The notes beneath the pieces were generated by a model. It was given only the letters and a program-made list of their open reading frames with translations, made no database searches and had not been told where the DNA came from. A program made the position numbers and the translations under genes. DNA of 55,138 bases from a virus (lineage: Duplodnaviria; Caudoviricetes): IMG/VR virus record IMGVR_UViG_3300027861_000039, positions 1-55,138 of that record; one strand, written 5' to 3'. How positions within the stretch are numbered: the first letter of the stretch is position 1; the number at the start of each line of letters is the position of its first letter. This document shows, one piece after another, positions 1 through 55,138 of this stretch.

Positions 1-1347
1 GGCTGTAAACATGTCTCCAGTTCCAGTATAAGTTATAATATCTTGTTGAGGGTTATGACCTCTAATTGATGAATTAACACCAAAGACAATTCTATCCGTT
101 CCGATATTAGTTGCACCAATTAAAGTGTAAGTTGTATTATCAGCTAATGTGATTACTCCAGTTATTGCTGCTGGTAAAGCATCACCAACATTAATAAAAT
201 CTGATACATCAACCTTCTTCAGATTACCTGTATCACCAGTATCTGATATTAATAGGAAGTCTCCACTTACAGCAGTAACTGTAGTTTTATTTGTTATAGA
301 TGTTTTATCTACAGTCAACACTCCCGATCCTGTTACTTCTCCCGTATGAGTGGCATTAGTTACTTTAGAACTGTTGACCGTAACCGAAGTATTATTGCTA
401 ACCTCCGTGTCGAAGTCTGAAATTGTGGAAGCGACTTGTGTACCTGTGTGATTCGCCCTATTCCTGTCGGTCGTGTTTGCTATCGCTTGTGCAGTTGATA
501 CGGGCTTATCTGCATCTGAAGTGTTATCTACATTTGGAAGTTCTATTGTGACATGGTTTATATCACTGACTTTAGCATTGTTTAAAACATGATCATCATA
601 TATTGCCTCAGACATTATTCCGGCAGTTGTGGCAGTAGCAGCATTAATTGTAGCGTCAGTTCCATCAGAGCTGGTTACAACTACCGTACTAGCATTATGT
701 GTTGTAGCTAAATCAGTTGTTACATTAGTTACTTTAGCGGTGTTAGTATCAACATCTGCTTGTATTGTTGCTAAACTTGCTGCTGTGACAGCTCTTGTTG
801 TGTCTGTTCCAATATCCACTTCAGCTAATGTTGCAAGCTCTACAATACCTTCTATAGTTACGGTAGCACTTACCTCATCACCAGTATTAGTTCCAGTAAT
901 GGCATCTAGTTTAGTTTTATCAGCACCTGTCTGAAGACCAGCTAAAGACGTTGTTGCTGCTGGAAGAGTTGCATCTGTACCATCAGAACTTGTTACTGTT
1001 CCAGTTGTTGCTGCTGTAGTGTAAGCTAAGTCAGTTGTTACATTAGTTACTTTAGCATTATTGGTAGTTATGTCAGAAGCTTGAGTAGGTGTTATTCCCA
1101 CTTTTGCATTATTTAAACCTACTTCTGTATCTAAAGTAGCATGTGTTTTTACACCTATATTACTTAATAATAAGTGATCTGTTACTCCACCTCCACCAGC
1201 ACTAATTGGAAGGGGTATTCCATCAGACTTCATATAGTAAGGTTCTACTGTTCCAGCCCCATCATCGTAGATATATTCTAAAGTTCTACCAGCTGCTGGA
1301 GCACTAGGATGTGCTAGAAGTACTGGTCTGTTTATTAATCCACTCAT
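1..1347 (-). CDS. Tail fibre / receptor-binding-like virion protein (runs off window edge)
   Basis: Not in ORF track. ATG at 1347 after AAGGA; MSGLINRPVLLAHPSAP..., Thr/Ala-rich with repeats NAKVTNVTTDL..SSDGTDAT and fibre-type motifs GIVELAT and DKPVSTAQ; downstream of tail genes. Confidence 0.7.
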   Translation of the reverse strand, partial: MSGLINRPVLLAHPSAPAAGRTLEYIYDDGAGTVEPYYMKSDGIPLPISAGGGGVTDHLLLSNIGVKTHATLDTEVGLNNAKVGITPTQASDITTNNAKVTNVTTDLAYTTAATTGTVTSSDGTDATLPAATTSLAGLQTGADKTKLDAITGTNTGDEVSATVTIEGIVELATLAEVDIGTDTTRAVTAASLATIQADVDTNTAKVTNVTTDLATTHNASTVVVTSSDGTDATINAATATTAGIMSEAIYDDHVLNNAKVSDINHVTIELPNVDNTSDADKPVSTAQAIANTTDRNRANHTGTQVASTISDFDTEVSNNTSVTVNSSKVTNATHTGEVTGSGVLTVDKTSITNKTTVTAVSGDFLLISDTGDTGNLKKVDVSDFINVGDALPAAITGVITLADNTTYTLIGATNIGTDRIVFGVNSSIRGHNPQQDIITYTGTGDMFTA

Positions 1348-1359
1348 ATTATTCCTTGA

Positions 1360-1536
1360 TTATAGTAAATACAATTCTCCGTCGATAATCATGTCACCAT
1401 CAACGATGGGGTCTTTGAGAATCAACACTTTATTTGCAGGGACACATATGTCTCCAGTAAATCTTGTTCTTATGTAATTAAATACTTTACCAACCCTATC
1501 AAAAGCATTGGTAAATGGATTAAATCTATAACTCAT
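1360..1536 (-). CDS. Small 58 aa tail-associated protein
   Basis: Not in ORF track. MSYRFNPFTNAFDRV...DGELYLL*, fills the gap between flanking genes. Confidence 0.65.
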   Translation of the reverse strand: MSYRFNPFTNAFDRVGKVFNYIRTRFTGDICVPANKVLILKDPIVDGDMIIDGELYLL

Positions 1537-2128
1537 TGTATGTCACCTTTAAAATATCTTCCTTACAGGCATCGGTGTAATCAATAGTAACTGTTCTAAC
1601 TGATACTGCCGATAGCGTGTAAGTAAATAGTTCTTGTGTTGTTGTTGGGTATGTAATGTCTATTTCATCATAATCTACACCAGGAGTTAATGTATCTGGC
1701 TTTACGGGTATTGGGTTATCTACATTGTAACTACGACCTAAATAATCAACGCTAAACATTCTTAGGGCTACAGTTGGTTCTTGCTCATATATAGCAGCCC
1801 AAACATCATCAGGCTTAAGTCTTACCTTATCTTGTTCTTGAGCACGAATCCCTGCACCATCAGCTACAGTATAAGCTGATATGTTTGTTCTTGATAGTAA
1901 ATTTCCTTTAGGATTTTGTTTATCTTTTATTGGTCCTACCAAGAGTATGGTAGTAGATATTACTTTTTTAACTTCTAATCTTAAATCTAGTTGTGTATTG
2001 GAAGATAAAACAATTTTTTGTTTTACTTTAAAGTTTTCGACATCATTTAATGTAACAGTACCATCTTCTCCACCATCTGCTGTAAACAGTAGTGTGTCTT
2101 GACGCTCCCATTTGCGTTCAATTGCCAT
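1526..2128 (-). CDS. Hypothetical virion protein
   Basis: 200 aa ORF with AAGAGG upstream, in tail cluster. Confidence 0.6.
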   Translation of the reverse strand: MAIERKWERQDTLLFTADGGEDGTVTLNDVENFKVKQKIVLSSNTQLDLRLEVKKVISTTILLVGPIKDKQNPKGNLLSRTNISAYTVADGAGIRAQEQDKVRLKPDDVWAAIYEQEPTVALRMFSVDYLGRSYNVDNPIPVKPDTLTPGVDYDEIDITYPTTTQELFTYTLSAVSVRTVTIDYTDACKEDILKVTYNEL

Positions 2129-2170
2129 CTTCCCATACCTCTTGGATATGACCGTTCATATCCGAAAAAT

Positions 2171-2193
2171 AAAAAGGAGGTATAAACCTCCTT
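2171..2193 (-). terminator. Intrinsic terminator after tube/holin-like genes
   Basis: Minus strand AAGGAGGT-TTAT-ACCTCCTT followed by a T-rich run. Confidence 0.7.
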
Positions 2194-2214
2194 CTTTATA
2201 CTTTATTTAATTTA

Positions 2215-2556
2215 TTAGTACCAGCCAAATATTTTGCCTAAACCAGCAGCGATACTTACCGTAATAGCTACAACCCCAGCTATCTTCATATACTTTTTTC
2301 TTAAGTATGCCTTCGCTTTAACTGGTTCTTCTAAGGTATCAAGTCTACCGTCACGAACAACGCCAGCATCACGATTTTGGATTACACCTTCTTTGTGTTC
2401 TCTTAAATCTTCTTCGATACGTCCAGTTCTAGCGTCAGATTGAGTTTGCCATTTGACAGTTTCTTCACGATGAGCAGAAGAGAGTTTTGCGTGTTCTCTC
2501 TGTTCATCTCTCATATCTTTCATTAATTCTAACATTAATTCAGATTCCCTACTCAT
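2215..2556 (-). CDS. Coiled-coil protein with C-terminal TM helix (holin/XhlA-like)
   Basis: Charged helical body, then KKYMK-IAGVVAITVSIAAGLGKIFGW. Confidence 0.5.
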   Translation of the reverse strand: MSRESELMLELMKDMRDEQREHAKLSSAHREETVKWQTQSDARTGRIEEDLREHKEGVIQNRDAGVVRDGRLDTLEEPVKAKAYLRKKYMKIAGVVAITVSIAAGLGKIFGWY

Positions 2557-2568
2557 TTAAACCTCTAG

Positions 2569-3030
2569 TTATGGTAAACTTACTGCTCCACCTTCGTCTT
2601 GAGCGCCTGACTCGTCAGATGCGTGTGTTCCAAGATACGAAATTTGAACTCTAGAGTTAGCCTTAGCATTGCCTCCAGTACTATACGATACTGGGATACA
2701 ATTCTGAACAGTCATTATTGGTTCAGAACCTGCTTCAGCTTGTCTGTCAACCATCGCCAGTGTTATTGATTCTAAGTTTAATAGGTCTTGAAGTTTTGGA
2801 AACTTTGGAAGTATGTGACCGCCATTACCTATAATTCTAAAACCTGAACAGTTTACGCTCACGGCTTCATAAGAAGTTTGCGTGATTTCAGCAGCTCCGT
2901 ATCGACCTAAAATGTGAACTGGTTCAGCTCCGATATTAACTGAATATGAACAGCTATCGAAAATACCAACTAGTACGTTGTCCACGTAAACTTTTGCACG
3001 GGCACCATTAAAAACCTTAGCTTTTGCCAT
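2569..3030 (-). CDS. Tail tube protein
   Basis: 153 aa, downstream of sheath; beta-rich pattern FNGARAKVYVD..VG..EPVHILG...EI typical of myovirus tubes. Confidence 0.75.
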   Translation of the reverse strand: MAKAKVFNGARAKVYVDNVLVGIFDSCSYSVNIGAEPVHILGRYGAAEITQTSYEAVSVNCSGFRIIGNGGHILPKFPKLQDLLNLESITLAMVDRQAEAGSEPIMTVQNCIPVSYSTGGNAKANSRVQISYLGTHASDESGAQDEGGAVSLP

Positions 3031-3048
3031 TTCTTTACTCCTATTATT

Positions 3049-3705
3049 TTAAATATTGTCATTTATTCTTTCAAACAAATAACCTTTATGTTGTTTTCTA
3101 GTATTTATTAAGCACGATCTAATATGACCGCTATTTATTTTTAAATCTTTAGCGCATTCAGTTGTCATTAACCATTCACCAACATATTCGCCTTTTTTAT
3201 AAACACTTAGTTGATTTTTCTTCCTAAAACTTACACGTATTGCTTTGTAAACCCTAAAAGGTTTTGAGCCGTTACTTATTGCCCATTTTTCGTCTTTAAC
3301 GAGTTTTAAACCATTTACCCTAGCTATCCCTGACTTCTCTTCTTTAGATATTTTAGGAATTTGTTTTCTACCTAAAAGACTATTGCTTATTTTATCCCTA
3401 ACAGACTGTGGCATCTTAAAATTCTTACCGCCAGGCAATATGTTGTAACCGTTTTGATCAGTTAAACTTTTAAACATATAGATGTAGTGTTGCTCTAAAT
3501 AATTTAATTCGCTTAAACTATTAGCCCCATCAATCTCTTCTATTATAAAACTATCTTCACCGTATTTGCGGATAGCTCTATAGAAAGGATAATTAAAACT
3601 TCTACCATCTCTTAAATGCTGTTTCCACCTATCGCTCAAAGGTCTAATGGTTTGACCTATATAGACCTTATCGTTTACTGTATTCGTTACTTTATAAATT
3701 ACCAA
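3049..3705 (-). CDS. Free-standing GIY-YIG homing endonuclease (copy 1)
   Basis: VIYKVTN..YIGQT..R..H..AIRKYG..ELNYLE..NGYN, C-terminal NUMOD1-like HTH; between sheath and tube. Confidence 0.9.
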   Translation of the reverse strand: MVIYKVTNTVNDKVYIGQTIRPLSDRWKQHLRDGRSFNYPFYRAIRKYGEDSFIIEEIDGANSLSELNYLEQHYIYMFKSLTDQNGYNILPGGKNFKMPQSVRDKISNSLLGRKQIPKISKEEKSGIARVNGLKLVKDEKWAISNGSKPFRVYKAIRVSFRKKNQLSVYKKGEYVGEWLMTTECAKDLKINSGHIRSCLINTRKQHKGYLFERINDNI

Positions 3706-3707
3706 TA

Positions 3708-5858
3708 TTAACTTGCAGAGTTAGTAACTTGACTAACTTCAATTGAAATTGGTATGAAATAGATACCTGTACTAGGTTTAATTTCTAAACTAACAGTCAT
3801 AACTGGACCGCTGATTGTAACTTTCGCATTCTTAAATCCAAGAGGAGCGTCGTCAGATGCTGTAATTAGTTTTTGTTTCTTATAAGAATCCATCTTAGAG
3901 GCTAGGAAAGAAAGCGCAGTAGAAGAATCTACGTCGGCTAATGACTTACCAGTAAACGCCGTATGGAAACTTTGAGATAGATCAAGAGATACAAGATCGA
4001 CAGCATACATTGCTTGAATTGAGTTATATACAAAGTTTGTATCTTGCCCGTAAGATGTTTGGTCAGATACCCATTTGTTACCGCCAACCTCTTGCTCAAG
4101 AAACAATAGACCTGCGTCTAGCGCTCCAGAAATATCTCCTTTTGAGCCTGAATCAAAACCACTAGGGTCTGTGAAGCTAATGATGTTTGCAGATTTATTT
4201 ACAATTGGTTTGTAAAAACCAGCGGTTTGCATTCCAGCAGCGATACAAGCAGTATGCCAAGGAAAGAAAGATTGAGTAGTTCCAGAAGAATCTACCTGAC
4301 TTGATTTTTGCATTGCTACAGATACTCGAGCGCTAGCAGCAGTACTTGCTTCAGCTTTTGCTTCGGTATAGCTATCGTTCCAGTAACTTACGATTGCACT
4401 TCTGTGCTTTCTTACAGCAGCTGTTGACATTTTTAGTACGTGACTTTTAACTAAAGCATTGGTAGCTGAGATTGTATATGTTGAAGAGCTATCAGTTAAA
4501 CCGTCTGTGATATCAGCGGTAGCGTCTCGTGAAAAGAGAGGGACTACAAAGTTAGCATTAACGCCTTCAATTGCAATAGTTGCCGCTACAATATCGGCTG
4601 CTACAGTTGCTCCTCTAGCGCCTGTAAACAAGTAGTCTACAGCTGCCATAGTGTCTGGTAAACCAGCAGTTGCAGTAGCAACGAAGTCTAAAGATACTGA
4701 CTGCCCTACGGCTGTCTTAAAGTTACTAAGACCTTTCTTGATTTTACCAGGAGTAACACTTGCTGCAGTTGAGCAAATTCCAATTGCAGCTACAATATCT
4801 AATTGAGATGTTGGAGATTGTGATGAGCCTGAGTCAGCGCTAGCAGTGTAGCCTGTTCTAGAATTTATAAAATCAGCTAAGTCTTTTATGGTAGCATATT
4901 TTGAAATATCAACGCTTAGATTAGCTCCAGCGCCGGCAACAACAGTAGTTGTAAGGGTTGTTCCAGAGATAGTAAGAGTTGCGGTTGTTCCAACGTAGCC
5001 AACAGACATTGATACTTGAGCTTCAGCTATGTGACTTTCGTCAACGTTAGTATCAGCTCGTTTAATATCGATTTGATGTTGAGGCTCTTGAGAAGATGTA
5101 TATAAACCTTCAGTTAATTTAAGTGCAGCGAGATCGCCAGGAGTACTGTCGATAAGTTCAAAAGATTTACTAAAACCTTTAGTGTGAGCTGTTGCATCCG
5201 TATCTGATTCAATTTTAAGAGAATCAGCGGCAGTACCAGCAACACAACTAAAATTTGCAGGTAGAGCCGCATCTATTAAGGCAATCACTTCTGCAATAGT
5301 ATCGTAATCCCCAGCAGCTCCACCAAATACAGCTATTACTGATTCAGCGCCGCCTTGAGGTCTGATTGTAAATGATACGCCCGATAAAGCTCCAAAGTCA
5401 GTAATGACAGTACCTTCATGAGAGGCTCCAACTTCAGCAGCAACTTCCGTTACTTGGTAAAAATATCGATTACCGTCAATTCCAAAGTTCTTATCAGTAA
5501 GACTACCGTAAGCAGATGCTACCGTAGCGGTTGCTTGAACCCCAGCGTTTGTTTTAACAATGTAAATTCTATTGGCAGAGCCTGTAATGTCGGCGTCAGC
5601 ACTAGGAGATGAGAGCGCTCTAAAAGCGTCTACGATCTGACCAGATAGGTATTTGTTTGTAACCTCTTTAAGTTGATCTGGAGTAAACCAGTTATCTTTA
5701 AGACTTTCAGCAGTATACTTAGCGCCGCCGTCAGCTTCACCTATAATGATGATATTACCGCTAGAAGCAACGCCAACTGGGTTAGACTTGACATTAACCT
5801 CGAAAGGCGCACCTGGAATGTTAGTGTTTATAAAACTTGTGGTGACTCTTTGTGACAT
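3708..5858 (-). CDS. Contractile tail sheath protein
   Basis: 716 aa; N-terminal IPG...IIIIGEADGG, C-terminal ALDAGLLFL...DQT...IYFIPISI sheath pattern. Confidence 0.85.
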   Translation of the reverse strand: MSQRVTTSFINTNIPGAPFEVNVKSNPVGVASSGNIIIIGEADGGAKYTAESLKDNWFTPDQLKEVTNKYLSGQIVDAFRALSSPSADADITGSANRIYIVKTNAGVQATATVASAYGSLTDKNFGIDGNRYFYQVTEVAAEVGASHEGTVITDFGALSGVSFTIRPQGGAESVIAVFGGAAGDYDTIAEVIALIDAALPANFSCVAGTAADSLKIESDTDATAHTKGFSKSFELIDSTPGDLAALKLTEGLYTSSQEPQHQIDIKRADTNVDESHIAEAQVSMSVGYVGTTATLTISGTTLTTTVVAGAGANLSVDISKYATIKDLADFINSRTGYTASADSGSSQSPTSQLDIVAAIGICSTAASVTPGKIKKGLSNFKTAVGQSVSLDFVATATAGLPDTMAAVDYLFTGARGATVAADIVAATIAIEGVNANFVVPLFSRDATADITDGLTDSSSTYTISATNALVKSHVLKMSTAAVRKHRSAIVSYWNDSYTEAKAEASTAASARVSVAMQKSSQVDSSGTTQSFFPWHTACIAAGMQTAGFYKPIVNKSANIISFTDPSGFDSGSKGDISGALDAGLLFLEQEVGGNKWVSDQTSYGQDTNFVYNSIQAMYAVDLVSLDLSQSFHTAFTGKSLADVDSSTALSFLASKMDSYKKQKLITASDDAPLGFKNAKVTISGPVMTVSLEIKPSTGIYFIPISIEVSQVTNSAS

Positions 5859-5877
5859 ATTACTATCCCCTTAATGA

Positions 5878-6168
5878 TTATAACTTGTATCCAAAATGGT
5901 TAATACCTTCTTGAAATTTTTCTTTCTTATCAAAACCAGAAGCCTTAAAGTGCATCCAGATAACGTTTTCCAAATCTCTACCAAGCTTAAGCTTGCCTTT
6001 GATTTTAATGAAAAATTTCCTAAACTCTTCCCTACTATCTTCAACAGCTTCTTTCTTCTTTTGAGCTTCGTGAAGTAGGCGTCTTTTCTTCTTAGCTTCA
6101 GCAAACTGATCTTTAACTTCTTTATGCTCTTCAGCTACCAATGCTTTATCTTTCTTACTCTTAGCCAT
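5878..6168 (-). CDS. Hypothetical basic protein
   Basis: 96 aa ORF with GAGG SD, directly upstream of sheath. Confidence 0.7.
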   Translation of the reverse strand: MAKSKKDKALVAEEHKEVKDQFAEAKKKRRLLHEAQKKKEAVEDSREEFRKFFIKIKGKLKLGRDLENVIWMHFKASGFDKKEKFQEGINHFGYKL

Positions 6169-6189
6169 AATTATTCCTCAATTAATGGT

Positions 6190-6351
6190 TTAAAGCCCTT
6201 TTTTAGTACCAATACCTAAGAATCTTTCCATACCTTCGGTCTTAGCCTTTTTCTTCTTTTGAGCTTCCAAATCGTTTGGCTTACTCGGAATCTCTTGTCG
6301 TGGCTCGGGCTGACCACCAGTAGGACTCTGCATAGATGGATTCCCATCCAT
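6190..6351 (-). CDS. 53 aa ORF, possibly the -1 frameshift extension of 6360-6878
   Basis: Not in ORF track. MDGNPSMQSP...GMERFLGIGTKKGL*; no well-spaced SD. Confidence 0.55.
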   Translation of the reverse strand: MDGNPSMQSPTGGQPEPRQEIPSKPNDLEAQKKKKAKTEGMERFLGIGTKKGL

Positions 6352-6359
6352 TCTCTTAT

Positions 6360-6878
6360 TTAACCCTTTTTTTTTAAGGCTTTAGCTGCCATAAACTTCA
6401 TCAGAGGTTTCTCTGATTTTTCAAAAGGTTTCTTGTCTTTTTTATCGTCTTTTTTCTCTTCTTTATCTTCAACGTCGTCAGAGTCAGCTTCATCAGACTC
6501 TTGAGCTGCTGCTTTGTCGTCTTTTTCAGACTCTTCAGCGTCAGATTCAGATTCTGTAGCGTCATGAGACTCTTTTTCTTCTGAAGACATATCTTCTTCA
6601 TGCTCTGGCATATCTTCGTCATAGTCCATATCTTCAGAGTCTTCCGATTCGCCGTCTTTTTTCTTCTTTTTCTCGCCATCGCCAGGTTTAGTGACTTCGC
6701 CGCTTTCTAACTGTTCTGGACATTCAGCCTCATCATTGTTAGGCTCACTACCTGTTTCGAGTTCGTGAGAAGAGTTTGACTTAGATAAGTCGCTGTTTTT
6801 ATACAGTTCTTCACACTTCTTAAGAATAGCTTCAGCTACCTCTCCTGCGGTGTAAGTTTTGTCCTTATTTTCAGCCAT
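6360..6878 (-). CDS. Acidic low-complexity putative internal head protein
   Basis: D/E-rich core bracketed by LSKS and FEKSE motifs; CAATCTTTA and AGAGG upstream. Confidence 0.6.
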   Translation of the reverse strand: MAENKDKTYTAGEVAEAILKKCEELYKNSDLSKSNSSHELETGSEPNNDEAECPEQLESGEVTKPGDGEKKKKKDGESEDSEDMDYDEDMPEHEEDMSSEEKESHDATESESDAEESEKDDKAAAQESDEADSDDVEDKEEKKDDKKDKKPFEKSEKPLMKFMAAKALKKKG

Positions 6879-6906
6879 AATTAGTCCTCTATGTTATCCA
6901 ATATAC

Positions 6907-6915
6907 TAAAGATTG
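6907..6915 (-). promoter_or_regulatory. CAATCTTTA putative late promoter element
   Basis: Recurs at 7541, 8792, 13968, 16244, 26188, 27594, 29437, 48714 (-) and 39110 (+), each on the sense strand just upstream of a gene start, mostly morphogenesis genes. Confidence 0.75.
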
Positions 6916-7524
6916 TTATTTATGTGTGTTTTTGATGAATTTCTTAAGTTTATTAATCCCTTTTTCGCTTTTAACAAAATCAACTTCAGATTTAGGTAAG
7001 TTAGGTTTTTTCATACGTCTCTGTTCACTTATAACCTTACGATGTTGATCTCTAACATCACTATTATTTTCTCTATTAGAAACAGCACCCCAATCGGAAG
7101 TGGCACGTCTTTTGTTTCCTTTAACATACGAGCCGGACTCTGACTGTCCAGGTTTGTTTTTCTTCTTGTCAACATATCTATTAAAATCCCTGTCAGGCAA
7201 ATGAACACCCTTTTCTTTAGTTCTTTTTTCTTTATATTTAGCTTGCCACTTGGATTTTTTACCTTCAGACACATCTTGATTGTGTCTTTTTCCAGCTCTA
7301 TTGCTTTTATTCATTTGAGCAGTTCTTTTAGGTGGGACTTTATCTTTAGCCTCAGCTATAAAATTTGGGTCCATCAAATCAGCAACTGCGTCTTTTCCAG
7401 TATCACCGTGAGCTTTTTGTCTAATTTTAGATGTAGAAGTTCCAAGCGCCTTTTTTATAGTTTTATGCACTGCCTTGTACATAGATTTTGCTATAAATTC
7501 CGCTTCTTCTTTAGTGTATTTCAT
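6916..7524 (-). CDS. Basic putative internal head protein
   Basis: K/R-rich; IAKS, MYKA, IKKA, MNKS, LPKSE, FVKSE motifs; CAATCTTTA upstream. Confidence 0.6.
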   Translation of the reverse strand: MKYTKEEAEFIAKSMYKAVHKTIKKALGTSTSKIRQKAHGDTGKDAVADLMDPNFIAEAKDKVPPKRTAQMNKSNRAGKRHNQDVSEGKKSKWQAKYKEKRTKEKGVHLPDRDFNRYVDKKKNKPGQSESGSYVKGNKRRATSDWGAVSNRENNSDVRDQHRKVISEQRRMKKPNLPKSEVDFVKSEKGINKLKKFIKNTHK

Positions 7525-7540
7525 TAATTACCTCTTATGT

Positions 7541-7549
7541 TAAAGATTG
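7541..7549 (-). promoter_or_regulatory. CAATCTTTA putative late promoter element
   Basis: Exact motif copy followed by AGAGG SD and ATG. Confidence 0.75.
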
Positions 7550-7552
7550 CTA

Positions 7553-8542
7553 TTAAGCATCTTCATCAATCGTAACCCAAAGGTCATTATCTTCCTCTTC
7601 AGAACCATCCACTGTAGGTAAATTACTACAAACTTTAATACCAGCCGTATCTAAGGCGTCGCCTTTTTCGATAAGCTCAAAAGCCTCAATAACCCTATAT
7701 GGAGATTTAATCCAACTTTCTTCAGTCTGTCCTGTTAGTATGATGTATCTTGAGTAGATGTTTTCAGACTGAAACGCATCATTCTTAATCATGTCAGTGC
7801 ATTTGATAGAGCTTAGCTGAAAATTGTTGTATTCAAACAGCCCTTCTCTATATCTAAGCATAGCGTATTTAACTAAATTAAATAAAAATATAGTATTCAT
7901 TGGGTCGCCGTGAGCATGACATCCAATATTGTACTGCTCTTGATTTATAATTCTTTCTCTTCTAGCTCTGTATATTTGGTATTGAGGTATAATTGCTAAC
8001 TCATCAACATCTAAGTCAGAGTCAATATCTATCCTAAAAGTAGTGGCGCTTATCTTTTCTCTAATGATAAATCCATTACCAGTTTTTGGGTCTATAGCAA
8101 CCATATCAGCGCCAACATGCTGAAAGCCACTTAAGTTAGCTGGAACTGTTATAACTCCAGTGGTTTTCTCATAGTTAGCTACTTGAAAGGGTTTTACAAT
8201 AAAGGCAATTGGCTGTCCGATATCTGACGGGTCAAGAGTTTCAATATCAATATCTTGATCACCTAACGTTGCTAGAGAATCATCCTCATCAGACTTACCC
8301 ATAGCTATAGTTACTTGAGGAAATGCTTCAGTATCGGTAACCAGCTTCATACTGTATTGAATTTTGTTATTCTTAATCCACTCTTTAGCTCTATTGATTT
8401 CTTCCTGACCATACTTAGCCTTTAAGATAGGATTATCTACAAAATCAGAAAAGATATCATCAACCAACCAAAGGTTCTTTTTGATATCTTCAATAGCCAG
8501 CTCAATCGCTGTGCGTATAATTACGTCGCCTTGAAATAGAAT
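7553..8542 (-). CDS. Putative tail terminator/neck protein (ATT start)
   Basis: Frame open 75 nt beyond the track start to ATT at 8542, 6 nt after AGGAGG; FPQVTI motif; position upstream of sheath. Confidence 0.55.
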   Translation of the reverse strand: MLFQGDVIIRTAIELAIEDIKKNLWLVDDIFSDFVDNPILKAKYGQEEINRAKEWIKNNKIQYSMKLVTDTEAFPQVTIAMGKSDEDDSLATLGDQDIDIETLDPSDIGQPIAFIVKPFQVANYEKTTGVITVPANLSGFQHVGADMVAIDPKTGNGFIIREKISATTFRIDIDSDLDVDELAIIPQYQIYRARRERIINQEQYNIGCHAHGDPMNTIFLFNLVKYAMLRYREGLFEYNNFQLSSIKCTDMIKNDAFQSENIYSRYIILTGQTEESWIKSPYRVIEAFELIEKGDALDTAGIKVCSNLPTVDGSEEEDNDLWVTIDEDA

Positions 8543-8552
8543 AAAAGACCTC

Positions 8553-8741
8553 CTATAAAGGGTTGTTTAATAATGATAATATTACTAACGTCGGTAAAAA
8601 CAAAAAGAAACTCCTTCCTATCTTTTTATCGATAGTCCAAGATTTCCACTCTCTAGTAATATTAACTCTTTCACGACCTGCGATAATTAAACTTATTGTT
8701 TGTAATATTATCATCAAATCAATAGTATTCTGGTTATCCAT
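8553..8741 (-). CDS. Small protein with two hydrophobic segments
   Basis: 62 aa, downstream of late motif at 8792. Confidence 0.45.
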   Translation of the reverse strand: MDNQNTIDLMIILQTISLIIAGRERVNITREWKSWTIDKKIGRSFFLFLPTLVILSLLNNPL

Positions 8742-8772
8742 ATCTTCCCATTCTAATATAGCCCAATAATCG

Positions 8773-8800
8773 CAATCTATAAGCTATAAGTTAAAGATTG
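8773..8800. promoter_or_regulatory. Face-to-face pair of late-type elements
   Basis: CAATCTATA (+, 8773-8781) and CAATCTTTA (-, 8792-8800) within an 11 bp inverted repeat. Confidence 0.6.
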
Positions 8801-8816
8801 CGATTTAAGAGGGTGT

Positions 8817-9587
8817 ATGTTTATATATAAGATAACTAACAAAAATAACAATAAAGTTTATATTGGTCAGACTATTTTTAATATAGACGAAAGATTCAAA
8901 CAACACATATACGCTGCCTTAAAAAGAAAAACAAAATCGATCATTTATGCCGCCATCCGCAAATACGGACCAGAAAATTTCACTATAGAAGAAATTGACG
9001 GCGCAAACTCTATGAGTGAACTAAACTATTTGGAAACACACTATATTTACAAATTCAATAGCTTATCTCCAAATGGGTATAATTTGAGCAGTGGTGGTGG
9101 AAATAAACGTACACATCCTGAAACTAAAAAGAAATTATCGTTAGCATTAAAAGGACGTAAAATAAGTCAAAAACATAAGGATATCTTAGTAGATATACAT
9201 TCTATAGAGATACACCAATATGATCTTGAGGGAAATTATATCAGATCATGGAAGTCTGCTATGGATGCTTCTAGATCGTTAAATATAGAAAATTCAGAAA
9301 TCAACAAATGTGGTAAAAAAAGAAGAAAAATGTGTGGCGGTTTTATGTGGCGATACACTAAAGAAGACAAGCTAACTCCTTATAAAAGAGGCGGCGGCGG
9401 CAAAAAAGGACATAAAGGATACAACGCAAAAAAATGTGCTTTAGTTGATAGTTCTGGAAAAATTATTAAAGAATATGAATCAGCCAAATTAGCGGCTATT
9501 AGTAATAGTTGTGATGTAAGTACAGTGTGTAAAATTTGTAATAACAAATTAGAAAAAACCAAAGGTTTAATTTTTAGTTATATCTAG
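8817..9587 (+). CDS. GIY-YIG homing endonuclease (copy 2), antisense to the structural operon
   Basis: FIYKITN..YIGQT..ELNYLE..NGYN; NUMOD3-like segment and two NUMOD1-like repeats (IHQYDLEGNYIRSWKSA). Confidence 0.9.
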   Translation: MFIYKITNKNNNKVYIGQTIFNIDERFKQHIYAALKRKTKSIIYAAIRKYGPENFTIEEIDGANSMSELNYLETHYIYKFNSLSPNGYNLSSGGGNKRTHPETKKKLSLALKGRKISQKHKDILVDIHSIEIHQYDLEGNYIRSWKSAMDASRSLNIENSEINKCGKKRRKMCGGFMWRYTKEDKLTPYKRGGGGKKGHKGYNAKKCALVDSSGKIIKEYESAKLAAISNSCDVSTVCKICNNKLEKTKGLIFSYI

Positions 9588-10344
9588 ATAGTATTTCAGG
9601 TAATATTACTGTGTCGAACTCCTTTTCTGCCCACGCAAAAGCTTTTTCAAATAATTTAACTCCTGTAGCATACTTAGCACTTTCAGGATAAACCCACTTA
9701 CCCTCCTCACGATGTTTTTCTGTAATGATTCTAAAAGTCATCACATCCCTACTAACCTTACCAGTCTTTTCATCTTTTCTTTGGTATATAGCAACACCCT
9801 TAAGAGGTGGGTCTTTATGTTTTTCTTTTAACCTAGCAGAATCTATATTAAACCTATGTAGTAATCCCAACTTAGGGCTTCCGTCTGGGTTGTGCTCTAG
9901 CTTACGATAGTTTACGTTTTCTTTTTTTAAAGCAGCTCTAATTTCATTTGTTAATGCTCGAGCCTTATCTGTTTGCTGTGTAGGATTCTTTGAATGCTCA
10001 AAAGGGATAACAGCATATCTCTTACCGTCCTTCCCAACCTTACTGGATTTGCCGTGAAGCAACTCTTCCATAAAACCAGTCTTACGCCCTTCTTCAGCCC
10101 ATAACATACTAGCGTCTAAAGAGATCACATAAAGATTTTCTTCAAGCTGTTGAAATTGAACGGCGTCTTGATATTGTTGAGATATAGAGTTTAACTCAGT
10201 AGTTGCTAAGTCAAGAGTTTTTTGATGAGTCATTTTAGCAAGCTCACCAACGGCGTCTTGAAGCTCTTTAGCTAGTGACTTTTTAGCTTCACCAAAAGAA
10301 CTTGCTATTTCTTGAACGTCAACGTCAAATCTTAAATCGCTCAT
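9574..10344 (-). CDS. Putative neck/tail completion protein
   Basis: 256 aa; WAEEG..F...RYAVIPF..TFR..W.YP pattern and position in neck cluster. Confidence 0.55.
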   Translation of the reverse strand: MSDLRFDVDVQEIASSFGEAKKSLAKELQDAVGELAKMTHQKTLDLATTELNSISQQYQDAVQFQQLEENLYVISLDASMLWAEEGRKTGFMEELLHGKSSKVGKDGKRYAVIPFEHSKNPTQQTDKARALTNEIRAALKKENVNYRKLEHNPDGSPKLGLLHRFNIDSARLKEKHKDPPLKGVAIYQRKDEKTGKVSRDVMTFRIITEKHREEGKWVYPESAKYATGVKLFEKAFAWAEKEFDTVILPEILSRYN

Positions 10345-10632
10345 CTACTCTTTCCAAGAAGACTCGCCAGGATGGTGTATGTCCTTCTTAGACTGTCTAC
10401 CAGCATGTACTGTGTGGGTTTTATGTTGCTTCATATCTCTCTTATTATAGTTGGTAGAGATTGCGTCTCCATCCCAATCGGCAGACATACCAGACCTACC
10501 AGAGCGCCAAGACACTTTACCAGTAGTCCCATCTTTTACTCTGATCTTGCCATTTTTTACAGCACCAACACCGAGCTGTCTTTTAGGTACATGTTTTGTG
10601 CTTTTCTCAGGAAGACCTTTTTTCTTTTTCAA
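10345..10632 (-). CDS. Basic 95 aa ORF, probable -1 frameshift extension of 10653-12281
   Basis: TTG start with poorly spaced SD; frame is open upstream through the A8G run and reads KKVVRKALPDL. Confidence 0.55.
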   Translation of the reverse strand: MKKKKGLPEKSTKHVPKRQLGVGAVKNGKIRVKDGTTGKVSWRSGRSGMSADWDGDAISTNYNKRDMKQHKTHTVHAGRQSKKDIHHPGESSWKE

Positions 10633-10652
10633 GTCAGGTAAAGCCTTCCTAA

Positions 10653-12281
10653 CTACTTTTTTTTGGTTGATACCTTTTTATCAACGCCCATTTTTCTTTG
10701 AACATCTTCCATAGCAACATCAAGCGGCTTTCTACCGTCAGCCCTTTTTTCATGGAGCGGAGCTTTTTTTCTTTTAGCATAAGATGTATTTCTCTCTCGC
10801 CATGTTTTAGGCTTCTTTTTTACTTTCTTTTTATCGCCTTTAGAAAGAGTTTCACACCCCTTAATAAGATCGCCGTAAAGCTTTACAATTTCAGATTTAC
10901 CAAAAGGTTTCTTTTCTTTGTCCTCATCCTCTTCTTCTTTTTCAGCTTCAGGAGGTAGCTCATCTTCCTCTTCAGGAATTTCATCTGGAGTTTCAGGAGG
11001 TAGCCCATCTTCTTCAGGAGCGGCTTCTTCAAACTCTTCCCCATCTTCCATTTGAGCTTCTTCAGCTCCTGGTAGGTCGTCCATAGACTCTTGCCCCATA
11101 ACGTCTTGCTCGGGGTTCATATTAAGTTTCTTAGCCATTTCAATCATAGATCGTAGCATTAGAATAGTAGCTTCATAAAGTTTAGGATTTTCAGTCTTAG
11201 CCTGTTCTAGCATTGGTTTGTTTTCTTTAAAAGTCATTAGAGAGGCTGCTATATCTTGACGTAGCTCTTCAGTATCTCCCTCTTCGCCTTCTGGAGATTC
11301 TTCCTCACCCATGTTAGCGTGAATCATATCTGTAAGAGCAGACTCACCCTCTTCGCCTTCCATAGGTATTTCTTCACCCTCTTCACCAGGCATCATTTCT
11401 TCTTCGCCTTCCATACCTTCTGGAGCCATTTCTCCTTCATCTTCCATAGGCATAGCGTCTATATCGCCGTCGCCGTCAATATCTGTACCAACAACGTCGT
11501 CAAGCTTATCTTCAGGATTAACGTCTAAATCACTCTCGCCCAGCTCTCCTTCTTCAAATAAACTTTCATCTTCTTCGCCATACTCTTGACCTGGAATAGC
11601 TTCGTCTGTTTCTTCACCAACAGTTTCACCTTCCATAGGCATTTCTTCGCCTTCAGGAATTTCTTCTTGATATTCAATATCGTCGTTAGAGTCTCCAATT
11701 TCACTGTCAGGCAATTCTTCAGAAGTCTCTTCACCAAACTCACCAACAGCTCCGTTATCAACAGCGCCTTCAGGCATTTCTTCACCAGCAAACTCTTCTT
11801 CACCAGGCATTTCTTCAGAATACTCTTCTTCAGGAGCTTCTTCACCCATCTCTTCATTTTCGGCGTACTCCTCTTCCATTCCACCGTCTTGGGATGCAAT
11901 GTAGTCGTCAATATGTGGGTCGTACTCTACGATTTGATCTTTGTCATTCATCTTGCCGTAAATTAAAGCTTTACTGGCTTCAGACATACTATCACCCATA
12001 CCGATAGTAAGGGTTGTACCTGCCGATTCAGAGTATTGATTCTTTAAATTTTCAATGGTAGCTTCGTCAAAAGAATCTGCAGGAACTTTATAAATCCCTT
12101 CATCTCCTGAAGATGTTACTATTTCACCACCTACGGACTGTACCCATTCTTCGATAGCTCCGTGGGCGTCTTTTAGACCGCCTGTCAGTTTGGAAAGTTC
12201 TTCATGGTTATCACTAGCAATAGCAGAACCAATACTATCTCCAACATTATCACCATTAATAGCCAAATATTTAAAATTCAT
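10653..12281 (-). CDS. mCpol/GGDEF-like palm domain fused to long acidic region
   Basis: N-terminal ~125 aa YLAINGDNVG..GGEIVTSSGDEG..TLTIGMG..EASKALIYGKMNDKDQI fits the mCpol pattern; ~300 aa E-rich; FGKSE and LSKG motifs. Confidence 0.7.
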   Translation of the reverse strand: MNFKYLAINGDNVGDSIGSAIASDNHEELSKLTGGLKDAHGAIEEWVQSVGGEIVTSSGDEGIYKVPADSFDEATIENLKNQYSESAGTTLTIGMGDSMSEASKALIYGKMNDKDQIVEYDPHIDDYIASQDGGMEEEYAENEEMGEEAPEEEYSEEMPGEEEFAGEEMPEGAVDNGAVGEFGEETSEELPDSEIGDSNDDIEYQEEIPEGEEMPMEGETVGEETDEAIPGQEYGEEDESLFEEGELGESDLDVNPEDKLDDVVGTDIDGDGDIDAMPMEDEGEMAPEGMEGEEEMMPGEEGEEIPMEGEEGESALTDMIHANMGEEESPEGEEGDTEELRQDIAASLMTFKENKPMLEQAKTENPKLYEATILMLRSMIEMAKKLNMNPEQDVMGQESMDDLPGAEEAQMEDGEEFEEAAPEEDGLPPETPDEIPEEEDELPPEAEKEEEDEDKEKKPFGKSEIVKLYGDLIKGCETLSKGDKKKVKKKPKTWRERNTSYAKRKKAPLHEKRADGRKPLDVAMEDVQRKMGVDKKVSTKKK

Positions 12282-12290
12282 TATGTACTC

Positions 12291-13235
12291 CTATTTATTT
12301 GATTTTATTGCGTCTAAAAGCATAACTACATTATCTGTATCAAAAGATTTTGGAAACTTTAAGTTAAACCTACCATCCTCTGCTTTTTTTATTTTAATTT
12401 CTTTATTGTGAAACTGTCCAAAACACACGCAAAGCTTAAAATGGTTCTCACCTTTATAGAGCATGGTTTCACAGTCTGGGCAGTTAATTTCTTCGCCCTT
12501 ATCAAGCTCTACGCTTTCCTGTCTTTTCTTTTCTTTACTATCTAAAAACTCTCTAAGTTTACTTTTTTTACTAGTAGTGTTCATAACATCTTCCTCAGAA
12601 TCATCCATTACCTCTACGCTATCTTCTTCATCGGAATGCAAAGGCTCTTCTTCAAAGTCCTCTTCACACTCTTCATCTTCATCTTCATCTTCATCTTCAT
12701 ATTCAAATCTTTCAGATAGTCTTTCATTAATCAATTGTTGAATAGCATCTCTTTCAGTGATTCTCTGATCAACAACACCTCTAATAAGGGTGTGGAGCTT
12801 TAGCCTTTCATCGACAATAGCCTGTAGCTTATCAGAGTTATCGGGCTGCTCTTGTGACAAATCACTAACGTTGTACAGTTCAAAGGTAGACATTAGTATT
12901 AAACCAATCCCTGGTAGTGATCTAAACTTAAATTCGGTAATTCTCTTACCTTCAGATACAACGTCACCATTGTAAACGTCGTTTGATATTTTATTAACGT
13001 GTAAGGTAGCGTTTGCAAAAGGTAAGGGCAGTTCTAATACGCCGCCGCTATGAAGAGGTTTTAGGTTTGCTATTAAAAACCCCAATACGGCTCTTGGTAC
13101 TATTTGCAAGGCTATTTTAATTTCAGCAGGGTCTAGTGTTGTGGTGCCGCCTAGCTTGATCAATTCATTTTTCTCAAGCACTTCAAAAATATCCTCACCC
13201 AAAATGTTTTTAACTATTTGGATGCTTTTGTTCAT
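12291..13235 (-). CDS. Hypothetical protein with acidic linker and C-terminal Cys cluster
   Basis: CPDC..CVC; MNKS, LEKN, LDKGE, IKKAE motifs. Confidence 0.65.
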   Translation of the reverse strand: MNKSIQIVKNILGEDIFEVLEKNELIKLGGTTTLDPAEIKIALQIVPRAVLGFLIANLKPLHSGGVLELPLPFANATLHVNKISNDVYNGDVVSEGKRITEFKFRSLPGIGLILMSTFELYNVSDLSQEQPDNSDKLQAIVDERLKLHTLIRGVVDQRITERDAIQQLINERLSERFEYEDEDEDEDEECEEDFEEEPLHSDEEDSVEVMDDSEEDVMNTTSKKSKLREFLDSKEKKRQESVELDKGEEINCPDCETMLYKGENHFKLCVCFGQFHNKEIKIKKAEDGRFNLKFPKSFDTDNVVMLLDAIKSNK

Positions 13236-13951
13236 TATTCCGTCTTTCTGTAAGTAGTCTCATCTAGTACTGTAAAACCACCAACTGTAATAGCGTTGTG
13301 ATATTTACCTACGCAAACAATCTGTCCAGTTGCTATTGGAATACCTGTAATGGTTTTATCCGCTACCTTAGTCCACTCATCAGCGTCGAAGGCGTGAGCG
13401 TCAGTTATATGTTGATTTGCAACGTAAACAAAAGTGGTGTTTGTTCTAACTTCACCCATACGAAACGTATCACTTGCACTGTGAGCTTTACCTACGCAAT
13501 CTACGCCATAAGTTGTAGAACTATCAACGCCTGTTGCTAACACTATATCGACGGTTGGAACTTGAGTTCCGTCGCCAGATGTTAGGGTGACTGTATTTGT
13601 TGGGTTAGCGCCGTTCCAAGTAGCAATAAGATCATCAACATCATCAATGCTATCTGCAGTAAGGGTTATATTACCAGCAGTACCGGCAAAGTCTGCAGTA
13701 ACAGTAACGTCTGTAGTTAGACCGGCAACTTGACCTGGACCGAAAATTCCTAAAGTTGACCCAACGATTTTAATGTAAGAACCGAAAGATACCTGTTCAT
13801 TAGGCGTATATAGAGCCTTAATAACAGGCTCTACAGTAATCCCTTTTTGTGAGCCGGAGGCGTCATTATATATCGCATTTTGGATATAATCCATATCCCA
13901 AGTCATGCTGAACACTCGTTGGATTATGTTTTTAATTTTTTTAATCGCCAT
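13235..13951 (-). CDS. Putative virion structural protein
   Basis: Thr/Val/Gly-rich; late motif and AGGAG upstream. Confidence 0.6.
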   Translation of the reverse strand: MAIKKIKNIIQRVFSMTWDMDYIQNAIYNDASGSQKGITVEPVIKALYTPNEQVSFGSYIKIVGSTLGIFGPGQVAGLTTDVTVTADFAGTAGNITLTADSIDDVDDLIATWNGANPTNTVTLTSGDGTQVPTVDIVLATGVDSSTTYGVDCVGKAHSASDTFRMGEVRTNTTFVYVANQHITDAHAFDADEWTKVADKTITGIPIATGQIVCVGKYHNAITVGGFTVLDETTYRKTE

Positions 13952-13966
13952 TATTTCTCCTATTAT

Positions 13967-14578
13967 TTAAAGATTGTTTTTATATCTAAAGATGTATTTT
14001 ACACACCTTTTGGTGTTTTTAAGATATTGAGGCATATTACCCTTAGACATATTGATATGATTAGCACAATCCGTCATGTTAATACCTTCCCATATTAATT
14101 TGTTACTATTTCGATCTATAACTTGAAAAAACTTACCACCATGATTTATTGAGGAGTTTTCTCTGTTTTTACTGTTTAACCATCTTTTTTGCATAGACTT
14201 TTTATGTTTATTCAAAAGCGAGATATTAGCAAACCTTTTCTTTTGAGCTTTTGATTGTGATTTTTTCATTTTTTCGATAGAGTCTTTGTGCCATTTTCCT
14301 CTCGAACCACCACCCTCTCTTATGTTATATCCATTGGGAGCTAAGCTATTGAATTTATGTATTAAAAGCCATTCTTTATAGTTTAATTCACTTAAACTAT
14401 TTGCACCGTCAATTTCTTCTATAGTGAAATTTTCTGGTCCGTATTTTTGGATGGCTGATTTTAAAGCTGTACATGAATTAGAACTACAATGTACAGACCA
14501 TCTTTTTTTAATGTCCTTTATGGTTTGACCGATATACGTCTTATCATTAATTTTGTTGGTTATTTTATATATAAACAT
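13967..14578 (-). CDS. GIY-YIG homing endonuclease (copy 3)
   Basis: FIYKITN..YIGQT..KYGPENFTIEEIDGANS..NGYN. Confidence 0.9.
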   Translation of the reverse strand: MFIYKITNKINDKTYIGQTIKDIKKRWSVHCSSNSCTALKSAIQKYGPENFTIEEIDGANSLSELNYKEWLLIHKFNSLAPNGYNIREGGGSRGKWHKDSIEKMKKSQSKAQKKRFANISLLNKHKKSMQKRWLNSKNRENSSINHGGKFFQVIDRNSNKLIWEGINMTDCANHINMSKGNMPQYLKNTKRCVKYIFRYKNNL

Positions 14579-14580
14579 AA

Positions 14581-15510
14581 TTATTCAAAATTCTTTACAT
14601 CGACCTTTACTTTAAACTTATTAGGGTCTATTGGTTGGTCCGGCGCTGGAACAGTCCTGTTGGTTTCATTGTCTTTGTCTGAATTTTGACTGTCTCCTCT
14701 CACACGTTGGTGATAAACATACTCTCTTTGAATGACGGCTTGATAAGGTAGTCTACTTTCTTTTCTAATACCGTTCTCAGTCGTTTGGCTGATTCTAAGC
14801 TCATTAACTATTTGAGCAATATACCAGTGAGCTTCATACCTATACCTAACAGAATAAACACGACCTTTACCAGTATCTGTATCTATGCCAGGATTCTTTT
14901 TTCCATCAATCCATCTAATATTTCCAGCGTTTACTTTTCCTCTAGTTATTCTAAAGTGAACGCCTTCTTTATACATAACACCTTGAGAGTCCATAAGACT
15001 TTCAACGCAAGTTACTGGAAACTGTAAATAATCATCCCCATTTGGATTGTAATTTACTCTTTGATAGTTAACTACGTCTTTTTCTTTTTTATCAACATTT
15101 TTTAAAAATATTCTATCGCCAGGACATAGGTGTATTCTTTCTCCGGCTTCTTCGTCAGAGTCTTCATTGTAAAATCTAGGCAATGTAAGTCTACCTTCTG
15201 ATATGTCGATTAGACCGCCATCGCCAGCTTTTTTACTTTTACTGTTACCCAATATTGTAGCGTTAAACTCTCCACACTTTGTATAAATAAAGCCGTTCTC
15301 ACTTAAAGTATCCAAAGCGTCGCTTCTTCTATATTCTCCACGATCTTTCAATCCAATTGGAGATGGCATGGCTCTATAGTGAACAAAACATGGACCGTAG
15401 GCTGTGACGAATTGATCTTGCTTGTCTAAGTTAAACGAAAGCTGATCTAAATCCATCGGTGATTTAGGTAGGGTGGTTGACTGTTTTCCTTTAGCGTCTT
15501 TTTTACCCAT
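14581..15510 (-). CDS. Putative head-tail joining/neck protein
   Basis: 309 aa; GDRI.L, YSVRYRY...W, LP.QA..RE pattern reminiscent of SPO1-like neck proteins; position. Confidence 0.5.
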   Translation of the reverse strand: MGKKDAKGKQSTTLPKSPMDLDQLSFNLDKQDQFVTAYGPCFVHYRAMPSPIGLKDRGEYRRSDALDTLSENGFIYTKCGEFNATILGNSKSKKAGDGGLIDISEGRLTLPRFYNEDSDEEAGERIHLCPGDRIFLKNVDKKEKDVVNYQRVNYNPNGDDYLQFPVTCVESLMDSQGVMYKEGVHFRITRGKVNAGNIRWIDGKKNPGIDTDTGKGRVYSVRYRYEAHWYIAQIVNELRISQTTENGIRKESRLPYQAVIQREYVYHQRVRGDSQNSDKDNETNRTVPAPDQPIDPNKFKVKVDVKNFE

Positions 15511-15706
15511 TTCCGATTCTCACCATATCCAGAATAGTTCTTCTCATCATTGCCTTTACATTTCTCAGCTCCGGCATACCATTCATTTCAATTATCTGCA
15601 GACACTTAACTAAAGCTGTATAGCTTGCTTGAGCGTCTAAATTTCTTTGCATCTTTGCATCAATCCCATCTTTTATTACTTTGCTGAGATCAACTACGTT
15701 ATCCAT
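15503..15706 (-). CDS. Hypothetical protein
   Basis: 67 aa, overlaps both neighbours. Confidence 0.6.
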   Translation of the reverse strand: MDNVVDLSKVIKDGIDAKMQRNLDAQASYTALVKCLQIIEMNGMPELRNVKAMMRRTILDMVRIGNG

Positions 15707-16227
15707 TATTTCTTTACTGTAGTTAAGTTTAATTCTTTCATTTTACTAGACATTGCTTTAGATAGTGCCTGAGACACAAACATGTTAGGAGATATACTTT
15801 CTCTGAAAGAAGAGTCTTTTATATGTAAATCAGTACCGGCGTATTCAGTCTCTATTTTGGCAAGCTCGATGTTATTCTTACAAAGAACAAAGTCTAGGTG
15901 ATTAAGTTTACTCATAACGTAAAGCTCTATACCTGCATTCTTAGCCATGTCTGGTAGCTGACCAGTCCTATCCTCTACGGAAGGAAGAGCCTCTGCCTCA
16001 GACTTGTATATTGCCGGCTCAAAGTCAGCGCCGTGTATTTTTTCTATTTGATAAGTTACTAAACCAATATGACTACCGGCGGCTAGAGCTTCAGCCTTGT
16101 TGCTGTTGCGCTCTTTTTTGCCCATAGCTACGTTGAAGCCGCCTTTTAACTGGACAACTTTTACGTCGTCACCAAAAAGCTTACCTACAACCTTAACCTC
16201 TTGAACTTCTTCAGGTTTGATATTCAT
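15706..16227 (-). CDS. Hypothetical late protein
   Basis: 173 aa, AGGAG SD, late motif 16244-16252, internal IYKSE. Confidence 0.7.
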   Translation of the reverse strand: MNIKPEEVQEVKVVGKLFGDDVKVVQLKGGFNVAMGKKERNSNKAEALAAGSHIGLVTYQIEKIHGADFEPAIYKSEAEALPSVEDRTGQLPDMAKNAGIELYVMSKLNHLDFVLCKNNIELAKIETEYAGTDLHIKDSSFRESISPNMFVSQALSKAMSSKMKELNLTTVKK

Positions 16228-16277
16228 TCGATACTCCTTGGCTTAAAGATTGCTATTTTAAAGCAACTTCCTGCTAT

Positions 16278-16496
16278 CTAGCGCCAAGGTTTGTAAGTGG
16301 TTAGTTTTTCTACTCTTGTGACTTTTTCTTTTTGATATATAACCAGTAGCTGATCATATGTTTTTAGTTCGATTTTTTTTAGGAAGGGTCTCAGCTCTTG
16401 TTTTTCAAGCTCCAAGTCTATGATAATACTAGCTAAATCATCCCACGTCATTTCAGAAGCCACAATTCTGTGGTTTTGCTGAGTTCTTCTATCCAT
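16278..16496 (-). CDS. Hypothetical protein
   Basis: 72 aa, TAATG-coupled to upstream gene. Confidence 0.6.
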   Translation of the reverse strand: MDRRTQQNHRIVASEMTWDDLASIIIDLELEKQELRPFLKKIELKTYDQLLVIYQKEKVTRVEKLTTYKPWR

Positions 16497-17095
16497 TAAA
16501 GATACCTTTCAACCATTTTTTTGTAGACTTGACAGGTATCTCTTTTAGTAGTACCTCTAGAGCCGCAGTTATATCTCAAATACCAGTCGTTATCTCTAGC
16601 TTCATATCTTTTCATGAAGCCAGCCAAAACTTTAGCGCCAGCCTCTACTGAATACTCGAGATCGCTAGTTAGTTTTTCTATATCAAATTTAAATCTTTTC
16701 GCTGTTTTGTAGTAAACTTGAGATATTCCAAAGTCAGTACAGACTTCGATCTCTTCTTTTATGGCGGCGTTGAGTTGTTTTACAGTCATACCTCTTTTTA
16801 ACTCTACATCAAAAAAGTATTGTATTTCTTCGTCAGTTCTTTTTCTAATTCCAGTATGGCAACCTTTGGCTTTAAGGCTGTATCCGCTCTCCTGCATTAG
16901 AATTGCTGTGAAGATACGGCTTGGAATATGATACTTAACGTGCATATTGTGAATGATATCGGATAGTTGCATAGCGTATGTTTTAGCTATACGAGATTTG
17001 TTCTTAAGTATTTGGCAATATATAGGGTGTTTTTCGCAGTCAGCGCCGTAAGTGACAGAGCTAAATAAAAATATTAATAATAATAGCTTTTTCAT
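16496..17095 (-). CDS. Lytic transglycosylase (SLT-like) with signal peptide
   Basis: MKKLLLLIFLFSSVTYGA; AILMQESGY (catalytic E), FGISQV, RYNCG. Confidence 0.8.
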   Translation of the reverse strand: MKKLLLLIFLFSSVTYGADCEKHPIYCQILKNKSRIAKTYAMQLSDIIHNMHVKYHIPSRIFTAILMQESGYSLKAKGCHTGIRKRTDEEIQYFFDVELKRGMTVKQLNAAIKEEIEVCTDFGISQVYYKTAKRFKFDIEKLTSDLEYSVEAGAKVLAGFMKRYEARDNDWYLRYNCGSRGTTKRDTCQVYKKMVERYL

Positions 17096-17111
17096 AACAT
17101 TCTCCTACTAC

Positions 17112-17121
17112 TATAATACCA
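17112..17121 (-). promoter_or_regulatory. TGGTATTATA extended -10-like promoter
   Basis: Also at 24205(-), 26215, 32148, 34863, 48742, 55122 and variant 54063 (+); intergenic and upstream of starts. Confidence 0.75.
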
Positions 17122-17137
17122 TAATTACGAGCTTTGT

Positions 17138-20100
17138 CTACCCCATTTCTTCCATTTCTGGATTATAGCCCTTACTTTCTTTCATAGCCTTCTTAGCCTT
17201 GATATGAGCCATCATCTTTTGCCTGATCTTCTCAGCTAGGTCTTTTTTACCCATCTCTTTAGCATTAATATAGGCGTTTATGTTGCCTTGCAGCTCGTTT
17301 TTGCCCGAAAATGGGTCAAAAGAATATATACCCTTATCGTACATTTGCAGTTGATCTTTAGCGTGTTTTCGGCTTTTTTCAGTCTCAGACTTTGAACTAA
17401 CACCTCTTTGAGGAGATCGGAATGGTTCAACGCCAGCTCTTCTAGCAATGCCGGCTTCCATTTGTTGAGCTGATTGCTCTGGCATACCGCCGCCGTGAGC
17501 GTCTCTCAATTCAGTTCTATGTTTGGTTTGATGTAGTTTACCTTTATATCCAGGCTCACCGATAGCATCTTGGTACTCTTCTAAACCTGCGCCTGGAGGA
17601 GTTAGCATTGCGTGCGCTCCTTCGTGAAGTAGCTGCTGATCGTGTGGGTCGCCTTTAGCATTAATAGTAACACTTGTCGGATTGTGAGAACCAAGGTCTC
17701 TTCTATTGCCGCCGCCAGTATCTGGAGTTAAACCAACACTTTCTAAATATTTACCGATTCTATCAACTCGATTTTGTTCATTAGCCTTACCATCAAAACC
17801 TTCCGTCGCCATTCTTTTATCGTGGATAGGTTTGCTAAACTCACCTTTCTTAATAGTATGTAAGTGATTCAAAGCCTCAGCCGCATGTTTTCTATATTCT
17901 GGGTCTGGATGGTCTTTAATAGCTTTCTCAAGAAAAGAGTGAATTCCTTTTTTATTTCTAAGCCTCATGGTTTTAGAAGAATGTCTATAGTCAGGGTGGT
18001 GAACTTCAATTACCTTATGATCAGGAAAATGAATAGGAAGCTCTTTTTTAATCTTATCAACAAGCTCAGTAGTTTTACCTTCATTTCCATAGTCTGACGT
18101 ATGTAAAAGTAACGTGTTATCATTTAAAAGTTTAACAACAGGGTAGTGTGAGCCAAAAACATTAACAGTAGATGGAACTTGACCTGTCATCTTAGCCCTT
18201 TTAGAGCCTTTCATTTTATCTTCACTAGGCATAGAGTATATTCTCTGAAACATAGTCTTAGTGCTTTTTTTATCTTCTTTTAGGTCAGTAAGAGCTTGGG
18301 TTACTTTCTTATCTTCCTTACCAGGCTTATTAATTGGGTCGCTAGCTTCTGTGATGTGATCGTCAGGAGCTGGTCTGCCAGACTCTCTGATCATTTCTTG
18401 TTCGTGAGCGATATCTTTTATAGGCTTTGCAGCGTCTTCAGATTTTCCAAGCTTACTGTCATTTGTATGCCAATTTCCATTTATAATATGGTCTGGTAGA
18501 AGACCGGCTTTTTGGTCAGCATACCTAGTCTCAGCTGGAGCCGCTCTATTATGGTCTCCATGAGGACCAAAGTTTACCCAAGAGTTTTGACCTAAAGTCT
18601 CTGTTGCTAATGCTTTCTGAGCTAGTGGTGAGAACATTTTTTTATGTGTATTGTAAGCTTGATGCTCACCTTTAGCTCCAAAGCCGCTTTCCCCACCTTT
18701 GTGGTGACCGTTAATATCATGAACTATTCTGAATATATCGTTAGCTAAAAGATCATGACCGTCATGTTTAATACCAGTCTTTCCAAGCATAGGGTGGTCT
18801 TTAGGAGCGCTATCTCCACTACCAAAGCCTTGATCTGTTGGGTAGAACCACATATGGTTGTTATTTTTAATGTCGTGATGTAGCTCTTTAGAATTTTTAT
18901 ATGGGTTATCCATTCCAGGCTTCATTCTGGAAATCTTAATACCGCTATTCATAATATCATTAAATTGATTTTTAGTTTCACCAATCAAAGCGCCGTAAGC
19001 CTCTTGAACGTCAGGATTGTTAGGGTCGTGCTGTACCTTGTCGTACTCACCAGCAATAGCCTTGCCGTGTTCTTTGTTTATTTTAACTTCACCCTTTTCA
19101 TGCTGGTCTTCGCTTTTAAACATTCTACGATGAGTAAAATTAACGGCGTTTGTAGGCTCCCCAGTACTGTCTTCATTAGGCTGCTGCCCTAGTTCTGGAG
19201 CACTCATAGGCTCTCTACTAGCCTCACCGTGAGTACTCTTAATACCGTTTTTCCAGGCGTTAAGCATTAGCTCATGATCGCCTTCAAACTCTTTATGTAA
19301 TTTGTCATAGTGAGCGTTATGAACGTCATCTCTAAGATTTGGATTTTTATTAACCACTTCTTTAAGAGTTCTATTACTAAGCTTATTAATATAACCATAT
19401 TTAGCGCCAAGCTCTGGGCTAGACTTTATAGTTTGCTTATAAACATGATGACTTAGACCTTCAGAGTACTTACCTAAGAACCAATCTTTATCAGCCTTAT
19501 AGGTAGCGTCAGAGTATTCTCTTTTAAGTTTTTCACGCTCTTCGTCTCGAGAAGAAACATCTTCACCAATAGAAGCTGCCGTTCTAGCATGTTTTGGGAT
19601 ATTTTCTGATGAGAACTGTTCGTTAGCTGTTTGTTGAGAGTCTTGGTTGATACTGTGAGCGCCTTGAAACATTGCTAACGCAACGGCGGCTCCTTTAAGA
19701 GCATTCTTACCTTCACCTTTCTCTAACATCTCTAAGTAGTCTTCAATATGTTTCTTAAGAAGCTTAGGTGTTAGGTTGTATGTGTGACCGCCATGGTCAG
19801 TATCTGGCTCAGGCTCTATCGGAGCTGGAACTGGAGTATTTATTAATCCGTCGTATGTATGAGTTAAGGGAGTTTTGTTTATAATAGAATCTTTAACATT
19901 TTGCCTGTCTTGTGGACCCATAGAAGTCCACTCTGCTGTTTCATCCTCTTTATCAAAGGTACTTACAGACTGACCCATATCTTGAGTTCTTCCTTGATGA
20001 CTGTAAGCCAGATTTTTATGGTGCTGTATGGTATCTAAAAAATCATCGTCATGAACGTCAGACATATTATGATCTGCCTTGTCTCTCATAACCATTCTTA

Positions 20101-22993
20101 TGTAGTCTATATTGTTTACATGAAAATCACTAGCAGATTCATGATTAGCCGCCCTACTTTGAAATATTTGCTCTTGGTTTTCACCTTCCTTACCTTTTTT
20201 TACAAAATTACTCTTAGCATCTTCCGTTAGTGGTAACGTGTCTGAATCAGAAGGTTTAAAACCCATAGATCGTGGAACTTTTTTATAGCTATCTTTATAG
20301 ACTGAATGTATTTTGTCAGAGCCGGTATGTTTAGATTTAGACTCTGCCGAATGGGTTGAGACTTTTTGAGCGCCATGCTTCTTGGCTTCTTTCAATACAG
20401 AATTAATGATGTTTTCACGCCAATTTTTATGGTGTGCAGAAATTTTATCAATATGCTCTGCTTTTTGCTGAGAGCCGTTTTCTTTCAAATATCTAGTAAC
20501 TGTTTTGCCAAAATCTGACTGAACTTCATCAATCATCCAGTGCTCTGGGTCGGTTGTATCAACTCTAGCCCAAGCTATTGTGTTGTCATTGGTAGGGTGA
20601 CCTGATTGTTTTGAAACTTTCTGAACGTGTTTAAAAGTACCATACAGGTCTTTATCTTCCTTTAGAGGAGCTAGGCTATCTGGGGAGTGGTCAAGTCTAA
20701 AAATTACTTGATCTCTCTTATTGATATTTTGCATACTGTCACCCCACTTACTGTAGGATATATCGTACTTGGTTTTAGGTAGCTCTGAGACTTTTTGAGT
20801 AGCCTCATCACTAGTAATCTTACCTTTGCCTTTGAATATCTTTTTCCACTTCTCTTTTTGGTTAGGGTAAAGTTTATTCATAGTACCAACGTCTATTTTA
20901 CCGTTGTTGGCGTCGGCGTGATCTTTAACCATTTCATAAAAATGTTGATCTTCGCCATACTCGTGCTCATAGCCTCTATCTTTTATAGTTTTATTTAAAA
21001 AAGAACTCTCACCGCCGTCAGCTCTTTTTCTTTTGTGTCTATCATTTAACTCATTGAAGTTAGGAATGTGATCGTGTAAATGCTCTGGAATAAACCTTGT
21101 ATCTTGATGGGCGTCTTCATATAAATCATTAAGATGCTCTTGATTGTTTTCTTCAACATAATTTTCAACAGCGCTATTATACTGATCTTGCCAATCTTGG
21201 TCTTCTCGGTTTGCGTAGTGTAAGTCATGACTGTGAACTAATTCATGATAATGTACGCTATCACTATCTCCAAGAGTATCGGCACGCCAAGCTAATGCTG
21301 CGTCATCGTATCTTTGCTGATATTCAGGGTGCTCTTCAACGCTATCATCTTCAAGATGGTTTATCCTAGAAGGACCGCCGTACTGATCTAGAGCTGCTTT
21401 TATATCGTCAATATGAACCGTATTAAGACGACTATCATCTCCTTTTAGTCCTAACTCATCCCAGCTACCAACTCTAGAAGCTTCAAGAGATTGATTAGCA
21501 CGATTTAAAGGAATCATACCGTCAGAATATGTTTTATTGTTGTTGTAGATTTCGTTTAAAGCTTGAAAGGTTGGGTCTCCATAGTTTTGAATTGAGTCTG
21601 GATTGTCTCTAGTCCAATCATTAGCTGTATGCCTGTCAAACATTTTCTCTCTAACAGCTTCATCGTCATCGCCCTCGCCGCCAATTTCGGCTGCAATTCT
21701 ATCAGAGTTATAATAAAGGTGATTATATAATGGATAGTTTTCATCAGCTCTATTTGAGGCATCTTCATGAGCTTCGTCCCTAAGAGAGTCTAAAACATTG
21801 TCAGGTAAGTCGTTTGTTTCGTATATATCATCTTTATTATCTTGATAATGTATATTTAAATCTTCAGCGTCGTAGCCGTGCTCACCCTCATCATCGTACC
21901 ATTTTTGGAACATTTCAGCGCCATGCTTAGGGTCTATATTTTCATTATGATACAGATCGTATTTTTCTGTAAAATCCCCATGTCTTTTAATGTGCTCAAT
22001 TTGTTTTTCATCTAAGTACTCACCATTAATTAGCTGGTCCCTAACCTTGTTATGGTTAGGGTTGTAACTGTGAGTATTCCAATTATCCCAATTTTCAGCG
22101 TCAAACTCTTCTTTAGTGTCAAAATCATTCGGGTGAGAGTGGGAGTGCTCTCCATGCATACCTAAAACTTCATCCATCCAAGTTTTTTTCCAAGAAGGCT
22201 CTGCATCTTTTAATAGTGCATCTATATGGTGGTACGGCAGTCTGTGAGATGCATGTGTTAGTAGGTTTTGGATAATATTAGGTTTGAGGTTTAACGATAC
22301 CTCTGGTCTGTCGCCAAAAACTTCATCAAAATGGCTAATTGATGTTTTCTGTTTATTGATAATTTTAGAAATGTCGCTTCCAGATATGTTTTCAAGATTT
22401 TCAGGATTGCCTAGAGTTAAATCTATCACCTTGTCGTCAAAATGTTTACTATCAATAAGATGCTCTAACATATGTGGATGTTCTTTAGCCATCTTATACA
22501 TATGGGTTTTAGTAAAACCTGGATTTTTTATAATATGCTCATCGCCATCATTGGCTAATTCAGATATTTTTTTAGGAGATAGGTTAAAGTTCCTCTTTAT
22601 ACCTCTCATTCCTTTGCGATATTGCATGGCAAGATCACGCTTAACCGCTATTATAGCATCTAAATCATCTACACCGCTATGTTGAGCTTCTAAATCTTCT
22701 AAGGCTGCTTCGTTGTTTTCAGGAGTGTCGTGCTCTTCTATCGCCGCCGCTCCGCTTTGACTATGTAGATTTGTCCACCAGCTACCACCCTTCCTATTGG
22801 TTGTTAATTCTTTATATTGATCTGTAGACAACTTACCCCACTTATCTATAAATTTATTAAAACCTGTAGGAGTAACAACCTTTTCCCAATCCTGACTAAT
22901 TTGAGCGTCAGTTTCAGTATCTACATGGTCTGGAAACATGTCGTCCTGCTGCGCCTTAATCAAATCGATAATTTTTCTATAGTGTCTTGTCAT
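17138..22993 (-). CDS. 1951 aa polyvalent-type multi-module protein
   Basis: Modules with IDEVQSDF, FRIVHDINGH..ETLGQNSWVNFGP and LLHEGAH motifs separated by LIKA, LEKG, MFKS, LGKS, LEKA, IKKG. Confidence 0.7.
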   Translation of the reverse strand: MTRHYRKIIDLIKAQQDDMFPDHVDTETDAQISQDWEKVVTPTGFNKFIDKWGKLSTDQYKELTTNRKGGSWWTNLHSQSGAAAIEEHDTPENNEAALEDLEAQHSGVDDLDAIIAVKRDLAMQYRKGMRGIKRNFNLSPKKISELANDGDEHIIKNPGFTKTHMYKMAKEHPHMLEHLIDSKHFDDKVIDLTLGNPENLENISGSDISKIINKQKTSISHFDEVFGDRPEVSLNLKPNIIQNLLTHASHRLPYHHIDALLKDAEPSWKKTWMDEVLGMHGEHSHSHPNDFDTKEEFDAENWDNWNTHSYNPNHNKVRDQLINGEYLDEKQIEHIKRHGDFTEKYDLYHNENIDPKHGAEMFQKWYDDEGEHGYDAEDLNIHYQDNKDDIYETNDLPDNVLDSLRDEAHEDASNRADENYPLYNHLYYNSDRIAAEIGGEGDDDEAVREKMFDRHTANDWTRDNPDSIQNYGDPTFQALNEIYNNNKTYSDGMIPLNRANQSLEASRVGSWDELGLKGDDSRLNTVHIDDIKAALDQYGGPSRINHLEDDSVEEHPEYQQRYDDAALAWRADTLGDSDSVHYHELVHSHDLHYANREDQDWQDQYNSAVENYVEENNQEHLNDLYEDAHQDTRFIPEHLHDHIPNFNELNDRHKRKRADGGESSFLNKTIKDRGYEHEYGEDQHFYEMVKDHADANNGKIDVGTMNKLYPNQKEKWKKIFKGKGKITSDEATQKVSELPKTKYDISYSKWGDSMQNINKRDQVIFRLDHSPDSLAPLKEDKDLYGTFKHVQKVSKQSGHPTNDNTIAWARVDTTDPEHWMIDEVQSDFGKTVTRYLKENGSQQKAEHIDKISAHHKNWRENIINSVLKEAKKHGAQKVSTHSAESKSKHTGSDKIHSVYKDSYKKVPRSMGFKPSDSDTLPLTEDAKSNFVKKGKEGENQEQIFQSRAANHESASDFHVNNIDYIRMVMRDKADHNMSDVHDDDFLDTIQHHKNLAYSHQGRTQDMGQSVSTFDKEDETAEWTSMGPQDRQNVKDSIINKTPLTHTYDGLINTPVPAPIEPEPDTDHGGHTYNLTPKLLKKHIEDYLEMLEKGEGKNALKGAAVALAMFQGAHSINQDSQQTANEQFSSENIPKHARTAASIGEDVSSRDEEREKLKREYSDATYKADKDWFLGKYSEGLSHHVYKQTIKSSPELGAKYGYINKLSNRTLKEVVNKNPNLRDDVHNAHYDKLHKEFEGDHELMLNAWKNGIKSTHGEASREPMSAPELGQQPNEDSTGEPTNAVNFTHRRMFKSEDQHEKGEVKINKEHGKAIAGEYDKVQHDPNNPDVQEAYGALIGETKNQFNDIMNSGIKISRMKPGMDNPYKNSKELHHDIKNNNHMWFYPTDQGFGSGDSAPKDHPMLGKTGIKHDGHDLLANDIFRIVHDINGHHKGGESGFGAKGEHQAYNTHKKMFSPLAQKALATETLGQNSWVNFGPHGDHNRAAPAETRYADQKAGLLPDHIINGNWHTNDSKLGKSEDAAKPIKDIAHEQEMIRESGRPAPDDHITEASDPINKPGKEDKKVTQALTDLKEDKKSTKTMFQRIYSMPSEDKMKGSKRAKMTGQVPSTVNVFGSHYPVVKLLNDNTLLLHTSDYGNEGKTTELVDKIKKELPIHFPDHKVIEVHHPDYRHSSKTMRLRNKKGIHSFLEKAIKDHPDPEYRKHAAEALNHLHTIKKGEFSKPIHDKRMATEGFDGKANEQNRVDRIGKYLESVGLTPDTGGGNRRDLGSHNPTSVTINAKGDPHDQQLLHEGAHAMLTPPGAGLEEYQDAIGEPGYKGKLHQTKHRTELRDAHGGGMPEQSAQQMEAGIARRAGVEPFRSPQRGVSSKSETEKSRKHAKDQLQMYDKGIYSFDPFSGKNELQGNINAYINAKEMGKKDLAEKIRQKMMAHIKAKKAMKESKGYNPEMEEMG

Positions 22994-24192
22994 TGCTTTT
23001 TAAACCTTTCATTTAAATTATGCAAAAACTCATGATTAGGGTGACCGTTATCGTCAGCATATTCTTTAGCTTTATTTTTTTCTTCTTCTAGGGCATGGTG
23101 ATCTTTAGCAGACGTTTCTTTAAAGTCTTCTAAATGTATTGGGTGCTCACTATCAGGCTTCACTGTTTCAAACATACCAACCGCCCTACTCATATCTGAA
23201 GGTAGTCCAGAGTTATATATTCCACTAAAGCCGGAGTTTTTAATCTCAGCGTGAAAAGCCGGCTGTCTCATATATGGCATTATTTGTTCGCCATGCTTTG
23301 CTGTGAGCTTATCCATAGCTGTTTGGTATAGATCGTTAGGGTCTTTAGCAATATCGTATAGTTTTTTATCTCCCAAATTTGTAACATATTTTGATTTAGA
23401 GCCAGAAGTTACTACATCTTCAGGTTGAATCCCTTCAGCGTAGTAAAACGCCATTTTATGTTCAGGAGCGCCCTGCTTGGATTCAGAGCCAATTTTACGC
23501 TTTCCTTGAAAATTAGGGTCTATCTCTTCCAAGCCTTGTTCAGGAGAATAGTGAATTAACTTTGTATCAGGTCCAGCCGTTTCAAAAGGATGTTTTTTAT
23601 CTTCAGATTTTTTTAGGTGAAAATAGTTATTACGAATATAAACTTCAGATTTTTTCATCTTACCAGCAACATCTTTAATGAAGTCTGATTTTTTGTGAGT
23701 ATCTTCAAAATCAAATCCGTGAGTAAAATGACTCCCGTCTGCTAAAGTTGAATAGTAATCTTCTGGCTGATCTTTATGAAAAACAGTACTTTCACCCTTA
23801 TGATGTCTACCGGCTTTATCGCCATTTATGTAGTGCATTTCGTGCTTATAGCCGTCAGATATAATAGACGACTCTTGACCTAATGAGGCTGCAAAATTAT
23901 TTAAATGCTTATATGAGCTTTTTGGAGGATTATGAACTAAGATGCTTTTTTCTTTAGTCCCATACATCCCTTCCATACCCTCAGCCTTATAACCTTTTTG
24001 AGCTAAAAACTCTAAAGTTTCGTCGTGAGACATTTGTACTTTGGAAGGATATTTAGGGTTTTCGGATGAGAAGATAAAATGAGGTTTTTTATCATAAATA
24101 GGATGAGTACTTTCAGTTTTCCACAAACTTGTAATAAAGCTTTCTTTTTTACTAATATTTTGCTTAATATTCTTGTAGATGTTTTTATACAT
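22990..24192 (-). CDS. Two-module protein: SAM-lyase-like plus ART-like domain
   Basis: SSENP..GMYGTKEKSILV..LGQESSI, then MKKSE/LKKSE linker, then LIHYS..AFYY..LYD..GFSGIY. Confidence 0.55.
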   Translation of the reverse strand: MYKNIYKNIKQNISKKESFITSLWKTESTHPIYDKKPHFIFSSENPKYPSKVQMSHDETLEFLAQKGYKAEGMEGMYGTKEKSILVHNPPKSSYKHLNNFAASLGQESSIISDGYKHEMHYINGDKAGRHHKGESTVFHKDQPEDYYSTLADGSHFTHGFDFEDTHKKSDFIKDVAGKMKKSEVYIRNNYFHLKKSEDKKHPFETAGPDTKLIHYSPEQGLEEIDPNFQGKRKIGSESKQGAPEHKMAFYYAEGIQPEDVVTSGSKSKYVTNLGDKKLYDIAKDPNDLYQTAMDKLTAKHGEQIMPYMRQPAFHAEIKNSGFSGIYNSGLPSDMSRAVGMFETVKPDSEHPIHLEDFKETSAKDHHALEEEKNKAKEYADDNGHPNHEFLHNLNERFKKQ

Positions 24193-24236
24193 ATATACCT
24201 TACTTATAATACCACAAAATGAACAAAAATAAGTAT

Positions 24237-25055
24237 TTATATGTTTGTTAAATAATACTTACTGTGAAAAATCGATTTAACTCTAGCCATAAGCTTGTCT
24301 TTACGCTCTTCAAGCTTTTCAATCCTTTCCTTGTATGTTTGTGGACCTAAACCACTAGTTGCTTGAGATAAGCCGTCTTGACTTAAACTTTGAGATGTAT
24401 TAGTTATTTGGTTCTGTTTAGCGCTTAATATTTCAATAGCGGTGATCATACCAATAATCTGATTAACAACTACAGGGAGTTTTCCCTCTTCCTTGCATAA
24501 ACCAGAAGTGTATTTTATCGTCCAAAAAGCCGGTAGCCATTTATAGTTACTTAAGGATTGTAGGAAGATTAAAGCGCCGTCTGGAGCAGACGTTGCAATA
24601 GTTCCTGACGTTCCAAACACTGTCAAGATCGGCAAAAGGTTAATTTGCCCTTTATGTGCAAATCCCATTTCAATCCAGTCAGCAGGTAGTTTGTAAATAT
24701 TCGTACCGTTAGAGCTTTCAACCGCAAACAGATCAACGCTTAAAACAGGCTTATGGTTCATTTTCCAATGTAGGAAGTTTTTGTATAGGTTTGAATCGTA
24801 AGGAACACGTTCGTTAAACTGCTCTCTCATTACAGTAACGCCAGAAAAAAGCTCAAACTCATTAATTGCTAGATTAATTTCGTCCTTCAACTCGTCTGAA
24901 GTATAGTCGCTTACATCAACGCCTTTTAAGTATCTTGATTTAAGTTTTTCTGGAGTCAATAAGGTTTCAACCCTACTTAGTAAGTTTGAAGTTTCTTCAG
25001 CCTCTACAGGGTATGATTTTTGGGTTCTAAGTTTAGAATCTGTTAAATCAGCCAT
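24237..25055 (-). CDS. Putative head-tail adaptor
   Basis: LTPEKLKSRYL.G, IKYTSG, QSLSQDGLSQ pattern of SPO1-like adaptors. Confidence 0.65.
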   Translation of the reverse strand: MADLTDSKLRTQKSYPVEAEETSNLLSRVETLLTPEKLKSRYLKGVDVSDYTSDELKDEINLAINEFELFSGVTVMREQFNERVPYDSNLYKNFLHWKMNHKPVLSVDLFAVESSNGTNIYKLPADWIEMGFAHKGQINLLPILTVFGTSGTIATSAPDGALIFLQSLSNYKWLPAFWTIKYTSGLCKEEGKLPVVVNQIIGMITAIEILSAKQNQITNTSQSLSQDGLSQATSGLGPQTYKERIEKLEERKDKLMARVKSIFHSKYYLTNI

Positions 25056-25057
25056 AT

Positions 25058-25726
25058 TTATTCCTCTATATATGTAAAAACATAACCTTTGTGTGATTTT
25101 TGCTTGTTAGTCAGACATCTCCAGATACCTGCCTGGAAAATACTTAAATCTCTAGCGCATTCGGATTGATTAGTCCAAGCACCAACGTAACAATCTTCTT
25201 TATTTTTTACTTTAAATCGCTTGCCGCCGTGTGCAATAGATAACTTAACTCTCTCTTCTTTGTTTAACTTTGTTCCTATTTTATGACTTATATATCCTAT
25301 TTTTGCTAATCTCATTTTTTGTTTAGTTGATTCGGTATGTTTTTTACCTAAAGCTTTTTTTCTTATTTTATTTTTATGTTCTTGAGACAGTTTTTTACCT
25401 ATTTGTTTTTGTCTCATCTTTTCAATAGAATCTTTATGCCACTTTCCTCTATTGCCACCACCCTCTCTTAAGTTGTATCCATTGGGAGCTAAACTATCGA
25501 ATTTATATACTAAAAGCCATTCTTTATAGTTTAACTCTGATTGACTGTTTGCTCCGTCGATCTCTTCTATGGTGAAATTTTCTGGTCCGTACTTTTGAAT
25601 GGCTCTGTGAAGGATAGAGCAACTTTTATCTGTACAGTGTTTTCTCCATCTGTAGCTTAATTTTCCAATAGTTTGACCTATATAAATCTTACAGTTAACT
25701 TTATTGGTCACCTTATAGATTATAAT
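25058..25726 (-). CDS. GIY-YIG homing endonuclease (copy 4; ATT start)
   Basis: ATT at 25726, 6 nt after GGAGG, restores MIIYKVTN; YIGQT; NUMOD3-like KHTESTKQKMR. Confidence 0.88.
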   Translation of the reverse strand: MIIYKVTNKVNCKIYIGQTIGKLSYRWRKHCTDKSCSILHRAIQKYGPENFTIEEIDGANSQSELNYKEWLLVYKFDSLAPNGYNLREGGGNRGKWHKDSIEKMRQKQIGKKLSQEHKNKIRKKALGKKHTESTKQKMRLAKIGYISHKIGTKLNKEERVKLSIAHGGKRFKVKNKEDCYVGAWTNQSECARDLSIFQAGIWRCLTNKQKSHKGYVFTYIEE

Positions 25727-26154
25727 TAGCAGCCTCCATCGTTTAACAAATCTATTTGAATAGCTTGTTTAATGATGAATTTTTTATCCACACCATCCTC
25801 TGTTAGAGTTATTTGAAAATTCCCAGCGTTCGGTAGTTGGGCTGATGTTAAGGAAAATTTATATATACTCTTGTCGTCCACAAACGGTTGAGTTGCTGTA
25901 ACCTCAAACACTTGACTGTCATCTATTGAAAAGAACTTTGCTTTAACCACAACCGCAGCTGCCAAAGAGATATACCTAATAGGGTATTGTTTAAAGGCAG
26001 AAGACTGTTCTGGGTCGGACTTTGTACTCCAATCTAAATCAACCAGCTGAATATAAATCTCATTTGCCTGTCCTTCAGCTAAACGAGCCTGATTAGAGTG
26101 TTTCCAATGGTTTTGGTCAACCACACTCTTCATTATTTTTGCACCAATACGCAT
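25726..26154 (-). CDS. Putative virion beta-sandwich protein
   Basis: 142 aa; late motif 26188-26196 and GGGAG SD. Confidence 0.6.
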   Translation of the reverse strand: MRIGAKIMKSVVDQNHWKHSNQARLAEGQANEIYIQLVDLDWSTKSDPEQSSAFKQYPIRYISLAAAVVVKAKFFSIDDSQVFEVTATQPFVDDKSIYKFSLTSAQLPNAGNFQITLTEDGVDKKFIIKQAIQIDLLNDGGC

Positions 26155-26228
26155 GAGTAACTCCCTTAAAATGGCGGTATTTTGCTTTAAAGATTGCGAT
26201 TTTGAGCCAGCTTATGGTATTATAATAT

Positions 26229-26858
26229 ATGAATAATTATTTAGACGTACTTTGTATAGATGGAATATTGGGTGTTGGTAAGACAACTCAAGTTGTAATC
26301 TTTCATAACCTATTAAAATCAAACAACATACCTCACAAAGTAATCTCTTTTAAAGAGGTTGACGGTACTGACTTTACCGCTCAGCAGCTTAAAAAAATAT
26401 CAGAATATCTAAAAGAAGAGCCTGACGGCGTTGTGCTCTGCGACGGCTCTATTGCTATCGATATTGTAGACGATATTGTTTCTAACATGTATCGCAGCGA
26501 TCTTTGGACCAAGCATAAGGATAATATTCAAGCTTACGAGTCTTTAAATAATCAATATAATTTTGTCAATGTTTTACTAACGCCTAATGATCTAGACATA
26601 TGTGATCGTAGGCTTAAAAAGAAAGCAGACATGTCTGGCGAAGAAAAAGTAGAGTTAAACAATAAAGAACGACTAAGGCTCATTATAAATGGGTTAAGAC
26701 AGTTTGACCATAGCATGTTAACTTGCAATGTGAAGTTTAACAACTTAAATCTAGATGGACATGAAAGTATTATGGACGTTCACGATCAAATATCTGAAAT
26801 CATTATGAAAACTCTACAAATAAAAAAACCTTCCAAAGGAAGGTCTTCTCAATCTTAA
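26229..26858 (+). CDS. Thymidylate/deoxynucleoside kinase-like P-loop protein
   Basis: LCIDGILGVGKTTQ; VVLCDG where dTMP kinases have DR; R.L.K lid-like segment. Confidence 0.65.
   Translation: MNNYLDVLCIDGILGVGKTTQVVIFHNLLKSNNIPHKVISFKEVDGTDFTAQQLKKISEYLKEEPDGVVLCDGSIAIDIVDDIVSNMYRSDLWTKHKDNIQAYESLNNQYNFVNVLLTPNDLDICDRRLKKKADMSGEEKVELNNKERLRLIINGLRQFDHSMLTCNVKFNNLNLDGHESIMDVHDQISEIIMKTLQIKKPSKGRSSQS
26822..26844 (-). terminator. Intrinsic terminator
   Basis: ACCTTCC-TTT-GGAAGGT followed by T run on minus strand. Confidence 0.6.
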
Positions 26859-26871
26859 ATTTCTTTTGGTT

Positions 26872-27168
26872 TTACTGAGATTTTGCAGCTTTCTTTCGAG
26901 CCTTCTCAGCAGCTTTCTCAGCTTTCTCAGCTTCTTTAGCTTCTTTCTTAGCCTTGGCTGTAGCTTTTTTAGCAGCTTCTTTAGCCTCTTTAGCTTCAGC
27001 TTTTTCTTTAGCAGCCTTTGCTTCAGCAGCTTTTACAGCTTCTTTAGTGCCAGGTTTCTTAGAGAGTTTTTCAGACATCTCTACTTGACATTCAGCCCAT
27101 TTTTTACGAGACTCTTCACATCCACAAAGAGCTTTGTTTACTAGCTTGTAGTAATCTAATCTTTCCAT
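26872..27168 (-). CDS. K/A/E-rich low-complexity helical protein
   Basis: AKEAKEAAKKA repeats, AGGA SD. Confidence 0.65.
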   Translation of the reverse strand: MERLDYYKLVNKALCGCEESRKKWAECQVEMSEKLSKKPGTKEAVKAAEAKAAKEKAEAKEAKEAAKKATAKAKKEAKEAEKAEKAAEKARKKAAKSQ

Positions 27169-27202
27169 ATAACCATCCTAATTAAATAGATTTTAATTTA
27201 AA

Positions 27203-27532
27203 TTAAACAGATTTATAATGAACAATCAAATCACCAACAGCTGGCGCTACGGCGAATTCATTGTCAGTCGCTATTGTTTGAAGAGTCTGATCTGCATCTT
27301 TAATAAGAGCAACAGTATCCCCAACCAAAAAACCCAAAGTAGCTGCATCTGTGTTATCAGTGTTTGTAGCGATCAATAGACCTGCAATAACAAAACTAGA
27401 AGTTGTTGTTTTTGCGGTGTTGATAGCTGAAGCTGCTGTGCTAGAGTCGATTGCAGCTGCAATTTCTGTTCCTGACGGTGCGTCAGCCATTGCTACTGTT
27501 AATACCTCTTTTGTTCTGTCTGCCAATGCCAT
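27203..27532 (-). CDS. Putative small virion protein
   Basis: 109 aa Ala/Thr-rich; AGGAG SD; late motif 27594-27602. Confidence 0.65.
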   Translation of the reverse strand: MALADRTKEVLTVAMADAPSGTEIAAAIDSSTAASAINTAKTTTSSFVIAGLLIATNTDNTDAATLGFLVGDTVALIKDADQTLQTIATDNEFAVAPAVGDLIVHYKSV

Positions 27533-27618
27533 GGTTTCTCCTTTTTAAAAATCACGACTATAGTTTATTTACTATATGTTTTTGTCAATAATATAAAGAT
27601 TGTTATTTACTTATGGTT

Positions 27619-28011
27619 TTAACTGTCCATCCAGTACTTTAGAACGATATTGTGCTCTACTGGAACGTGAAGGTTATCAGAAACTTCGTTTGGGTCCATA
27701 TATTCCCAGTCATCACACTCTTTGTCAGGGTCTTTAGAGGCGTCTACCAGTTGATCTGGGTCTACTTTTACCTCGAAAACATAAACCATAACATCGCCAT
27801 TTTTACGAACTTTTACAAGTTTCGTATCGATGGCATCTAGCCCAGTTTCTTCCTTACACTCTCTTATACATCCCAAATATGGACATTCACCCTTATCAAG
27901 ATGACCGCCAGGCTGAGTAAACTTACCGTTATCGTTGCGTTTTCCCATTAGAAGATCGTCCTTCCAATCTCTAATTAAACAACATGCAACACGTTTGGTT
28001 TTTACCTTCAC
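27619..28011 (-). CDS. NUDIX hydrolase
   Basis: Nudix box GGHLDKGECPYLGCIRECKEETGL. Confidence 0.9.
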   Translation of the reverse strand: MKVKTKRVACCLIRDWKDDLLMGKRNDNGKFTQPGGHLDKGECPYLGCIRECKEETGLDAIDTKLVKVRKNGDVMVYVFEVKVDPDQLVDASKDPDKECDDWEYMDPNEVSDNLHVPVEHNIVLKYWMDS

Positions 28012-29432
28012 AGTTCTTCCAACTTCTTTTCAGCTTTGATCTGTTCAATATAAGAATAGGTTTTAGCAACGGCTAATACCTCTCTCTTATTCATGTTTGG
28101 TTCTTTATCTGATAGGAAACTAATCAGCTCATCTTTATACTGGTAGTTTTTCCAAGACTCTTCTGATAAGCTTTTGAGAACTTTTTTTCTTTTAGCTTTG
28201 CGTTTTTTTAGATCAATACCTAAATCTTCCACTTGAAGAGCAGCGCCACCAGTTCTAGCGCCAGGAGCGCCTGAGCCAATAGAGGCTGTTATGGCTTTTC
28301 TAACGTTAGAAGTATAAAACGCTTTTTCTGAAGCAGCCAACGTAGGATATTCAAGGTCTTGTTTTTTAGGTGTTTTAGGTCTTTTATCAAGCCTTTCTTT
28401 GAGGTTTTTCTGTCCTTCAGGTCTTTTCATTTCCCGTGCGCCTAAGGTAGTAAACTTTTCCTTAGTCTTAGGTGTAAAGCCTGGTTTTCTTTTAGCTCTA
28501 TCTCTCTTCTTTTGTTTTGGAGACTTGCCTTGATCAACTAATGCTTTTTTCATTTTCTTCTCAGACTTTTCCCAGGTTTTTGGGTCTTTGTAAATCTCAG
28601 CTCCAGTTCTAGGTCTTTTCTTGTCGTAAGAAATTCTATCACCCACTTTCATTTTGTCAGGAGCATCTTTAGGAGAAAACTCTCTTTTAGGTTTTGGCAG
28701 TGCAGAGCCAGGACTTTTTTCGCCAGAATTAGGAGCTAAAGGCTTGAAATTACTCTTACTTTTAGGGTCTTTGTCTGGATTGAACTTGCTCTTGTTTTTA
28801 TCCCACTTTCCAGTGAAATACTTCAAATCACCCTTCATAATTTCAATTTCGATCTGCTCATTCTTCTTGAATTTGCTTAGAATTTCTTTTGAAATATCGA
28901 TTCCACCTTTCTTTTTAGTGCCTTGGGATGGAGAATCGAGCTGCTCAGCATGGGCTGCTTTATTGCATGGGTGAATAGTAGCAGTTACTTTTCTAGCAAT
29001 ACATTTTGTAATGTTGGAGCCTTCTCTTCCGAGTCTAGACCCTTCTATTGAAAAATTAATTAAAGCTTTGGTTTCGTCTTTATTGAGATTTTTATCGTAT
29101 CTAAGCATAGCGGCAACATTCTCAGCCTCTTTATGACCAACTTGATCGAAAAGCTCAGCTGCTACGTATATATATGGCATTTTGACTTTATTCCAGAAAT
29201 ACTTATGGTGCTCTGTTTCGCAGTCGTCTTTTTTAAGGATTTTTTTAGCTTCTAGTATTTTACCAACAATGCAGGATGCTGTCTTACTTTCATGCTCCCA
29301 ATTGATAACGCCTTCAGTGGTAAGAGAGCTAATATCAACACCGCTTATAATGATACGTTCACCGCTAGAATCTAAATGTTCTGACGCCGCAATACCATGC
29401 AGAAACGTGCCGTGTTTTTTATTTTTATCCAT
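28008..29432 (-). CDS. Prohead (maturation) protease with long basic C-terminal tail
   Basis: GIAASEHLDSSGE, INWEH, IVGKI, FSIEG, VTATIHPCN (HK97/SPO1-type protease motifs). Confidence 0.85.
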   Translation of the reverse strand: MDKNKKHGTFLHGIAASEHLDSSGERIIISGVDISSLTTEGVINWEHESKTASCIVGKILEAKKILKKDDCETEHHKYFWNKVKMPYIYVAAELFDQVGHKEAENVAAMLRYDKNLNKDETKALINFSIEGSRLGREGSNITKCIARKVTATIHPCNKAAHAEQLDSPSQGTKKKGGIDISKEILSKFKKNEQIEIEIMKGDLKYFTGKWDKNKSKFNPDKDPKSKSNFKPLAPNSGEKSPGSALPKPKREFSPKDAPDKMKVGDRISYDKKRPRTGAEIYKDPKTWEKSEKKMKKALVDQGKSPKQKKRDRAKRKPGFTPKTKEKFTTLGAREMKRPEGQKNLKERLDKRPKTPKKQDLEYPTLAASEKAFYTSNVRKAITASIGSGAPGARTGGAALQVEDLGIDLKKRKAKRKKVLKSLSEESWKNYQYKDELISFLSDKEPNMNKREVLAVAKTYSYIEQIKAEKKLEEL

Positions 29433-29436
29433 GGCT

Positions 29437-29445
29437 TAAAGATTG
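29437..29445 (-). promoter_or_regulatory. CAATCTTTA element 4 nt before protease ATG
   Basis: CAATCTTTA-AGCC-ATG, no SD. Confidence 0.7.
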
Positions 29446-29610
29446 CTATTTAGCAAAATCATTCATAAGTCACTAATTTAATTAATTATTGTGGGAGGGA
29501 TTTAGATCATAACTATCTAATTTTATTTAATTAAGGGTAAAAATCACTATACTTTAATTTATACGCAAGAAAACAAACCCTAGTAATAACACAATAATTG
29601 GAGGAAAACT

Positions 29611-30003
29611 ATGGCTAAATCAACCGCCGTCAGCGAAGCAGCTGCTCGTGAACTGAAAGAAAAACTTGAAAGACGTGGATTTACAGTCACAGAATCAAAA
29701 AGTAACGGTTACGCAAAACTAACCCTTAACACTAACGAAGCTTCAATTTTAATTGAACAAGAAAGTGCAGTATCTGTAGACGTTTTTGGAAATGCTCTAG
29801 ACGCATATACTCCACATAAGCTTTCTTTTGCATCTCGTAATGACGCTATGTCTACTCTTGTAGTTGCTCAAATTTATGCTGAACTTGGAAAAGTTGGTAT
29901 GAAAGTAATCGTCAAAACCCACGCTACTGTTTTGGCTACCGCCGAAGCTGCTACTGGAGATGCTATCGAATTTAGTGATCGTTGGAAAACTAAAGGTATC
30001 TAA
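29611..30003 (+). CDS. Putative head-associated protein
   Basis: GGAGG SD, first gene of the scaffold-capsid unit. Confidence 0.6.
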   Translation: MAKSTAVSEAAARELKEKLERRGFTVTESKSNGYAKLTLNTNEASILIEQESAVSVDVFGNALDAYTPHKLSFASRNDAMSTLVVAQIYAELGKVGMKVIVKTHATVLATAEAATGDAIEFSDRWKTKGI

Positions 30004-30030
30004 TTCTCAACCAATAATAAAGGAGCTATC

Positions 30031-30687
30031 ATGGAATACAATGAAAATGAAATGGCAAAGCTTATTAGTGAAGTTGAGACCGAGTTCAAAGACTACCTAA
30101 CAAAAGCTGAAAACACAGAATCTGGAGAAGCAGAAGTACCTGCGGAAGAGATTGTTTTAGAAAAAAATGAAGATTTTGATTATGATGAAGCAGATATTTC
30201 AGAAATGAATGACATGTATGCGTCAATGACGAAAAGTGAAAAAGAAGCTCACTATTCTGCAATCAAGTCTACTCTCTTTGCTGAAGAAGCGCCGGCTGCT
30301 GAAGAAGCACCTGCTGAAGAAGTAAATCTTAATAAGTCAGAGTTCGATACTATAAAGACCGATCTTGAAACTTCTAAAGAAGAAAACGCTAAACTTCAAA
30401 AAAATCTTGAAACTTTAACAAGTATTATGACTAAATTTGTTAAAAAAGCACCTGTTCGTAAGGCTGTAACTCAACTTAATGGAATCGAATACATTAAGAA
30501 ATCTGAGCCTGAAGCGCCGGCAGAACCTGTAAAGGTAGATGTTGACAAACTTACTAAATCTGAAGTTAACAAAATTCTTGTAACTAAAATCAGAAATGGT
30601 GAAATTCAAAAAACCGAAGACAAAGAAAATATTAACAAATTTTGCCACGGTGAAATTAAAATAGAAAAAATTAAACATCTATTATAG
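30031..30687 (+). CDS. Scaffold protein
   Basis: Acidic coiled-coil just before MCP; LTKA, LEKN, MTKS, LNKS, LQKN, VRKA, IKKS, LTKS, IQKT motifs. Confidence 0.8.
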   Translation: MEYNENEMAKLISEVETEFKDYLTKAENTESGEAEVPAEEIVLEKNEDFDYDEADISEMNDMYASMTKSEKEAHYSAIKSTLFAEEAPAAEEAPAEEVNLNKSEFDTIKTDLETSKEENAKLQKNLETLTSIMTKFVKKAPVRKAVTQLNGIEYIKKSEPEAPAEPVKVDVDKLTKSEVNKILVTKIRNGEIQKTEDKENINKFCHGEIKIEKIKHLL

Positions 30688-30696
30688 GAGGAAATA

Positions 30697-32079
30697 ATGG
30701 TTAATCAACTAAATGATTTGATGAAGGCTCTTGAAGCCGGTCAATACAACGCTGCACCAGAGACACTGGTTCAAGGTTCAGCATTACAGGTAGAAGATTT
30801 ATCTCCTGTGATGGAAAATGTTACTTTTGATGACTCGCACATCAAATTACAAAAAATGCTTCGTATTGAAGATGCCAAGTCTACTCTGATTCAGTTCAAT
30901 AGACAACTTGATTACGGTATTTTTGGTGGGTCTGCCCAACATGAGGGTGGAATCGGCGAAGAAGACACTTCTAACTTTGCACGAGCAATTGTGCCAATGG
31001 CATACTACTCAACAGTTAGACGTGTAACTGTTGCTGCTAATATGATTGGCGCTTTCGACGGTAAGCAAGCTGAAAGTAGAGCATCTGACGACGCTGCTAT
31101 GAAACTTGCTGGAGATATCGAGTTTGACGCTTTTAGAGGCGCTTCTGATTTCTCTAACGCTGGAGTTTTTGACGGTAACCCGTTGGCTTCTGCTGCTATT
31201 CCTAATATGAGAGGAGTTGATTCTCAAATTCGTGAGTCTGACGCTCTTTCAAATACTCAAGATTTAATGTTTGCTGAATACGGTTCTGATCAGTCAGTAA
31301 TTGTATCTGTAAACGGGACTCTTACCCAGTCTTTTATTGAAGATGCCGCTGTTAAATCAGCCATGCAACATGGTTCTGCTGACAAGCTTTTACTTGACCC
31401 AGTTTCTTTGAGTCAATATAACAAGATTGCTCATGCTAAAGAACGTATCATGCTTGCAGGTTCTGCTCAAGAAGCTTCTGGTGCGAATCTTCGTACACAA
31501 TGGACTTCTTCTGCTCTAGTATCCATGGAAGCTTCACGCTTTCTATCTGGAAAAACTAGACCAGCTAGAGCAAGAGCTGGAAGTTTAGCCGCTCCTGCAA
31601 TCGCTGGAACTTCTCCAGTAAATGCTGCTTCAGTACTTCCTGCTGGAACTTATGTTTACTTCGCAACTTCGGTTAGCGAAAGAGGCGAGTCAGTAAAAGC
31701 CGCTGATGAGTCTGTAACAACTGCAGCTGGAGATTCTGGTACAATTACCATTACTCAAGTAGCTGGAGCTAAATACTACAACCTATACCGTTCAGAAGAC
31801 GGCGGTTCTAGTACAACTGCCAAATTTATTGGTAGAATTGCTGACAGTGGCGCTGCTACTACAGTATTTACTGACCTTGGAAACAGAGAGCCTGGCTCGA
31901 TTACTGGATTCCTTCTTCAGTCAAATACTATGGGACTTCACCAATTGTCTGCATATAGTAAGCTAAAACTTGCTATCAATGACTTGAGTCTTCCAGAAGC
32001 TCACTTTCGTTTCCTATGTTTAGCTGTTAAGCAGCCTCGTAAGAACGTATTGCTTGAGAATATTTCTGGTCAACTCTAA
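30697..32079 (+). CDS. Major capsid protein
   Basis: 460 aa; LMKAL.AG....GSALQVEDL, DYG..G, internal Ig-like insertion (YYNLYR), PRKNVLLENI C-terminus as in SPO1-like MCPs; AGGAGG SD, strong terminator. Confidence 0.9.
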   Translation: MVNQLNDLMKALEAGQYNAAPETLVQGSALQVEDLSPVMENVTFDDSHIKLQKMLRIEDAKSTLIQFNRQLDYGIFGGSAQHEGGIGEEDTSNFARAIVPMAYYSTVRRVTVAANMIGAFDGKQAESRASDDAAMKLAGDIEFDAFRGASDFSNAGVFDGNPLASAAIPNMRGVDSQIRESDALSNTQDLMFAEYGSDQSVIVSVNGTLTQSFIEDAAVKSAMQHGSADKLLLDPVSLSQYNKIAHAKERIMLAGSAQEASGANLRTQWTSSALVSMEASRFLSGKTRPARARAGSLAAPAIAGTSPVNAASVLPAGTYVYFATSVSERGESVKAADESVTTAAGDSGTITITQVAGAKYYNLYRSEDGGSSTTAKFIGRIADSGAATTVFTDLGNREPGSITGFLLQSNTMGLHQLSAYSKLKLAINDLSLPEAHFRFLCLAVKQPRKNVLLENISGQL

Positions 32080-32102
32080 GATAGACTAAAATTCTTAATA
32101 CG

Positions 32103-32131
32103 AAAGCCCTCTTTTTAGAGGGCTTTTTTTT
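32103..32131 (+). terminator. Intrinsic terminator after MCP
   Basis: AAAGCCCTCT-TTTT-AGAGGGCTTT plus T run. Confidence 0.85.
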
Positions 32132-32161
32132 GTCTTTTTTAAATCTGTGGTATTATATATC

Positions 32162-32554
32162 ATGAGCGGTAGAAAGTGCATATATACTGGAAAAGACGCT
32201 GAAGTGACGGATAAGGTAGTACCAAAAGAAGGCGGCGATGAAGTTCACAACTGGTCTAACTCTGTCCCATGCAGTAAATATTATAAAGACCTTAAAGGTC
32301 TAAGACCTCCTAACGCCTTAGAGCTACAGGCTAATAGAGTGTTTAAAATGCTAGAATTAGCTAAGCTAGATGTTGGAGTTTACAAAAAAGAGCTTGCTAG
32401 AATACAAAAACAGATAGTAGAAACTTTGCCGGAAAACATCCAAAAAGCTGCAAAGAAAATTAAAGACAAGGAGATCGAATTAGCGTATATTGAAAAAGAA
32501 ATTCAAGAGGTTGATCTTGATAAGGTTTTAGATTCAAAAAAGATGGAGTGGTAG
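32162..32554 (+). CDS. Degenerate HNH-like protein
   Basis: ATG 4 nt after TGGTATTATA; CIYTG..TDKVVP..GG..NSVPCS..K..KG echoes HNH without His/Asn. Confidence 0.55.
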   Translation: MSGRKCIYTGKDAEVTDKVVPKEGGDEVHNWSNSVPCSKYYKDLKGLRPPNALELQANRVFKMLELAKLDVGVYKKELARIQKQIVETLPENIQKAAKKIKDKEIELAYIEKEIQEVDLDKVLDSKKMEW

Positions 32555-32805
32555 TGGCTAGTTTAGTAGGAAAAAGTAAATTTAGCGGTGTTTATGTAAA
32601 CGGTAGTAAATACTGCAGCCCTTCTAGAAAACACTATAGACCTTACCATAGATGTATTAACAAAAAAGAGTCTTTATTTGACAACGATATTATATGGATT
32701 GATGGTGGGGTGAAACAAAAAGAGATAGGTATTAATAAAGAGCGCTGGAACAATAGTAAACCCTACTATTATAACGACTTTAAAGATGGAGAATACCCGT
32801 GGTAA
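32554..32805 (+). CDS. Hypothetical protein
   Basis: GGAG then GTG at 32554; frame open from before 32548. Confidence 0.55.
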   Translation: MASLVGKSKFSGVYVNGSKYCSPSRKHYRPYHRCINKKESLFDNDIIWIDGGVKQKEIGINKERWNNSKPYYYNDFKDGEYPW

Positions 32806-33803
32806 AAGAACAGCTTGGTCATTTTAAAACCCTAAAAGTAACTTCTCTAGAAGAGCTGGTTGATCGTAGTGTTAAGGATATTCCAGAGTCTGATCTAACA
32901 ATTCAAACAGATACCCATTTAGTTCAGATGGAGTATAAAGAGTTTGAAGGCGATAAGAAGAAATTCACCATTAAGCCTGGCTGTTTTATAATGACAGAGA
33001 CTAATATGGGGATGATCTTAGAAAAATTCCAACTAAGAGAGTATAACTTGTTAAAAACAATCGATAATACGTCTGCTATTATTGCTGAAAAAGACAAGTT
33101 CTTTAACAAATTAGACGTATACAAGAGGCTAGGTAAAACAGACCCCAAAAGAGCAATACTGATAGCCTCTCCTCCAGGCGTCGGTAAAACAGCTGCTATT
33201 AATGACGTTTGTAAGGCTATATTAAAAGAGGAAGGTTCTACTGTTATTCAGTGGGATACTTCTGAGATCAAAGCTTGTTCTGTTAATAAGTTCTTTTTAA
33301 ACAGATCACAGTTTAGCAAAGATGTTAAAAAATTAATTTTAATTATTGAAGATGTTGAAGGCGGTACTAGTGAAGAAGACTATTCTGCTAGAGGCGTAAA
33401 CTCATCTTTATTGAACCTATTAGACGGCGTAGGTAGCCCTTTTAAGGGCGTTCCGACTTTTATTATAGCTACTACTAATAATCCTGAAAGGACCGTAGGA
33501 GCCTTAATAGATCGCCCAGGACGCTTCGATAAAGTGCTTGAGATGAAAACTCCAAGCGAAGAAGAGTGTAGACTGCTTTTCGCCTTTATTATGAAGGCTG
33601 ATGAGTTAAATGATAGTGAAAAAAGAGCGGCTATGAAAGCTCATAAAGGCAAGTTTTCTATTGCTCATATTGAGGAAGCTGTAATAAGGTCTTTATTGGA
33701 TGATATCACGGTTGAAGAAGCCGTTGACGAACTGTTAGCTCACAAAAAACGCTTTAAAGAGGCTTTTATGGATACCAACAAAAACGGTATTGGATTAGGG
33801 TAA
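32799..33803 (+). CDS. AAA+ ATPase
   Basis: SPPGVGKT, LIIEDVE, ATTN, DRPGRFD (SRH). Confidence 0.9.
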   Translation: MVKEQLGHFKTLKVTSLEELVDRSVKDIPESDLTIQTDTHLVQMEYKEFEGDKKKFTIKPGCFIMTETNMGMILEKFQLREYNLLKTIDNTSAIIAEKDKFFNKLDVYKRLGKTDPKRAILIASPPGVGKTAAINDVCKAILKEEGSTVIQWDTSEIKACSVNKFFLNRSQFSKDVKKLILIIEDVEGGTSEEDYSARGVNSSLLNLLDGVGSPFKGVPTFIIATTNNPERTVGALIDRPGRFDKVLEMKTPSEEECRLLFAFIMKADELNDSEKRAAMKAHKGKFSIAHIEEAVIRSLLDDITVEEAVDELLAHKKRFKEAFMDTNKNGIGLG

Positions 33804-33832
33804 AAAAAACACAGACTCTTGGGGAGAAAATT

Positions 33833-34006
33833 ATGAAGAATGAATGGAAGTGTTGTGACTGTCCTAAAATTGTTGCTGATAAGCATGAAGTTTTATATAG
33901 TTTTACACAGTATGGAAACAATGAGAAGAAAAAAGCAGATGCTCTAAAAGGCAAGGAGCGCTGTAAAGAGCATTTTGATAAGGTTGAGGCTAAGTTTAGT
34001 CGTTAG
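33833..34006 (+). CDS. Small CxxC...CxxH protein
   Basis: Not in ORF track. GGGGAG SD; MKNEWKCCDCPK...RCKEHFDK..*. Confidence 0.55.
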   Translation: MKNEWKCCDCPKIVADKHEVLYSFTQYGNNEKKKADALKGKERCKEHFDKVEAKFSR

Positions 34007-34577
34007 CCTCTTCTAACACTTCACGTATATTGTTTTGAAAATTTTCTCTCTTTTCGGATTTTTCTTTAGAATTTTCTTCTTCTCTTAACTCATTCCTTAA
34101 CTCTTTGAAAAATAGTTTTCTCTGATCGTTGGCGTTGTTTTTACAGTTTAACAACTCTTCCCAATTATCTTCATAATAACAGTTTTGAAAAATTAACTCT
34201 TCATACTTACATTCGCTTATTTTTTTAGCGTAATAATAGTAATCGCCCTGTAATTTTTCTGCCGAATCATAGCAGGATTCAATAGTTTGTTCAACCATTA
34301 AAGGGTCTTTTAATATCGGCTCATCCTCTTCTTCTTTTTCAAGCTTCAAAACCTTTTTAAAATCCTCTGCAGGAGGCTCTGGTACAAAAGTCGGCTCAAC
34401 CGCTGGTTTTTTAATAGGCTTAATCACAGGTACTGAAGGGCATGTAGGCTTATCTTGAAATTCTATGATAAGCTTACCGATCTTAACAGTATCTAGCCTT
34501 TTTAGTTGGTTTAATTTCATGCCGCCGTAAAAGGCTAACCCTACTGAAAGGATATACATAGTCGCATCTTTAAGCAT
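33996..34577 (-). CDS. Membrane-anchored hypothetical protein
   Basis: N-terminal hydrophobic helix, Pro-rich linker, AGGAGG SD. Confidence 0.65.
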   Translation of the reverse strand: MLKDATMYILSVGLAFYGGMKLNQLKRLDTVKIGKLIIEFQDKPTCPSVPVIKPIKKPAVEPTFVPEPPAEDFKKVLKLEKEEEDEPILKDPLMVEQTIESCYDSAEKLQGDYYYYAKKISECKYEELIFQNCYYEDNWEELLNCKNNANDQRKLFFKELRNELREEENSKEKSEKRENFQNNIREVLEEAND

Positions 34578-34585
34578 TCTTCCTC

Positions 34586-34792
34586 CTATAGAACATATCC
34601 ATTATATTCATACTTACCTGAATCTAGGCGGTATACTTGGATATGTAGTTGTTTCTTTTTGTGACCGATATCAAAATGAAATTTACGATACTCACCATAC
34701 TTAATACCTCCCGTAATCATGGGAACTTGGAATTTGTAAGTTTTACTTACATCATCAAATAGGTGCCATAAAGTATTGTAGTGAACTTGCAT
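34586..34792 (-). CDS. Small early hypothetical protein
   Basis: GGAGG-N5-ATG at 34792 (MQVHYNTLW); track start lies 1 nt from the -10 box. Confidence 0.65.
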   Translation of the reverse strand: MQVHYNTLWHLFDDVSKTYKFQVPMITGGIKYGEYRKFHFDIGHKKKQLHIQVYRLDSGKYEYNGYVL

Positions 34793-34811
34793 TAAAACCT
34801 CCGTCAACATT

Positions 34812-34840
34812 AGTATAAATGAAAAATAAATTTAAGTCAA
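34812..34840 (-). promoter_or_regulatory. Sigma70-type promoter
   Basis: TTGACT-N17-TATACT. Confidence 0.75.
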
Positions 34841-34901
34841 GCGCTAATTTTAACTAAAACTATGGTATTATAAGGTATTATAATTCAAGGAGAATGCACA
34901 T

Positions 34902-36668
34902 ATGTCAGTGAGAAAGGTAAAAGCACCTGCTAAGATGTTTACTAGTGATTTAGAACACTTAAAGGATGTTATCTATCATACGGTAGATAAAGTGGTCGGA
35001 ATTGTAGGTCGCTCTCTAGGTCCAGGCGGTAGAAATATTATTATTGAGTCAGACCTACCAGGAATTCTTAATAAAAATACAAAAGACGGAGTTACTATTT
35101 TCCGATCTCTAGGCTCTAATAACGCTTACGAGCAGTTAATTATTGAACAGATTAGAGATGTTGCGGTTAGAACCGTAGGAGAGGCTGGAGATGGAACTAC
35201 AACATCAACAATATTAGCCGGCTCTTTCATTCAAAACCTATTTATATTTTGCAAAGATAATCCAAAATACAACCCTCAAAAAGTTACTAGAATTATCAAC
35301 AAATGCTTAAGAGATGTTATGATTCCTTTTATTAACGAATCTTCTATTGAGATCACTACCAAGAATCAGAAGCTATTGGAAAAAGTAGCGAACATATCTG
35401 CAAACGGCGACGGCGAGATGGCTGAAGCTGTTATGGAGGCGTTTAAAATTACAGGGTTTTCAAGCTCTTCTCACGTTACTATTCAAGAAATGTCAGGTCC
35501 GAGTGGAAGCTATGACGTTAAATTGATCGAAGGCTTCCCTATCGATAAAGGGTATGAAGAATCTATTGGTAAATTTCATCAAGCTTTTATTAACGATCAA
35601 GCTCATCAAAAATGCCAACTTGAAAAGCCTTTATTTGTGCTGTTTGATGGTAAAATTACAGATATTGCGCAAATCAACCCTATGCTTCACACTATTGGAG
35701 AGGCTTATGTTTCTGGGAATACGGAGTTTAAAAACGTCGTAATAGTAGCTCACGCTTTTTCAGAGCAGGTGTTAAACTTTTTATCGTTTAACTTTCCAAA
35801 TTCAGGTACTATTAATGTAGTTCCTTTGAAAACTTCAATTTCACAGCTAGCCAATTCAGAGCTTCATTTTTTAATGGACTTGTCGGCTTTTACTGGAGCA
35901 AAGATTTACGATATGCAAAACCCTTTAGATGTTTATTCAGAGGATGACTGGGGCGCTAACGTTGATAAGATAGAAATTCATCGCTTTAGAACAACCATTA
36001 CTGGAACTCCAGAAGATATTGACATTGAAGTAAGGGCTAATGAGATACAAACTCAAATGGACCAGTCTGAATCTAAAATTGAAAAAATCCTTTTAGAAGA
36101 GAGGCTAGGTAAGTTGACTAGTGGTATTGCTCAGTTGAAAATCTTTGGAGCCTCTAATGGAGAGCTTAAAGAGAAGGCAGATAGGGCTGAGGATGCTGTA
36201 TGTGCTGTTAGAGCCTCTATTAATCACGGGTGCTTACCTGGAGGCTGTCGTGTTCTTTTAAATCTTTGTTTGGAGCTTGGAAAGAGTCAAGACGAAGCTA
36301 TTAGACATGTTGTCGTACCCTCGCTAGTGTCTCCGTTTTTTACCTTACTTACGAACGCCGGATATGATGACGACGAGATGGAAAAAATATACGACAAACT
36401 GATGGATAATACTAAAAAGGTTTATGACGTAGATAGCGCTAAGTTTGGAGACCCTAAGAAATTAGGGGTTTTTGACGCAACACTAGCCGTAAGACAGGCT
36501 CTAACAAATGCAGTATCGATAGCTTCAGTTATGGGAACTCTAGGCGGTATTGTAGCCTACCCAAGAGATCACGAACTGGAAAGGCAAGAGGCTAGAGACG
36601 TGCAGAGCCATGAAAGGACTTTAGAAAATTCAAACGACTATATTAACGAAGCTAATCAGAGAGGATGA
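34902..36668 (+). CDS. groEL: Phage-encoded GroEL-like chaperonin
   Basis: SLGPGGRN, TKDGVT, AGDGTTT, ERLGKL, ELKEKADRAEDA, LPGG. Confidence 0.92.
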   Translation: MSVRKVKAPAKMFTSDLEHLKDVIYHTVDKVVGIVGRSLGPGGRNIIIESDLPGILNKNTKDGVTIFRSLGSNNAYEQLIIEQIRDVAVRTVGEAGDGTTTSTILAGSFIQNLFIFCKDNPKYNPQKVTRIINKCLRDVMIPFINESSIEITTKNQKLLEKVANISANGDGEMAEAVMEAFKITGFSSSSHVTIQEMSGPSGSYDVKLIEGFPIDKGYEESIGKFHQAFINDQAHQKCQLEKPLFVLFDGKITDIAQINPMLHTIGEAYVSGNTEFKNVVIVAHAFSEQVLNFLSFNFPNSGTINVVPLKTSISQLANSELHFLMDLSAFTGAKIYDMQNPLDVYSEDDWGANVDKIEIHRFRTTITGTPEDIDIEVRANEIQTQMDQSESKIEKILLEERLGKLTSGIAQLKIFGASNGELKEKADRAEDAVCAVRASINHGCLPGGCRVLLNLCLELGKSQDEAIRHVVVPSLVSPFFTLLTNAGYDDDEMEKIYDKLMDNTKKVYDVDSAKFGDPKKLGVFDATLAVRQALTNAVSIASVMGTLGGIVAYPRDHELERQEARDVQSHERTLENSNDYINEANQRG

Positions 36669-37189
36669 TTATGAAAAATTTTATTGCAAAACTATTTGGG
36701 CTACTTGGTTTAACTACTAAGTCTGATTTTGAAGCTCTACAAGCAAAAGTGCTTTTATTAGGAGATGAGAATCGATCTTTGAAAAAATCAAACGAAGAAT
36801 TTAATGTTAAGTTTCAGTCGCTTTCTGACTTAAGAAGCGATATGGCAACTTTATATTCAGAAGTTGCTGCTGATATTAAGCGAGTAGATGCTAAGATTGG
36901 TATGGTTAAGCCAATATTAAAGGTTGAAGACCCTGAAGCTGTTGATTTTATTAAGGAAATCCTATCAAGACACGATAAGCAAATTACCAACCAGGCGGCT
37001 GGTATTCAAACAAAAATATTACAACTCAATAGTGTTGAAGGTAAGGCTTTAGCTGCTATTCAGCAAGTGAAGATCGATTCTGCTAAGTTAAACAATATCC
37101 TTAACGGCTTAGGTCTAAATGACCCAAGCAGTGAAGAATTTAAAAACTTTAAAGACACTCTTAGTGGAAAGTCAGAAATAGTAGGATAG
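36665..37189 (+). CDS. Coiled-coil hypothetical protein
   Basis: Hydrophobic N-terminus, heptad pattern; between groEL and terL (start may be 36671). Confidence 0.6.
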   Translation: MIMKNFIAKLFGLLGLTTKSDFEALQAKVLLLGDENRSLKKSNEEFNVKFQSLSDLRSDMATLYSEVAADIKRVDAKIGMVKPILKVEDPEAVDFIKEILSRHDKQITNQAAGIQTKILQLNSVEGKALAAIQQVKIDSAKLNNILNGLGLNDPSSEEFKNFKDTLSGKSEIVG

Positions 37190-37190
37190 T

Positions 37191-39062
37191 ATGTCGTCCG
37201 AGTCAGAGGTAGAGTTTGAACATAAGTGTGACTACGTTTTAGAGCATCTCAATTCTGCTGAAGAGTTGAGGGATTGGATGTATGTTTATTTGGATTTATA
37301 TTTTCCAAATGGAATAGTCTATCCAACTTCAACGCACGGTCCAGTTGAGGCTATGTGGCGAATATATGAGCTAATGAAGACAGGTAAGAGTGAAGACATC
37401 CCTCAAGCCTGTATGTTAGCCTCTCGAGACTCTTTCAAAACCCTTGGTGCAGCCGCACTAGAAATCCTTTGTATGCTTCATTTTCGTATTAGCGTTGCTC
37501 ATATGGCTGCGATTAGTTCACAGTCAGATAAGGCTATTCAGTACGTAAACGCAATGTTTCGTAAGCTGAGACCTTATTTGAATGCTAACGGTTGGAAGCA
37601 GTCTTCAGACAATAAAAAGATGATTGCCTGGCTGACTGATGACCTACAAGAGGTTTATATTCGTATCGTTATTGCTACTATTGCTGGCGCTAACTCAGAG
37701 CACGTTCCAATGTTGTTTATTGACGAAGTTGACGTTGTTCAAGACCCTAGAGCTTTGAAAGAAGCTAAAATGATTCCTTCAGTCTTTGGTAAGTGGTTTC
37801 CTTTAACAGTATATTTATCAACACGTAAGTTTGCCGGCGGTTTAATGGAAAAAACCCTAAAGCAAACTATTCAAGCGAATGGTGAGATATTACGTTGGAA
37901 TATTTTGGACGTTACTGAGAGAATCTCTCATGACGTTGCTAAGGTTGATGAGCCAAAACTAGTTAGATACATTTCTAGAGAACTTCCAATGGAAACTCTT
38001 ATGGAAAGCGACTGGCAAGTGTTGCCAGATGAAATTAAGCTAAAATATGAAAAATTCTTAGCATACGCTGGTATTGCAGATCACCCTTTACTTCCAGTTA
38101 TGAGGAATTATTTAGTAGATAGACCTCAAGAAGATCACGGCGGCTTGTTTAAAAAGCTATCAGCTACGTTAAACAACTTTCGTCAGATTGATTCTGATAT
38201 GGCTGACGCTCAGCTTTTATGTAATAAACCATCCTCAAGCGGCTTAGTTTATCCTAGGTTTGATGAGGTTAGAAATATTTTAAGCGTTCAACAGGCTTGG
38301 GAAAGAATATCAGGGTTAGATACTCCCTGTGATTTTAACAATTTAAGACAATACTTACTTGATCTTGGTACTGAATTTATCGGCGGCGGCGACTGGGGTT
38401 TTACAGACTACACCTCTCTAGTGGTTTTAGCTCTTTTGCCTGGCGGTGAAGTATGGCATATGGAAACTTTTGCTATGCAAGGCTTAGAGGTTGATGATAT
38501 TGCAAAATACGGGGCTGAGCTACAAGATACTTGGCGAGTATCTAGATGGTACGTTGACCAAAACTACCCTTCTTATATTAAGACTTTAAAAAGAAAAGCC
38601 AGTATGAGATGTCCTAAATTTACAAAAGACGTAGCCGCTGGAATTTCAGCTTTACAGGGTAAATGCGTAAACTCAACAAATATTAGAAAATACTACGTTT
38701 TAGACGTTCCGAACAATCATCAAGTAAAAGAAGCGTTTGGAGAGTATCGCTGGAAAATAGACGGAAAAGGTGAAATTATAGAAGGCGTTCCTTTTCACGA
38801 TAAAGACGGAGTTTCGGATATTATGGACTCTATTAGATATCCGTTTCAAAACCTCTTTAGTAAAGGCGCTAAACCGACTTTTGGAGTTGCCGGCGCTGAG
38901 ACTCATGACAAGCAAAGGACGTTAATTGCTGAAGCTAAGGATTTAACTGAAATCGCCAAAAACGTCAACCAAGACCTTATGAGGCAAAAAATCGGTAGTC
39001 TAGCTACTAGCAAAGCTCCTAGTTCGCCCAAAAGTAAGGCGAAGAAGAAGATTTTGTGGTAA
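37191..39062 (+). CDS. terL: Terminase large subunit
   Basis: ASRDSFKT (Walker A variant), LFIDEVD, GGGDWGFTD and DIMDSIRY nuclease motifs. Confidence 0.88.
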   Translation: MSSESEVEFEHKCDYVLEHLNSAEELRDWMYVYLDLYFPNGIVYPTSTHGPVEAMWRIYELMKTGKSEDIPQACMLASRDSFKTLGAAALEILCMLHFRISVAHMAAISSQSDKAIQYVNAMFRKLRPYLNANGWKQSSDNKKMIAWLTDDLQEVYIRIVIATIAGANSEHVPMLFIDEVDVVQDPRALKEAKMIPSVFGKWFPLTVYLSTRKFAGGLMEKTLKQTIQANGEILRWNILDVTERISHDVAKVDEPKLVRYISRELPMETLMESDWQVLPDEIKLKYEKFLAYAGIADHPLLPVMRNYLVDRPQEDHGGLFKKLSATLNNFRQIDSDMADAQLLCNKPSSSGLVYPRFDEVRNILSVQQAWERISGLDTPCDFNNLRQYLLDLGTEFIGGGDWGFTDYTSLVVLALLPGGEVWHMETFAMQGLEVDDIAKYGAELQDTWRVSRWYVDQNYPSYIKTLKRKASMRCPKFTKDVAAGISALQGKCVNSTNIRKYYVLDVPNNHQVKEAFGEYRWKIDGKGEIIEGVPFHDKDGVSDIMDSIRYPFQNLFSKGAKPTFGVAGAETHDKQRTLIAEAKDLTEIAKNVNQDLMRQKIGSLATSKAPSSPKSKAKKKILW

Positions 39063-39109
39063 AACGGCGCAAAAACGGCGTCTTAACCCTTAATCTGACG
39101 AAAAAAAGA

Positions 39110-39118
39110 CAATCTTTA
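39110..39118 (+). promoter_or_regulatory. CAATCTTTA putative late promoter of portal unit
   Basis: Exact motif on + strand upstream of 39146. Confidence 0.7.
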
Positions 39119-39145
39119 TAGAATACATACCTAATCGGAGAAAAC

Positions 39146-40099
39146 ATGTCAAGTTCCAAAATGAATTTATTACAACATTTAGCTATTTATCAAGACACAA
39201 ACGCTTCCAGTAACCCTAGTAAAAATCTTACAAAATGGACGTTTGACGAGCAAGGCTTAGACGTTGGAGAGGCTGAATCTAAATCAATCACACTACCGGC
39301 TGGGGAGACTTTAAGTCTATTTTCTGGGGCGGTGACTGTATCTGACGACGGAACTACAACCTACGATATTGCGCTAAAAGCAGGTACTGCTAATACTTAT
39401 ACGATCAGTCATAATGGCGGTACTGCTCCAGCCTTTAGAGCTGCTAGAACTGAAGGCGCTGACGCCACAACCGAAGTAACGGTTACTAAAAACGGACCTA
39501 TATTAACATTCACCTCTACTGGAGGAACTGTTTTTAATCTTATTGCTGGAGGAGTTATTGTTGGTGACGACGTTAGGATTGGAGCTGGTTTTGATACGCT
39601 AAATCAAGGAAAGTTCAAAATATTGGCACTGACAGCTACCAGCTTTCAAGTCGAAAACGACGCAGGACAGGCTGAAGGTCCAATAACCTTGGGAGCATCT
39701 TTTGCTACCGTTGTTCAGGTATTCTCAGCCGCTGGAGTTCAAGTTGATGATAAGGCTAAGTTGACTGGCGGTTTTTCTTCTTTAACTTTAGGTACTTATC
39801 TAATTACAGACGTTAATCCAGACTATATTGAAATTTACAGCATTAAAAGCCTACCTGCAGAGACTGCGGTTACTACTCAACTGACGATTTACAATAGCTC
39901 GAAACAATTCATCTACGTTGAGACTGATAAAAAACTCTCAGTAATTATCGATAGTGTTTCTATAGGAAATATCGAACAGCTAAGCGCTGGAACGGCTCTT
40001 AAAAAAGGGCTTCTTATGAAAAGCGGTGAGATGTTTCAAGCCTCTTTAACGAATGAGTCTAAAGATTCAGCGTGTATTTTCTACGTAACAGCGGAATAA
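39146..40099 (+). CDS. Putative virion structural protein
   Basis: 317 aa Thr/Gly-rich beta protein between terL and portal. Confidence 0.6.
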   Translation: MSSSKMNLLQHLAIYQDTNASSNPSKNLTKWTFDEQGLDVGEAESKSITLPAGETLSLFSGAVTVSDDGTTTYDIALKAGTANTYTISHNGGTAPAFRAARTEGADATTEVTVTKNGPILTFTSTGGTVFNLIAGGVIVGDDVRIGAGFDTLNQGKFKILALTATSFQVENDAGQAEGPITLGASFATVVQVFSAAGVQVDDKAKLTGGFSSLTLGTYLITDVNPDYIEIYSIKSLPAETAVTTQLTIYNSSKQFIYVETDKKLSVIIDSVSIGNIEQLSAGTALKKGLLMKSGEMFQASLTNESKDSACIFYVTAE

Positions 40100-40102
40100 T
40101 CT

Positions 40103-41902
40103 ATGAGCGATGATAAAGATAAAAAAGGTATAATTCTTGATAATGTCAATCCTACGCCTCAAGATATTCAGGATAGTTTTAATACAGCTATATTGAAGAA
40201 CGCCGGAGGCGGTCACATATCAGAACTAGTTCAGCACGCTATGGGTTCTGCCAACAAAAGGCGTAAAATCCCAAGACTAGCTCTTACGGAAAACCCTCTT
40301 CATAAAGATCACTACGCCGGAGTTTATAAGCTAAAAAGAAAGCTCCTACCTGATAGTGTTATTAAGACTATCCGTACTAGCAATTTACTAGTTGCTGCGA
40401 TTCTACGTGCCCGAGGTAATTCTATCTCAATGTTTGGTCATATTAGAAAAGATCGACATGATTTAGGAATTGATGTTATATTAAAAGAAGAGTTTACCAA
40501 AGTTATCGAACCAGAGCAAATGGTTAAAATCCAAGAGCGTATTGATCGTACCTTAAAGATTTTAGTTAACTGTGGATATACCGAAGATTTAGAAGAAAGA
40601 GAAAAAACTACCTTACCTGAGTTTATGGACGTTCAAACTCGAAACGCACTGTCTTTTGGTAGGTTTGCTACTGAGATTATCTATTCTGACGATGATAATA
40701 AAGAATTTCACCGTTTTAGAGCCACAGATGCTGGTACGATATATCCTTCTGTAAAGGAAGGTGAGGCTGCAGAGTCTGTTCGTAGAAGTTCAATTAAACT
40801 AATCCAAGACATGACTGGCGTTAAGATTGATACAGATATATTAGAAAAAGATCAATACGATTGGATTCAAGTTGTTGAAGGCTTCCCAAGACAGGCTTTT
40901 ACTCCTGAAGAGTTGATTGTTTACAACATGTATCCTTCAACCGACGTTGAGCATAACGGTTTTCCAGTAACGCCTTTAGATACAGTTATTAATGCAGTTA
41001 CAACTCACACATCTATTGAAGTTTATAATAAATTATATTTTCAAAACGGTAGAGCTGCTAAGGGTATGCTTGTTATTCAATCAGACGAGATTGATCAGTC
41101 CGTTATTGACGACGTTAAGCAACAGTTTAATGCTTCTATTAACAATGTTGAGAATTCATTTAGAGTACCTATATTTGGCGTATCTAAAGAAGATAACGTT
41201 GAATGGATAGATACTGTTGCTAACAAGAAAGACGGTGAGTTTGAATACTTATTTGACCAAACCACTAGAAATATCTTATCGGCGTTTAATATGTCTCCAG
41301 ACGAACTGCCTGGATTTACCCACCTATCTCGTGGTACTAACCAACAGGCTTTATCAGAGGCTAACAATGAGTGGAAACTAACAGCCGCTCGAGATACAGG
41401 TATTAGACCTTTAATTAACCACTGGGAAAACTTTTTAAATAATAAAATCTTTCCTCTAATTGACCCAGAACTGTCTCAACTATGTGACGTTGTTTTAGCA
41501 GGTTTTGACGCTGAAACTAGAGAAAAAGAAGGTCAACGTATCCAAACAGATATGCCAATTCACATGAATTATGATGATGTTTTGGAAGAGGTTGATAAAG
41601 AACAGGTTGGACCGTCAATAAGCGGTACTATACCTTTTAATGAGTTTTATAGGGCTGCTATAGATACCTACAATACTGTAGGAGAAGTTGAAAGTACTTT
41701 TCTAGACAATCCTGGCGCTATAATGGACCCAATGCTACAATATAAAAGAGATCAATTCTTTTTTCAATGGGTAGAATTATTGGCTGAATATAACCCAAAT
41801 GCTCTACAGGCTTATTTTGCCGGTATGGACGGTGAATCTAAAAAAGAAATTATGGATATGTATTTACAAGACTACCTTGAAGAAAACGACGTTAATAATT
41901 AA
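40103..41902 (+). CDS. Portal protein
   Basis: DAGTI, YNKLYFQNG.AAKGML, DGEFE, AFNMSPDEL, G.RPL motifs. Confidence 0.88.
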   Translation: MSDDKDKKGIILDNVNPTPQDIQDSFNTAILKNAGGGHISELVQHAMGSANKRRKIPRLALTENPLHKDHYAGVYKLKRKLLPDSVIKTIRTSNLLVAAILRARGNSISMFGHIRKDRHDLGIDVILKEEFTKVIEPEQMVKIQERIDRTLKILVNCGYTEDLEEREKTTLPEFMDVQTRNALSFGRFATEIIYSDDDNKEFHRFRATDAGTIYPSVKEGEAAESVRRSSIKLIQDMTGVKIDTDILEKDQYDWIQVVEGFPRQAFTPEELIVYNMYPSTDVEHNGFPVTPLDTVINAVTTHTSIEVYNKLYFQNGRAAKGMLVIQSDEIDQSVIDDVKQQFNASINNVENSFRVPIFGVSKEDNVEWIDTVANKKDGEFEYLFDQTTRNILSAFNMSPDELPGFTHLSRGTNQQALSEANNEWKLTAARDTGIRPLINHWENFLNNKIFPLIDPELSQLCDVVLAGFDAETREKEGQRIQTDMPIHMNYDDVLEEVDKEQVGPSISGTIPFNEFYRAAIDTYNTVGEVESTFLDNPGAIMDPMLQYKRDQFFFQWVELLAEYNPNALQAYFAGMDGESKKEIMDMYLQDYLEENDVNN

Positions 41903-41915
41903 ATAGGAGAATGTT

Positions 41916-42491
41916 GTGGCAATTGACTACAAACAAAAATACCAAAGCTTAAGATCAAAATTTGCAAAAGAAACTGACAGGTATTTTAGAACTGGCTATG
42001 AAGCTGGAATGAAAGAAGGGCAAATGCAAGCCCAGCAAGAGCAAATGGAAATGCAGCGTCAACAAGAGATGATGCAGCAAGGGATTGACCCAGAAACAGG
42101 TCAACCAATGCAAGGCGGCGTGGACCCACAAACAGGTGAGCCAATTCCAGGTGGAGAGCAAGCTCCTATGGAAGAAGGTCAAGCTCCTATGGAAGAAGGA
42201 ATTGATGAAGGTCAAGGTAGTGAGCTTGATCAGCATATTAATGAGCTTGAAAGTTTAGTCTCAAAAGGTAGCAAGCCTAAAGTAACCGATCTTAGAAAAG
42301 CTATTGATAATTTAACCAATTTAAGAAAAACGCAAAAACAACTTAAATCTAACCATAAAGAAGTCGTTGTTTCTAAGCAAAAAGATTTTGTAGACGGTAT
42401 TATGAAAAAATGGGAAAAAGAGGCTAACGACAAATCAGTAACTAGCAATCTAGAAGAAATTATAGCTTCTGAAGGAATTGAAATAAAATAA
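41916..42491 (+). CDS. Q/G/P-rich putative head protein
   Basis: DP.TG.P and QAPMEEG repeats; VSKG and LRKA motifs; follows portal. Confidence 0.6.
   Translation: MAIDYKQKYQSLRSKFAKETDRYFRTGYEAGMKEGQMQAQQEQMEMQRQQEMMQQGIDPETGQPMQGGVDPQTGEPIPGGEQAPMEEGQAPMEEGIDEGQGSELDQHINELESLVSKGSKPKVTDLRKAIDNLTNLRKTQKQLKSNHKEVVVSKQKDFVDGIMKKWEKEANDKSVTSNLEEIIASEGIEIK
42159..42199 (+). repeat. In-frame tandem repeat (21 nt period)
   Basis: CAAGCTCCTATGGAAGAAGG twice. Confidence 0.8.
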
Positions 42492-44395
42492 TGCATGGCT
42501 TATCTCTTGACGCTGTAGATGCGATTGAAAAAATAGTATCTAGACGATTTGATGTGATTGGAATGCATTTTTTAGGCTTAGTACCAAAAATCAAGGGTAC
42601 TAAAAAAATCACCTTCGCAACTTCTCGTAACAGTCTTACATCTTTATTTCTCCAAGCTTTGGGTACTCGTGACCCTAATAAAGAAGAGGAGGATACTCTT
42701 AAGGTTTTACTTAGGATTGCAAACATGTATGTGGATGCTTTAAAAGAGCGCACTCAAGCTAGAATAGTTCAAAACGTAAACGCCTATATTTTTGACCAAA
42801 ACAATAAAGGTAAGCCTATCGATACTGATGAGACTACTAAAATTTTCAGAAAAGAGATGGATAAGGCTGGAAAGCACTTTAATATGATCGCAAATACAGA
42901 GTCTAATAAAACTACAAACGTAGGTACTGCCTTGCAAATTGCCAAAATCGGTGAGACTAATAATGAGGAAGACCCTACAGTATTTTTCGTAGTTACTAAA
43001 GATGATGTTACTGGTTTTTATGAATATATCCTACACACACTACCAGATAAGATGACTCCAAGGCTTTGGAAGTTGTCTGAAATTAGCCATGAGTATTATA
43101 AAAATGGTAATCAATATCCCAGCATGTCTGGATTACATCCGAACTGTTTTGTGGGTAATGAAGGTGTTAATATATTGACCGAAGAAAGCGGATACAAAAA
43201 CATAAAAGATATTAAAATAGGAGATAGGGTATTAACACATACTGGCAAATTTAAAAAAGTGTTAAACAACTTAAACTGGTACAATAAAAAATATTATGGT
43301 AAGTTTGTAAAAATAAAATATAATACAATGAAAAGAGACGGTTTGGAAACGATTACGTTAAGAGTTACTCCAGATCATAAATTTTTAACCAATAGAGGGT
43401 GGGTAGAAGCTAAGGACTTAAAAACTACAGATAAGTTTCAACATTTAATGACTAAGTGTGGAACTTGTAATTCTAAAACATACGTAAGACCTAAAAGAAA
43501 CTTTAAGGACGGTTTGGAAGGCTACTTTTGCAGTAAATCATGTAAGGCAAAATATCAATGGTCTTTAAAATCTCACAGAAATAATGTGTCTAAGAAGAAT
43601 AGTGATTTTATGAAAGATAAGTGGAAAAACCCCACTCAAGAGATGCTGGATAAGGTTAAAAAAATGAATCTAGCTACTCAAAAACTTATCGATGAAGGAG
43701 AGTTTTGGGCGCAAAAACCTGAAAACTTAGAAATACTGCAAAAAAATATAGCCAAAATAAATCAAGTATTGCAGAAAAACAAAACATCTATGGAAGAAAA
43801 AGAAGTATTTGATAAGGTTAAAAGTATTTTTCCAACAGCTATACCGCAACATTTATTAGAAAAATGGTGCGTCGATATTTATATTCCAGAGTTAGGAGTT
43901 AATATAGAGTATGACGGCGGCGGTCACTATTTACCTGTTTACACTAAAAAATATACTATGGAATCTTTTCTAGCCAAACAAGAAGGTAGAGATAATTATT
44001 TACAAAAATGTGGACATCACGTTATTAGATATTCTTCAATACCTTCCGAAGACCAGATCAAAGAAGATGTAATGAGAGTTTCTAAAAACCATAATTCTGA
44101 ATATTTCTTTGAAGACTATGATATTTTATCTGTAGAAACAGTTAAAAACGGCAAATGCGGATACAGATTGTACGATTTAACCGTAGAAGATGATGAATCT
44201 TTCGTTGTTAATGGAGTTGTATCTCACAATTGTAGATGTAAACTTACCTATATGTCTAAGGGTTTTACCTTCAATCAAGAAGGAAAAGCTACTTGGAAAA
44301 CTACTGGATGGGATGAGTTAGCATATCAGAGAAAAACCTATGGTTTACCTAAGGTTCCTAAAAAGCCTGGGAAAAGAACTAAAAAAAGTTCTTGA
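42491..44395 (+). CDS. MuF/gp7-like head morphogenesis protein with intein
   Basis: IANTE motif; LHPN|CRC reconstituted after splicing. Confidence 0.8.
   Translation: MHGLSLDAVDAIEKIVSRRFDVIGMHFLGLVPKIKGTKKITFATSRNSLTSLFLQALGTRDPNKEEEDTLKVLLRIANMYVDALKERTQARIVQNVNAYIFDQNNKGKPIDTDETTKIFRKEMDKAGKHFNMIANTESNKTTNVGTALQIAKIGETNNEEDPTVFFVVTKDDVTGFYEYILHTLPDKMTPRLWKLSEISHEYYKNGNQYPSMSGLHPNCFVGNEGVNILTEESGYKNIKDIKIGDRVLTHTGKFKKVLNNLNWYNKKYYGKFVKIKYNTMKRDGLETITLRVTPDHKFLTNRGWVEAKDLKTTDKFQHLMTKCGTCNSKTYVRPKRNFKDGLEGYFCSKSCKAKYQWSLKSHRNNVSKKNSDFMKDKWKNPTQEMLDKVKKMNLATQKLIDEGEFWAQKPENLEILQKNIAKINQVLQKNKTSMEEKEVFDKVKSIFPTAIPQHLLEKWCVDIYIPELGVNIEYDGGGHYLPVYTKKYTMESFLAKQEGRDNYLQKCGHHVIRYSSIPSEDQIKEDVMRVSKNHNSEYFFEDYDILSVETVKNGKCGYRLYDLTVEDDESFVVNGVVSHNCRCKLTYMSKGFTFNQEGKATWKTTGWDELAYQRKTYGLPKVPKKPGKRTKKSS
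43145..44230 (+). mobile_element. Intein (362 aa) with DUF559/Vsr-like endonuclease
   Basis: N-terminal CFVG..IKIGDRVLTHTG, block B VTPDHKF, block F LYDLTVED, C-terminal VSHN/C; VDIYIPE..IEYDG..H..RD..L..G..VIR. Confidence 0.9.
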
Positions 44396-44420
44396 CTTTA
44401 TTTTGAAAATAGATTAATGT
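44392..44420 (+). promoter_or_regulatory. Possible sigma70-type promoter
   Basis: TTGACT-N17-TAATGT with A-tract upstream. Confidence 0.5.
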
Positions 44421-44453
44421 ATTGTTATAAGTGTGGCAGCTTGTAGTAAGACT

Positions 44454-44515
44454 AAAGAGCTAATAAGTAGGTATGCGGTGCAACGTTACAATCCGACTAT
44501 TAGCTCTTTTTTTTT
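44454..44515 (+). terminator. Long-loop hairpin plus U-tract (terminator or attenuator)
   Basis: AAAGAGCTAATA-N32-TATTAGCTCTTT then further Ts. Confidence 0.55.
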
Positions 44516-44530
44516 AATTCAGGAGGATAA

Positions 44531-44845
44531 ATGCAACTCAAGAAACTAAAGAACATGAAACACACCCAGATAAGAGCTATGGAGCGCTACGGCGTCTATT
44601 TATCTACTGAAGATTTAGACGGTCTAATGAACAGAATCCACGCCGGCGACGCCGACTATATAGGCATGGGTGATTTTGGAACAAACACCTCAATATGGTG
44701 TATTGAGCACGAAAGTCAGAAACTTTACCCATTAATTCACTTTGAAGAAAAATATATTTTGACTTTTCTAACAAAAGCAATGACTTACAGGACTGTAAAA
44801 ACCAATAAAAAGCTTGCACAGAAACGCAAGCTCATGTATAGTTAA
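44531..44845 (+). CDS. Hypothetical protein
   Basis: AGGAGG SD; HTQIRAMERYG. Confidence 0.7.
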   Translation: MQLKKLKNMKHTQIRAMERYGVYLSTEDLDGLMNRIHAGDADYIGMGDFGTNTSIWCIEHESQKLYPLIHFEEKYILTFLTKAMTYRTVKTNKKLAQKRKLMYS

Positions 44846-44848
44846 AGT

Positions 44849-45934
44849 ATGAGAAAGCTTATCGACAAATATTCGTATCAACCCAAAGCAGCTAAAGCGG
44901 TACTAAACATGGCTTTAAACCCAAATTTTATCGCTGCAGTGCTTGGTGCGGCTCCTGGTTCTGGTAAGTCCACAATTCTAATACACGCTCTTAATGAGTA
45001 TTTTGAGCGGTATCCAGATGCGAGGGCAGTTATTCTTACCCATAATCAGAACATTTTGAAGGACCAAATGATTGAGAATTTTGAGAACCCAAACGTTGAG
45101 ATTAAATTTACATTCGGCGTTTTTGGTTCTAACTCTCAAGTTGAAATTGGTATTCCTTCAAATTCATCTAAATTATCTAAGATGGATTTACTAGTAGCTG
45201 ATGAAGCCCATCAGTATTACTGGGAGCCTATGGTTGATGCGATTGTCGATGAGTTCTCTCCTACTCATCAAATTTTAATGACTGGCTCTCCGTCATTTTT
45301 CGTTAAATATAACAAATTAGTAGATAAATCTCGAAAAACTCACCGTAAGTTCGGCATACATTTTATTGCCGCCGGCGATCTTATGAACGGCGTTTTCTCT
45401 CCAATCGATCTTGACGTAGTAAGGTATGATGGAAGAACTCTGATTGACAAAATCAAAGCCATATTTAAAAAAGCTAAAACTGAAAAATACAACATGTCTA
45501 AAGTAATGTGGGCTTGTAAAAACATAAAAGAAGCGAAAGCGACTGCTTACTATCTTCAGACAGAGTTTGGTCTTAATGTTTTTATCTCAACCTCACAAAA
45601 CGATAAAGACAACGTAGCAATAAATTCTTTTAAAAAATGTAAAAATGGAGTTTTACTAGTGGTGAATAAGGGGATATTAGGTTTTTCTGACAATACTATT
45701 ACTTCTGTTGTAGATTTTAAGTGTTCTAAGGATTTAGACACTAGAAATCAATTCTTTTCTCGTGGACTTCGTGTTCACCCTGAAGGTATTAGAAAAGCCT
45801 ATATTTCCGTTTCAAACACTAAAAATTGGAATAAGGAAGGTCAAATTTTACATCAAACAGTATCTCTAATGGACCCTGAAGTATTTAGAAACTATGACGG
45901 TACTCCACTTAAGAATAGTATGAGGGCGGCGTAA
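44849..45934 (+). CDS. SF2 helicase/ATPase (DEAH)
   Basis: APGSGKST, LVADEAHQ, MTGSP, Q...RGLR. Confidence 0.8.
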   Translation: MRKLIDKYSYQPKAAKAVLNMALNPNFIAAVLGAAPGSGKSTILIHALNEYFERYPDARAVILTHNQNILKDQMIENFENPNVEIKFTFGVFGSNSQVEIGIPSNSSKLSKMDLLVADEAHQYYWEPMVDAIVDEFSPTHQILMTGSPSFFVKYNKLVDKSRKTHRKFGIHFIAAGDLMNGVFSPIDLDVVRYDGRTLIDKIKAIFKKAKTEKYNMSKVMWACKNIKEAKATAYYLQTEFGLNVFISTSQNDKDNVAINSFKKCKNGVLLVVNKGILGFSDNTITSVVDFKCSKDLDTRNQFFSRGLRVHPEGIRKAYISVSNTKNWNKEGQILHQTVSLMDPEVFRNYDGTPLKNSMRAA

Positions 45935-46260
45935 TGAGTAAGTATGATAAAAAAATAATGGATATTGTTGTTGACGGCGTTAAAAAAGGCGAACTAATTA
46001 AAAAAAGAACAGCCGAAGAATACTCTAAAGAACATTGGGAGCTAGCACGAATTAAAAGACTGTTTTACCAATCTATAGAGAGTTGTAAAAACAAATTCAA
46101 AACACCTATATTTGAAAGTAAGTGGGAGAGAAAAGGTTTGTACTACTACAAGACTAAAAAACGCCAAATAATAGAAAACGGTATGTTTGTTACTGTATAT
46201 AGTAAACTATTTTGCATCACTTATTGGTTTTTGAAAAGGCTTCATCCAGGGAAGTATTGA
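45934..46260 (+). CDS. Hypothetical protein
   Basis: 108 aa, TAATG-coupled. Confidence 0.6.
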   Translation: MSKYDKKIMDIVVDGVKKGELIKKRTAEEYSKEHWELARIKRLFYQSIESCKNKFKTPIFESKWERKGLYYYKTKKRQIIENGMFVTVYSKLFCITYWFLKRLHPGKY

Positions 46261-46433
46261 TGAAAAATATAAAACTTGCCATGAAAGATATTGAGCAGAA
46301 AATAGAAATGCTTACCGAAGCTTTGGAAGAGGGTGTTATACCTACCACACTTCTTACTAAGAATGAAGGTATCATAGAAGGGTATGTGAATTCATGGTTA
46401 ATATTAGAAGCTATATTAGATAAAAGGCGTTAA
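46260..46433 (+). CDS. Small hypothetical protein
   Basis: TGATG-coupled start MKNIKLAMKD. Confidence 0.55.
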   Translation: MKNIKLAMKDIEQKIEMLTEALEEGVIPTTLLTKNEGIIEGYVNSWLILEAILDKRR

Positions 46434-46434
46434 A

Positions 46435-46617
46435 ATGAAATATCAAAGAGACCCTCTCCTATGGAAGGCGATATGTTTTCACGCCGACAATATGGAAGCT
46501 TTCAAACTAAAGAAGCTATGGACTTATCTAAGATATAAGCATGAGCAAGAAAATGAAGAACAAATTGAAAGATTTAAAAACTATCAAGAAGAAATTAAAG
46601 AATTAATTAAGGAGTAG
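46435..46617 (+). CDS. Small hypothetical protein
   Basis: 60 aa ORF in tight operon. Confidence 0.55.
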   Translation: MKYQRDPLLWKAICFHADNMEAFKLKKLWTYLRYKHEQENEEQIERFKNYQEEIKELIKE

Positions 46618-46619
46618 TA

Positions 46620-46751
46620 GTGCCAATATATGACGAAAATGATAAATTCTTAGGCGTAACTTATGAAGGTAGAATGTTTAATCCAACAAAATTTCGTTGG
46701 GAACTTATAACGTACTATACAGCTTTATCTAAAGATTATTTTAAGGCTTAA
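46620..46751 (+). CDS. 43 aa hypothetical protein
   Basis: Not in track. AGGAG then GTG; MPIYDENDKFLG...*. Confidence 0.45.
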   Translation: MPIYDENDKFLGVTYEGRMFNPTKFRWELITYYTALSKDYFKA

Positions 46752-47196
46752 AAAACCTATTATACTTTACTTCTTTGGTGTCTATATGAACCCAACCGCC
46801 CTGAATATCTTCCATTCTAATATCAAACTCTTCTAACCACGGCAATATCATCTCTCTTACATCAGAGCAGTTTGGTATTCCACTTATGTGAAAATCTATA
46901 GCCTGTCCAAATATATGTCCTGATTTTGTAGATTTTGAGCCAATAAATAAGTTATAGTCTTGACCGTCTCGAGCGTGACCTGGACAGTTTACTTTTTTAG
47001 GTCTAATCCAAACATGAACGGCAACAGGCTTACCGATGCGATCTCTAATTTCGTCCATTATATTAGCTAGTTTTAAAATTTCTTTCTTTTCTTCTTCAGA
47101 AGGTTTGTGGTAAATATCCCAACTAGGAAGATACGTTGCTTCTTTAACTGTAAAATGTTTTGAAATTTTCTCTTTAGGGTTATCCCAGTTGATCAT
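46741..47196 (-). CDS. Peptidase M15-family endolysin
   Basis: SKHFT, W.R, SGHIFGQAIDF, GWVHID; likely start MINWD after AGGA. Confidence 0.8.
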   Translation of the reverse strand: MINWDNPKEKISKHFTVKEATYLPSWDIYHKPSEEEKKEILKLANIMDEIRDRIGKPVAVHVWIRPKKVNCPGHARDGQDYNLFIGSKSTKSGHIFGQAIDFHISGIPNCSDVREMILPWLEEFDIRMEDIQGGWVHIDTKEVKYNRFFKP

Positions 47197-47972
47197 AGTC
47201 GATTCCTTTGGAGAGAGTTCTAATGGGGCTATCGCTTTTTTGCCAAAAATAGATTTTAGAAATTTCATTAATAAATTCAGCACCGTATTTCCTTTTTAAA
47301 AGCCAGTAGCATATCTTCTTATTAAGGTTCATTAGTTTAGACCATTTTGAGCCGGCTTCTAAGCGAGTAAACATTAGCCATTTTCCACTAGTCTCGCCGT
47401 GCGGCGTTAAACAAGTAATTATATTTGCAAAAAAGAAAATCGGGAAAAATAACCAAGATATTTTATATCCAGCGCTATTAAGCCAGAAAAACCAATCCCT
47501 AGGGTGATACTGAAAACTAGTATCCCACTTACCGTCAGGTTTTTTAAATATTAATCTAGGTTTATCAGGACAGGCGTTGTCAAAGCACATAAAGCGGCTC
47601 AGACCGTGCTTGGCAATATCCTTATGGTAGGATAGCCCTTCGTCTTCTAAAAGCCTGGAGAAGGCTGATATAGCCGTTATATTGTCATGGCTGATCTTAC
47701 GAATCTGTGCTTTATCTCCATTTAGAGATTCGCCAGCTCCACGATCATATAAGCCTTTTACTTTATTTAAATCCCCGTCATTAGCCGTTATGTTTTCGAC
47801 TATAATTTGGAACTGTGCAACATCGGCGTGCGATAATGTTCCTTTTATTTGTTTTAGGATTAAATACTCTGAAAAAAAAAAGAATACCATTTTCGTTGTA
47901 TCTTTTTCCTTCTTCAGCGATTGGTTCAAGCTCCATACCGTGATAGTTGGAAACCCATTTGTCAATATCCAT
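47180..47972 (-). pseudogene. Single gene split by a T10 homopolymer (needs T9)
   Basis: MDIDKW..ENGILFF (frame 1) joins SEYLILKQ.. (+1 frame) at 47872-47881. Confidence 0.65.
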
Positions 47973-47974
47973 AA

Positions 47975-48709
47975 TTATTCCTTATATATAAACATATATC
48001 CTTTTGTTTGTTTTCTTTTGTTTTTCAGTATTTGATGTATATTTCCAGCACTTAATTCTAAATCTCTAGCAGCCTCTTGGATGGAATTATAAATATTACC
48101 ATTATTTACACATTTAATAACATGTCCCAGTTCTTTAGCTATTGATTTTACCTTTAAGTGTCTTTTTTTTCTTTTAAGTTCGTATTTATTGTTTAATTTT
48201 TGATCAATATACCTAAAAGCATACCCTTCAGCCTTGTCGGATATACCTCTTAATACACTACTAATATTACTTTTACATATTCCAGTAGAAACTGAAGCTT
48301 CTTTTAAAGAGTCGTAAACACATTTTGTTTCTAAACACACTACACCCACAACACCACTTCCACCTACATTTTTATATCTACTAGATATAACTTTAGCAAT
48401 TGTTTCTTTTGATCTTTTAGAGTTTCCACCACCCTCTCTTAAGTTGTATCCATTGGGAGCTAAGCTATTGAATTTATGTATTAAAAGCCATTCTTTATAG
48501 TTTAGTTCACTCATAGAGTTTGCGCCGTCAATTTCTTCTATAGTGAAATTTTCTGGTCCGTATTTGCGGATAGCTCTGTATAGATAAGTGTCTCTTCTAA
48601 GATATTTTGATACCGTTTTATGGTTTTCCCATCTTTCTTTGATTTTTCTAATAGTTTGACCTATATAAATCTTACCGTCAATTTTATTTGTTATTTTATA
48701 TATTAACAT
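47975..48709 (-). CDS. GIY-YIG homing endonuclease (copy 5)
   Basis: LIYKITN..YIGQT..NGYN; two NUMOD1-like HTH repeats; late motif 4 nt before ATG. Confidence 0.9.
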   Translation of the reverse strand: MLIYKITNKIDGKIYIGQTIRKIKERWENHKTVSKYLRRDTYLYRAIRKYGPENFTIEEIDGANSMSELNYKEWLLIHKFNSLAPNGYNLREGGGNSKRSKETIAKVISSRYKNVGGSGVVGVVCLETKCVYDSLKEASVSTGICKSNISSVLRGISDKAEGYAFRYIDQKLNNKYELKRKKRHLKVKSIAKELGHVIKCVNNGNIYNSIQEAARDLELSAGNIHQILKNKRKQTKGYMFIYKE

Positions 48710-48755
48710 AACTTAAAGATTGCTATAATTTATATTTTTTATGGTATTATAGGGT

Positions 48756-50252
48756 ATGAAAATCATTATAGAGTCACCAACTTACGCCTATTTACATAAT
48801 ACCACGGCTGAAGAGGTTGAAACATTAAAAAAGCAATTTGCGTTTAAAAACGGTAAGATAGAAGAGCAAATAAAAAGAACTCGAAGAAAGGGCTACTGGA
48901 AAAGGCGTGACCCTGAAGGATTTCAACAACATATAGATGCTTTGAAGGCTCAAGTAGATGATAACGTATTAAAAACAGACGGGGCTTTGTATTATTTAAA
49001 GCCAGGCTCTATTTCTTATATTGAAGGTATTAATTTTGATATTGAAAATAAAATAACATACCCAGAATTAAAACCTTTAAACTGGAAGGTAGAGCCAGAA
49101 TTTACGCCCTACCAATACCAATATGATTCTGTCAGGAACTTGTTAAGAATTGGTCATGGTAATGTTTGTTTGCCGACTGGATGCGGTAAATCTTTCATAC
49201 TTTTAATGTTATCTAGACTTATCGGTGAGAGCGTGGTTGTTGTGACGCCTTCTAAGGCAATTTTTAGAGAGCTACTAGCAGAATTCCAACTAAGACTAGG
49301 TAAAGATAAGGTTGGAGGCTACGGCGACGGATTAAAAGATATTAAAAAACCGATCACTATTGTAATTGGTAAATCTATTACTATGTTAAAAGAGGGAACT
49401 CCTCAATATGAGTTCTTTAAAAGTAAGCAAGCTCTACTGGTTGATGAGTCCCATACTTGGGGAGCTGATACGTTAGAAAGTGTTTGTCATGGAGTGTTAA
49501 AAGACGCTCCACGTAGATTCTTCATGTCAGCCACTCAAACTCGAGGAGACGGTACTGTAAAACTTCTTCAATCTATTATTGGAGAAACCGTATTAGAGAT
49601 GTCTTTACTAGAGGCAATACAATCAAAATACTTATGTCCTTTACGTTTTTATATTAAGAAGACCTTTAGCCCATCTGTATTGAAGAAAAAAGACCCGTTA
49701 GAGTGTAAAAGAACGCACTTTCTATATAACCAAGAAGTGGCTAAATTTTACGGTCAGATCGCAAACGCTATGTGGAAAGTGAATCAGGAAAGTACTTTAA
49801 TTTTAGTGGAAGAATTGGTTCAGATTAAAATGTTAGTAGATTTATTAGACGTTCCATTCGCTTACGTCCATGGAGGCTCTAAAAAGGAAGCCGCCAAGTG
49901 GGGATTAGAAAAAGTAAACCTAACTACTGAAATTGAAAGATTTAATAATGGAGAGATTAAGGTTTTAATTGGAACTAAAGCTATTGCTACAGGAACTAAT
50001 ATGTACCCGACTCATAACACATGTAATTGGGTGGGTGGGGCTTCTGAGATTATAACTAAGCAAGGCGCTATGGGGCGATCTACCAGATGGATGAAGAAAA
50101 AATATGCAAAATTTCATAAACCTAAAACTCACACTAAAGTTTGGGATGTTGACGTTACTGGACAGCAAATTCTTACAAATATGCTAAAAAAACGTGTTAA
50201 ATACTACAGCGAAGCTTTAGATGAAGATCAACACATCAAACTGGTTAGTTAG
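48756..50252 (+). CDS. SF2 DNA helicase (UvsW/XPB-like)
   Basis: PYQYQ, LPTGCGKS, LVDESH, MSAT, QGAMGR. Confidence 0.85.
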   Translation: MKIIIESPTYAYLHNTTAEEVETLKKQFAFKNGKIEEQIKRTRRKGYWKRRDPEGFQQHIDALKAQVDDNVLKTDGALYYLKPGSISYIEGINFDIENKITYPELKPLNWKVEPEFTPYQYQYDSVRNLLRIGHGNVCLPTGCGKSFILLMLSRLIGESVVVVTPSKAIFRELLAEFQLRLGKDKVGGYGDGLKDIKKPITIVIGKSITMLKEGTPQYEFFKSKQALLVDESHTWGADTLESVCHGVLKDAPRRFFMSATQTRGDGTVKLLQSIIGETVLEMSLLEAIQSKYLCPLRFYIKKTFSPSVLKKKDPLECKRTHFLYNQEVAKFYGQIANAMWKVNQESTLILVEELVQIKMLVDLLDVPFAYVHGGSKKEAAKWGLEKVNLTTEIERFNNGEIKVLIGTKAIATGTNMYPTHNTCNWVGGASEIITKQGAMGRSTRWMKKKYAKFHKPKTHTKVWDVDVTGQQILTNMLKKRVKYYSEALDEDQHIKLVS

Positions 50253-50260
50253 GAGTAAAT

Positions 50261-51298
50261 ATAAGTAAACCTAAAGATAGAGAGTTTCAGAAACTCGCAG
50301 TTAGAATTAAAAAAGTCATTGAAGACAACGAAGGTCTTATTGGAGACCAACAGGCTCAGGTGGAAAAACTGGTTGAGCTTGAACGTAAATTTCGTAATGA
50401 CATATGTAAATACGCTAGAGCTACTGAAGTTTATAGTATGTTTATTAGCTATGTTGATGATAAGGAAAATGGGCTTGGAAGTATTCTAAGCGCTCAGCCT
50501 TTTTTTAGAGAAGTATCTAAGACTTTTAGTAAGAGTATATCTCCAGCTATTAGGGATAAGAAACCTCAAGAACTAATGAAGTTTGATATAAACTATCAAC
50601 TTATTAAATTCATTGCTGACAATTGGGGTGGACCTTTGCCGGCAAGGTCTCAAAAATATTTAGCCCAACTAACCGAAGCTAGACGAATTTTAATAGAAAA
50701 CAACTTACCGTTAGCTATCAATAGAGCTAAGATATTTTACAACAAAACACCCAAAACACACTTAAATCTGTTGGATTTAATAGATATATGTGTTTATGGG
50801 CTTATAGTTGGGGTTGATAAGTTTGCAGCTGATTATTCTAAAGTTTGGTGCTCGGTAGGTATTGGTAGAATGGTTGGTTTTATGATTGAAGAGTATTCTA
50901 AATCATTTATTAGAATGTATCCTTCAGATAAGAAAATCCTATATAGAGCAAACGCTTTAAAGCATAGACTTAAAATTGAGAATGTTACGGAATTAACTGA
51001 AGCAGTAAACGAGAGTTTTTATAAGGATAAGGAAGAGGGTATTAAAACGCCGGCTCTTCCAGTTACTGAAATACATATTAGAACTTTGATGAACAGCTCT
51101 ACATATATTAGCGCTGACAGTAAGATTGGTTCAGACGACGACGATGAAGGAGGCTGCATATACGACTACACAGCACATCCAGACTCAGTAGAGGACGGCG
51201 TTGAAAAAAGAGACGTTATAAAGAAAATACTAGAAACCAGCGGTGAGTTAGCCGTTATTGAAAGAAAAATAATCAGACTAAAAGGAGTAGAGTTATGA
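50261..51298 (+). CDS. Phage sigma70-family factor (ATA start; region 4 truncated)
   Basis: LIENNLPLAINRAK..DLI....GLI..VDKF (region 2); in-frame ATA 5 nt after AGGAG; ends ERKIIRLKGVEL. Confidence 0.8.
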   Translation: MSKPKDREFQKLAVRIKKVIEDNEGLIGDQQAQVEKLVELERKFRNDICKYARATEVYSMFISYVDDKENGLGSILSAQPFFREVSKTFSKSISPAIRDKKPQELMKFDINYQLIKFIADNWGGPLPARSQKYLAQLTEARRILIENNLPLAINRAKIFYNKTPKTHLNLLDLIDICVYGLIVGVDKFAADYSKVWCSVGIGRMVGFMIEEYSKSFIRMYPSDKKILYRANALKHRLKIENVTELTEAVNESFYKDKEEGIKTPALPVTEIHIRTLMNSSTYISADSKIGSDDDDEGGCIYDYTAHPDSVEDGVEKRDVIKKILETSGELAVIERKIIRLKGVEL

Positions 51299-51594
51299 TT
51301 AAATCGTACAATCAGGTAATTATATGTGAGCCTTATAGTGGTTCAAAAGGTTTGAGAACAAAAATTTCTTCTGGACTTGCCTCAGTTGAGCAAAAAACAG
51401 GAGTTATTGGATTGAAAGTGTTAAAAGATGCAATAATTGACGAAAATCTTAAAATAGCTGCAGGAAGTGTGGTATTTATTAAGGAGGAGATTCTGTCTAC
51501 GCATCCTTTTTACACCACAAAACACTCGTGTAAGGGATTTAAAGGTGAATTTGTTTTGGCTAATTTTGCCCACGTTCAATTTATTGAAGGATAA
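51295..51594 (+). CDS. GroES-like co-chaperonin
   Basis: 99 aa; IKS.NQVII, mobile-loop-like TKISSGL, KIAAGSVVF, GEFVL. Confidence 0.55.
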   Translation: MIKSYNQVIICEPYSGSKGLRTKISSGLASVEQKTGVIGLKVLKDAIIDENLKIAAGSVVFIKEEILSTHPFYTTKHSCKGFKGEFVLANFAHVQFIEG

Positions 51595-51596
51595 CT

Positions 51597-52070
51597 ATGG
51601 ATTTAAGAAAAATTAAAACTTATATGAAAATGGCTACCGATCTTAGTGAGTTATCGCCGGATGAGGAAACTCAAGTAGGAGCCGTTATGTTAAGCCCTGC
51701 CGGTAGGATTATAGCAACTAGTTTTAATGGCTTCTTACGTGGCGCTCCTGACGATAAGCTTCCTAAAACTAGGGAAGGTACGCCAAACAAATATGAATTC
51801 ATTCAGCACGCTGAAAGAAATATGCTTTATAATTGTGCATATGAAGGGATTAGAACTAAAGATACAACCGTTGTTTGTACTTTAAGTCCTTGCTTTGAAT
51901 GTTTAAGGGCTTGTTTTCAGTCTGGAGTTCGCACAATATATTTTAAAGAACTGTACCATAGGTTTGAAGATATTTACGTTTACATGCATCTAAAAGATGT
52001 TGACGTTCAAGTTTACACCTTAAAGAATGGCTTTACTCAACTGTCTATGTTTGAAAAGGGTAACGATTGA
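51597..52070 (+). CDS. dCMP deaminase
   Basis: QVGAV, FNG, HAERN, PCFEC. Confidence 0.9.
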   Translation: MDLRKIKTYMKMATDLSELSPDEETQVGAVMLSPAGRIIATSFNGFLRGAPDDKLPKTREGTPNKYEFIQHAERNMLYNCAYEGIRTKDTTVVCTLSPCFECLRACFQSGVRTIYFKELYHRFEDIYVYMHLKDVDVQVYTLKNGFTQLSMFEKGND

Positions 52071-53065
52071 AAATACTACGAGTTGGCGACCCACACGTTC
52101 AAGTATCAAATCTAAAAGACTCTAAGAAGTTGATGGATTTTGCTATTGAATCTGCTATTGAATATAAGTGCGATACTATTGAATTTCTTGGAGATTTGTT
52201 CCACACTCATGCTATTATGAGGATAGAAGTAGTAGATTTTTGGCAAAAAGTATTTGAAAAAATAGAGATTGAAAATATAGATTGTAGGGTTTTAGTGGGT
52301 AATCATGATCAGCCAGGCTCTAAAGAAAAAGAACAGGAAATGAACGCTTTAAATATTTTTGAAGATAATATTGGAGATTCTTTTAGGACCATTATAAACA
52401 AACCAATGATTATTGATAATATTGCATATATCCCATATATGAGTGATAAGCAAGACTTTATACACGCCGCTAAAATACTATATGAGCAGGGCGCTACTAA
52501 GCTTTTGGTAGCTCATCAAACATTTACTGGAGCAGTATATGAAAACGGCTTCTACGCTCCAGATGGTATTGACCCAGCGGAAGTTCCTCAAGAAAAAATT
52601 ATTAGTGGACATATTCATAAAAACCAAGAGATCGGCAAATGTTTATACCCAGGCACTCCTAAGTGGGACACTATGAGTGACGCTAATGAAGATAAAGGTA
52701 TATGGATTTTTGAACATGAAGAAGACGGCTCCTATGGGAATAATGGTTTTATTCCAACGTGTGATGTTGTAACTCCTATATATAAACATGTTATGAATGA
52801 AGGCGACCCAGAGCCAGAGTTTGTCGAAAACGCTAAGAACTACCTAGAGTTAGTAGGTAAGTCTGCTTGGATTACCAAGATCAAAAAGAAATACAAAGGT
52901 AAGGTTAATATTAAAGCTAGACCTACTGACAGAAAAAAGTCTTCTCTAGGTAGTCAAGAAAAACTATCTATAAAGAAATATTTAGAGGAAGATTTTGAAC
53001 AAATTGATGGAGTATCTAAAGAAGATATTCACAACTATTTAGAGGTTTTAAATGAGTCAGCCTAG
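52067..53065 (+). CDS. Mre11/SbcD-like metallophosphoesterase nuclease
   Basis: GDPH, GDLFH, GNHD, AHQ, SGHIH, YPGTP. Confidence 0.85.
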   Translation: MKILRVGDPHVQVSNLKDSKKLMDFAIESAIEYKCDTIEFLGDLFHTHAIMRIEVVDFWQKVFEKIEIENIDCRVLVGNHDQPGSKEKEQEMNALNIFEDNIGDSFRTIINKPMIIDNIAYIPYMSDKQDFIHAAKILYEQGATKLLVAHQTFTGAVYENGFYAPDGIDPAEVPQEKIISGHIHKNQEIGKCLYPGTPKWDTMSDANEDKGIWIFEHEEDGSYGNNGFIPTCDVVTPIYKHVMNEGDPEPEFVENAKNYLELVGKSAWITKIKKKYKGKVNIKARPTDRKKSSLGSQEKLSIKKYLEEDFEQIDGVSKEDIHNYLEVLNESA

Positions 53066-53426
53066 TCAAACTATTGTAGACGATCACAGAAATATGCTAC
53101 AAGTATCGAAAAAAATTTCAGTTTTCCAAGAAAACAACCTTAAGTCATGGGCTTTTTTGTTTTTTGATAACGTTGATAAGGTCGATATCTCTTGGGACTT
53201 TTTTAAAAAAAATGACAATAAAGACTTTTACGCAGGTAAGGTTACTTTTAACATCAAGCTTAAGAAAGGCTATAAAGTAGATTTAGAAAAGGCTAAAATA
53301 GGACTAGAGCAGTTAGACGCCTGTACTAAATTCCTATTTTGGAAAGAAACTAAAGTTGTAATTAAAAAAAGTGGTAAAGTATGGAAGGTAAAGAAATTGC
53401 CCAAGCAAGAGACGGCTTCAGCATAG
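53052..53426 (+). CDS. Hypothetical protein
   Basis: 124 aa, GAGG SD. Confidence 0.6.
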   Translation: MSQPSQTIVDDHRNMLQVSKKISVFQENNLKSWAFLFFDNVDKVDISWDFFKKNDNKDFYAGKVTFNIKLKKGYKVDLEKAKIGLEQLDACTKFLFWKETKVVIKKSGKVWKVKKLPKQETASA

Positions 53427-54055
53427 CTGAGATTGAAATCTTAGAAAAATTCAAAAACGACGGCTGTCCTGGTTTAACTAGGGTTGTTGACTCTGATGTG
53501 TTTCAGTGGTTTGAACTATATATGGCTGGCAAAACACATATAGAAATTTCAAACCTAACCAATAGTAGTAGAGATTTAATTCTTTATATAAGCGATAAAA
53601 GTAAATGGCACCAGAAGCGTCTTCAGTATTATACTGAAATTAATGATCATATGTTACAGAAATGCAATGAAGCTAAGGTATCGTCCGTCAATACGGTAGC
53701 TAACATGGTGACGGCTCTTAATAAGTATTTTGGCGACAAGTTCGATAAATATCTACAGACCAAAGATGAAACTATAATTGAAAATTTAGATACTAGACTG
53801 CTTGCTCAGTACTACAAAGCCACTGAATCTATTGATAAGTTGATTATAGCAGCCGGAGATAATGGTGATGTTGGTGGTGGAACTAGAGGTGGAAGATCAA
53901 CCGTTGTAAACGTTAACATGTTGGGCGGCGGTAAAGTAACACAAACTGATGATAACACTATAGAAATAGACCAATCCGATGATGAAAAAGCTAAGATAAC
54001 TGGTGAGATTCTGGCTGGACTGAGTAAACTCAAGAAGAGTAAGACTCAAGATTGA
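53381..54055 (+). CDS. HTH protein, possible terminase small subunit
   Basis: FELYMAGKTHIEIS..LI....W HTH-like segment, helical core, VNVN tail. Confidence 0.4.
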   Translation: MEGKEIAQARDGFSIAEIEILEKFKNDGCPGLTRVVDSDVFQWFELYMAGKTHIEISNLTNSSRDLILYISDKSKWHQKRLQYYTEINDHMLQKCNEAKVSSVNTVANMVTALNKYFGDKFDKYLQTKDETIIENLDTRLLAQYYKATESIDKLIIAAGDNGDVGGGTRGGRSTVVNVNMLGGGKVTQTDDNTIEIDQSDDEKAKITGEILAGLSKLKKSKTQD

Positions 54056-54109
54056 AAAACTATGGTATTATGTAATGCAGCAATCTAACTTCAACTATAG
54101 GAGATTTGA

Positions 54110-55069
54110 ATGAAAAAGTTTTTAGTTGCTCTTTTTGCAATATTTTTAAGTTTTACGATCAGCGCCGCTGAGGTAAAGCTAACCGCTGATAATACGGTGG
54201 TTCTTAGGGAAAGTTTTAACCCTAATTCGGTAACTTCCCTAAAGCAGGAGCTATTAAGGCTAAATGCTAATCTAAAAAGCGGATATCCGATTTACTTAGT
54301 ACTGTACACGCCTGGAGGTTCTATCCAGAAAGGTTTGGAGTTGTTCGAGTTTGTTAAAGGTCTTAATCGACCAGTACATACTGTTACAGTTTTTGCTGCT
54401 AGTATGGGATTTCAAACAGTTCAAAGCTTAGGTAAAAGATATATTCTAAAGTATGGAGTTCTGATGTCTCACAAAGCTCGAGGCGGTTTTTCTGGTGAGT
54501 TTGGAGGTGGATTATCCCAACTAGATTCCAGATATAATATGTGGTTAAAAAGAATTGATATGTTAGATCAGACTACTGTTGCTAGAACTAATGGAAAACA
54601 AACGCTCAAATCATATCGAGCAGCTTACGATAATGAACTGTGGTTAAATGGTCCTGAAGCTGTTAAGAAGGGATACGCTGACGAGGTAGCTACCGTTGTG
54701 TGTGATTCTACCCTAACATCTCAAAAGATCGAAAAAGTTTTTGATTTTGGATTCTTTAGAGCCAGACTGTTATTTTCAGGATGTCCTATGATTACATCTC
54801 CACTGGGGATTGTCGGTGAGCTACTGACCAATAAAGGATATATGACTGTTAAAGAGTTTTTAGCGGCTAATGGTAAGTTTGGTGAGAAGTGTAATGAAAA
54901 AGGTGTAAAACCCCGAAAAGATTACTATGGTAATATTATAAAAGGGAAGAAAGCTCAGCTATGCGCCTACGATAAAAAACTTACCTTTGATAAGGTTACT
55001 AAAGCCTTAGAAAAGAAAAATGAGTTTTTAAATAGAGATTTGAGAAATCACGTTGAATACTCTTACTAA
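54110..55069 (+). CDS. ClpP-like serine protease with signal peptide
   Basis: MKKFLVALFAIFLSFTISA-A; TPGGS, AASMG, LMSH, WL...EAV..GYADEV. Confidence 0.85.
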   Translation: MKKFLVALFAIFLSFTISAAEVKLTADNTVVLRESFNPNSVTSLKQELLRLNANLKSGYPIYLVLYTPGGSIQKGLELFEFVKGLNRPVHTVTVFAASMGFQTVQSLGKRYILKYGVLMSHKARGGFSGEFGGGLSQLDSRYNMWLKRIDMLDQTTVARTNGKQTLKSYRAAYDNELWLNGPEAVKKGYADEVATVVCDSTLTSQKIEKVFDFGFFRARLLFSGCPMITSPLGIVGELLTNKGYMTVKEFLAANGKFGEKCNEKGVKPRKDYYGNIIKGKKAQLCAYDKKLTFDKVTKALEKKNEFLNRDLRNHVEYSY

Positions 55070-55092
55070 ATAGACAATAAAAAAATAATACG

Positions 55093-55120
55093 AAAAGCCC
55101 TCCAAGTGAGGGCTTTTTTT
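55093..55120 (+). terminator. Intrinsic terminator
   Basis: AAAAGCCCTC-CAAGT-GAGGGCTTTT plus Ts; TGGTATTATA follows at 55122. Confidence 0.85.
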
Positions 55121-55138
55121 GTGGTATTATAGAGTGAC

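Follow-up and report, generated by a model that had tools for sequence, protein, structure and literature searches.

An mCpol palm domain on a modular carrier protein encoded among the structural genes of Mx1-like myoviruses

Results

The mCpol-carrier gene and its product

We analysed a 55,138-nucleotide stretch of viral DNA (IMG/VR record IMGVR_UViG_3300027861_000039; hereafter 'the window'), and all of the features described below lie on its minus strand. The mCpol-carrier gene spans positions 10653–12281 and has a 0-frame product of 542 amino acids, which ends at a TAG stop codon (10653–10655). Its ATG start codon (12279–12281) has an AGGAG sequence 6 nt ahead (12288–12292), and this sequence overlaps the stop codon of the upstream neighbour, a314 (12291–13235), a gene characterised by an acidic stretch and Cys pairs.

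The product comprises an N-terminal mCpol palm domain (aa 1–127, 11901–12281; assigned by Pfam, PDB sequence search, AF2 and Foldseek), an acidic low-complexity tether (aa 128–335, 11277–11900; delimited by charge counts), a conserved helical module (aa 339–392, 11106–11267) and, from the charge profile, a second acidic stretch (aa 393–455) followed by a basic tail (aa 456–542), these last two together occupying 10656–11105. The earlier note had described some 300 acidic residues fused to mCpol, and the acidity of the tail is real, with 87 Asp/Glu against one Lys/Arg in the 208 residues of the tether, and 140 against 41 in the 415 residues of the whole tail. Both the length and the sequence of the tether differ between relatives. 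The helical module is defined by conserved columns in two alignments (A1 and A4); it occurs together with PF18182, the Pfam mCpol family, in 23 of the 23 module-bearing proteins found, and an HMM of the module matched 77 of 80 loci anchored on the neighbouring gene n256. Ten relatives with internal or tandem domains were matched in Pfam by mCpol alone, and a PHROGs search with the mCpol-carrier protein gave no match (best E 0.018). The best reading of this layout is a modular protein of Mx1-like myoviruses, in which an N-terminal mCpol head sits on a conserved carrier.

The protein's single F-G-K-S-E motif lies in the basic tail, and putative cleavage motifs had been proposed for this protein. 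That proposal is without statistical support: the protein has a single h-x-K-[SA]-E match, where 0.2 would be expected (p 0.2), and K[SA]E occurs 81 times against 81.2 expected in the tails of 149 relatives. In the scaffold the same h-x-K-[SA]-E pattern is strongly enriched (five seen, 0.2 expected). With the motif not enriched in the mCpol-carrier protein or in its relatives' tails, cleavage was dropped as part of the mechanism. F/L-x-K-S-E near the C-terminus is common to close relatives.

The N-terminal domain is a full-length mCpol domain

The first ~125 residues form a full-length mCpol domain, as the earlier note had proposed from the sequence pattern. Residues 5–120 match PF18182 over the whole profile (positions 1–114 of 114) with an E value of 1.2e-14 and 55.1 bits, well above the gathering cut-off of 26.4, and a profile search of the genome contigs placed the match at 11922–12269 (54.6 bits). 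The Pfam family Cas10-Cmr2_palm2 matched the same domain below its cut-off (E 0.023). A phmmer search of PDB sequences returned mCpol structures only, namely 9nwn (E 1.1e-7) and 9mnr/9pd0 (E 1.5e-7). The palm fold is present in the AF2 model of aa 1–127 (pLDDT 94.4), whose six best Foldseek matches are the KpOptS/mCpol chains of 9pd0, 9mnr and 9nwn (TM 0.81–0.89, rmsd 1.5–2.3 Å, identity 28–30%). These were followed by GGDEF and Cas10 palm domains, with E values of 1e-5 for the DosC GGDEF domain and about 6e-5 to 3e-4 for Csm1 chains. An Atlas model matched an mCpol cluster with a TM of 0.85 over aa 1–121.

Dimer modelling of the domain, using a custom alignment and including ATP and Mg, gave an ipSAE of 0.83 in three runs against 0.37 for the best control, with 100% contact agreement and partner pLDDT of at least 92. 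In calibration, 20 of 30 proteins whose structures are pairs of one chain scored at or above the dimer mark, as did 1 of 23 proteins with single-chain structures. The predicted interface comprises residues 17–33, 55–59, 63 and 98–103, with residues 58–59 sitting on the two-fold interface. The mCpol head is therefore predicted to form an OptS-like two-fold dimer with the SGDE hairpins face to face, though this pass may stem from the model's memory of solved OptS structures.

Asn9 marks a clade within a conserved active site

Alignment to 9nwn and 9mnr places KpOptS Asp6, Asp8 and Asp57 at Asn9 (codon 12255–12257), Asp11 and Asp60, respectively, in agreement with the earlier note, which had the first Asp as Asn and the other two retained. 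Asp60 belongs to the SGDE hairpin motif (Ser58-Gly59-Asp60-Glu61, 12099–12110), where Glu61 takes the place of a Gly in KpOptS, which has no acidic counterpart there. The position of KpOptS Ser30 is retained as Thr33. Asp6 lies at the end of strand 1. According to PMC12657218, Asp6 and Asp57 are the metal-holding catalytic residues of KpOptS, and Asp6 is reported there as critical; for this reason Asn9 may abolish catalysis.

A whole-library search with the mCpol domain returned 746 cluster representatives at E≤1e-3 (433 at ≤1e-10), and residue counts were taken from the 154 aligned rows nearest the query among these 746 matches. Among these best 154 rows, residue 9 is Asp in 78 and Asn in 73, with no other residue present; Asp11 is found in 150, Asp60 in 150 and Gly94 in 152, while residue 33 is Ser in 120 and Thr in 22. 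A tree was built by the 'quick' method from 124 columns of 150 of the 154 rows, leaving out rows with fewer than 100 aligned residues. Among these best 150 relatives, 71 have Asn and 78 have Asp at residue 9, and a single clade (SH-aLRT 97) takes in 70 of the 71 Asn rows. The Asn/Asp label requires two changes on the tree, a value as low as which was reached in 0 of 500 shuffles. Residue 9 is also paired with residue 58: Asn9 occurs with a non-Gly residue in 70 of 71 rows, and Asp9 with Gly58 in 77 of 78. The site reads D..D..GGDE in 64 of the best 150 rows and N..D..SGDE in 58, and Asp60 is retained in 69 of the 71 Asn-type rows. Across these 150 diverged relatives, Asp11, Asp60, Glu61, Gly94, Gly96, Lys110 and Lys114 are near-invariant.

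Relative to the relative L002, pN is 0.12 and pS is 0.68, giving a dN/dS of about 0.08. The alignment and the tree thus indicate that Asn9 is not decay and is fixed across its own sub-lineage. Since the 150 rows are those nearest the query among the 746 matches, degenerate copies may be commoner further out. A search for short stand-alone mCpol relatives yielded seven fragments on short contigs and nothing else.

A candidate frameshift site leads into an end module

Immediately 5' of the stop codon of the mCpol-carrier gene is an in-phase slippery heptamer, A_AAA_AAG (10656–10662), and the −1 frame across it is open from 10677. This frame encodes an end module of ~95 aa ('b95', 10345–10677), which was listed as an ORF beginning at TTG (10345–10632); the −1-frame residues ahead of the TTG align with relatives in which the module is fused in frame. 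Starting 6 nt past the heptamer is a hairpin (10607–10652) with a folding energy of −15.5 kcal/mol, a modest value given that 8 of 200 shuffles fold equally well (z −1.73).

We tallied the end module in 73 distinct carriers, with duplicates removed by end-module DNA. In 37 of them its reading frame is −1 and in six it is +1; the other 30 have an in-frame fusion, the arrangement also seen in Mx1 and other relatives. Of the 37 relatives with a −1-frame end module, 36 have an in-phase X_XXY_YYZ heptamer. On this comparative evidence A_AAA_AAG is a well-supported candidate for a new recoding site, at which a −1 slip would carry a fraction of ribosomes into the end module, and we propose that a short and a long form of the protein are made as a result. 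The six '+1' carriers and the modest hairpin are points against this explanation.

Programmed −1 frameshifts are known to append a C-terminal module to phage structural proteins, as in the tail chaperones of the G/GT type, and A_AAA_AAG is the dnaX heptamer. As in the G/GT type, the mCpol-carrier gene is a late gene whose 3' end has an in-phase X_XXY_YYZ heptamer and overlaps a −1 ORF, and some relatives have the two parts fused; in contrast to that type, it lies upstream of the sheath rather than between tube and tape measure, and its product bears an enzyme-type head.

The gene has a fixed place among structural genes

The earlier note had placed the gene in a virion cluster, and the conserved block does extend as far as the tail sheath and tube. 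Downstream of the end module are n256 (phrog_16819, 9574–10344), n304 (phrog_1000, 7553–8467; with a weak, below-cut-off match to Pfam SP10_terminator), the tail sheath (3708–5858; 41–44% identical to the annotated Mx1 tail sheath), and the probable tail tube (2569–3030; 43% identical to the Mx1 gene after the sheath). Across 51 mCpol-anchored IMG/VR loci, some of them truncated at contig ends and some representing one phage found in more than one sample, n256 is present in 50, n304 in 50, the sheath in 47, the tube in 43, a homologue of a314 in 42, and v309 in 38.

The n256 product is possibly a neck protein. VIA-align ranked the SaPI1 neck chain 9mu2_P first against its AF2 model (pLDDT 81.8), with 98 positions aligned at an rmsd of 3.0 and a Z of 8.8; a Z at this level is common, and the match is borderline. 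With Foldseek, nothing matched the n256 model at E≤0.001, and PDB profile searches with n256 and n304 gave chance-level rows only.

A CAATCTTTA motif (13968–13976) stands ahead of the unit u238-a314-mCpol-b95-n256, and further copies precede the protease and other morphogenesis genes. The window holds 11 copies of the motif against 1.41 expected, and 0 of 100 shuffles reach 11. To judge by this shared upstream motif, the mCpol-carrier gene appears to be co-transcribed with neck and tail genes. Scans of 9000–17500 for sigma-70 promoters (25 promoter-like sites against 21.6) and terminators (two terminator-like sites against 5.2) were at shuffle level. Among the neighbours of the mCpol-carrier gene there was no Pfam or PHROG match to a Panoptes-type effector (2TM-beta, CARF-TM), and family scans of part of the ORFs in the window identified no sponge or phosphodiesterase.

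As an unbiased survey, we anchored 80 loci on n256 instead of on mCpol, of which 71 were judgeable. mCpol adjoins n256 in 66 of these 71 (64 on the same strand and two with n256 inverted). In the other five, the helical and end modules are kept in the gene just upstream, and three of these five mCpol-less carriers have CxYC repeats instead. The mCpol-carrier gene has a fixed place among the neck-to-sheath genes across the Mx1-like clade.

Myxococcus phage Mx1 carries a degenerate copy

In tblastn searches of 50,697 phage records, run with the full-length protein and separately with only the domain (E≤1), Mx1 (OR576727.2) was the only match, as it was with n304, and it is the only cultured relative found. 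The major capsid protein encoded in the window is 54% identical to that of Mx1, and the window phage is a large uncultured relative of Myxococcus phage Mx1. The Mx1 counterpart of the mCpol-carrier protein, the hypothetical protein WNM70340.1, is alike in its gene position before the neck genes, sheath and tube, and in having the helical and end modules, but its end module is fused in frame and its tail is Gly/Pro-rich, with only 12% Asp/Glu. The Mx1 copy keeps a fold-level mCpol match together with the helical and end modules, although the equivalents of Asp60 and Glu61 are lost (the sequence reads DLGAVG), as is the DGD context. Because this copy is degenerate and five relatives are without the domain, catalysis cannot be essential to the core role of the carrier. 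The same two observations, carriers without mCpol (5 of 71) and an Mx1 copy without the catalytic residues, lend some support to structural co-option.

Discussion

Comparison with known palm-domain enzymes

The closest characterised relatives of the phage domain are the Panoptes synthases, represented by KpOptS (9mnr/9pd0) and mCpol (9nwn). According to PMC12657218 and PMC12657230, the product of the Panoptes synthase holds the effector off; Panoptes type II is the subject of PMC13577387. OptS-type cyclases make a cyclic di- or trinucleotide from NTPs, and their nucleotide pocket is formed by two protomers of a homo-oligomer. The phage domain is like OptS in its palm fold, its length, the hairpin Asp, the Ser30 place kept as Thr33, and, by prediction, its symmetric dimer with facing hairpins. 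It differs in having Asn for the catalytic Asp6 and an extra Glu in the hairpin, and in its context: OptS is a stand-alone protein of ~120–130 aa, whereas the phage domain is fused to a 415-aa acidic carrier, and optS-optE is a two-gene defence operon of bacterial or archaeal genomes in which an S-2TM-beta or CARF-TM effector gene adjoins the synthase gene, whereas the phage gene is on an IMG/VR virus record and adjoins the structural genes a314, b95 and n256 with no matched effector. With Cas10 palm and GGDEF cyclases the domain shares the palm fold and a GGD[DE]-type hairpin, but the match is far weaker than that to mCpol, and the phage protein is without a second palm, HD or sensory domain. 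The parts of the literature consulted on mCpol in phages and virions describe no phage-encoded mCpol, with the proviso that Supplementary Table 3 of PMC12657218 may list viral copies.

A virion-module carrier with an mCpol head

We favour, with a probability of about 0.5, a reading in which the protein would be a virion-module carrier, its head a dimer that binds nucleotides and may also be catalytic, as suggested by the sequence comparisons and the predicted models. The carrier would fix the protein to the particle, inside the phage head or at the neck, and the mCpol head would be its payload, acting in the cytoplasm, whether at a late stage of infection or once delivered along with the DNA. 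As Asp11, Asp60 and Glu61 are kept, we infer that the site can still bind NTP and metal, and the Asn9 site may remain able to join nucleotides, using a different metal or working at an altered rate.

The earlier note had offered four options: supply of a repressing signal, a dead nucleotide-binding decoy, poisoning of the host enzyme, and structural co-option. The alternatives differ in what they make of the head. It could be a counter-defence synthase whose product, a cyclic di- or oligonucleotide, obstructs the nucleotide-based immunity of the host. Such a product might, for instance, serve as the 'all is well' signal and hold a Panoptes-type effector closed while phage sponges or phosphodiesterases drain the host signals; the carrier would then merely deliver or time the head. 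The kinship with synthases whose product restrains an effector speaks for this, as does a full catalytic set in most members among the best 150 (the D..D..GGDE and N..D..SGDE rows) and a dimer geometry predicted to persist. As a rule, however, counter-defence genes occur patchily and in accessory regions, and here mCpol is near-universal in the n256-anchored survey and fixed among structural genes. No sponge or phosphodiesterase came out of the scans of the window, the Asn variant may be slow or inactive, and late co-transcription is ill-suited to an early need unless the protein is packaged, and so we regard this role as rather unlikely. The palm may instead have been exapted for dimerisation alone within a neck or head protein, without nucleotide chemistry. 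The Mx1 copy, with its fold match and its helical and end modules in spite of the lost residues, fits such a role, as do the five carriers without mCpol, the fixed structural-gene setting, and the two isoforms proposed to arise by frameshifting, a feature that virion components typically show. A palm kept for dimerisation alone would not, however, retain the seven near-invariant residues of the best 150 relatives, nor confine residue 9 to Asp or Asn among the best 154 rows, and we regard a purely structural role as rather unlikely too.

A dead decoy or poison, in which the Asn form sequesters nucleotides without turnover or pairs with and inactivates a host mCpol, would account for an Asp-to-Asn change at a metal-binding position alongside a kept nucleotide-contacting Ser/Thr33. 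A plainly dead decoy is made less likely by the fixation of Asn in one clade, the invariance of the remaining site and the strong purifying selection. Moreover, mixed dimers are unlikely at an identity to KpOptS of only 28–30%, half of the family has Asp within the same protein design, which is thus independent of a dead site, and a late structural-module protein would sequester only weakly if it acted stoichiometrically; taken together, we consider this improbable. An artefact, in which an assembly error in the A run or decay of the gene would have separated the mCpol ORF from its end module, is suggested by the slip site being a run of eight A, where a one-base loss would yield the same frame relation. 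It is very improbable given that the same −1 relation recurs in 37 of 73 independent relatives, nearly all with an in-phase heptamer, that some of these heptamers are C_CCA_AAG or C_CCA_AAA rather than long homopolymers, that the relatives L004 and L005 share an identical 23-mer at the slip site, A-run included, and enter the end module in different frames, and that dN/dS is low.

The carrier reading with a nucleotide-binding head also has a bolder extension, which we hold to be quite unlikely as it stands. The particle would carry a working cyclic-nucleotide synthase on a polyanionic tether, which would hold it clear of the packed DNA and let it leave with the genome, so that, within seconds of infection, the cell would already receive a second-messenger signal of the phage's own making, pre-empting Panoptes-type guards, which fire once such signals disappear; the Asn9/Ser58 clade would then be an enzyme retuned in metal, rate or product, and not a dead one.

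Implications

In the parts of the literature consulted, mCpol is known only as the synthase of bacterial guards that punish phages for cyclic-nucleotide removal. In the large clade described here, myoviruses of ~150 kb that are mostly uncultured, a structural-module protein carries mCpol almost universally and at a constant gene position. The Asn9/Ser58 and Asp9/Gly58 clades provide a natural paired experiment on the metal site, and Mx1, as the sole cultured relative and with a degenerate head, is informative on the location of the carrier and not on the enzyme. If the head is active, these phages would make immune-type nucleotides themselves, a new move in the arms race over signalling; should it do no more than bind nucleotides or dimerise, it would be a clear example of an immune enzyme fold taken up into a virion protein.

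Identity and architecture of the mCpol protein

The 55,138-base IMG/VR virus record (CheckV completeness 36%) carries the mCpol gene at 10653–12281 on the minus strand, encoding a product of 542 residues, and an AGGAG motif lies 6 nt ahead of the ATG and shares bases with the preceding gene's stop codon. Residues 5–120 span the whole Pfam mCpol profile (PF18182) with an E-value of 1.2e-14 and 55.1 bits against a cut-off of 26.4. The Pfam Cas10-Cmr2_palm2 model scored below its cut-off, and PHROGs yielded no family for the protein. In a sequence search of the PDB, the only real matches were mCpol structures, namely 9nwn (E = 1.1e-7) and 9mnr/9pd0 (E = 1.5e-7), the latter pair being KpOptS, the mCpol synthase of Panoptes.

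The AF2 model of residues 1–127 has a pLDDT of 94.4 and a pTM of 0.86 (input alignment of 114 rows). The top six Foldseek matches to this model were KpOptS or mCpol chains (TM 0.81–0.89, rmsd 1.5–2.3 Å, identity 28–30%), with GGDEF domains and Cas10 (Csm1) ranked below them among 83 matches at E ≤ 0.001, and residues 1–121 of the ESM Atlas model of the protein matched an mCpol cluster at TM 0.85. From these matches a palm fold is predicted, as the earlier note had anticipated in suggesting a Foldseek check. We therefore count homology and fold as shown: by sequence and by modelled fold, the protein is a member of the mCpol domain family.

The acidic fusion described in that note is equally clear, with 87 Asp/Glu and a single Lys/Arg among the 208 residues of the 128–335 segment. 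Next comes a helical module conserved in the relatives' alignments (residues 339–392), succeeded by another acidic stretch and then a basic tail. A search with the helical module alone recovered 23 proteins, every one of which also bears PF18182. Relatives range from 294 to 962 residues in total length, and their tails are acidic throughout, with a median Asp + Glu fraction of 0.34 in those with Asn at residue 9 (Asn-type) versus 0.25 in those with Asp (Asp-type).

Asn9 is a fixed state of the active site

The PDB alignment to KpOptS is gap-free to about residue 80, with each chain position equal to the query position minus 3, and pairs D6 with N9, D8 with D11, D57 with D60, S30 with T33, and G58 with E61. 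The residue numbers of the earlier note, which had the first Asp replaced by Asn9 and D11 and D60 retained, are thus exact. In the KpOptS report, Asp6 and Asp57 are described as metal holders on the triphosphate that are critical for activity, and S30 as a base-selecting contact (PMC12657218).

To survey residue 9 in relatives, as that note had proposed, we scanned 1.84 billion cluster representatives with residues 1–127, which gave 746 matches at E ≤ 1e-3, 433 at ≤ 1e-10 and 53 at ≤ 1e-30. In the domain alignment built from the best 150 of the 746 relatives (154 aligned rows), residue 9 is Asp in 78 rows and Asn in 73, with no third residue, while D11 and D60 are each conserved in 150 rows, E61 in 142, G94 in 152, K110 in 150 and K114 in 143. 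A tree restricted to rows of 100 or more aligned residues (150 rows, from the same best 150 relatives) and computed with columns 9 and 58 excluded places 70 of 71 Asn9 rows in a single clade (SH-aLRT 97); the residue-9 label requires two changes on the tree, a number as low as this being reached in 0 of 500 shuffles. Within this set of best 150, residue 58 is not Gly in 70 of 71 Asn9 rows (Ser in 59) and is Gly in 77 of 78 Asp9 rows, and D60 is retained in 69 of the 71 Asn9 rows. Against its closest IMG/VR relative, the mCpol domain has a pN of 0.12, a pS of 0.68 and a dN/dS of ∼0.08, with synonymous sites near saturation.

Because of this clade distribution, the pairing of residues 9 and 58, the retained D60 and the low dN/dS, we count the Asn/Ser state and the constraint on the site as shown; on the alignments, Asn9 is a fixed state co-varying with residue 58 in a site still under selection. 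Decay of a dying enzyme was considered and is ruled out by the one-clade fixation, the co-variation and the constraint. KpOptS has no acidic residue at the place of E61, which may compensate for the charge lost at residue 9; D11, D60 and E61 would then give the metal three acidic neighbours, the same number that D6, D8 and D57 supply in KpOptS.

Asp6 is a defining feature of OptS-type cyclases, whereas the phage protein has Asn9 there, so we do not file it among them. We also rejected a Panoptes system, since the mCpol gene is phage-borne, fused to a carrier and without an effector. Among the abstracts and article passages searched, we found no description of a phage-encoded mCpol.

Two copies of the domain were folded with ATP and Mg in three runs. 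The dimer score was 0.83 in all three (best control 0.37), with 100% identical contacts and a partner pLDDT of at least 92. In the tool's calibration, 20 of 30 proteins whose solved structures are one-chain pairs reached the mark, as did 1 of 23 with single-chain structures; our runs differ from that calibration in their custom alignment and included ligands. The predicted symmetric interface comprises residues 17–33, 55–59, 63 and 98–103, and so opposes two hairpins, with S58 and G59 among them, across the axis. The prediction supports binding as an OptS-like head dimer, although the pass may reflect model memory, since OptS oligomers are already solved.

A recoding signal precedes the end module

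The 3′ end of the mCpol gene contains an A_AAA_AAG slippery heptamer, and the end module (b95, ∼95 residues; 10345–10632, minus strand) lies in the −1 frame, which is open from 10677 and therefore overlaps the gene. The −1-frame residues ahead of the TTG align to fused proteins. In Myxococcus phage Mx1, the sole cultured relative found, the homologous module is in frame within the mCpol gene, and it is also fused to the carrier in several metagenomic relatives. Of the 73 distinct relatives compared, 37 encode the module in the −1 frame and six in the +1 frame, and the remaining 30 have it fused in frame. An in-phase X_XXY_YYZ heptamer (A_AAA_AAG, C_CCA_AAG or C_CCA_AAA) occurs in the overlap of 36 of the 37 −1-frame relatives; the six +1-frame relatives (L085, L124, L128, L132, L051 and L038, framed relative to the helical-module ORF) have overlaps of 110–236 nt with the slippery heptamer absent. 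A hairpin starting 6 nt 3′ of the heptamer folds at −15.5 kcal/mol, equalled by 8 of 200 shuffles. Two loci, L004 and L005, have an identical 23-mer at the slip site and ∼78% identical flanks, yet differ in entry frame; a miscounted A-run therefore does not explain the split. By these sequence features, we count the recoding signal at the end of the carrier gene among the points shown.

The carrier is the core gene of the clade

Among 50,697 phage records, the protein matches Mx1 alone, and the major capsid protein (30697–32079) is 54% identical to that of Mx1 and ∼25% identical to SPO1-type capsid proteins. The gene order is u173, v309, a ∼150-residue gene, a314 (12291–13235, minus strand), mCpol, end module, n256 (9574–10344, minus strand), n304 (7553–8467, minus strand), two to three small genes, sheath and tube. 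In 51 mCpol-anchored IMG/VR loci, some truncated by contig ends and some duplicates, n256 and n304 each occur in 50, sheath in 47, tube in 43, a314 in 42 and v309 in 38; Mx1 has the identical order, with an annotated tail sheath. The virion-cluster setting claimed in the earlier note is thereby borne out. The v309 product matched phrog_1004 (virion structural protein, E = 5.9e-9), and n304 matched phrog_1000 and, below cut-off, Pfam SP10_terminator. Foldseek with the n256 model (pLDDT 81.8) found no match, and its best VIA-align row was 9mu2_P of the SaPI1 neck structure (Z 8.8, rmsd 3.0, 98 aligned), a score that the tool itself rates as common.

The exact 9-mer CAATCTTTA occurs 11 times in the window against 1.41 expected, including minus-strand sites at 6907, 7541, 8792, 13968, 16244, 26188, 27594 and 29437. 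Most copies lie 4–60 nt ahead of morphogenesis-gene starts, and the 9-mer precedes the u238-a314-mCpol-b95-n256 unit, the prohead protease gene and further morphogenesis genes; such positions suggest that it is a late promoter or leader element. Given this placement and the conserved structural-gene order, a late structural context we count as shown, the mCpol gene belongs, on genomic evidence, to the late, particle-building programme.

To remove the bias of mCpol-based choice, we surveyed 80 loci anchored on n256, of which nine had too little upstream DNA and 71 were judged. The mCpol domain is upstream on the same strand in 64 of the 71, in two more with n256 inverted, and missing from five. 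In those five, the gene directly upstream of n256 retains the helical and end modules, whose HMMs each match 77 of the 80 loci. Three of these carriers (L092 3565–4995, L093 3670–4989 and L095 3565–4995) have N-terminal CxYC repeats in place of the palm domain, followed by the helical and end modules; the arrays are C-K/Q/P-Y-C pairs, possibly metal-binding. The Mx1 head reads S-I-D-H-L-E where the h-[DN]-G-D-x-h-G strand is expected and DLGAVG where SSGDEG is expected, so neither catalytic place survives, and the Mx1 tail is rich in Gly and Pro and contains 12% Asp/Glu. Judged by gene content, the carrier is the core gene of the clade and the mCpol head a very common payload, lost, replaced or decayed in some lineages.

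Other features of the window

A 130-residue ORF (27619–28011, minus strand) beside the gene for the prohead protease shows a Nudix-box-like motif by reading of its translation and 37.5% identity to a stretch inside a 1479-residue Mx1 protein annotated as a NUDIX hydrolase, within the Mx1 structural block. This Mx1 protein and a 619-residue protein annotated as a kinase occupy the place of a 1951-residue protein (17138–22993, minus strand), which matched nothing in Pfam and PHROG scans and which relatives carry in pieces, as individual ORFs that differ in size. The 400-residue protein at 22990–24192 (minus strand), part of which matches the Mx1 gene directly ahead of the sheath, has a weak, below-cut-off Pfam S-adenosylmethionine lyase match (E = 2.1e-5, 24.9 bits against 28) and two h-x-K-[SA]-E motifs (0.1 expected). 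Five such motifs (0.2 expected; a count attained by none of 300 shuffles) occur in an acidic protein directly before the capsid gene (30031–30687, plus strand), a likely scaffold, and the capsid N-terminus reads LMK-ALEAG; this may be a candidate prohead-protease site.

Four free-standing GIY-YIG homing endonuclease genes (3049–3705, 8817–9587, 13967–14578 and 25058–25711) interrupt the structural block, two matching PHROG homing-endonuclease families (E down to 1.1e-34) and the other two sharing N-terminal sequence. The window also encodes a full-length GroEL-type chaperonin (34902–36668, plus strand; Cpn60_TCP1, E = 3.3e-35) and a 634-residue protein (42491–44395, plus strand) containing an intein (Intein_splicing, E = 3.7e-13, and Hint-type models).

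Proposed working of the carrier and its head

We favour a virion-module carrier whose head is functional in nucleotide binding, at a probability of about 0.5. A role against host cyclic-nucleotide immunity is conceivable, but near-universal, positionally fixed occurrence, as found here, is atypical of counter-defence genes, and no effector partner lies next to the mCpol gene at the locus. That the gene encodes a dedicated counter-defence synthase is doubtful. Pure structural exaptation of the head is unlikely to a similar degree, a decoy or poison appears considerably less probable than either, and an artefact is very improbable, given the two loci with one slip-site 23-mer and different entry frames.

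For the virion-module carrier with a nucleotide-binding head, we propose that the carrier would fix the protein to the particle, and that the head may keep NTP and metal binding and perhaps nucleotide joining too. The head would then act in the cytoplasm, late in infection or following delivery.

Follow-up and report, generated by a model that had tools for sequence, protein, structure and literature searches.

This locus raises the question of why an uncultured phage should encode, among its head genes, a SAM-lyase-like domain joined to an ADP-ribosyltransferase (ART)-like domain, and at what stage of infection the product might act. We analysed the gene within the window, the whole 55,138-nucleotide stretch of viral DNA. 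The open reading frame lies on the minus strand exactly where the original prediction had placed it, and every string quoted from its first module and linker (FIFSSENP, LAQKGY, EGMYGTKEKSILV, AASLGQESSI, MKKSE, LKKSE) and from its second module (LIHYS, IDP, AFYY, KY, LYD, GFSGIY) was found in the translation. The gene and its downstream partner are located as follows:

22990..24192, minus strand: two-domain gene P0001, 400 aa, ATG start (open reading frame list and translation)
22990..22993, minus strand: ATGA stop/start overlap of the 400-aa and 1951-aa genes (read directly)
17138..22993, minus strand: multi-module protein of 1951 aa, putatively the second part of a split polyvalent protein (modules shared with P0092 and P0093)

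The predicted coupling of the two genes through ATGA was borne out, as the minus strand reads AAG CAA TGA at the end of the first gene and ATG ACA AGA at the start of the second, and in related loci too the next gene starts −8 to +3 bases from the stop. Searches with P0001 yielded 87 other homologues in the full-length range (88 including the query), and matches at E ≤ 0.001 covered 575 representative clusters. In two relatives, P0092 (2043 aa) and P0093 (1743 aa), the two-domain unit comes first and is followed by modules with homology to the 1951-aa protein (E 2e-101 over 779 columns; E 9e-127 over 388). A fused form of 1314 aa stands at the same genome position in loci L014 and L015, and the two domains are also found alongside GNAT, kinase-like and mCpol modules, in proteins as long as 2570 aa. 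From these sequence comparisons, the 400-aa protein is best read as the putative split-off head piece of a polyvalent giant protein that is fused in relatives.

The surroundings of the gene are those of a head module, with the following genes on its other side:

28008..29432, minus strand: prohead (head-maturation) protease, the candidate cutter (phrog_1028, E 1.4e-11)
30031..30687, plus strand: 218-aa protein in the scaffold position, immediately upstream of the major head protein; it carries 7 copies of the motif discussed below
30697-32079: major head protein (phrog_752, E 2.8e-37)

The 400-aa gene is thus flanked by the head protease, scaffold and head protein genes on one side and by the giant protein gene on the other, an order kept in related loci, and residues 1–185 of the protease share 38% identity with the "putative prohead protease" of Mx1. 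The gene is best read as late and as part of the head module, in an uncultured phage related to Mx1, a Myxococcus phage (myovirus group, genomes of ~155–170 kb). The term late operon is taken from gene position, since a promoter and terminator scan gave nothing above chance.

The first module, predicted at ~23700–24090, coincides with residues 35–164 and with the first folded domain of the structure model. Its features are:

23698..24093, minus strand: SAM-lyase-like domain with a PII-like fold, residues 34–165 (PF23780 and T3 SAMase fold)
23944..23970, minus strand: G75-M-Y77-G-T-K-E81-K-S83, counterpart of Svi3-3 G56/Y58...E69/S71 and T3 G55/Y57...E68/T70
23869..23877, minus strand: B-loop Q106-E107-S108, counterpart of Svi3-3 Q104-E105-S106

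Pfam PF23780 matched residues 53–155 at E 2.1e-5 and 24.9 bits, below the curated 28-bit cut-off; it also matched 22 of the 32 aligned relatives (E ≤ 0.01, best 1.3e-9), and the relative P0093 scored 35.9 bits, over the cut-off. The T3 SAM lyase 7ock_L was the best structural match (Z 10.3, 126 residues aligned, rmsd 4.0) and the T3 SAMase 8bb1_E the top Foldseek match (E 1.4e-3), so that T3 SAMase ranks first by both Z and Foldseek E; Svi3-3 (6zm9_A) followed at Z 5.8. Among 221 domain relatives, G75 is present in 208, Y77 in 216, E81 in 216, S83 in 207, Q106 in 218, Glu or Asp at position 107 in 218 and S108 in 214. These residues match the SAM-binding residues of Svi3-3 (PMC7877911), in which E69Q is reported to cause a 4500-fold activity loss (PMC7877911) and Q104-E105-S106 is assigned its B-loop role (PMC7877911, PMC12255297). 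Profile searches against PDB sequences gave no match at E ≤ 10, and hhalign found no significant alignment of the domain to the T3 or S-CREM2 protein taken as single sequences. The PF23780 match, the Z of 10.3 and the kept ligand-binding residues uphold the proposed kinship with the T3/Svi3-3 lyases: module 1 is a SAM-lyase homologue beyond a chance match. The window copy carries Ser135 where 211/221 relatives have Gly.

The domain differs from the known lyases in the loop between Y77 and E81, which has 3 residues versus 10 in T3 and Svi3-3, and the same 7-residue gap appears in the alignment to S-CREM2 gp6. We know of no characterised lyase with a 3-residue Tyr-Glu loop. Judged by its sequence, the domain probably destroys the host methyl donor SAM, and free SAM is named here as a putative substrate because SAM-AMP lyases have the same Glu and Gln. 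Indeed, the catalytic Glu and the B-loop Gln are all that SAM-AMP and SAM lyases have in common, and a phage enzyme of the SAM-lyase family cleaves SAM-AMP and not SAM (PMC12255297). An action on SAM-AMP or another SAM conjugate, directed against type III CRISPR, would also fit a domain in which the loop differing between both lyase classes is unusually short, while the matches of more distant relatives to DUF3293, a family of unknown function, would suit another PII-like or DUF3293-type function. We consider these alternatives improbable: the AMP-contacting residues of the SAM-AMP lyase sit on the long T-loop that is missing here, the G-x-Y that packs on the sulfonium in Svi3-3 (PMC7877911) is kept, and the T3 enzyme, which ranks first by structure, is SAM-specific.

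The C-terminal part of the protein comprises the following features:

23113..23580, minus strand: ART-fold domain, residues 205–360 (C-domain model pLDDT 90.3, structural matches)
23551-23553, minus strand: conserved H214 in strand 1, of the putative NAD-binding pair with Y251
23440-23442, minus strand: conserved Y251 in strand 2, partner of H214
23353-23355, minus strand: conserved D280 (142/144 relatives)
23224-23226, minus strand: S323, at the ART-PolyVal Asp position (weak alignment to PF18760 proteins)
22993..23112, minus strand: C-terminal helical hairpin, residues 361–400 (model helices 365–382 and 387–399)

In the model, residues 205–360 have an ART fold; lyase and ART folds were thus predicted for the respective modules, as expected originally. 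The VIA list for this domain consisted almost entirely of ART-superfamily chains (diphtheria-toxin homologues, PARPs, Tpt1, ParT, RES/MbcT, Arr and DarT) with middling scores, all at Z ≤ 6.7, where the structure-comparison tool warns that Z < 8 may mean only a common arrangement. The top Foldseek match in the PDB was AcrIF11 (6kyf; E 4.4e-3, probability 0.96), with none at E ≤ 0.001. Nine BFVD matches reached E ≤ 0.001, including "large polyvalent protein associated" proteins, and ART-PolyVal-like proteins came next (E 2.6e-3 to 4.1e-3). The Pfam ART models matched neither the window protein nor its relatives. H214 and Y251 are each conserved in 142/144 relatives, as is D280, and Y269 in 141/144. 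At the catalytic Asp position of ART-PolyVal, as placed by a weak alignment (pairwise E 0.0064 and 6.4e-4, probability 6–28%), the window protein has Ser and 119/144 relatives have His. The C-terminal hairpin is confined to the close family, in which G383, F389, L390 and L393 are conserved (alignment A1), and the wider family lacks H353 and D356 (107/144, with 29 gaps). The proposed likeness to polyvalent ARTs is upheld by the fold and the BFVD polyvalent matches.

NAD+ turnover is accordingly put forward as putative, given the missing Pfam match and the Ser at the weakly aligned Asp position, and, with Ser in place of the usual strand-5 acid, modification of a target and hydrolysis of NAD+ are both candidates. 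The absent acid and the lack of an ART Pfam match would also suit a C-domain that is no protein ART, whether an NAD+ glycohydrolase or phosphorylase, an MbcT/Tpt1/DarT-style nucleic-acid or phosphate transferase, or a dead capsid-core or ejection fold. The best VIA matches point the same way, being MbcT (Z 6.7), a cyanophage A4 ejection protein (Z 6.4), CC0527 and Tpt1, and the pseudo-PARPs TASOR and PARP13 are in the list. We regard such a role as possible, if somewhat doubtful, since AcrIF11, an active phage ART, is the top Foldseek match and the invariant D280, D284 and E258 could supply an acid. That these residues are conserved together with H214 and Y251 suggests that selection has acted on catalysis. 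Loss of the acid is no proof of inactivity, since PARPs with H-Y-[I/L/T] work as mono-ARTs.

Whether the two modules act joined or apart turns on the segments around them:

24112..24192, minus strand: N-terminal leader, residues 1–27, a Lys/Ile-rich helix (2–24) and LWKTE (23–27), from the model
23602..23658, minus strand: disordered linker with MKKSE (179–183) and LKKSE (193–197), pLDDT < 50 over 176–197

The modelled leader helix (2–24) runs into a stretch of pLDDT < 50 at 23–27, Y2 and K3 are invariant among 32 relatives, and the leader may be a capsid-targeting propeptide. The leader and linker hold three copies of h-x-K-[ST]-E (0.26 expected). Sites 2 and 3 are kept in 31/32 and 24/32 relatives, whereas site 1 is kept in only 10/32 (14/32 with a relaxed pattern). 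No copy lies inside the folded domains of the 32 relatives, all sites being in disordered segments. The motif was defined on the 400-aa protein and its neighbour, the 1951-aa protein having 4 sites versus 0.84 expected, so the independent tests are the scaffold and the related loci: the window scaffold carries 7 copies versus 0.43 expected (16-fold; Poisson tail 3.7e-7), and scaffolds of nine related loci carry 5–8 versus 0.28–0.49 expected. The 460-aa head protein beside the scaffold has none in the window or in the nine loci. Of the 26 sites in the window, 25 are in genes lying between 6360 and 30687, and the prohead protease carries its own FKKNE at 188–192. MKKSE and LKKSE, treated in the original prediction as mere module borders, are present as described and, by their sequence, are probably prohead-protease cut sites. 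The novelty of the locus is this triple motif in a disordered leader and linker, shared with the scaffold.

The K-S-E strings could also reflect the composition of a flexible Lys/Glu-rich linker in a bifunctional enzyme that is made during infection and stays unpackaged in the cytoplasm. Packaging of the 400-aa protein is something we infer, T3 SAMase is an early cytoplasmic protein (PMC8406200; annotation), site 1 is poorly conserved and the major head protein has no motif. Such an enzyme is nevertheless unlikely, in view of the position of the gene in the head/virion block and its coupling to a giant protein of virion type, of the motif excess recurring across the scaffolds and its absence from folded domains, and of a SAM-lyase protein of similar size in S-CREM2 virions (PMC10665884).

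We give an even chance to the whole reading, in which the protein is a split polyvalent piece that an Mx1-like myophage carries in its head and that is cut by the prohead protease, injected and directed against host defence. What we infer, as set out next, is its packaging and cleavage, its injection, the substrates and targets of its modules and an effect against defence. The 400-aa product would be a cargo pro-protein, translated in coupling with the 1951-aa piece and taken up by the prohead. The prohead protease would cut after the Glu at positions 27, 183 and 197, the last residue of each h-x-K-[ST]-E copy, releasing a SAM-lyase module of ~156 aa (28–183) and an ART-fold module of ~203 aa (198–400), and both would exit the capsid along with the DNA. 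The lyase module, whose relatives are trimers and which is probably one too, would cleave S-adenosylmethionine to methylthioadenosine and homoserine lactone, starving SAM-dependent type I/III restriction and BREX ahead of any phage gene expression. The ART-fold module would bind NAD+ via H214 and Y251, and modify a host target or hydrolyse NAD+. The original description as a two-enzyme anti-defence cassette captured the lyase homologue, the ART fold and the ATGA coupling; the anti-defence role it assigned is a proposal, and it undersold the head-block and split-polyvalent context.

Comparison with T3 gp0.3 SAMase (7OCK, 8BB1), Svi3-3 (6ZM9, 6ZNB) and PF23780 revealed a common PII-like fold, and T3 and Svi3-3 share with the window domain the ligand set G-x-Y, E-x-S/T and Q-[ED]-S. 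T3 SAMase (152 aa) is close in size to the predicted freed module (156 aa). The T3 lyase is a free early gene with a 10-residue Tyr-Glu loop, as in Svi3-3, whereas the window domain, with its 3-residue loop and sub-cut-off Pfam score, is embedded in a two-domain late head-module protein. For the "SAM hydrolase (virion protein)" gp6 of Synechococcus phage S-CREM2, a 2023 paper reports detection by mass spectrometry of purified virions (PMC10665884; OR473000), and its authors propose that gp6 enters with the DNA and protects against restriction (PMC10665884). This protein (414 aa) is near the 400-aa protein in length and has an N-terminal PF23780 domain (70 bits, E 2.3e-19), but it belongs to a T4-like cyanophage, has a long T-loop and is encoded outside the head module; its part beyond the lyase domain gave no alignment to the ART-like domain.

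Polyvalent proteins are described as giant proteins of shuffled, unrelated effector domains, encoded near structural genes and predicted to be packaged and injected, and ART is their commonest enzymatic module, often beside GNAT (PMC5512222). Packaging is predicted for polyvalent ARTs (Iyer et al. 2017, PMC5512222); the main text of that paper contains no "SAMase", "S-adenosylmethionine", "SAM hydrolase" or "AdoMet". An ART beside GNAT occurs likewise in relatives P0137, P0141 and P0130, and in the window phage two coupled genes encode what would be one polyvalent protein. PF18760 ART-PolyVal and the window domain have in common a similar fold, the strand-1 His, the strand-2 Tyr and [K]-x-A-G-[YH]-x-G-[IF]; ART-PolyVal has Asp in strand 5, whereas the window family has His or Ser and no PF18760 sequence match. 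The capsid-internal ejection protein of cyanophage A4 (9k3a_B) also holds an ART-like domain. The head protease gp21 of T4 also destroys the scaffold, and we propose the same scheme for the window phage. The gp21 site is L/I-x-E; the window motif, h-x-K-[STAGN]-E, is one residue pattern longer, and motif statistics suggest its cleavage. The proposed cargo resembles the T4 Alt ADP-ribosyltransferase and internal proteins, which enter the prohead, are processed by the head protease and reach the host together with the DNA (PMC5512222). In T4, too, the trimming falls after Glu, although Alt is an R-S-E ART and the window domain of H-Y type. AcrIF11 (6KYF), a phage/plasmid ART that ADP-ribosylates Csy1, is reported to need H/Y and an acid, D115, or D146/E147 in a homologue (bioRxiv 10.1101/2024.08.26.609590). 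Both it and the window C-domain are small phage ART folds in which a helical insertion separates the Tyr from the strand-5 residue, but the aligned window region (12% identity) has no conserved acid, and AcrIF11 is a free small anti-defence protein, whereas the window ART is proposed to travel as virion cargo.

The viral record spans 55,138 bases, an estimated 36% of its genome, and encodes the 400-aa protein P0001. The strings quoted from this protein in the original prediction were all found at the positions given there in the translation. Upstream of the P0001 gene, 44 bases away, lies a 272-aa gene; the spacer holds an AAGG seven bases ahead of the P0001 start codon. Downstream, the TGA stop of P0001 and the ATG start of the 1951-aa gene share the sequence ATGA at 22990–22993. 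The AlphaFold2 model of P0001, built on 32 relatives, has a mean pLDDT of 84.5 and consists of two folded domains (N-domain and C-domain) with the following layout.

Gene and modelled segments of P0001
22990–24192, minus strand: P0001 gene, 400 aa (ORF list and translation)
Residues 2–24: N-terminal helix (AlphaFold2 model)
Residues ~34–165: first folded domain, the N-domain (AlphaFold2 model)
Residues 176–197: disordered stretch (AlphaFold2 model)
Residues ~205–360: second folded domain, the C-domain (AlphaFold2 model)
Residues 365–399: helical hairpin (AlphaFold2 model)

Searches of PHROGs and NCBIfam with P0001 returned no match. Scans for promoters (37 promoter-like sites, with 38.7 expected) and terminators (14 terminator-like sites, with 8.9 expected, sd 3.4) gave counts near chance, so operon boundaries cannot be drawn from them. 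By impression only, P0001 and the 1951-aa protein seem to open with much the same kind of helix, rich in Lys and Ile (MYKNIYKNIK... in the first and MTRHYRKIIDLIK... in the second); this helix may be a common capsid-targeting leader of the two proteins. The N-termini of the 314-aa and 238-aa proteins encoded at 12291–13951 are loosely like those of this pair.

Analysis of the N-domain indicated a relationship to SAM lyases. The Pfam model PF23780 (S-AdoMet_lyase) matches P0001 residues 53–155 with an E value of 2.1e-5 and 24.9 bits, below the curated cut-off of 28; among the 32 relatives aligned, 22 also match it at E <= 0.01, the best with 1.3e-9, and the fused relative P0093 scores 35.9 bits. 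Since neither the family profile nor the N-domain profile found a PDB chain by sequence at E <= 10, fold comparison was needed. The top three Foldseek matches were 8bb1_E (E 1.4e-3), 7ock_K, and 6znb (Svi3-3), and VIA-align placed the N-domain on the T3 SAM lyase 7ock_L with Z 10.3 (126 residues aligned, rmsd 4.0) and on 6zm9_A with Z 5.8. T3 SAM lyase ranks first by both methods, and the PII-like/ferredoxin-like fold of the model superposes on the solved SAM lyases. Prediction of a three-copy N-domain complex scored 0.00 against a mark of 0.42, which gives no answer, neither for nor against a trimer.

Residue correspondence was taken from hhalign comparisons, which served solely this use and were not significant, either for the N-domain profile with the single T3 SAMase sequence (E 0.21, 18 columns) or for the family profile with S-CREM2 gp6 (E 0.19), a 414-aa cyanophage protein whose residues 37–170 match PF23780 at 70 bits. 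According to the structural account of Svi3-3 (Guo et al. 2021, PMC7877911), only Gly56, Glu69, and Gln104 are strictly conserved among active SAMases; Tyr58 packs against the sulfonium and the reactive carbon, the ribose is kept in place by Glu69 and Ser71 and the homoserine end by Gln104, Glu105, and Ser106, and the E69Q mutation lowers activity 4500-fold. The counterparts in P0001 are G75-M-Y77, E81-K-S83, and Q106-E107-S108, and those in T3 SAMase (translated from NC_003298) are G55-C-Y57, E68-K-T70, and Q94-D95. Across 221 domain relatives aligned to the family HMM, these positions are nearly constant (G75 in 208, Y77 in 216, E81 in 216, S83 in 207, Q106 in 218, Glu or Asp at 107 in 218, and S108 in 214). 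Position 135 is Ser in P0001 (codon 23788–23790, minus strand) and Gly in 211 of the 221 relatives; the P0001 ORF is intact.

Comparison of the Tyr–Glu loops revealed a spacing of 3 residues in P0001 (Y77–E81), whereas T3 SAMase (Y57–E68) and Svi3-3 (Y58–E69) have 10, and the alignment of P0001 with S-CREM2 gp6 contains a clean 7-residue gap at this loop. The T-loop of about 10 residues expected of the SAM lyase family is absent from P0001. As described for SAM-AMP lyase, the T-loop bears residues that contact the AMP part, and SAM-AMP and SAM lyases structurally have only the Glu and the Gln in common (PMC12255297). The short loop is a variant within the SAM-lyase fold and the binding residues are not lost; given the conserved binding residues and the 7-residue gap, we file the N-domain as a short-loop SAM-lyase variant. 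The SAM-lyase call of the original prediction holds at the level of sequence and model, through the first-ranked T3 SAM lyase fold and the kept binding residues, with the PF23780 match of P0001 itself below the cut-off. The N-domain very probably belongs to the SAM-lyase family, and SAM is the predicted likeliest substrate, by a modest preference.

The C-domain matched no Pfam, PHROG, or NCBIfam model, and its assignment comes from structure. Modelled alone, it has a pLDDT of 90.3 and a pTM of 0.81. VIA-align against 48,161 representative PDB chains gave 87 chains at Z >= 2 and 13 at Z >= 5, and the best 50 of these 87 are almost all proteins that we take to belong to the ART superfamily. MbcT comes first (Z 6.7) and a pre-ejectosome chain of cyanophage A4 second (Z 6.4); homologues of diphtheria toxin score Z 5.1–5.5, and the other matches listed include tRNA 2'-phosphotransferases, ParT, RES toxins, Scabin, PARP catalytic domains, Arr, DarT, and pierisin. 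The best Foldseek match in the PDB is AcrIF11, an ART of phages and plasmids (6kyf, E 4.4e-3, probability 0.96). Among viral models in BFVD, nine proteins match at E <= 0.001; several carry the name "large polyvalent protein associated domain-containing", and one is annotated as a "structural protein" in a Flavobacterium phage. Proteins named "ART-PolyVal-like" and "PolyVal ADP-ribosyltransferase" come next at E 2.6e-3 and 4.1e-3, with a probability of 0.99 for the ART-PolyVal-like proteins. All of these fold scores are middling, and a VIA Z below 8 can reflect a mere common arrangement, so the call rests on the one-sidedness of the match lists. On the model, we are highly confident that the C-domain has the split beta-sheet ART fold.

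Sequence comparison with the known ART domain of polyvalent proteins was less direct. PF18760 did not match P0001 at E <= 1 or any of 32 relatives at E <= 0.01, a search for short C-domain relatives with a Pfam label found six proteins, none labelled, and hhalign of the C-domain profile with the single ART-PolyVal segment of Myxococcus phage Mx1 gave a meaningless alignment. In the account of Iyer et al. (2017, PMC5512222), the polyvalent-protein ART carries a His in strand 1, a Tyr in strand 2, and an Asp in strand 5. Among 144 relatives, H214 (strand 211–216) and Y251 (strand 248–252) are both conserved in 142, and further conserved positions are Y269 (141), D280 (142), E258 (141), and D284 (139). 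For the placement of strand 5, a canonical PF18760 domain was located in Mx1, and 19 PF18760-labelled relatives were collected and aligned, yielding the conserved blocks VYHGT, G-x-G-x-YFT, P-x-Y-L-x-x-x-NP, and G-[YH]-D-G-[IV], the last with a nearly invariant Asp. The C-domain family aligned weakly with PF18760 in hhalign (E 0.0064 over 22 columns; E 6.4e-4 and a probability of 28% with laxer settings), and both settings pair K-x-A-G-Y-H-G-[IF] of the C-domain with x-x-x-G-x-D-G-I of PF18760, setting the family motif G-[YF]-H-G-[IF] opposite G-[YH]-D-G-[IV]. This weak pairing puts the ART-PolyVal Asp at P0001 residue 323, which is Ser in P0001. Of the 144 relatives, 119 have His there and 5 have Gln, and Ser occurs in 7, P0001 among them; at this position the strand-5 Asp of the H-Y-D clade was not found. 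P0001 itself departs here from the family His (Ser323, codon 23224–23226, minus strand) in an intact ORF.

Other catalytic candidates were considered. A triad H214-Y251-D280, based on an Arr-like spacing, was dropped after the 19-protein alignment moved the strand-5 position to 323, and D280 is an invariant residue away from the aligned strand-5 position. E253, H353, and D356 were ruled out as catalytic residues for want of conservation across the wider family. From sequence, the C-domain appears to retain the NAD-binding pair without the canonical acid. PARPs with H-Y-[I/L/T] are still mono-ARTs, and PARP13 and TASOR are dead; activity of the C-domain is therefore not callable from sequence, and our prediction that it is an active ART is tentative, falling slightly on the doubtful side. 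An AcrIF11 homologue needs H20/Y46 and D146/E147 for activity, and 6KYF needs D115, with a variable helical insert between (bioRxiv 10.1101/2024.08.26.609590). The ART half of the original prediction is thus borne out in the fold, through the match lists, and not in the strand-5 Asp, which did not align, or in a PF18760 match.

Scanning 1.84 billion representatives retrieved 575 clusters (50% identity) at E <= 0.001. Among 232 stored relatives, a sample biased by the two-domain query, 136 contain both domains, 85 have just the N-domain, and 11 have just the C-domain; both domain orders and non-adjacent placements occur, in proteins of up to 2570 aa. Partner modules in the relatives include GNAT, PI3/PI4-kinase-like, and mCpol modules, and more distant N-domains also match DUF3293, still followed by the C-domain. 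The 2570-aa relative P0126 also carries mCpol. In the relatives P0092 (2043 aa) and P0093 (1743 aa), the two-domain unit comes first, and the modules after it are homologous to the 1951-aa protein (E 2e-101 and E 9e-127, respectively); in two IMG/VR loci (L014/L015) the unit is fused into a 1314-aa protein. Elsewhere in IMG/VR loci, the P0001-type gene follows genes of 142 aa and 272–277 aa, precedes one or more giant genes, and always abuts the next gene. Such shuffled combinations of unrelated effector domains in one polypeptide follow the pattern of polyvalent proteins (Iyer et al. 2017, PMC5512222); the main text of that study nowhere names a SAM-degrading domain. Literature searches found nothing on DUF3293, no title on a phage SAM lyase–ADP-ribosyltransferase fusion, and no work linking SAMase to polyvalent proteins, the single co-mention being unrelated.

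The neighbours of the P0001 gene are head-assembly and virion genes, listed below with other features of the region, and the gene order is the same in related loci.

Genes of the P0001 neighbourhood
3049–3705 and 13967–14578, minus strand: GIY-YIG homing-endonuclease-like ORFs (near-identical N-terminal IYK-x-TN-x-x-N-D-K-x-YIGQT strings only)
10653–12281, minus strand: mCpol (minimal CRISPR polymerase) protein of the virion block, 542 aa (PF18182, E 3e-13, N-terminal residues 5–120)
14581–15510: virion structural protein
24237–25055: tail-fibre-family protein (phrog_772, E 4.8e-14)
25058–25711, minus strand: GIY-YIG homing-endonuclease-like ORF (Pfam and phrog_314, E 1.1e-34)
27619–28011, minus strand: NUDIX hydrolase, 130 aa (PF00293, E 2.2e-15)
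28008–29432, minus strand: head-maturation protease (phrog_1028, E 1.4e-11)
30697–32079: major head protein (phrog_752, E 2.8e-37)
34902–36668, plus strand: full-length GroEL-like chaperonin (phrog_5725, E 1.9e-91)

The NUDIX gene comes directly after the head protease gene, the two overlapping by 4 bases, and a 130–131-aa ORF occupies the same place in related loci. All three GIY-YIG ORFs sit within the structural block; the one at 25058–25711, two genes upstream of the P0001 gene, is missing there in most related loci. The GroEL-like gene lies upstream of a terminase-like gene.

The closest cultured phage is Mx1 (169.6 kb), with a head protein 54% identical and a protease domain 38% identical, and related complete IMG/VR genomes measure 155–167 kb. 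The P0001 family is large (575 clusters at 50% identity) yet almost absent from cultured phages: of 50,697 phage records, Mx1 alone has a relative, and it matches through the N-domain only. The SAM-lyase/DUF3293-like domain of Mx1 is separate, in a 559-aa CDS (WNM70344) directly upstream of the tail sheath gene (L002, 5221–6900), and a canonical PF18760 domain with an insert (36 and 30 bits) lies in a 1480-aa open frame (L022/L023, record 26348–27091). A literature search found no Mx1 virion proteome.

The leader and the linker of P0001 contain a repeated motif, h-x-K-[ST]-E; two of its copies, MKKSE and LKKSE, had served as module borders in the original prediction. Counts of [LMIVF]-x-K-[STAGN]-E in 53 ORFs across the window were compared with those in residue shuffles, as listed here for four proteins.

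Motif sites observed and expected from shuffles
22990–24192, minus strand: P0001, 3 sites (LWKTE at 23, MKKSE at 179, LKKSE at 193), 0.26 expected
17138–22993, minus strand: 1951-aa protein, 4 sites, 0.84 expected
12291–13235: 314-aa protein, 4 sites, 0.25 expected
30031–30687, plus strand: 218-aa scaffold-position ORF just upstream of the head protein, 7 sites, 0.43 expected

The seven sites of the scaffold-position ORF correspond to a Poisson tail of 3.7e-7. The head-maturation protease has one site directly after its catalytic domain, and 25 of the 26 sites in the window lie within genes between 6360 and 30687, with one site in total in the 20 ORFs beyond 32 kb. Single copies occur in the NUDIX protein (LDKGE at 38) and in the 542-aa mCpol protein (FGKSE at 460). 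All three sites of P0001 fall in low-confidence segments of the model; among 32 relatives, site 1 is retained in 10, site 2 in 31, and site 3 in 24, and none of the 32 has the motif inside a folded domain. Nine distinct related loci served as an independent test: their scaffold-position ORFs carry 5–8 copies (0.28–0.49 expected), and the adjoining head proteins carry none. Across the related loci, 162 of 223 distinct ORFs are without the motif, and the 21 ORFs with at least three copies are scaffolds, protease-position ORFs, P0001 homologues, and downstream giants.

T4-type prohead protease sites are linear, located in linkers, and end in Glu, a description that draws in part on the account of T4 Alt by Iyer et al. 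(2017). The motif resembles such a site, being found in scaffold, protease, and multi-module proteins, located in linkers, and ending in Glu, and by this analogy it is a probable prohead-protease cut site in P0001. Strings resembling h-x-K-[SN]-E (for example LIKSE, LQKSE, TKKSE, LGKNE, and FHKAE) also precede the ART-like domain in unrelated giant polyvalent proteins (P0130, P0136, P0105, P0126, P0174, and others), which suggests that the motif travels with modules beyond the close family.

Taken from sequence, P0001 is probably head cargo, one piece of a polyvalent protein that is split between genes, and it carries probable sites for protease cleavage. The original prediction had described a two-enzyme cassette coupled to the 1951-aa gene; the ATGA overlap is present, and head cargo of a split polyvalent protein is the better description. 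We regard as improbable a further reading in which the SAM-lyase-like and ART-like modules are a functionally coupled pair, made in advance and released by the protease as head cargo, rather than independent passengers. It draws on the joint presence of the modules, in either order, among at least 136 of the stored relatives, on a lyase without the T-loop, and on an ART acid replaced by His or Ser. Here the lyase would destroy SAM at DNA entry, and the ART-like partner would block SAM resynthesis or a SAM-dependent defence enzyme; T3 SAMase is described as doing both jobs alone (PMC8406200; bioRxiv 2023.02.27.530186). Within the same low probability, the ART-like module might instead form a new H-Y-H clade with non-canonical NAD+ chemistry, also as protease-released head cargo.

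Reading P0001 as head cargo, if true, would mean that this phage group disarms SAM-dependent restriction and BREX before gene expression, with an enzyme brought ready-made in the capsid. The analysis brings out a short-loop branch of SAM lyases and a family with the ART fold that lacks both the usual catalytic acid and a Pfam model, and h-x-K-[ST]-E, as a candidate recognition motif of the prohead protease, could predict capsid cargo of Mx1-like phages from sequence alone. Residues 1419–1606 of the capsid-internal cyanophage A4 ejection protein (9k3a_B, the Z 6.4 match of the C-domain) have an ART-like fold, and the text of the A4 structure paper does not mention ADP-ribosylation. For a SAM-lyase protein, the packaging precedent is S-CREM2 gp6 only, recorded in CsCl-purified virions with 19 peptides and 26% coverage, and the authors of that study suggested that gp6 accompanies the DNA into the cell and protects against restriction (PMC10665884). 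As a system, P0001 is not of a new kind: packaged polyvalent effectors have been predicted since 2017, and a SAM hydrolase carried in virions was described in 2023.
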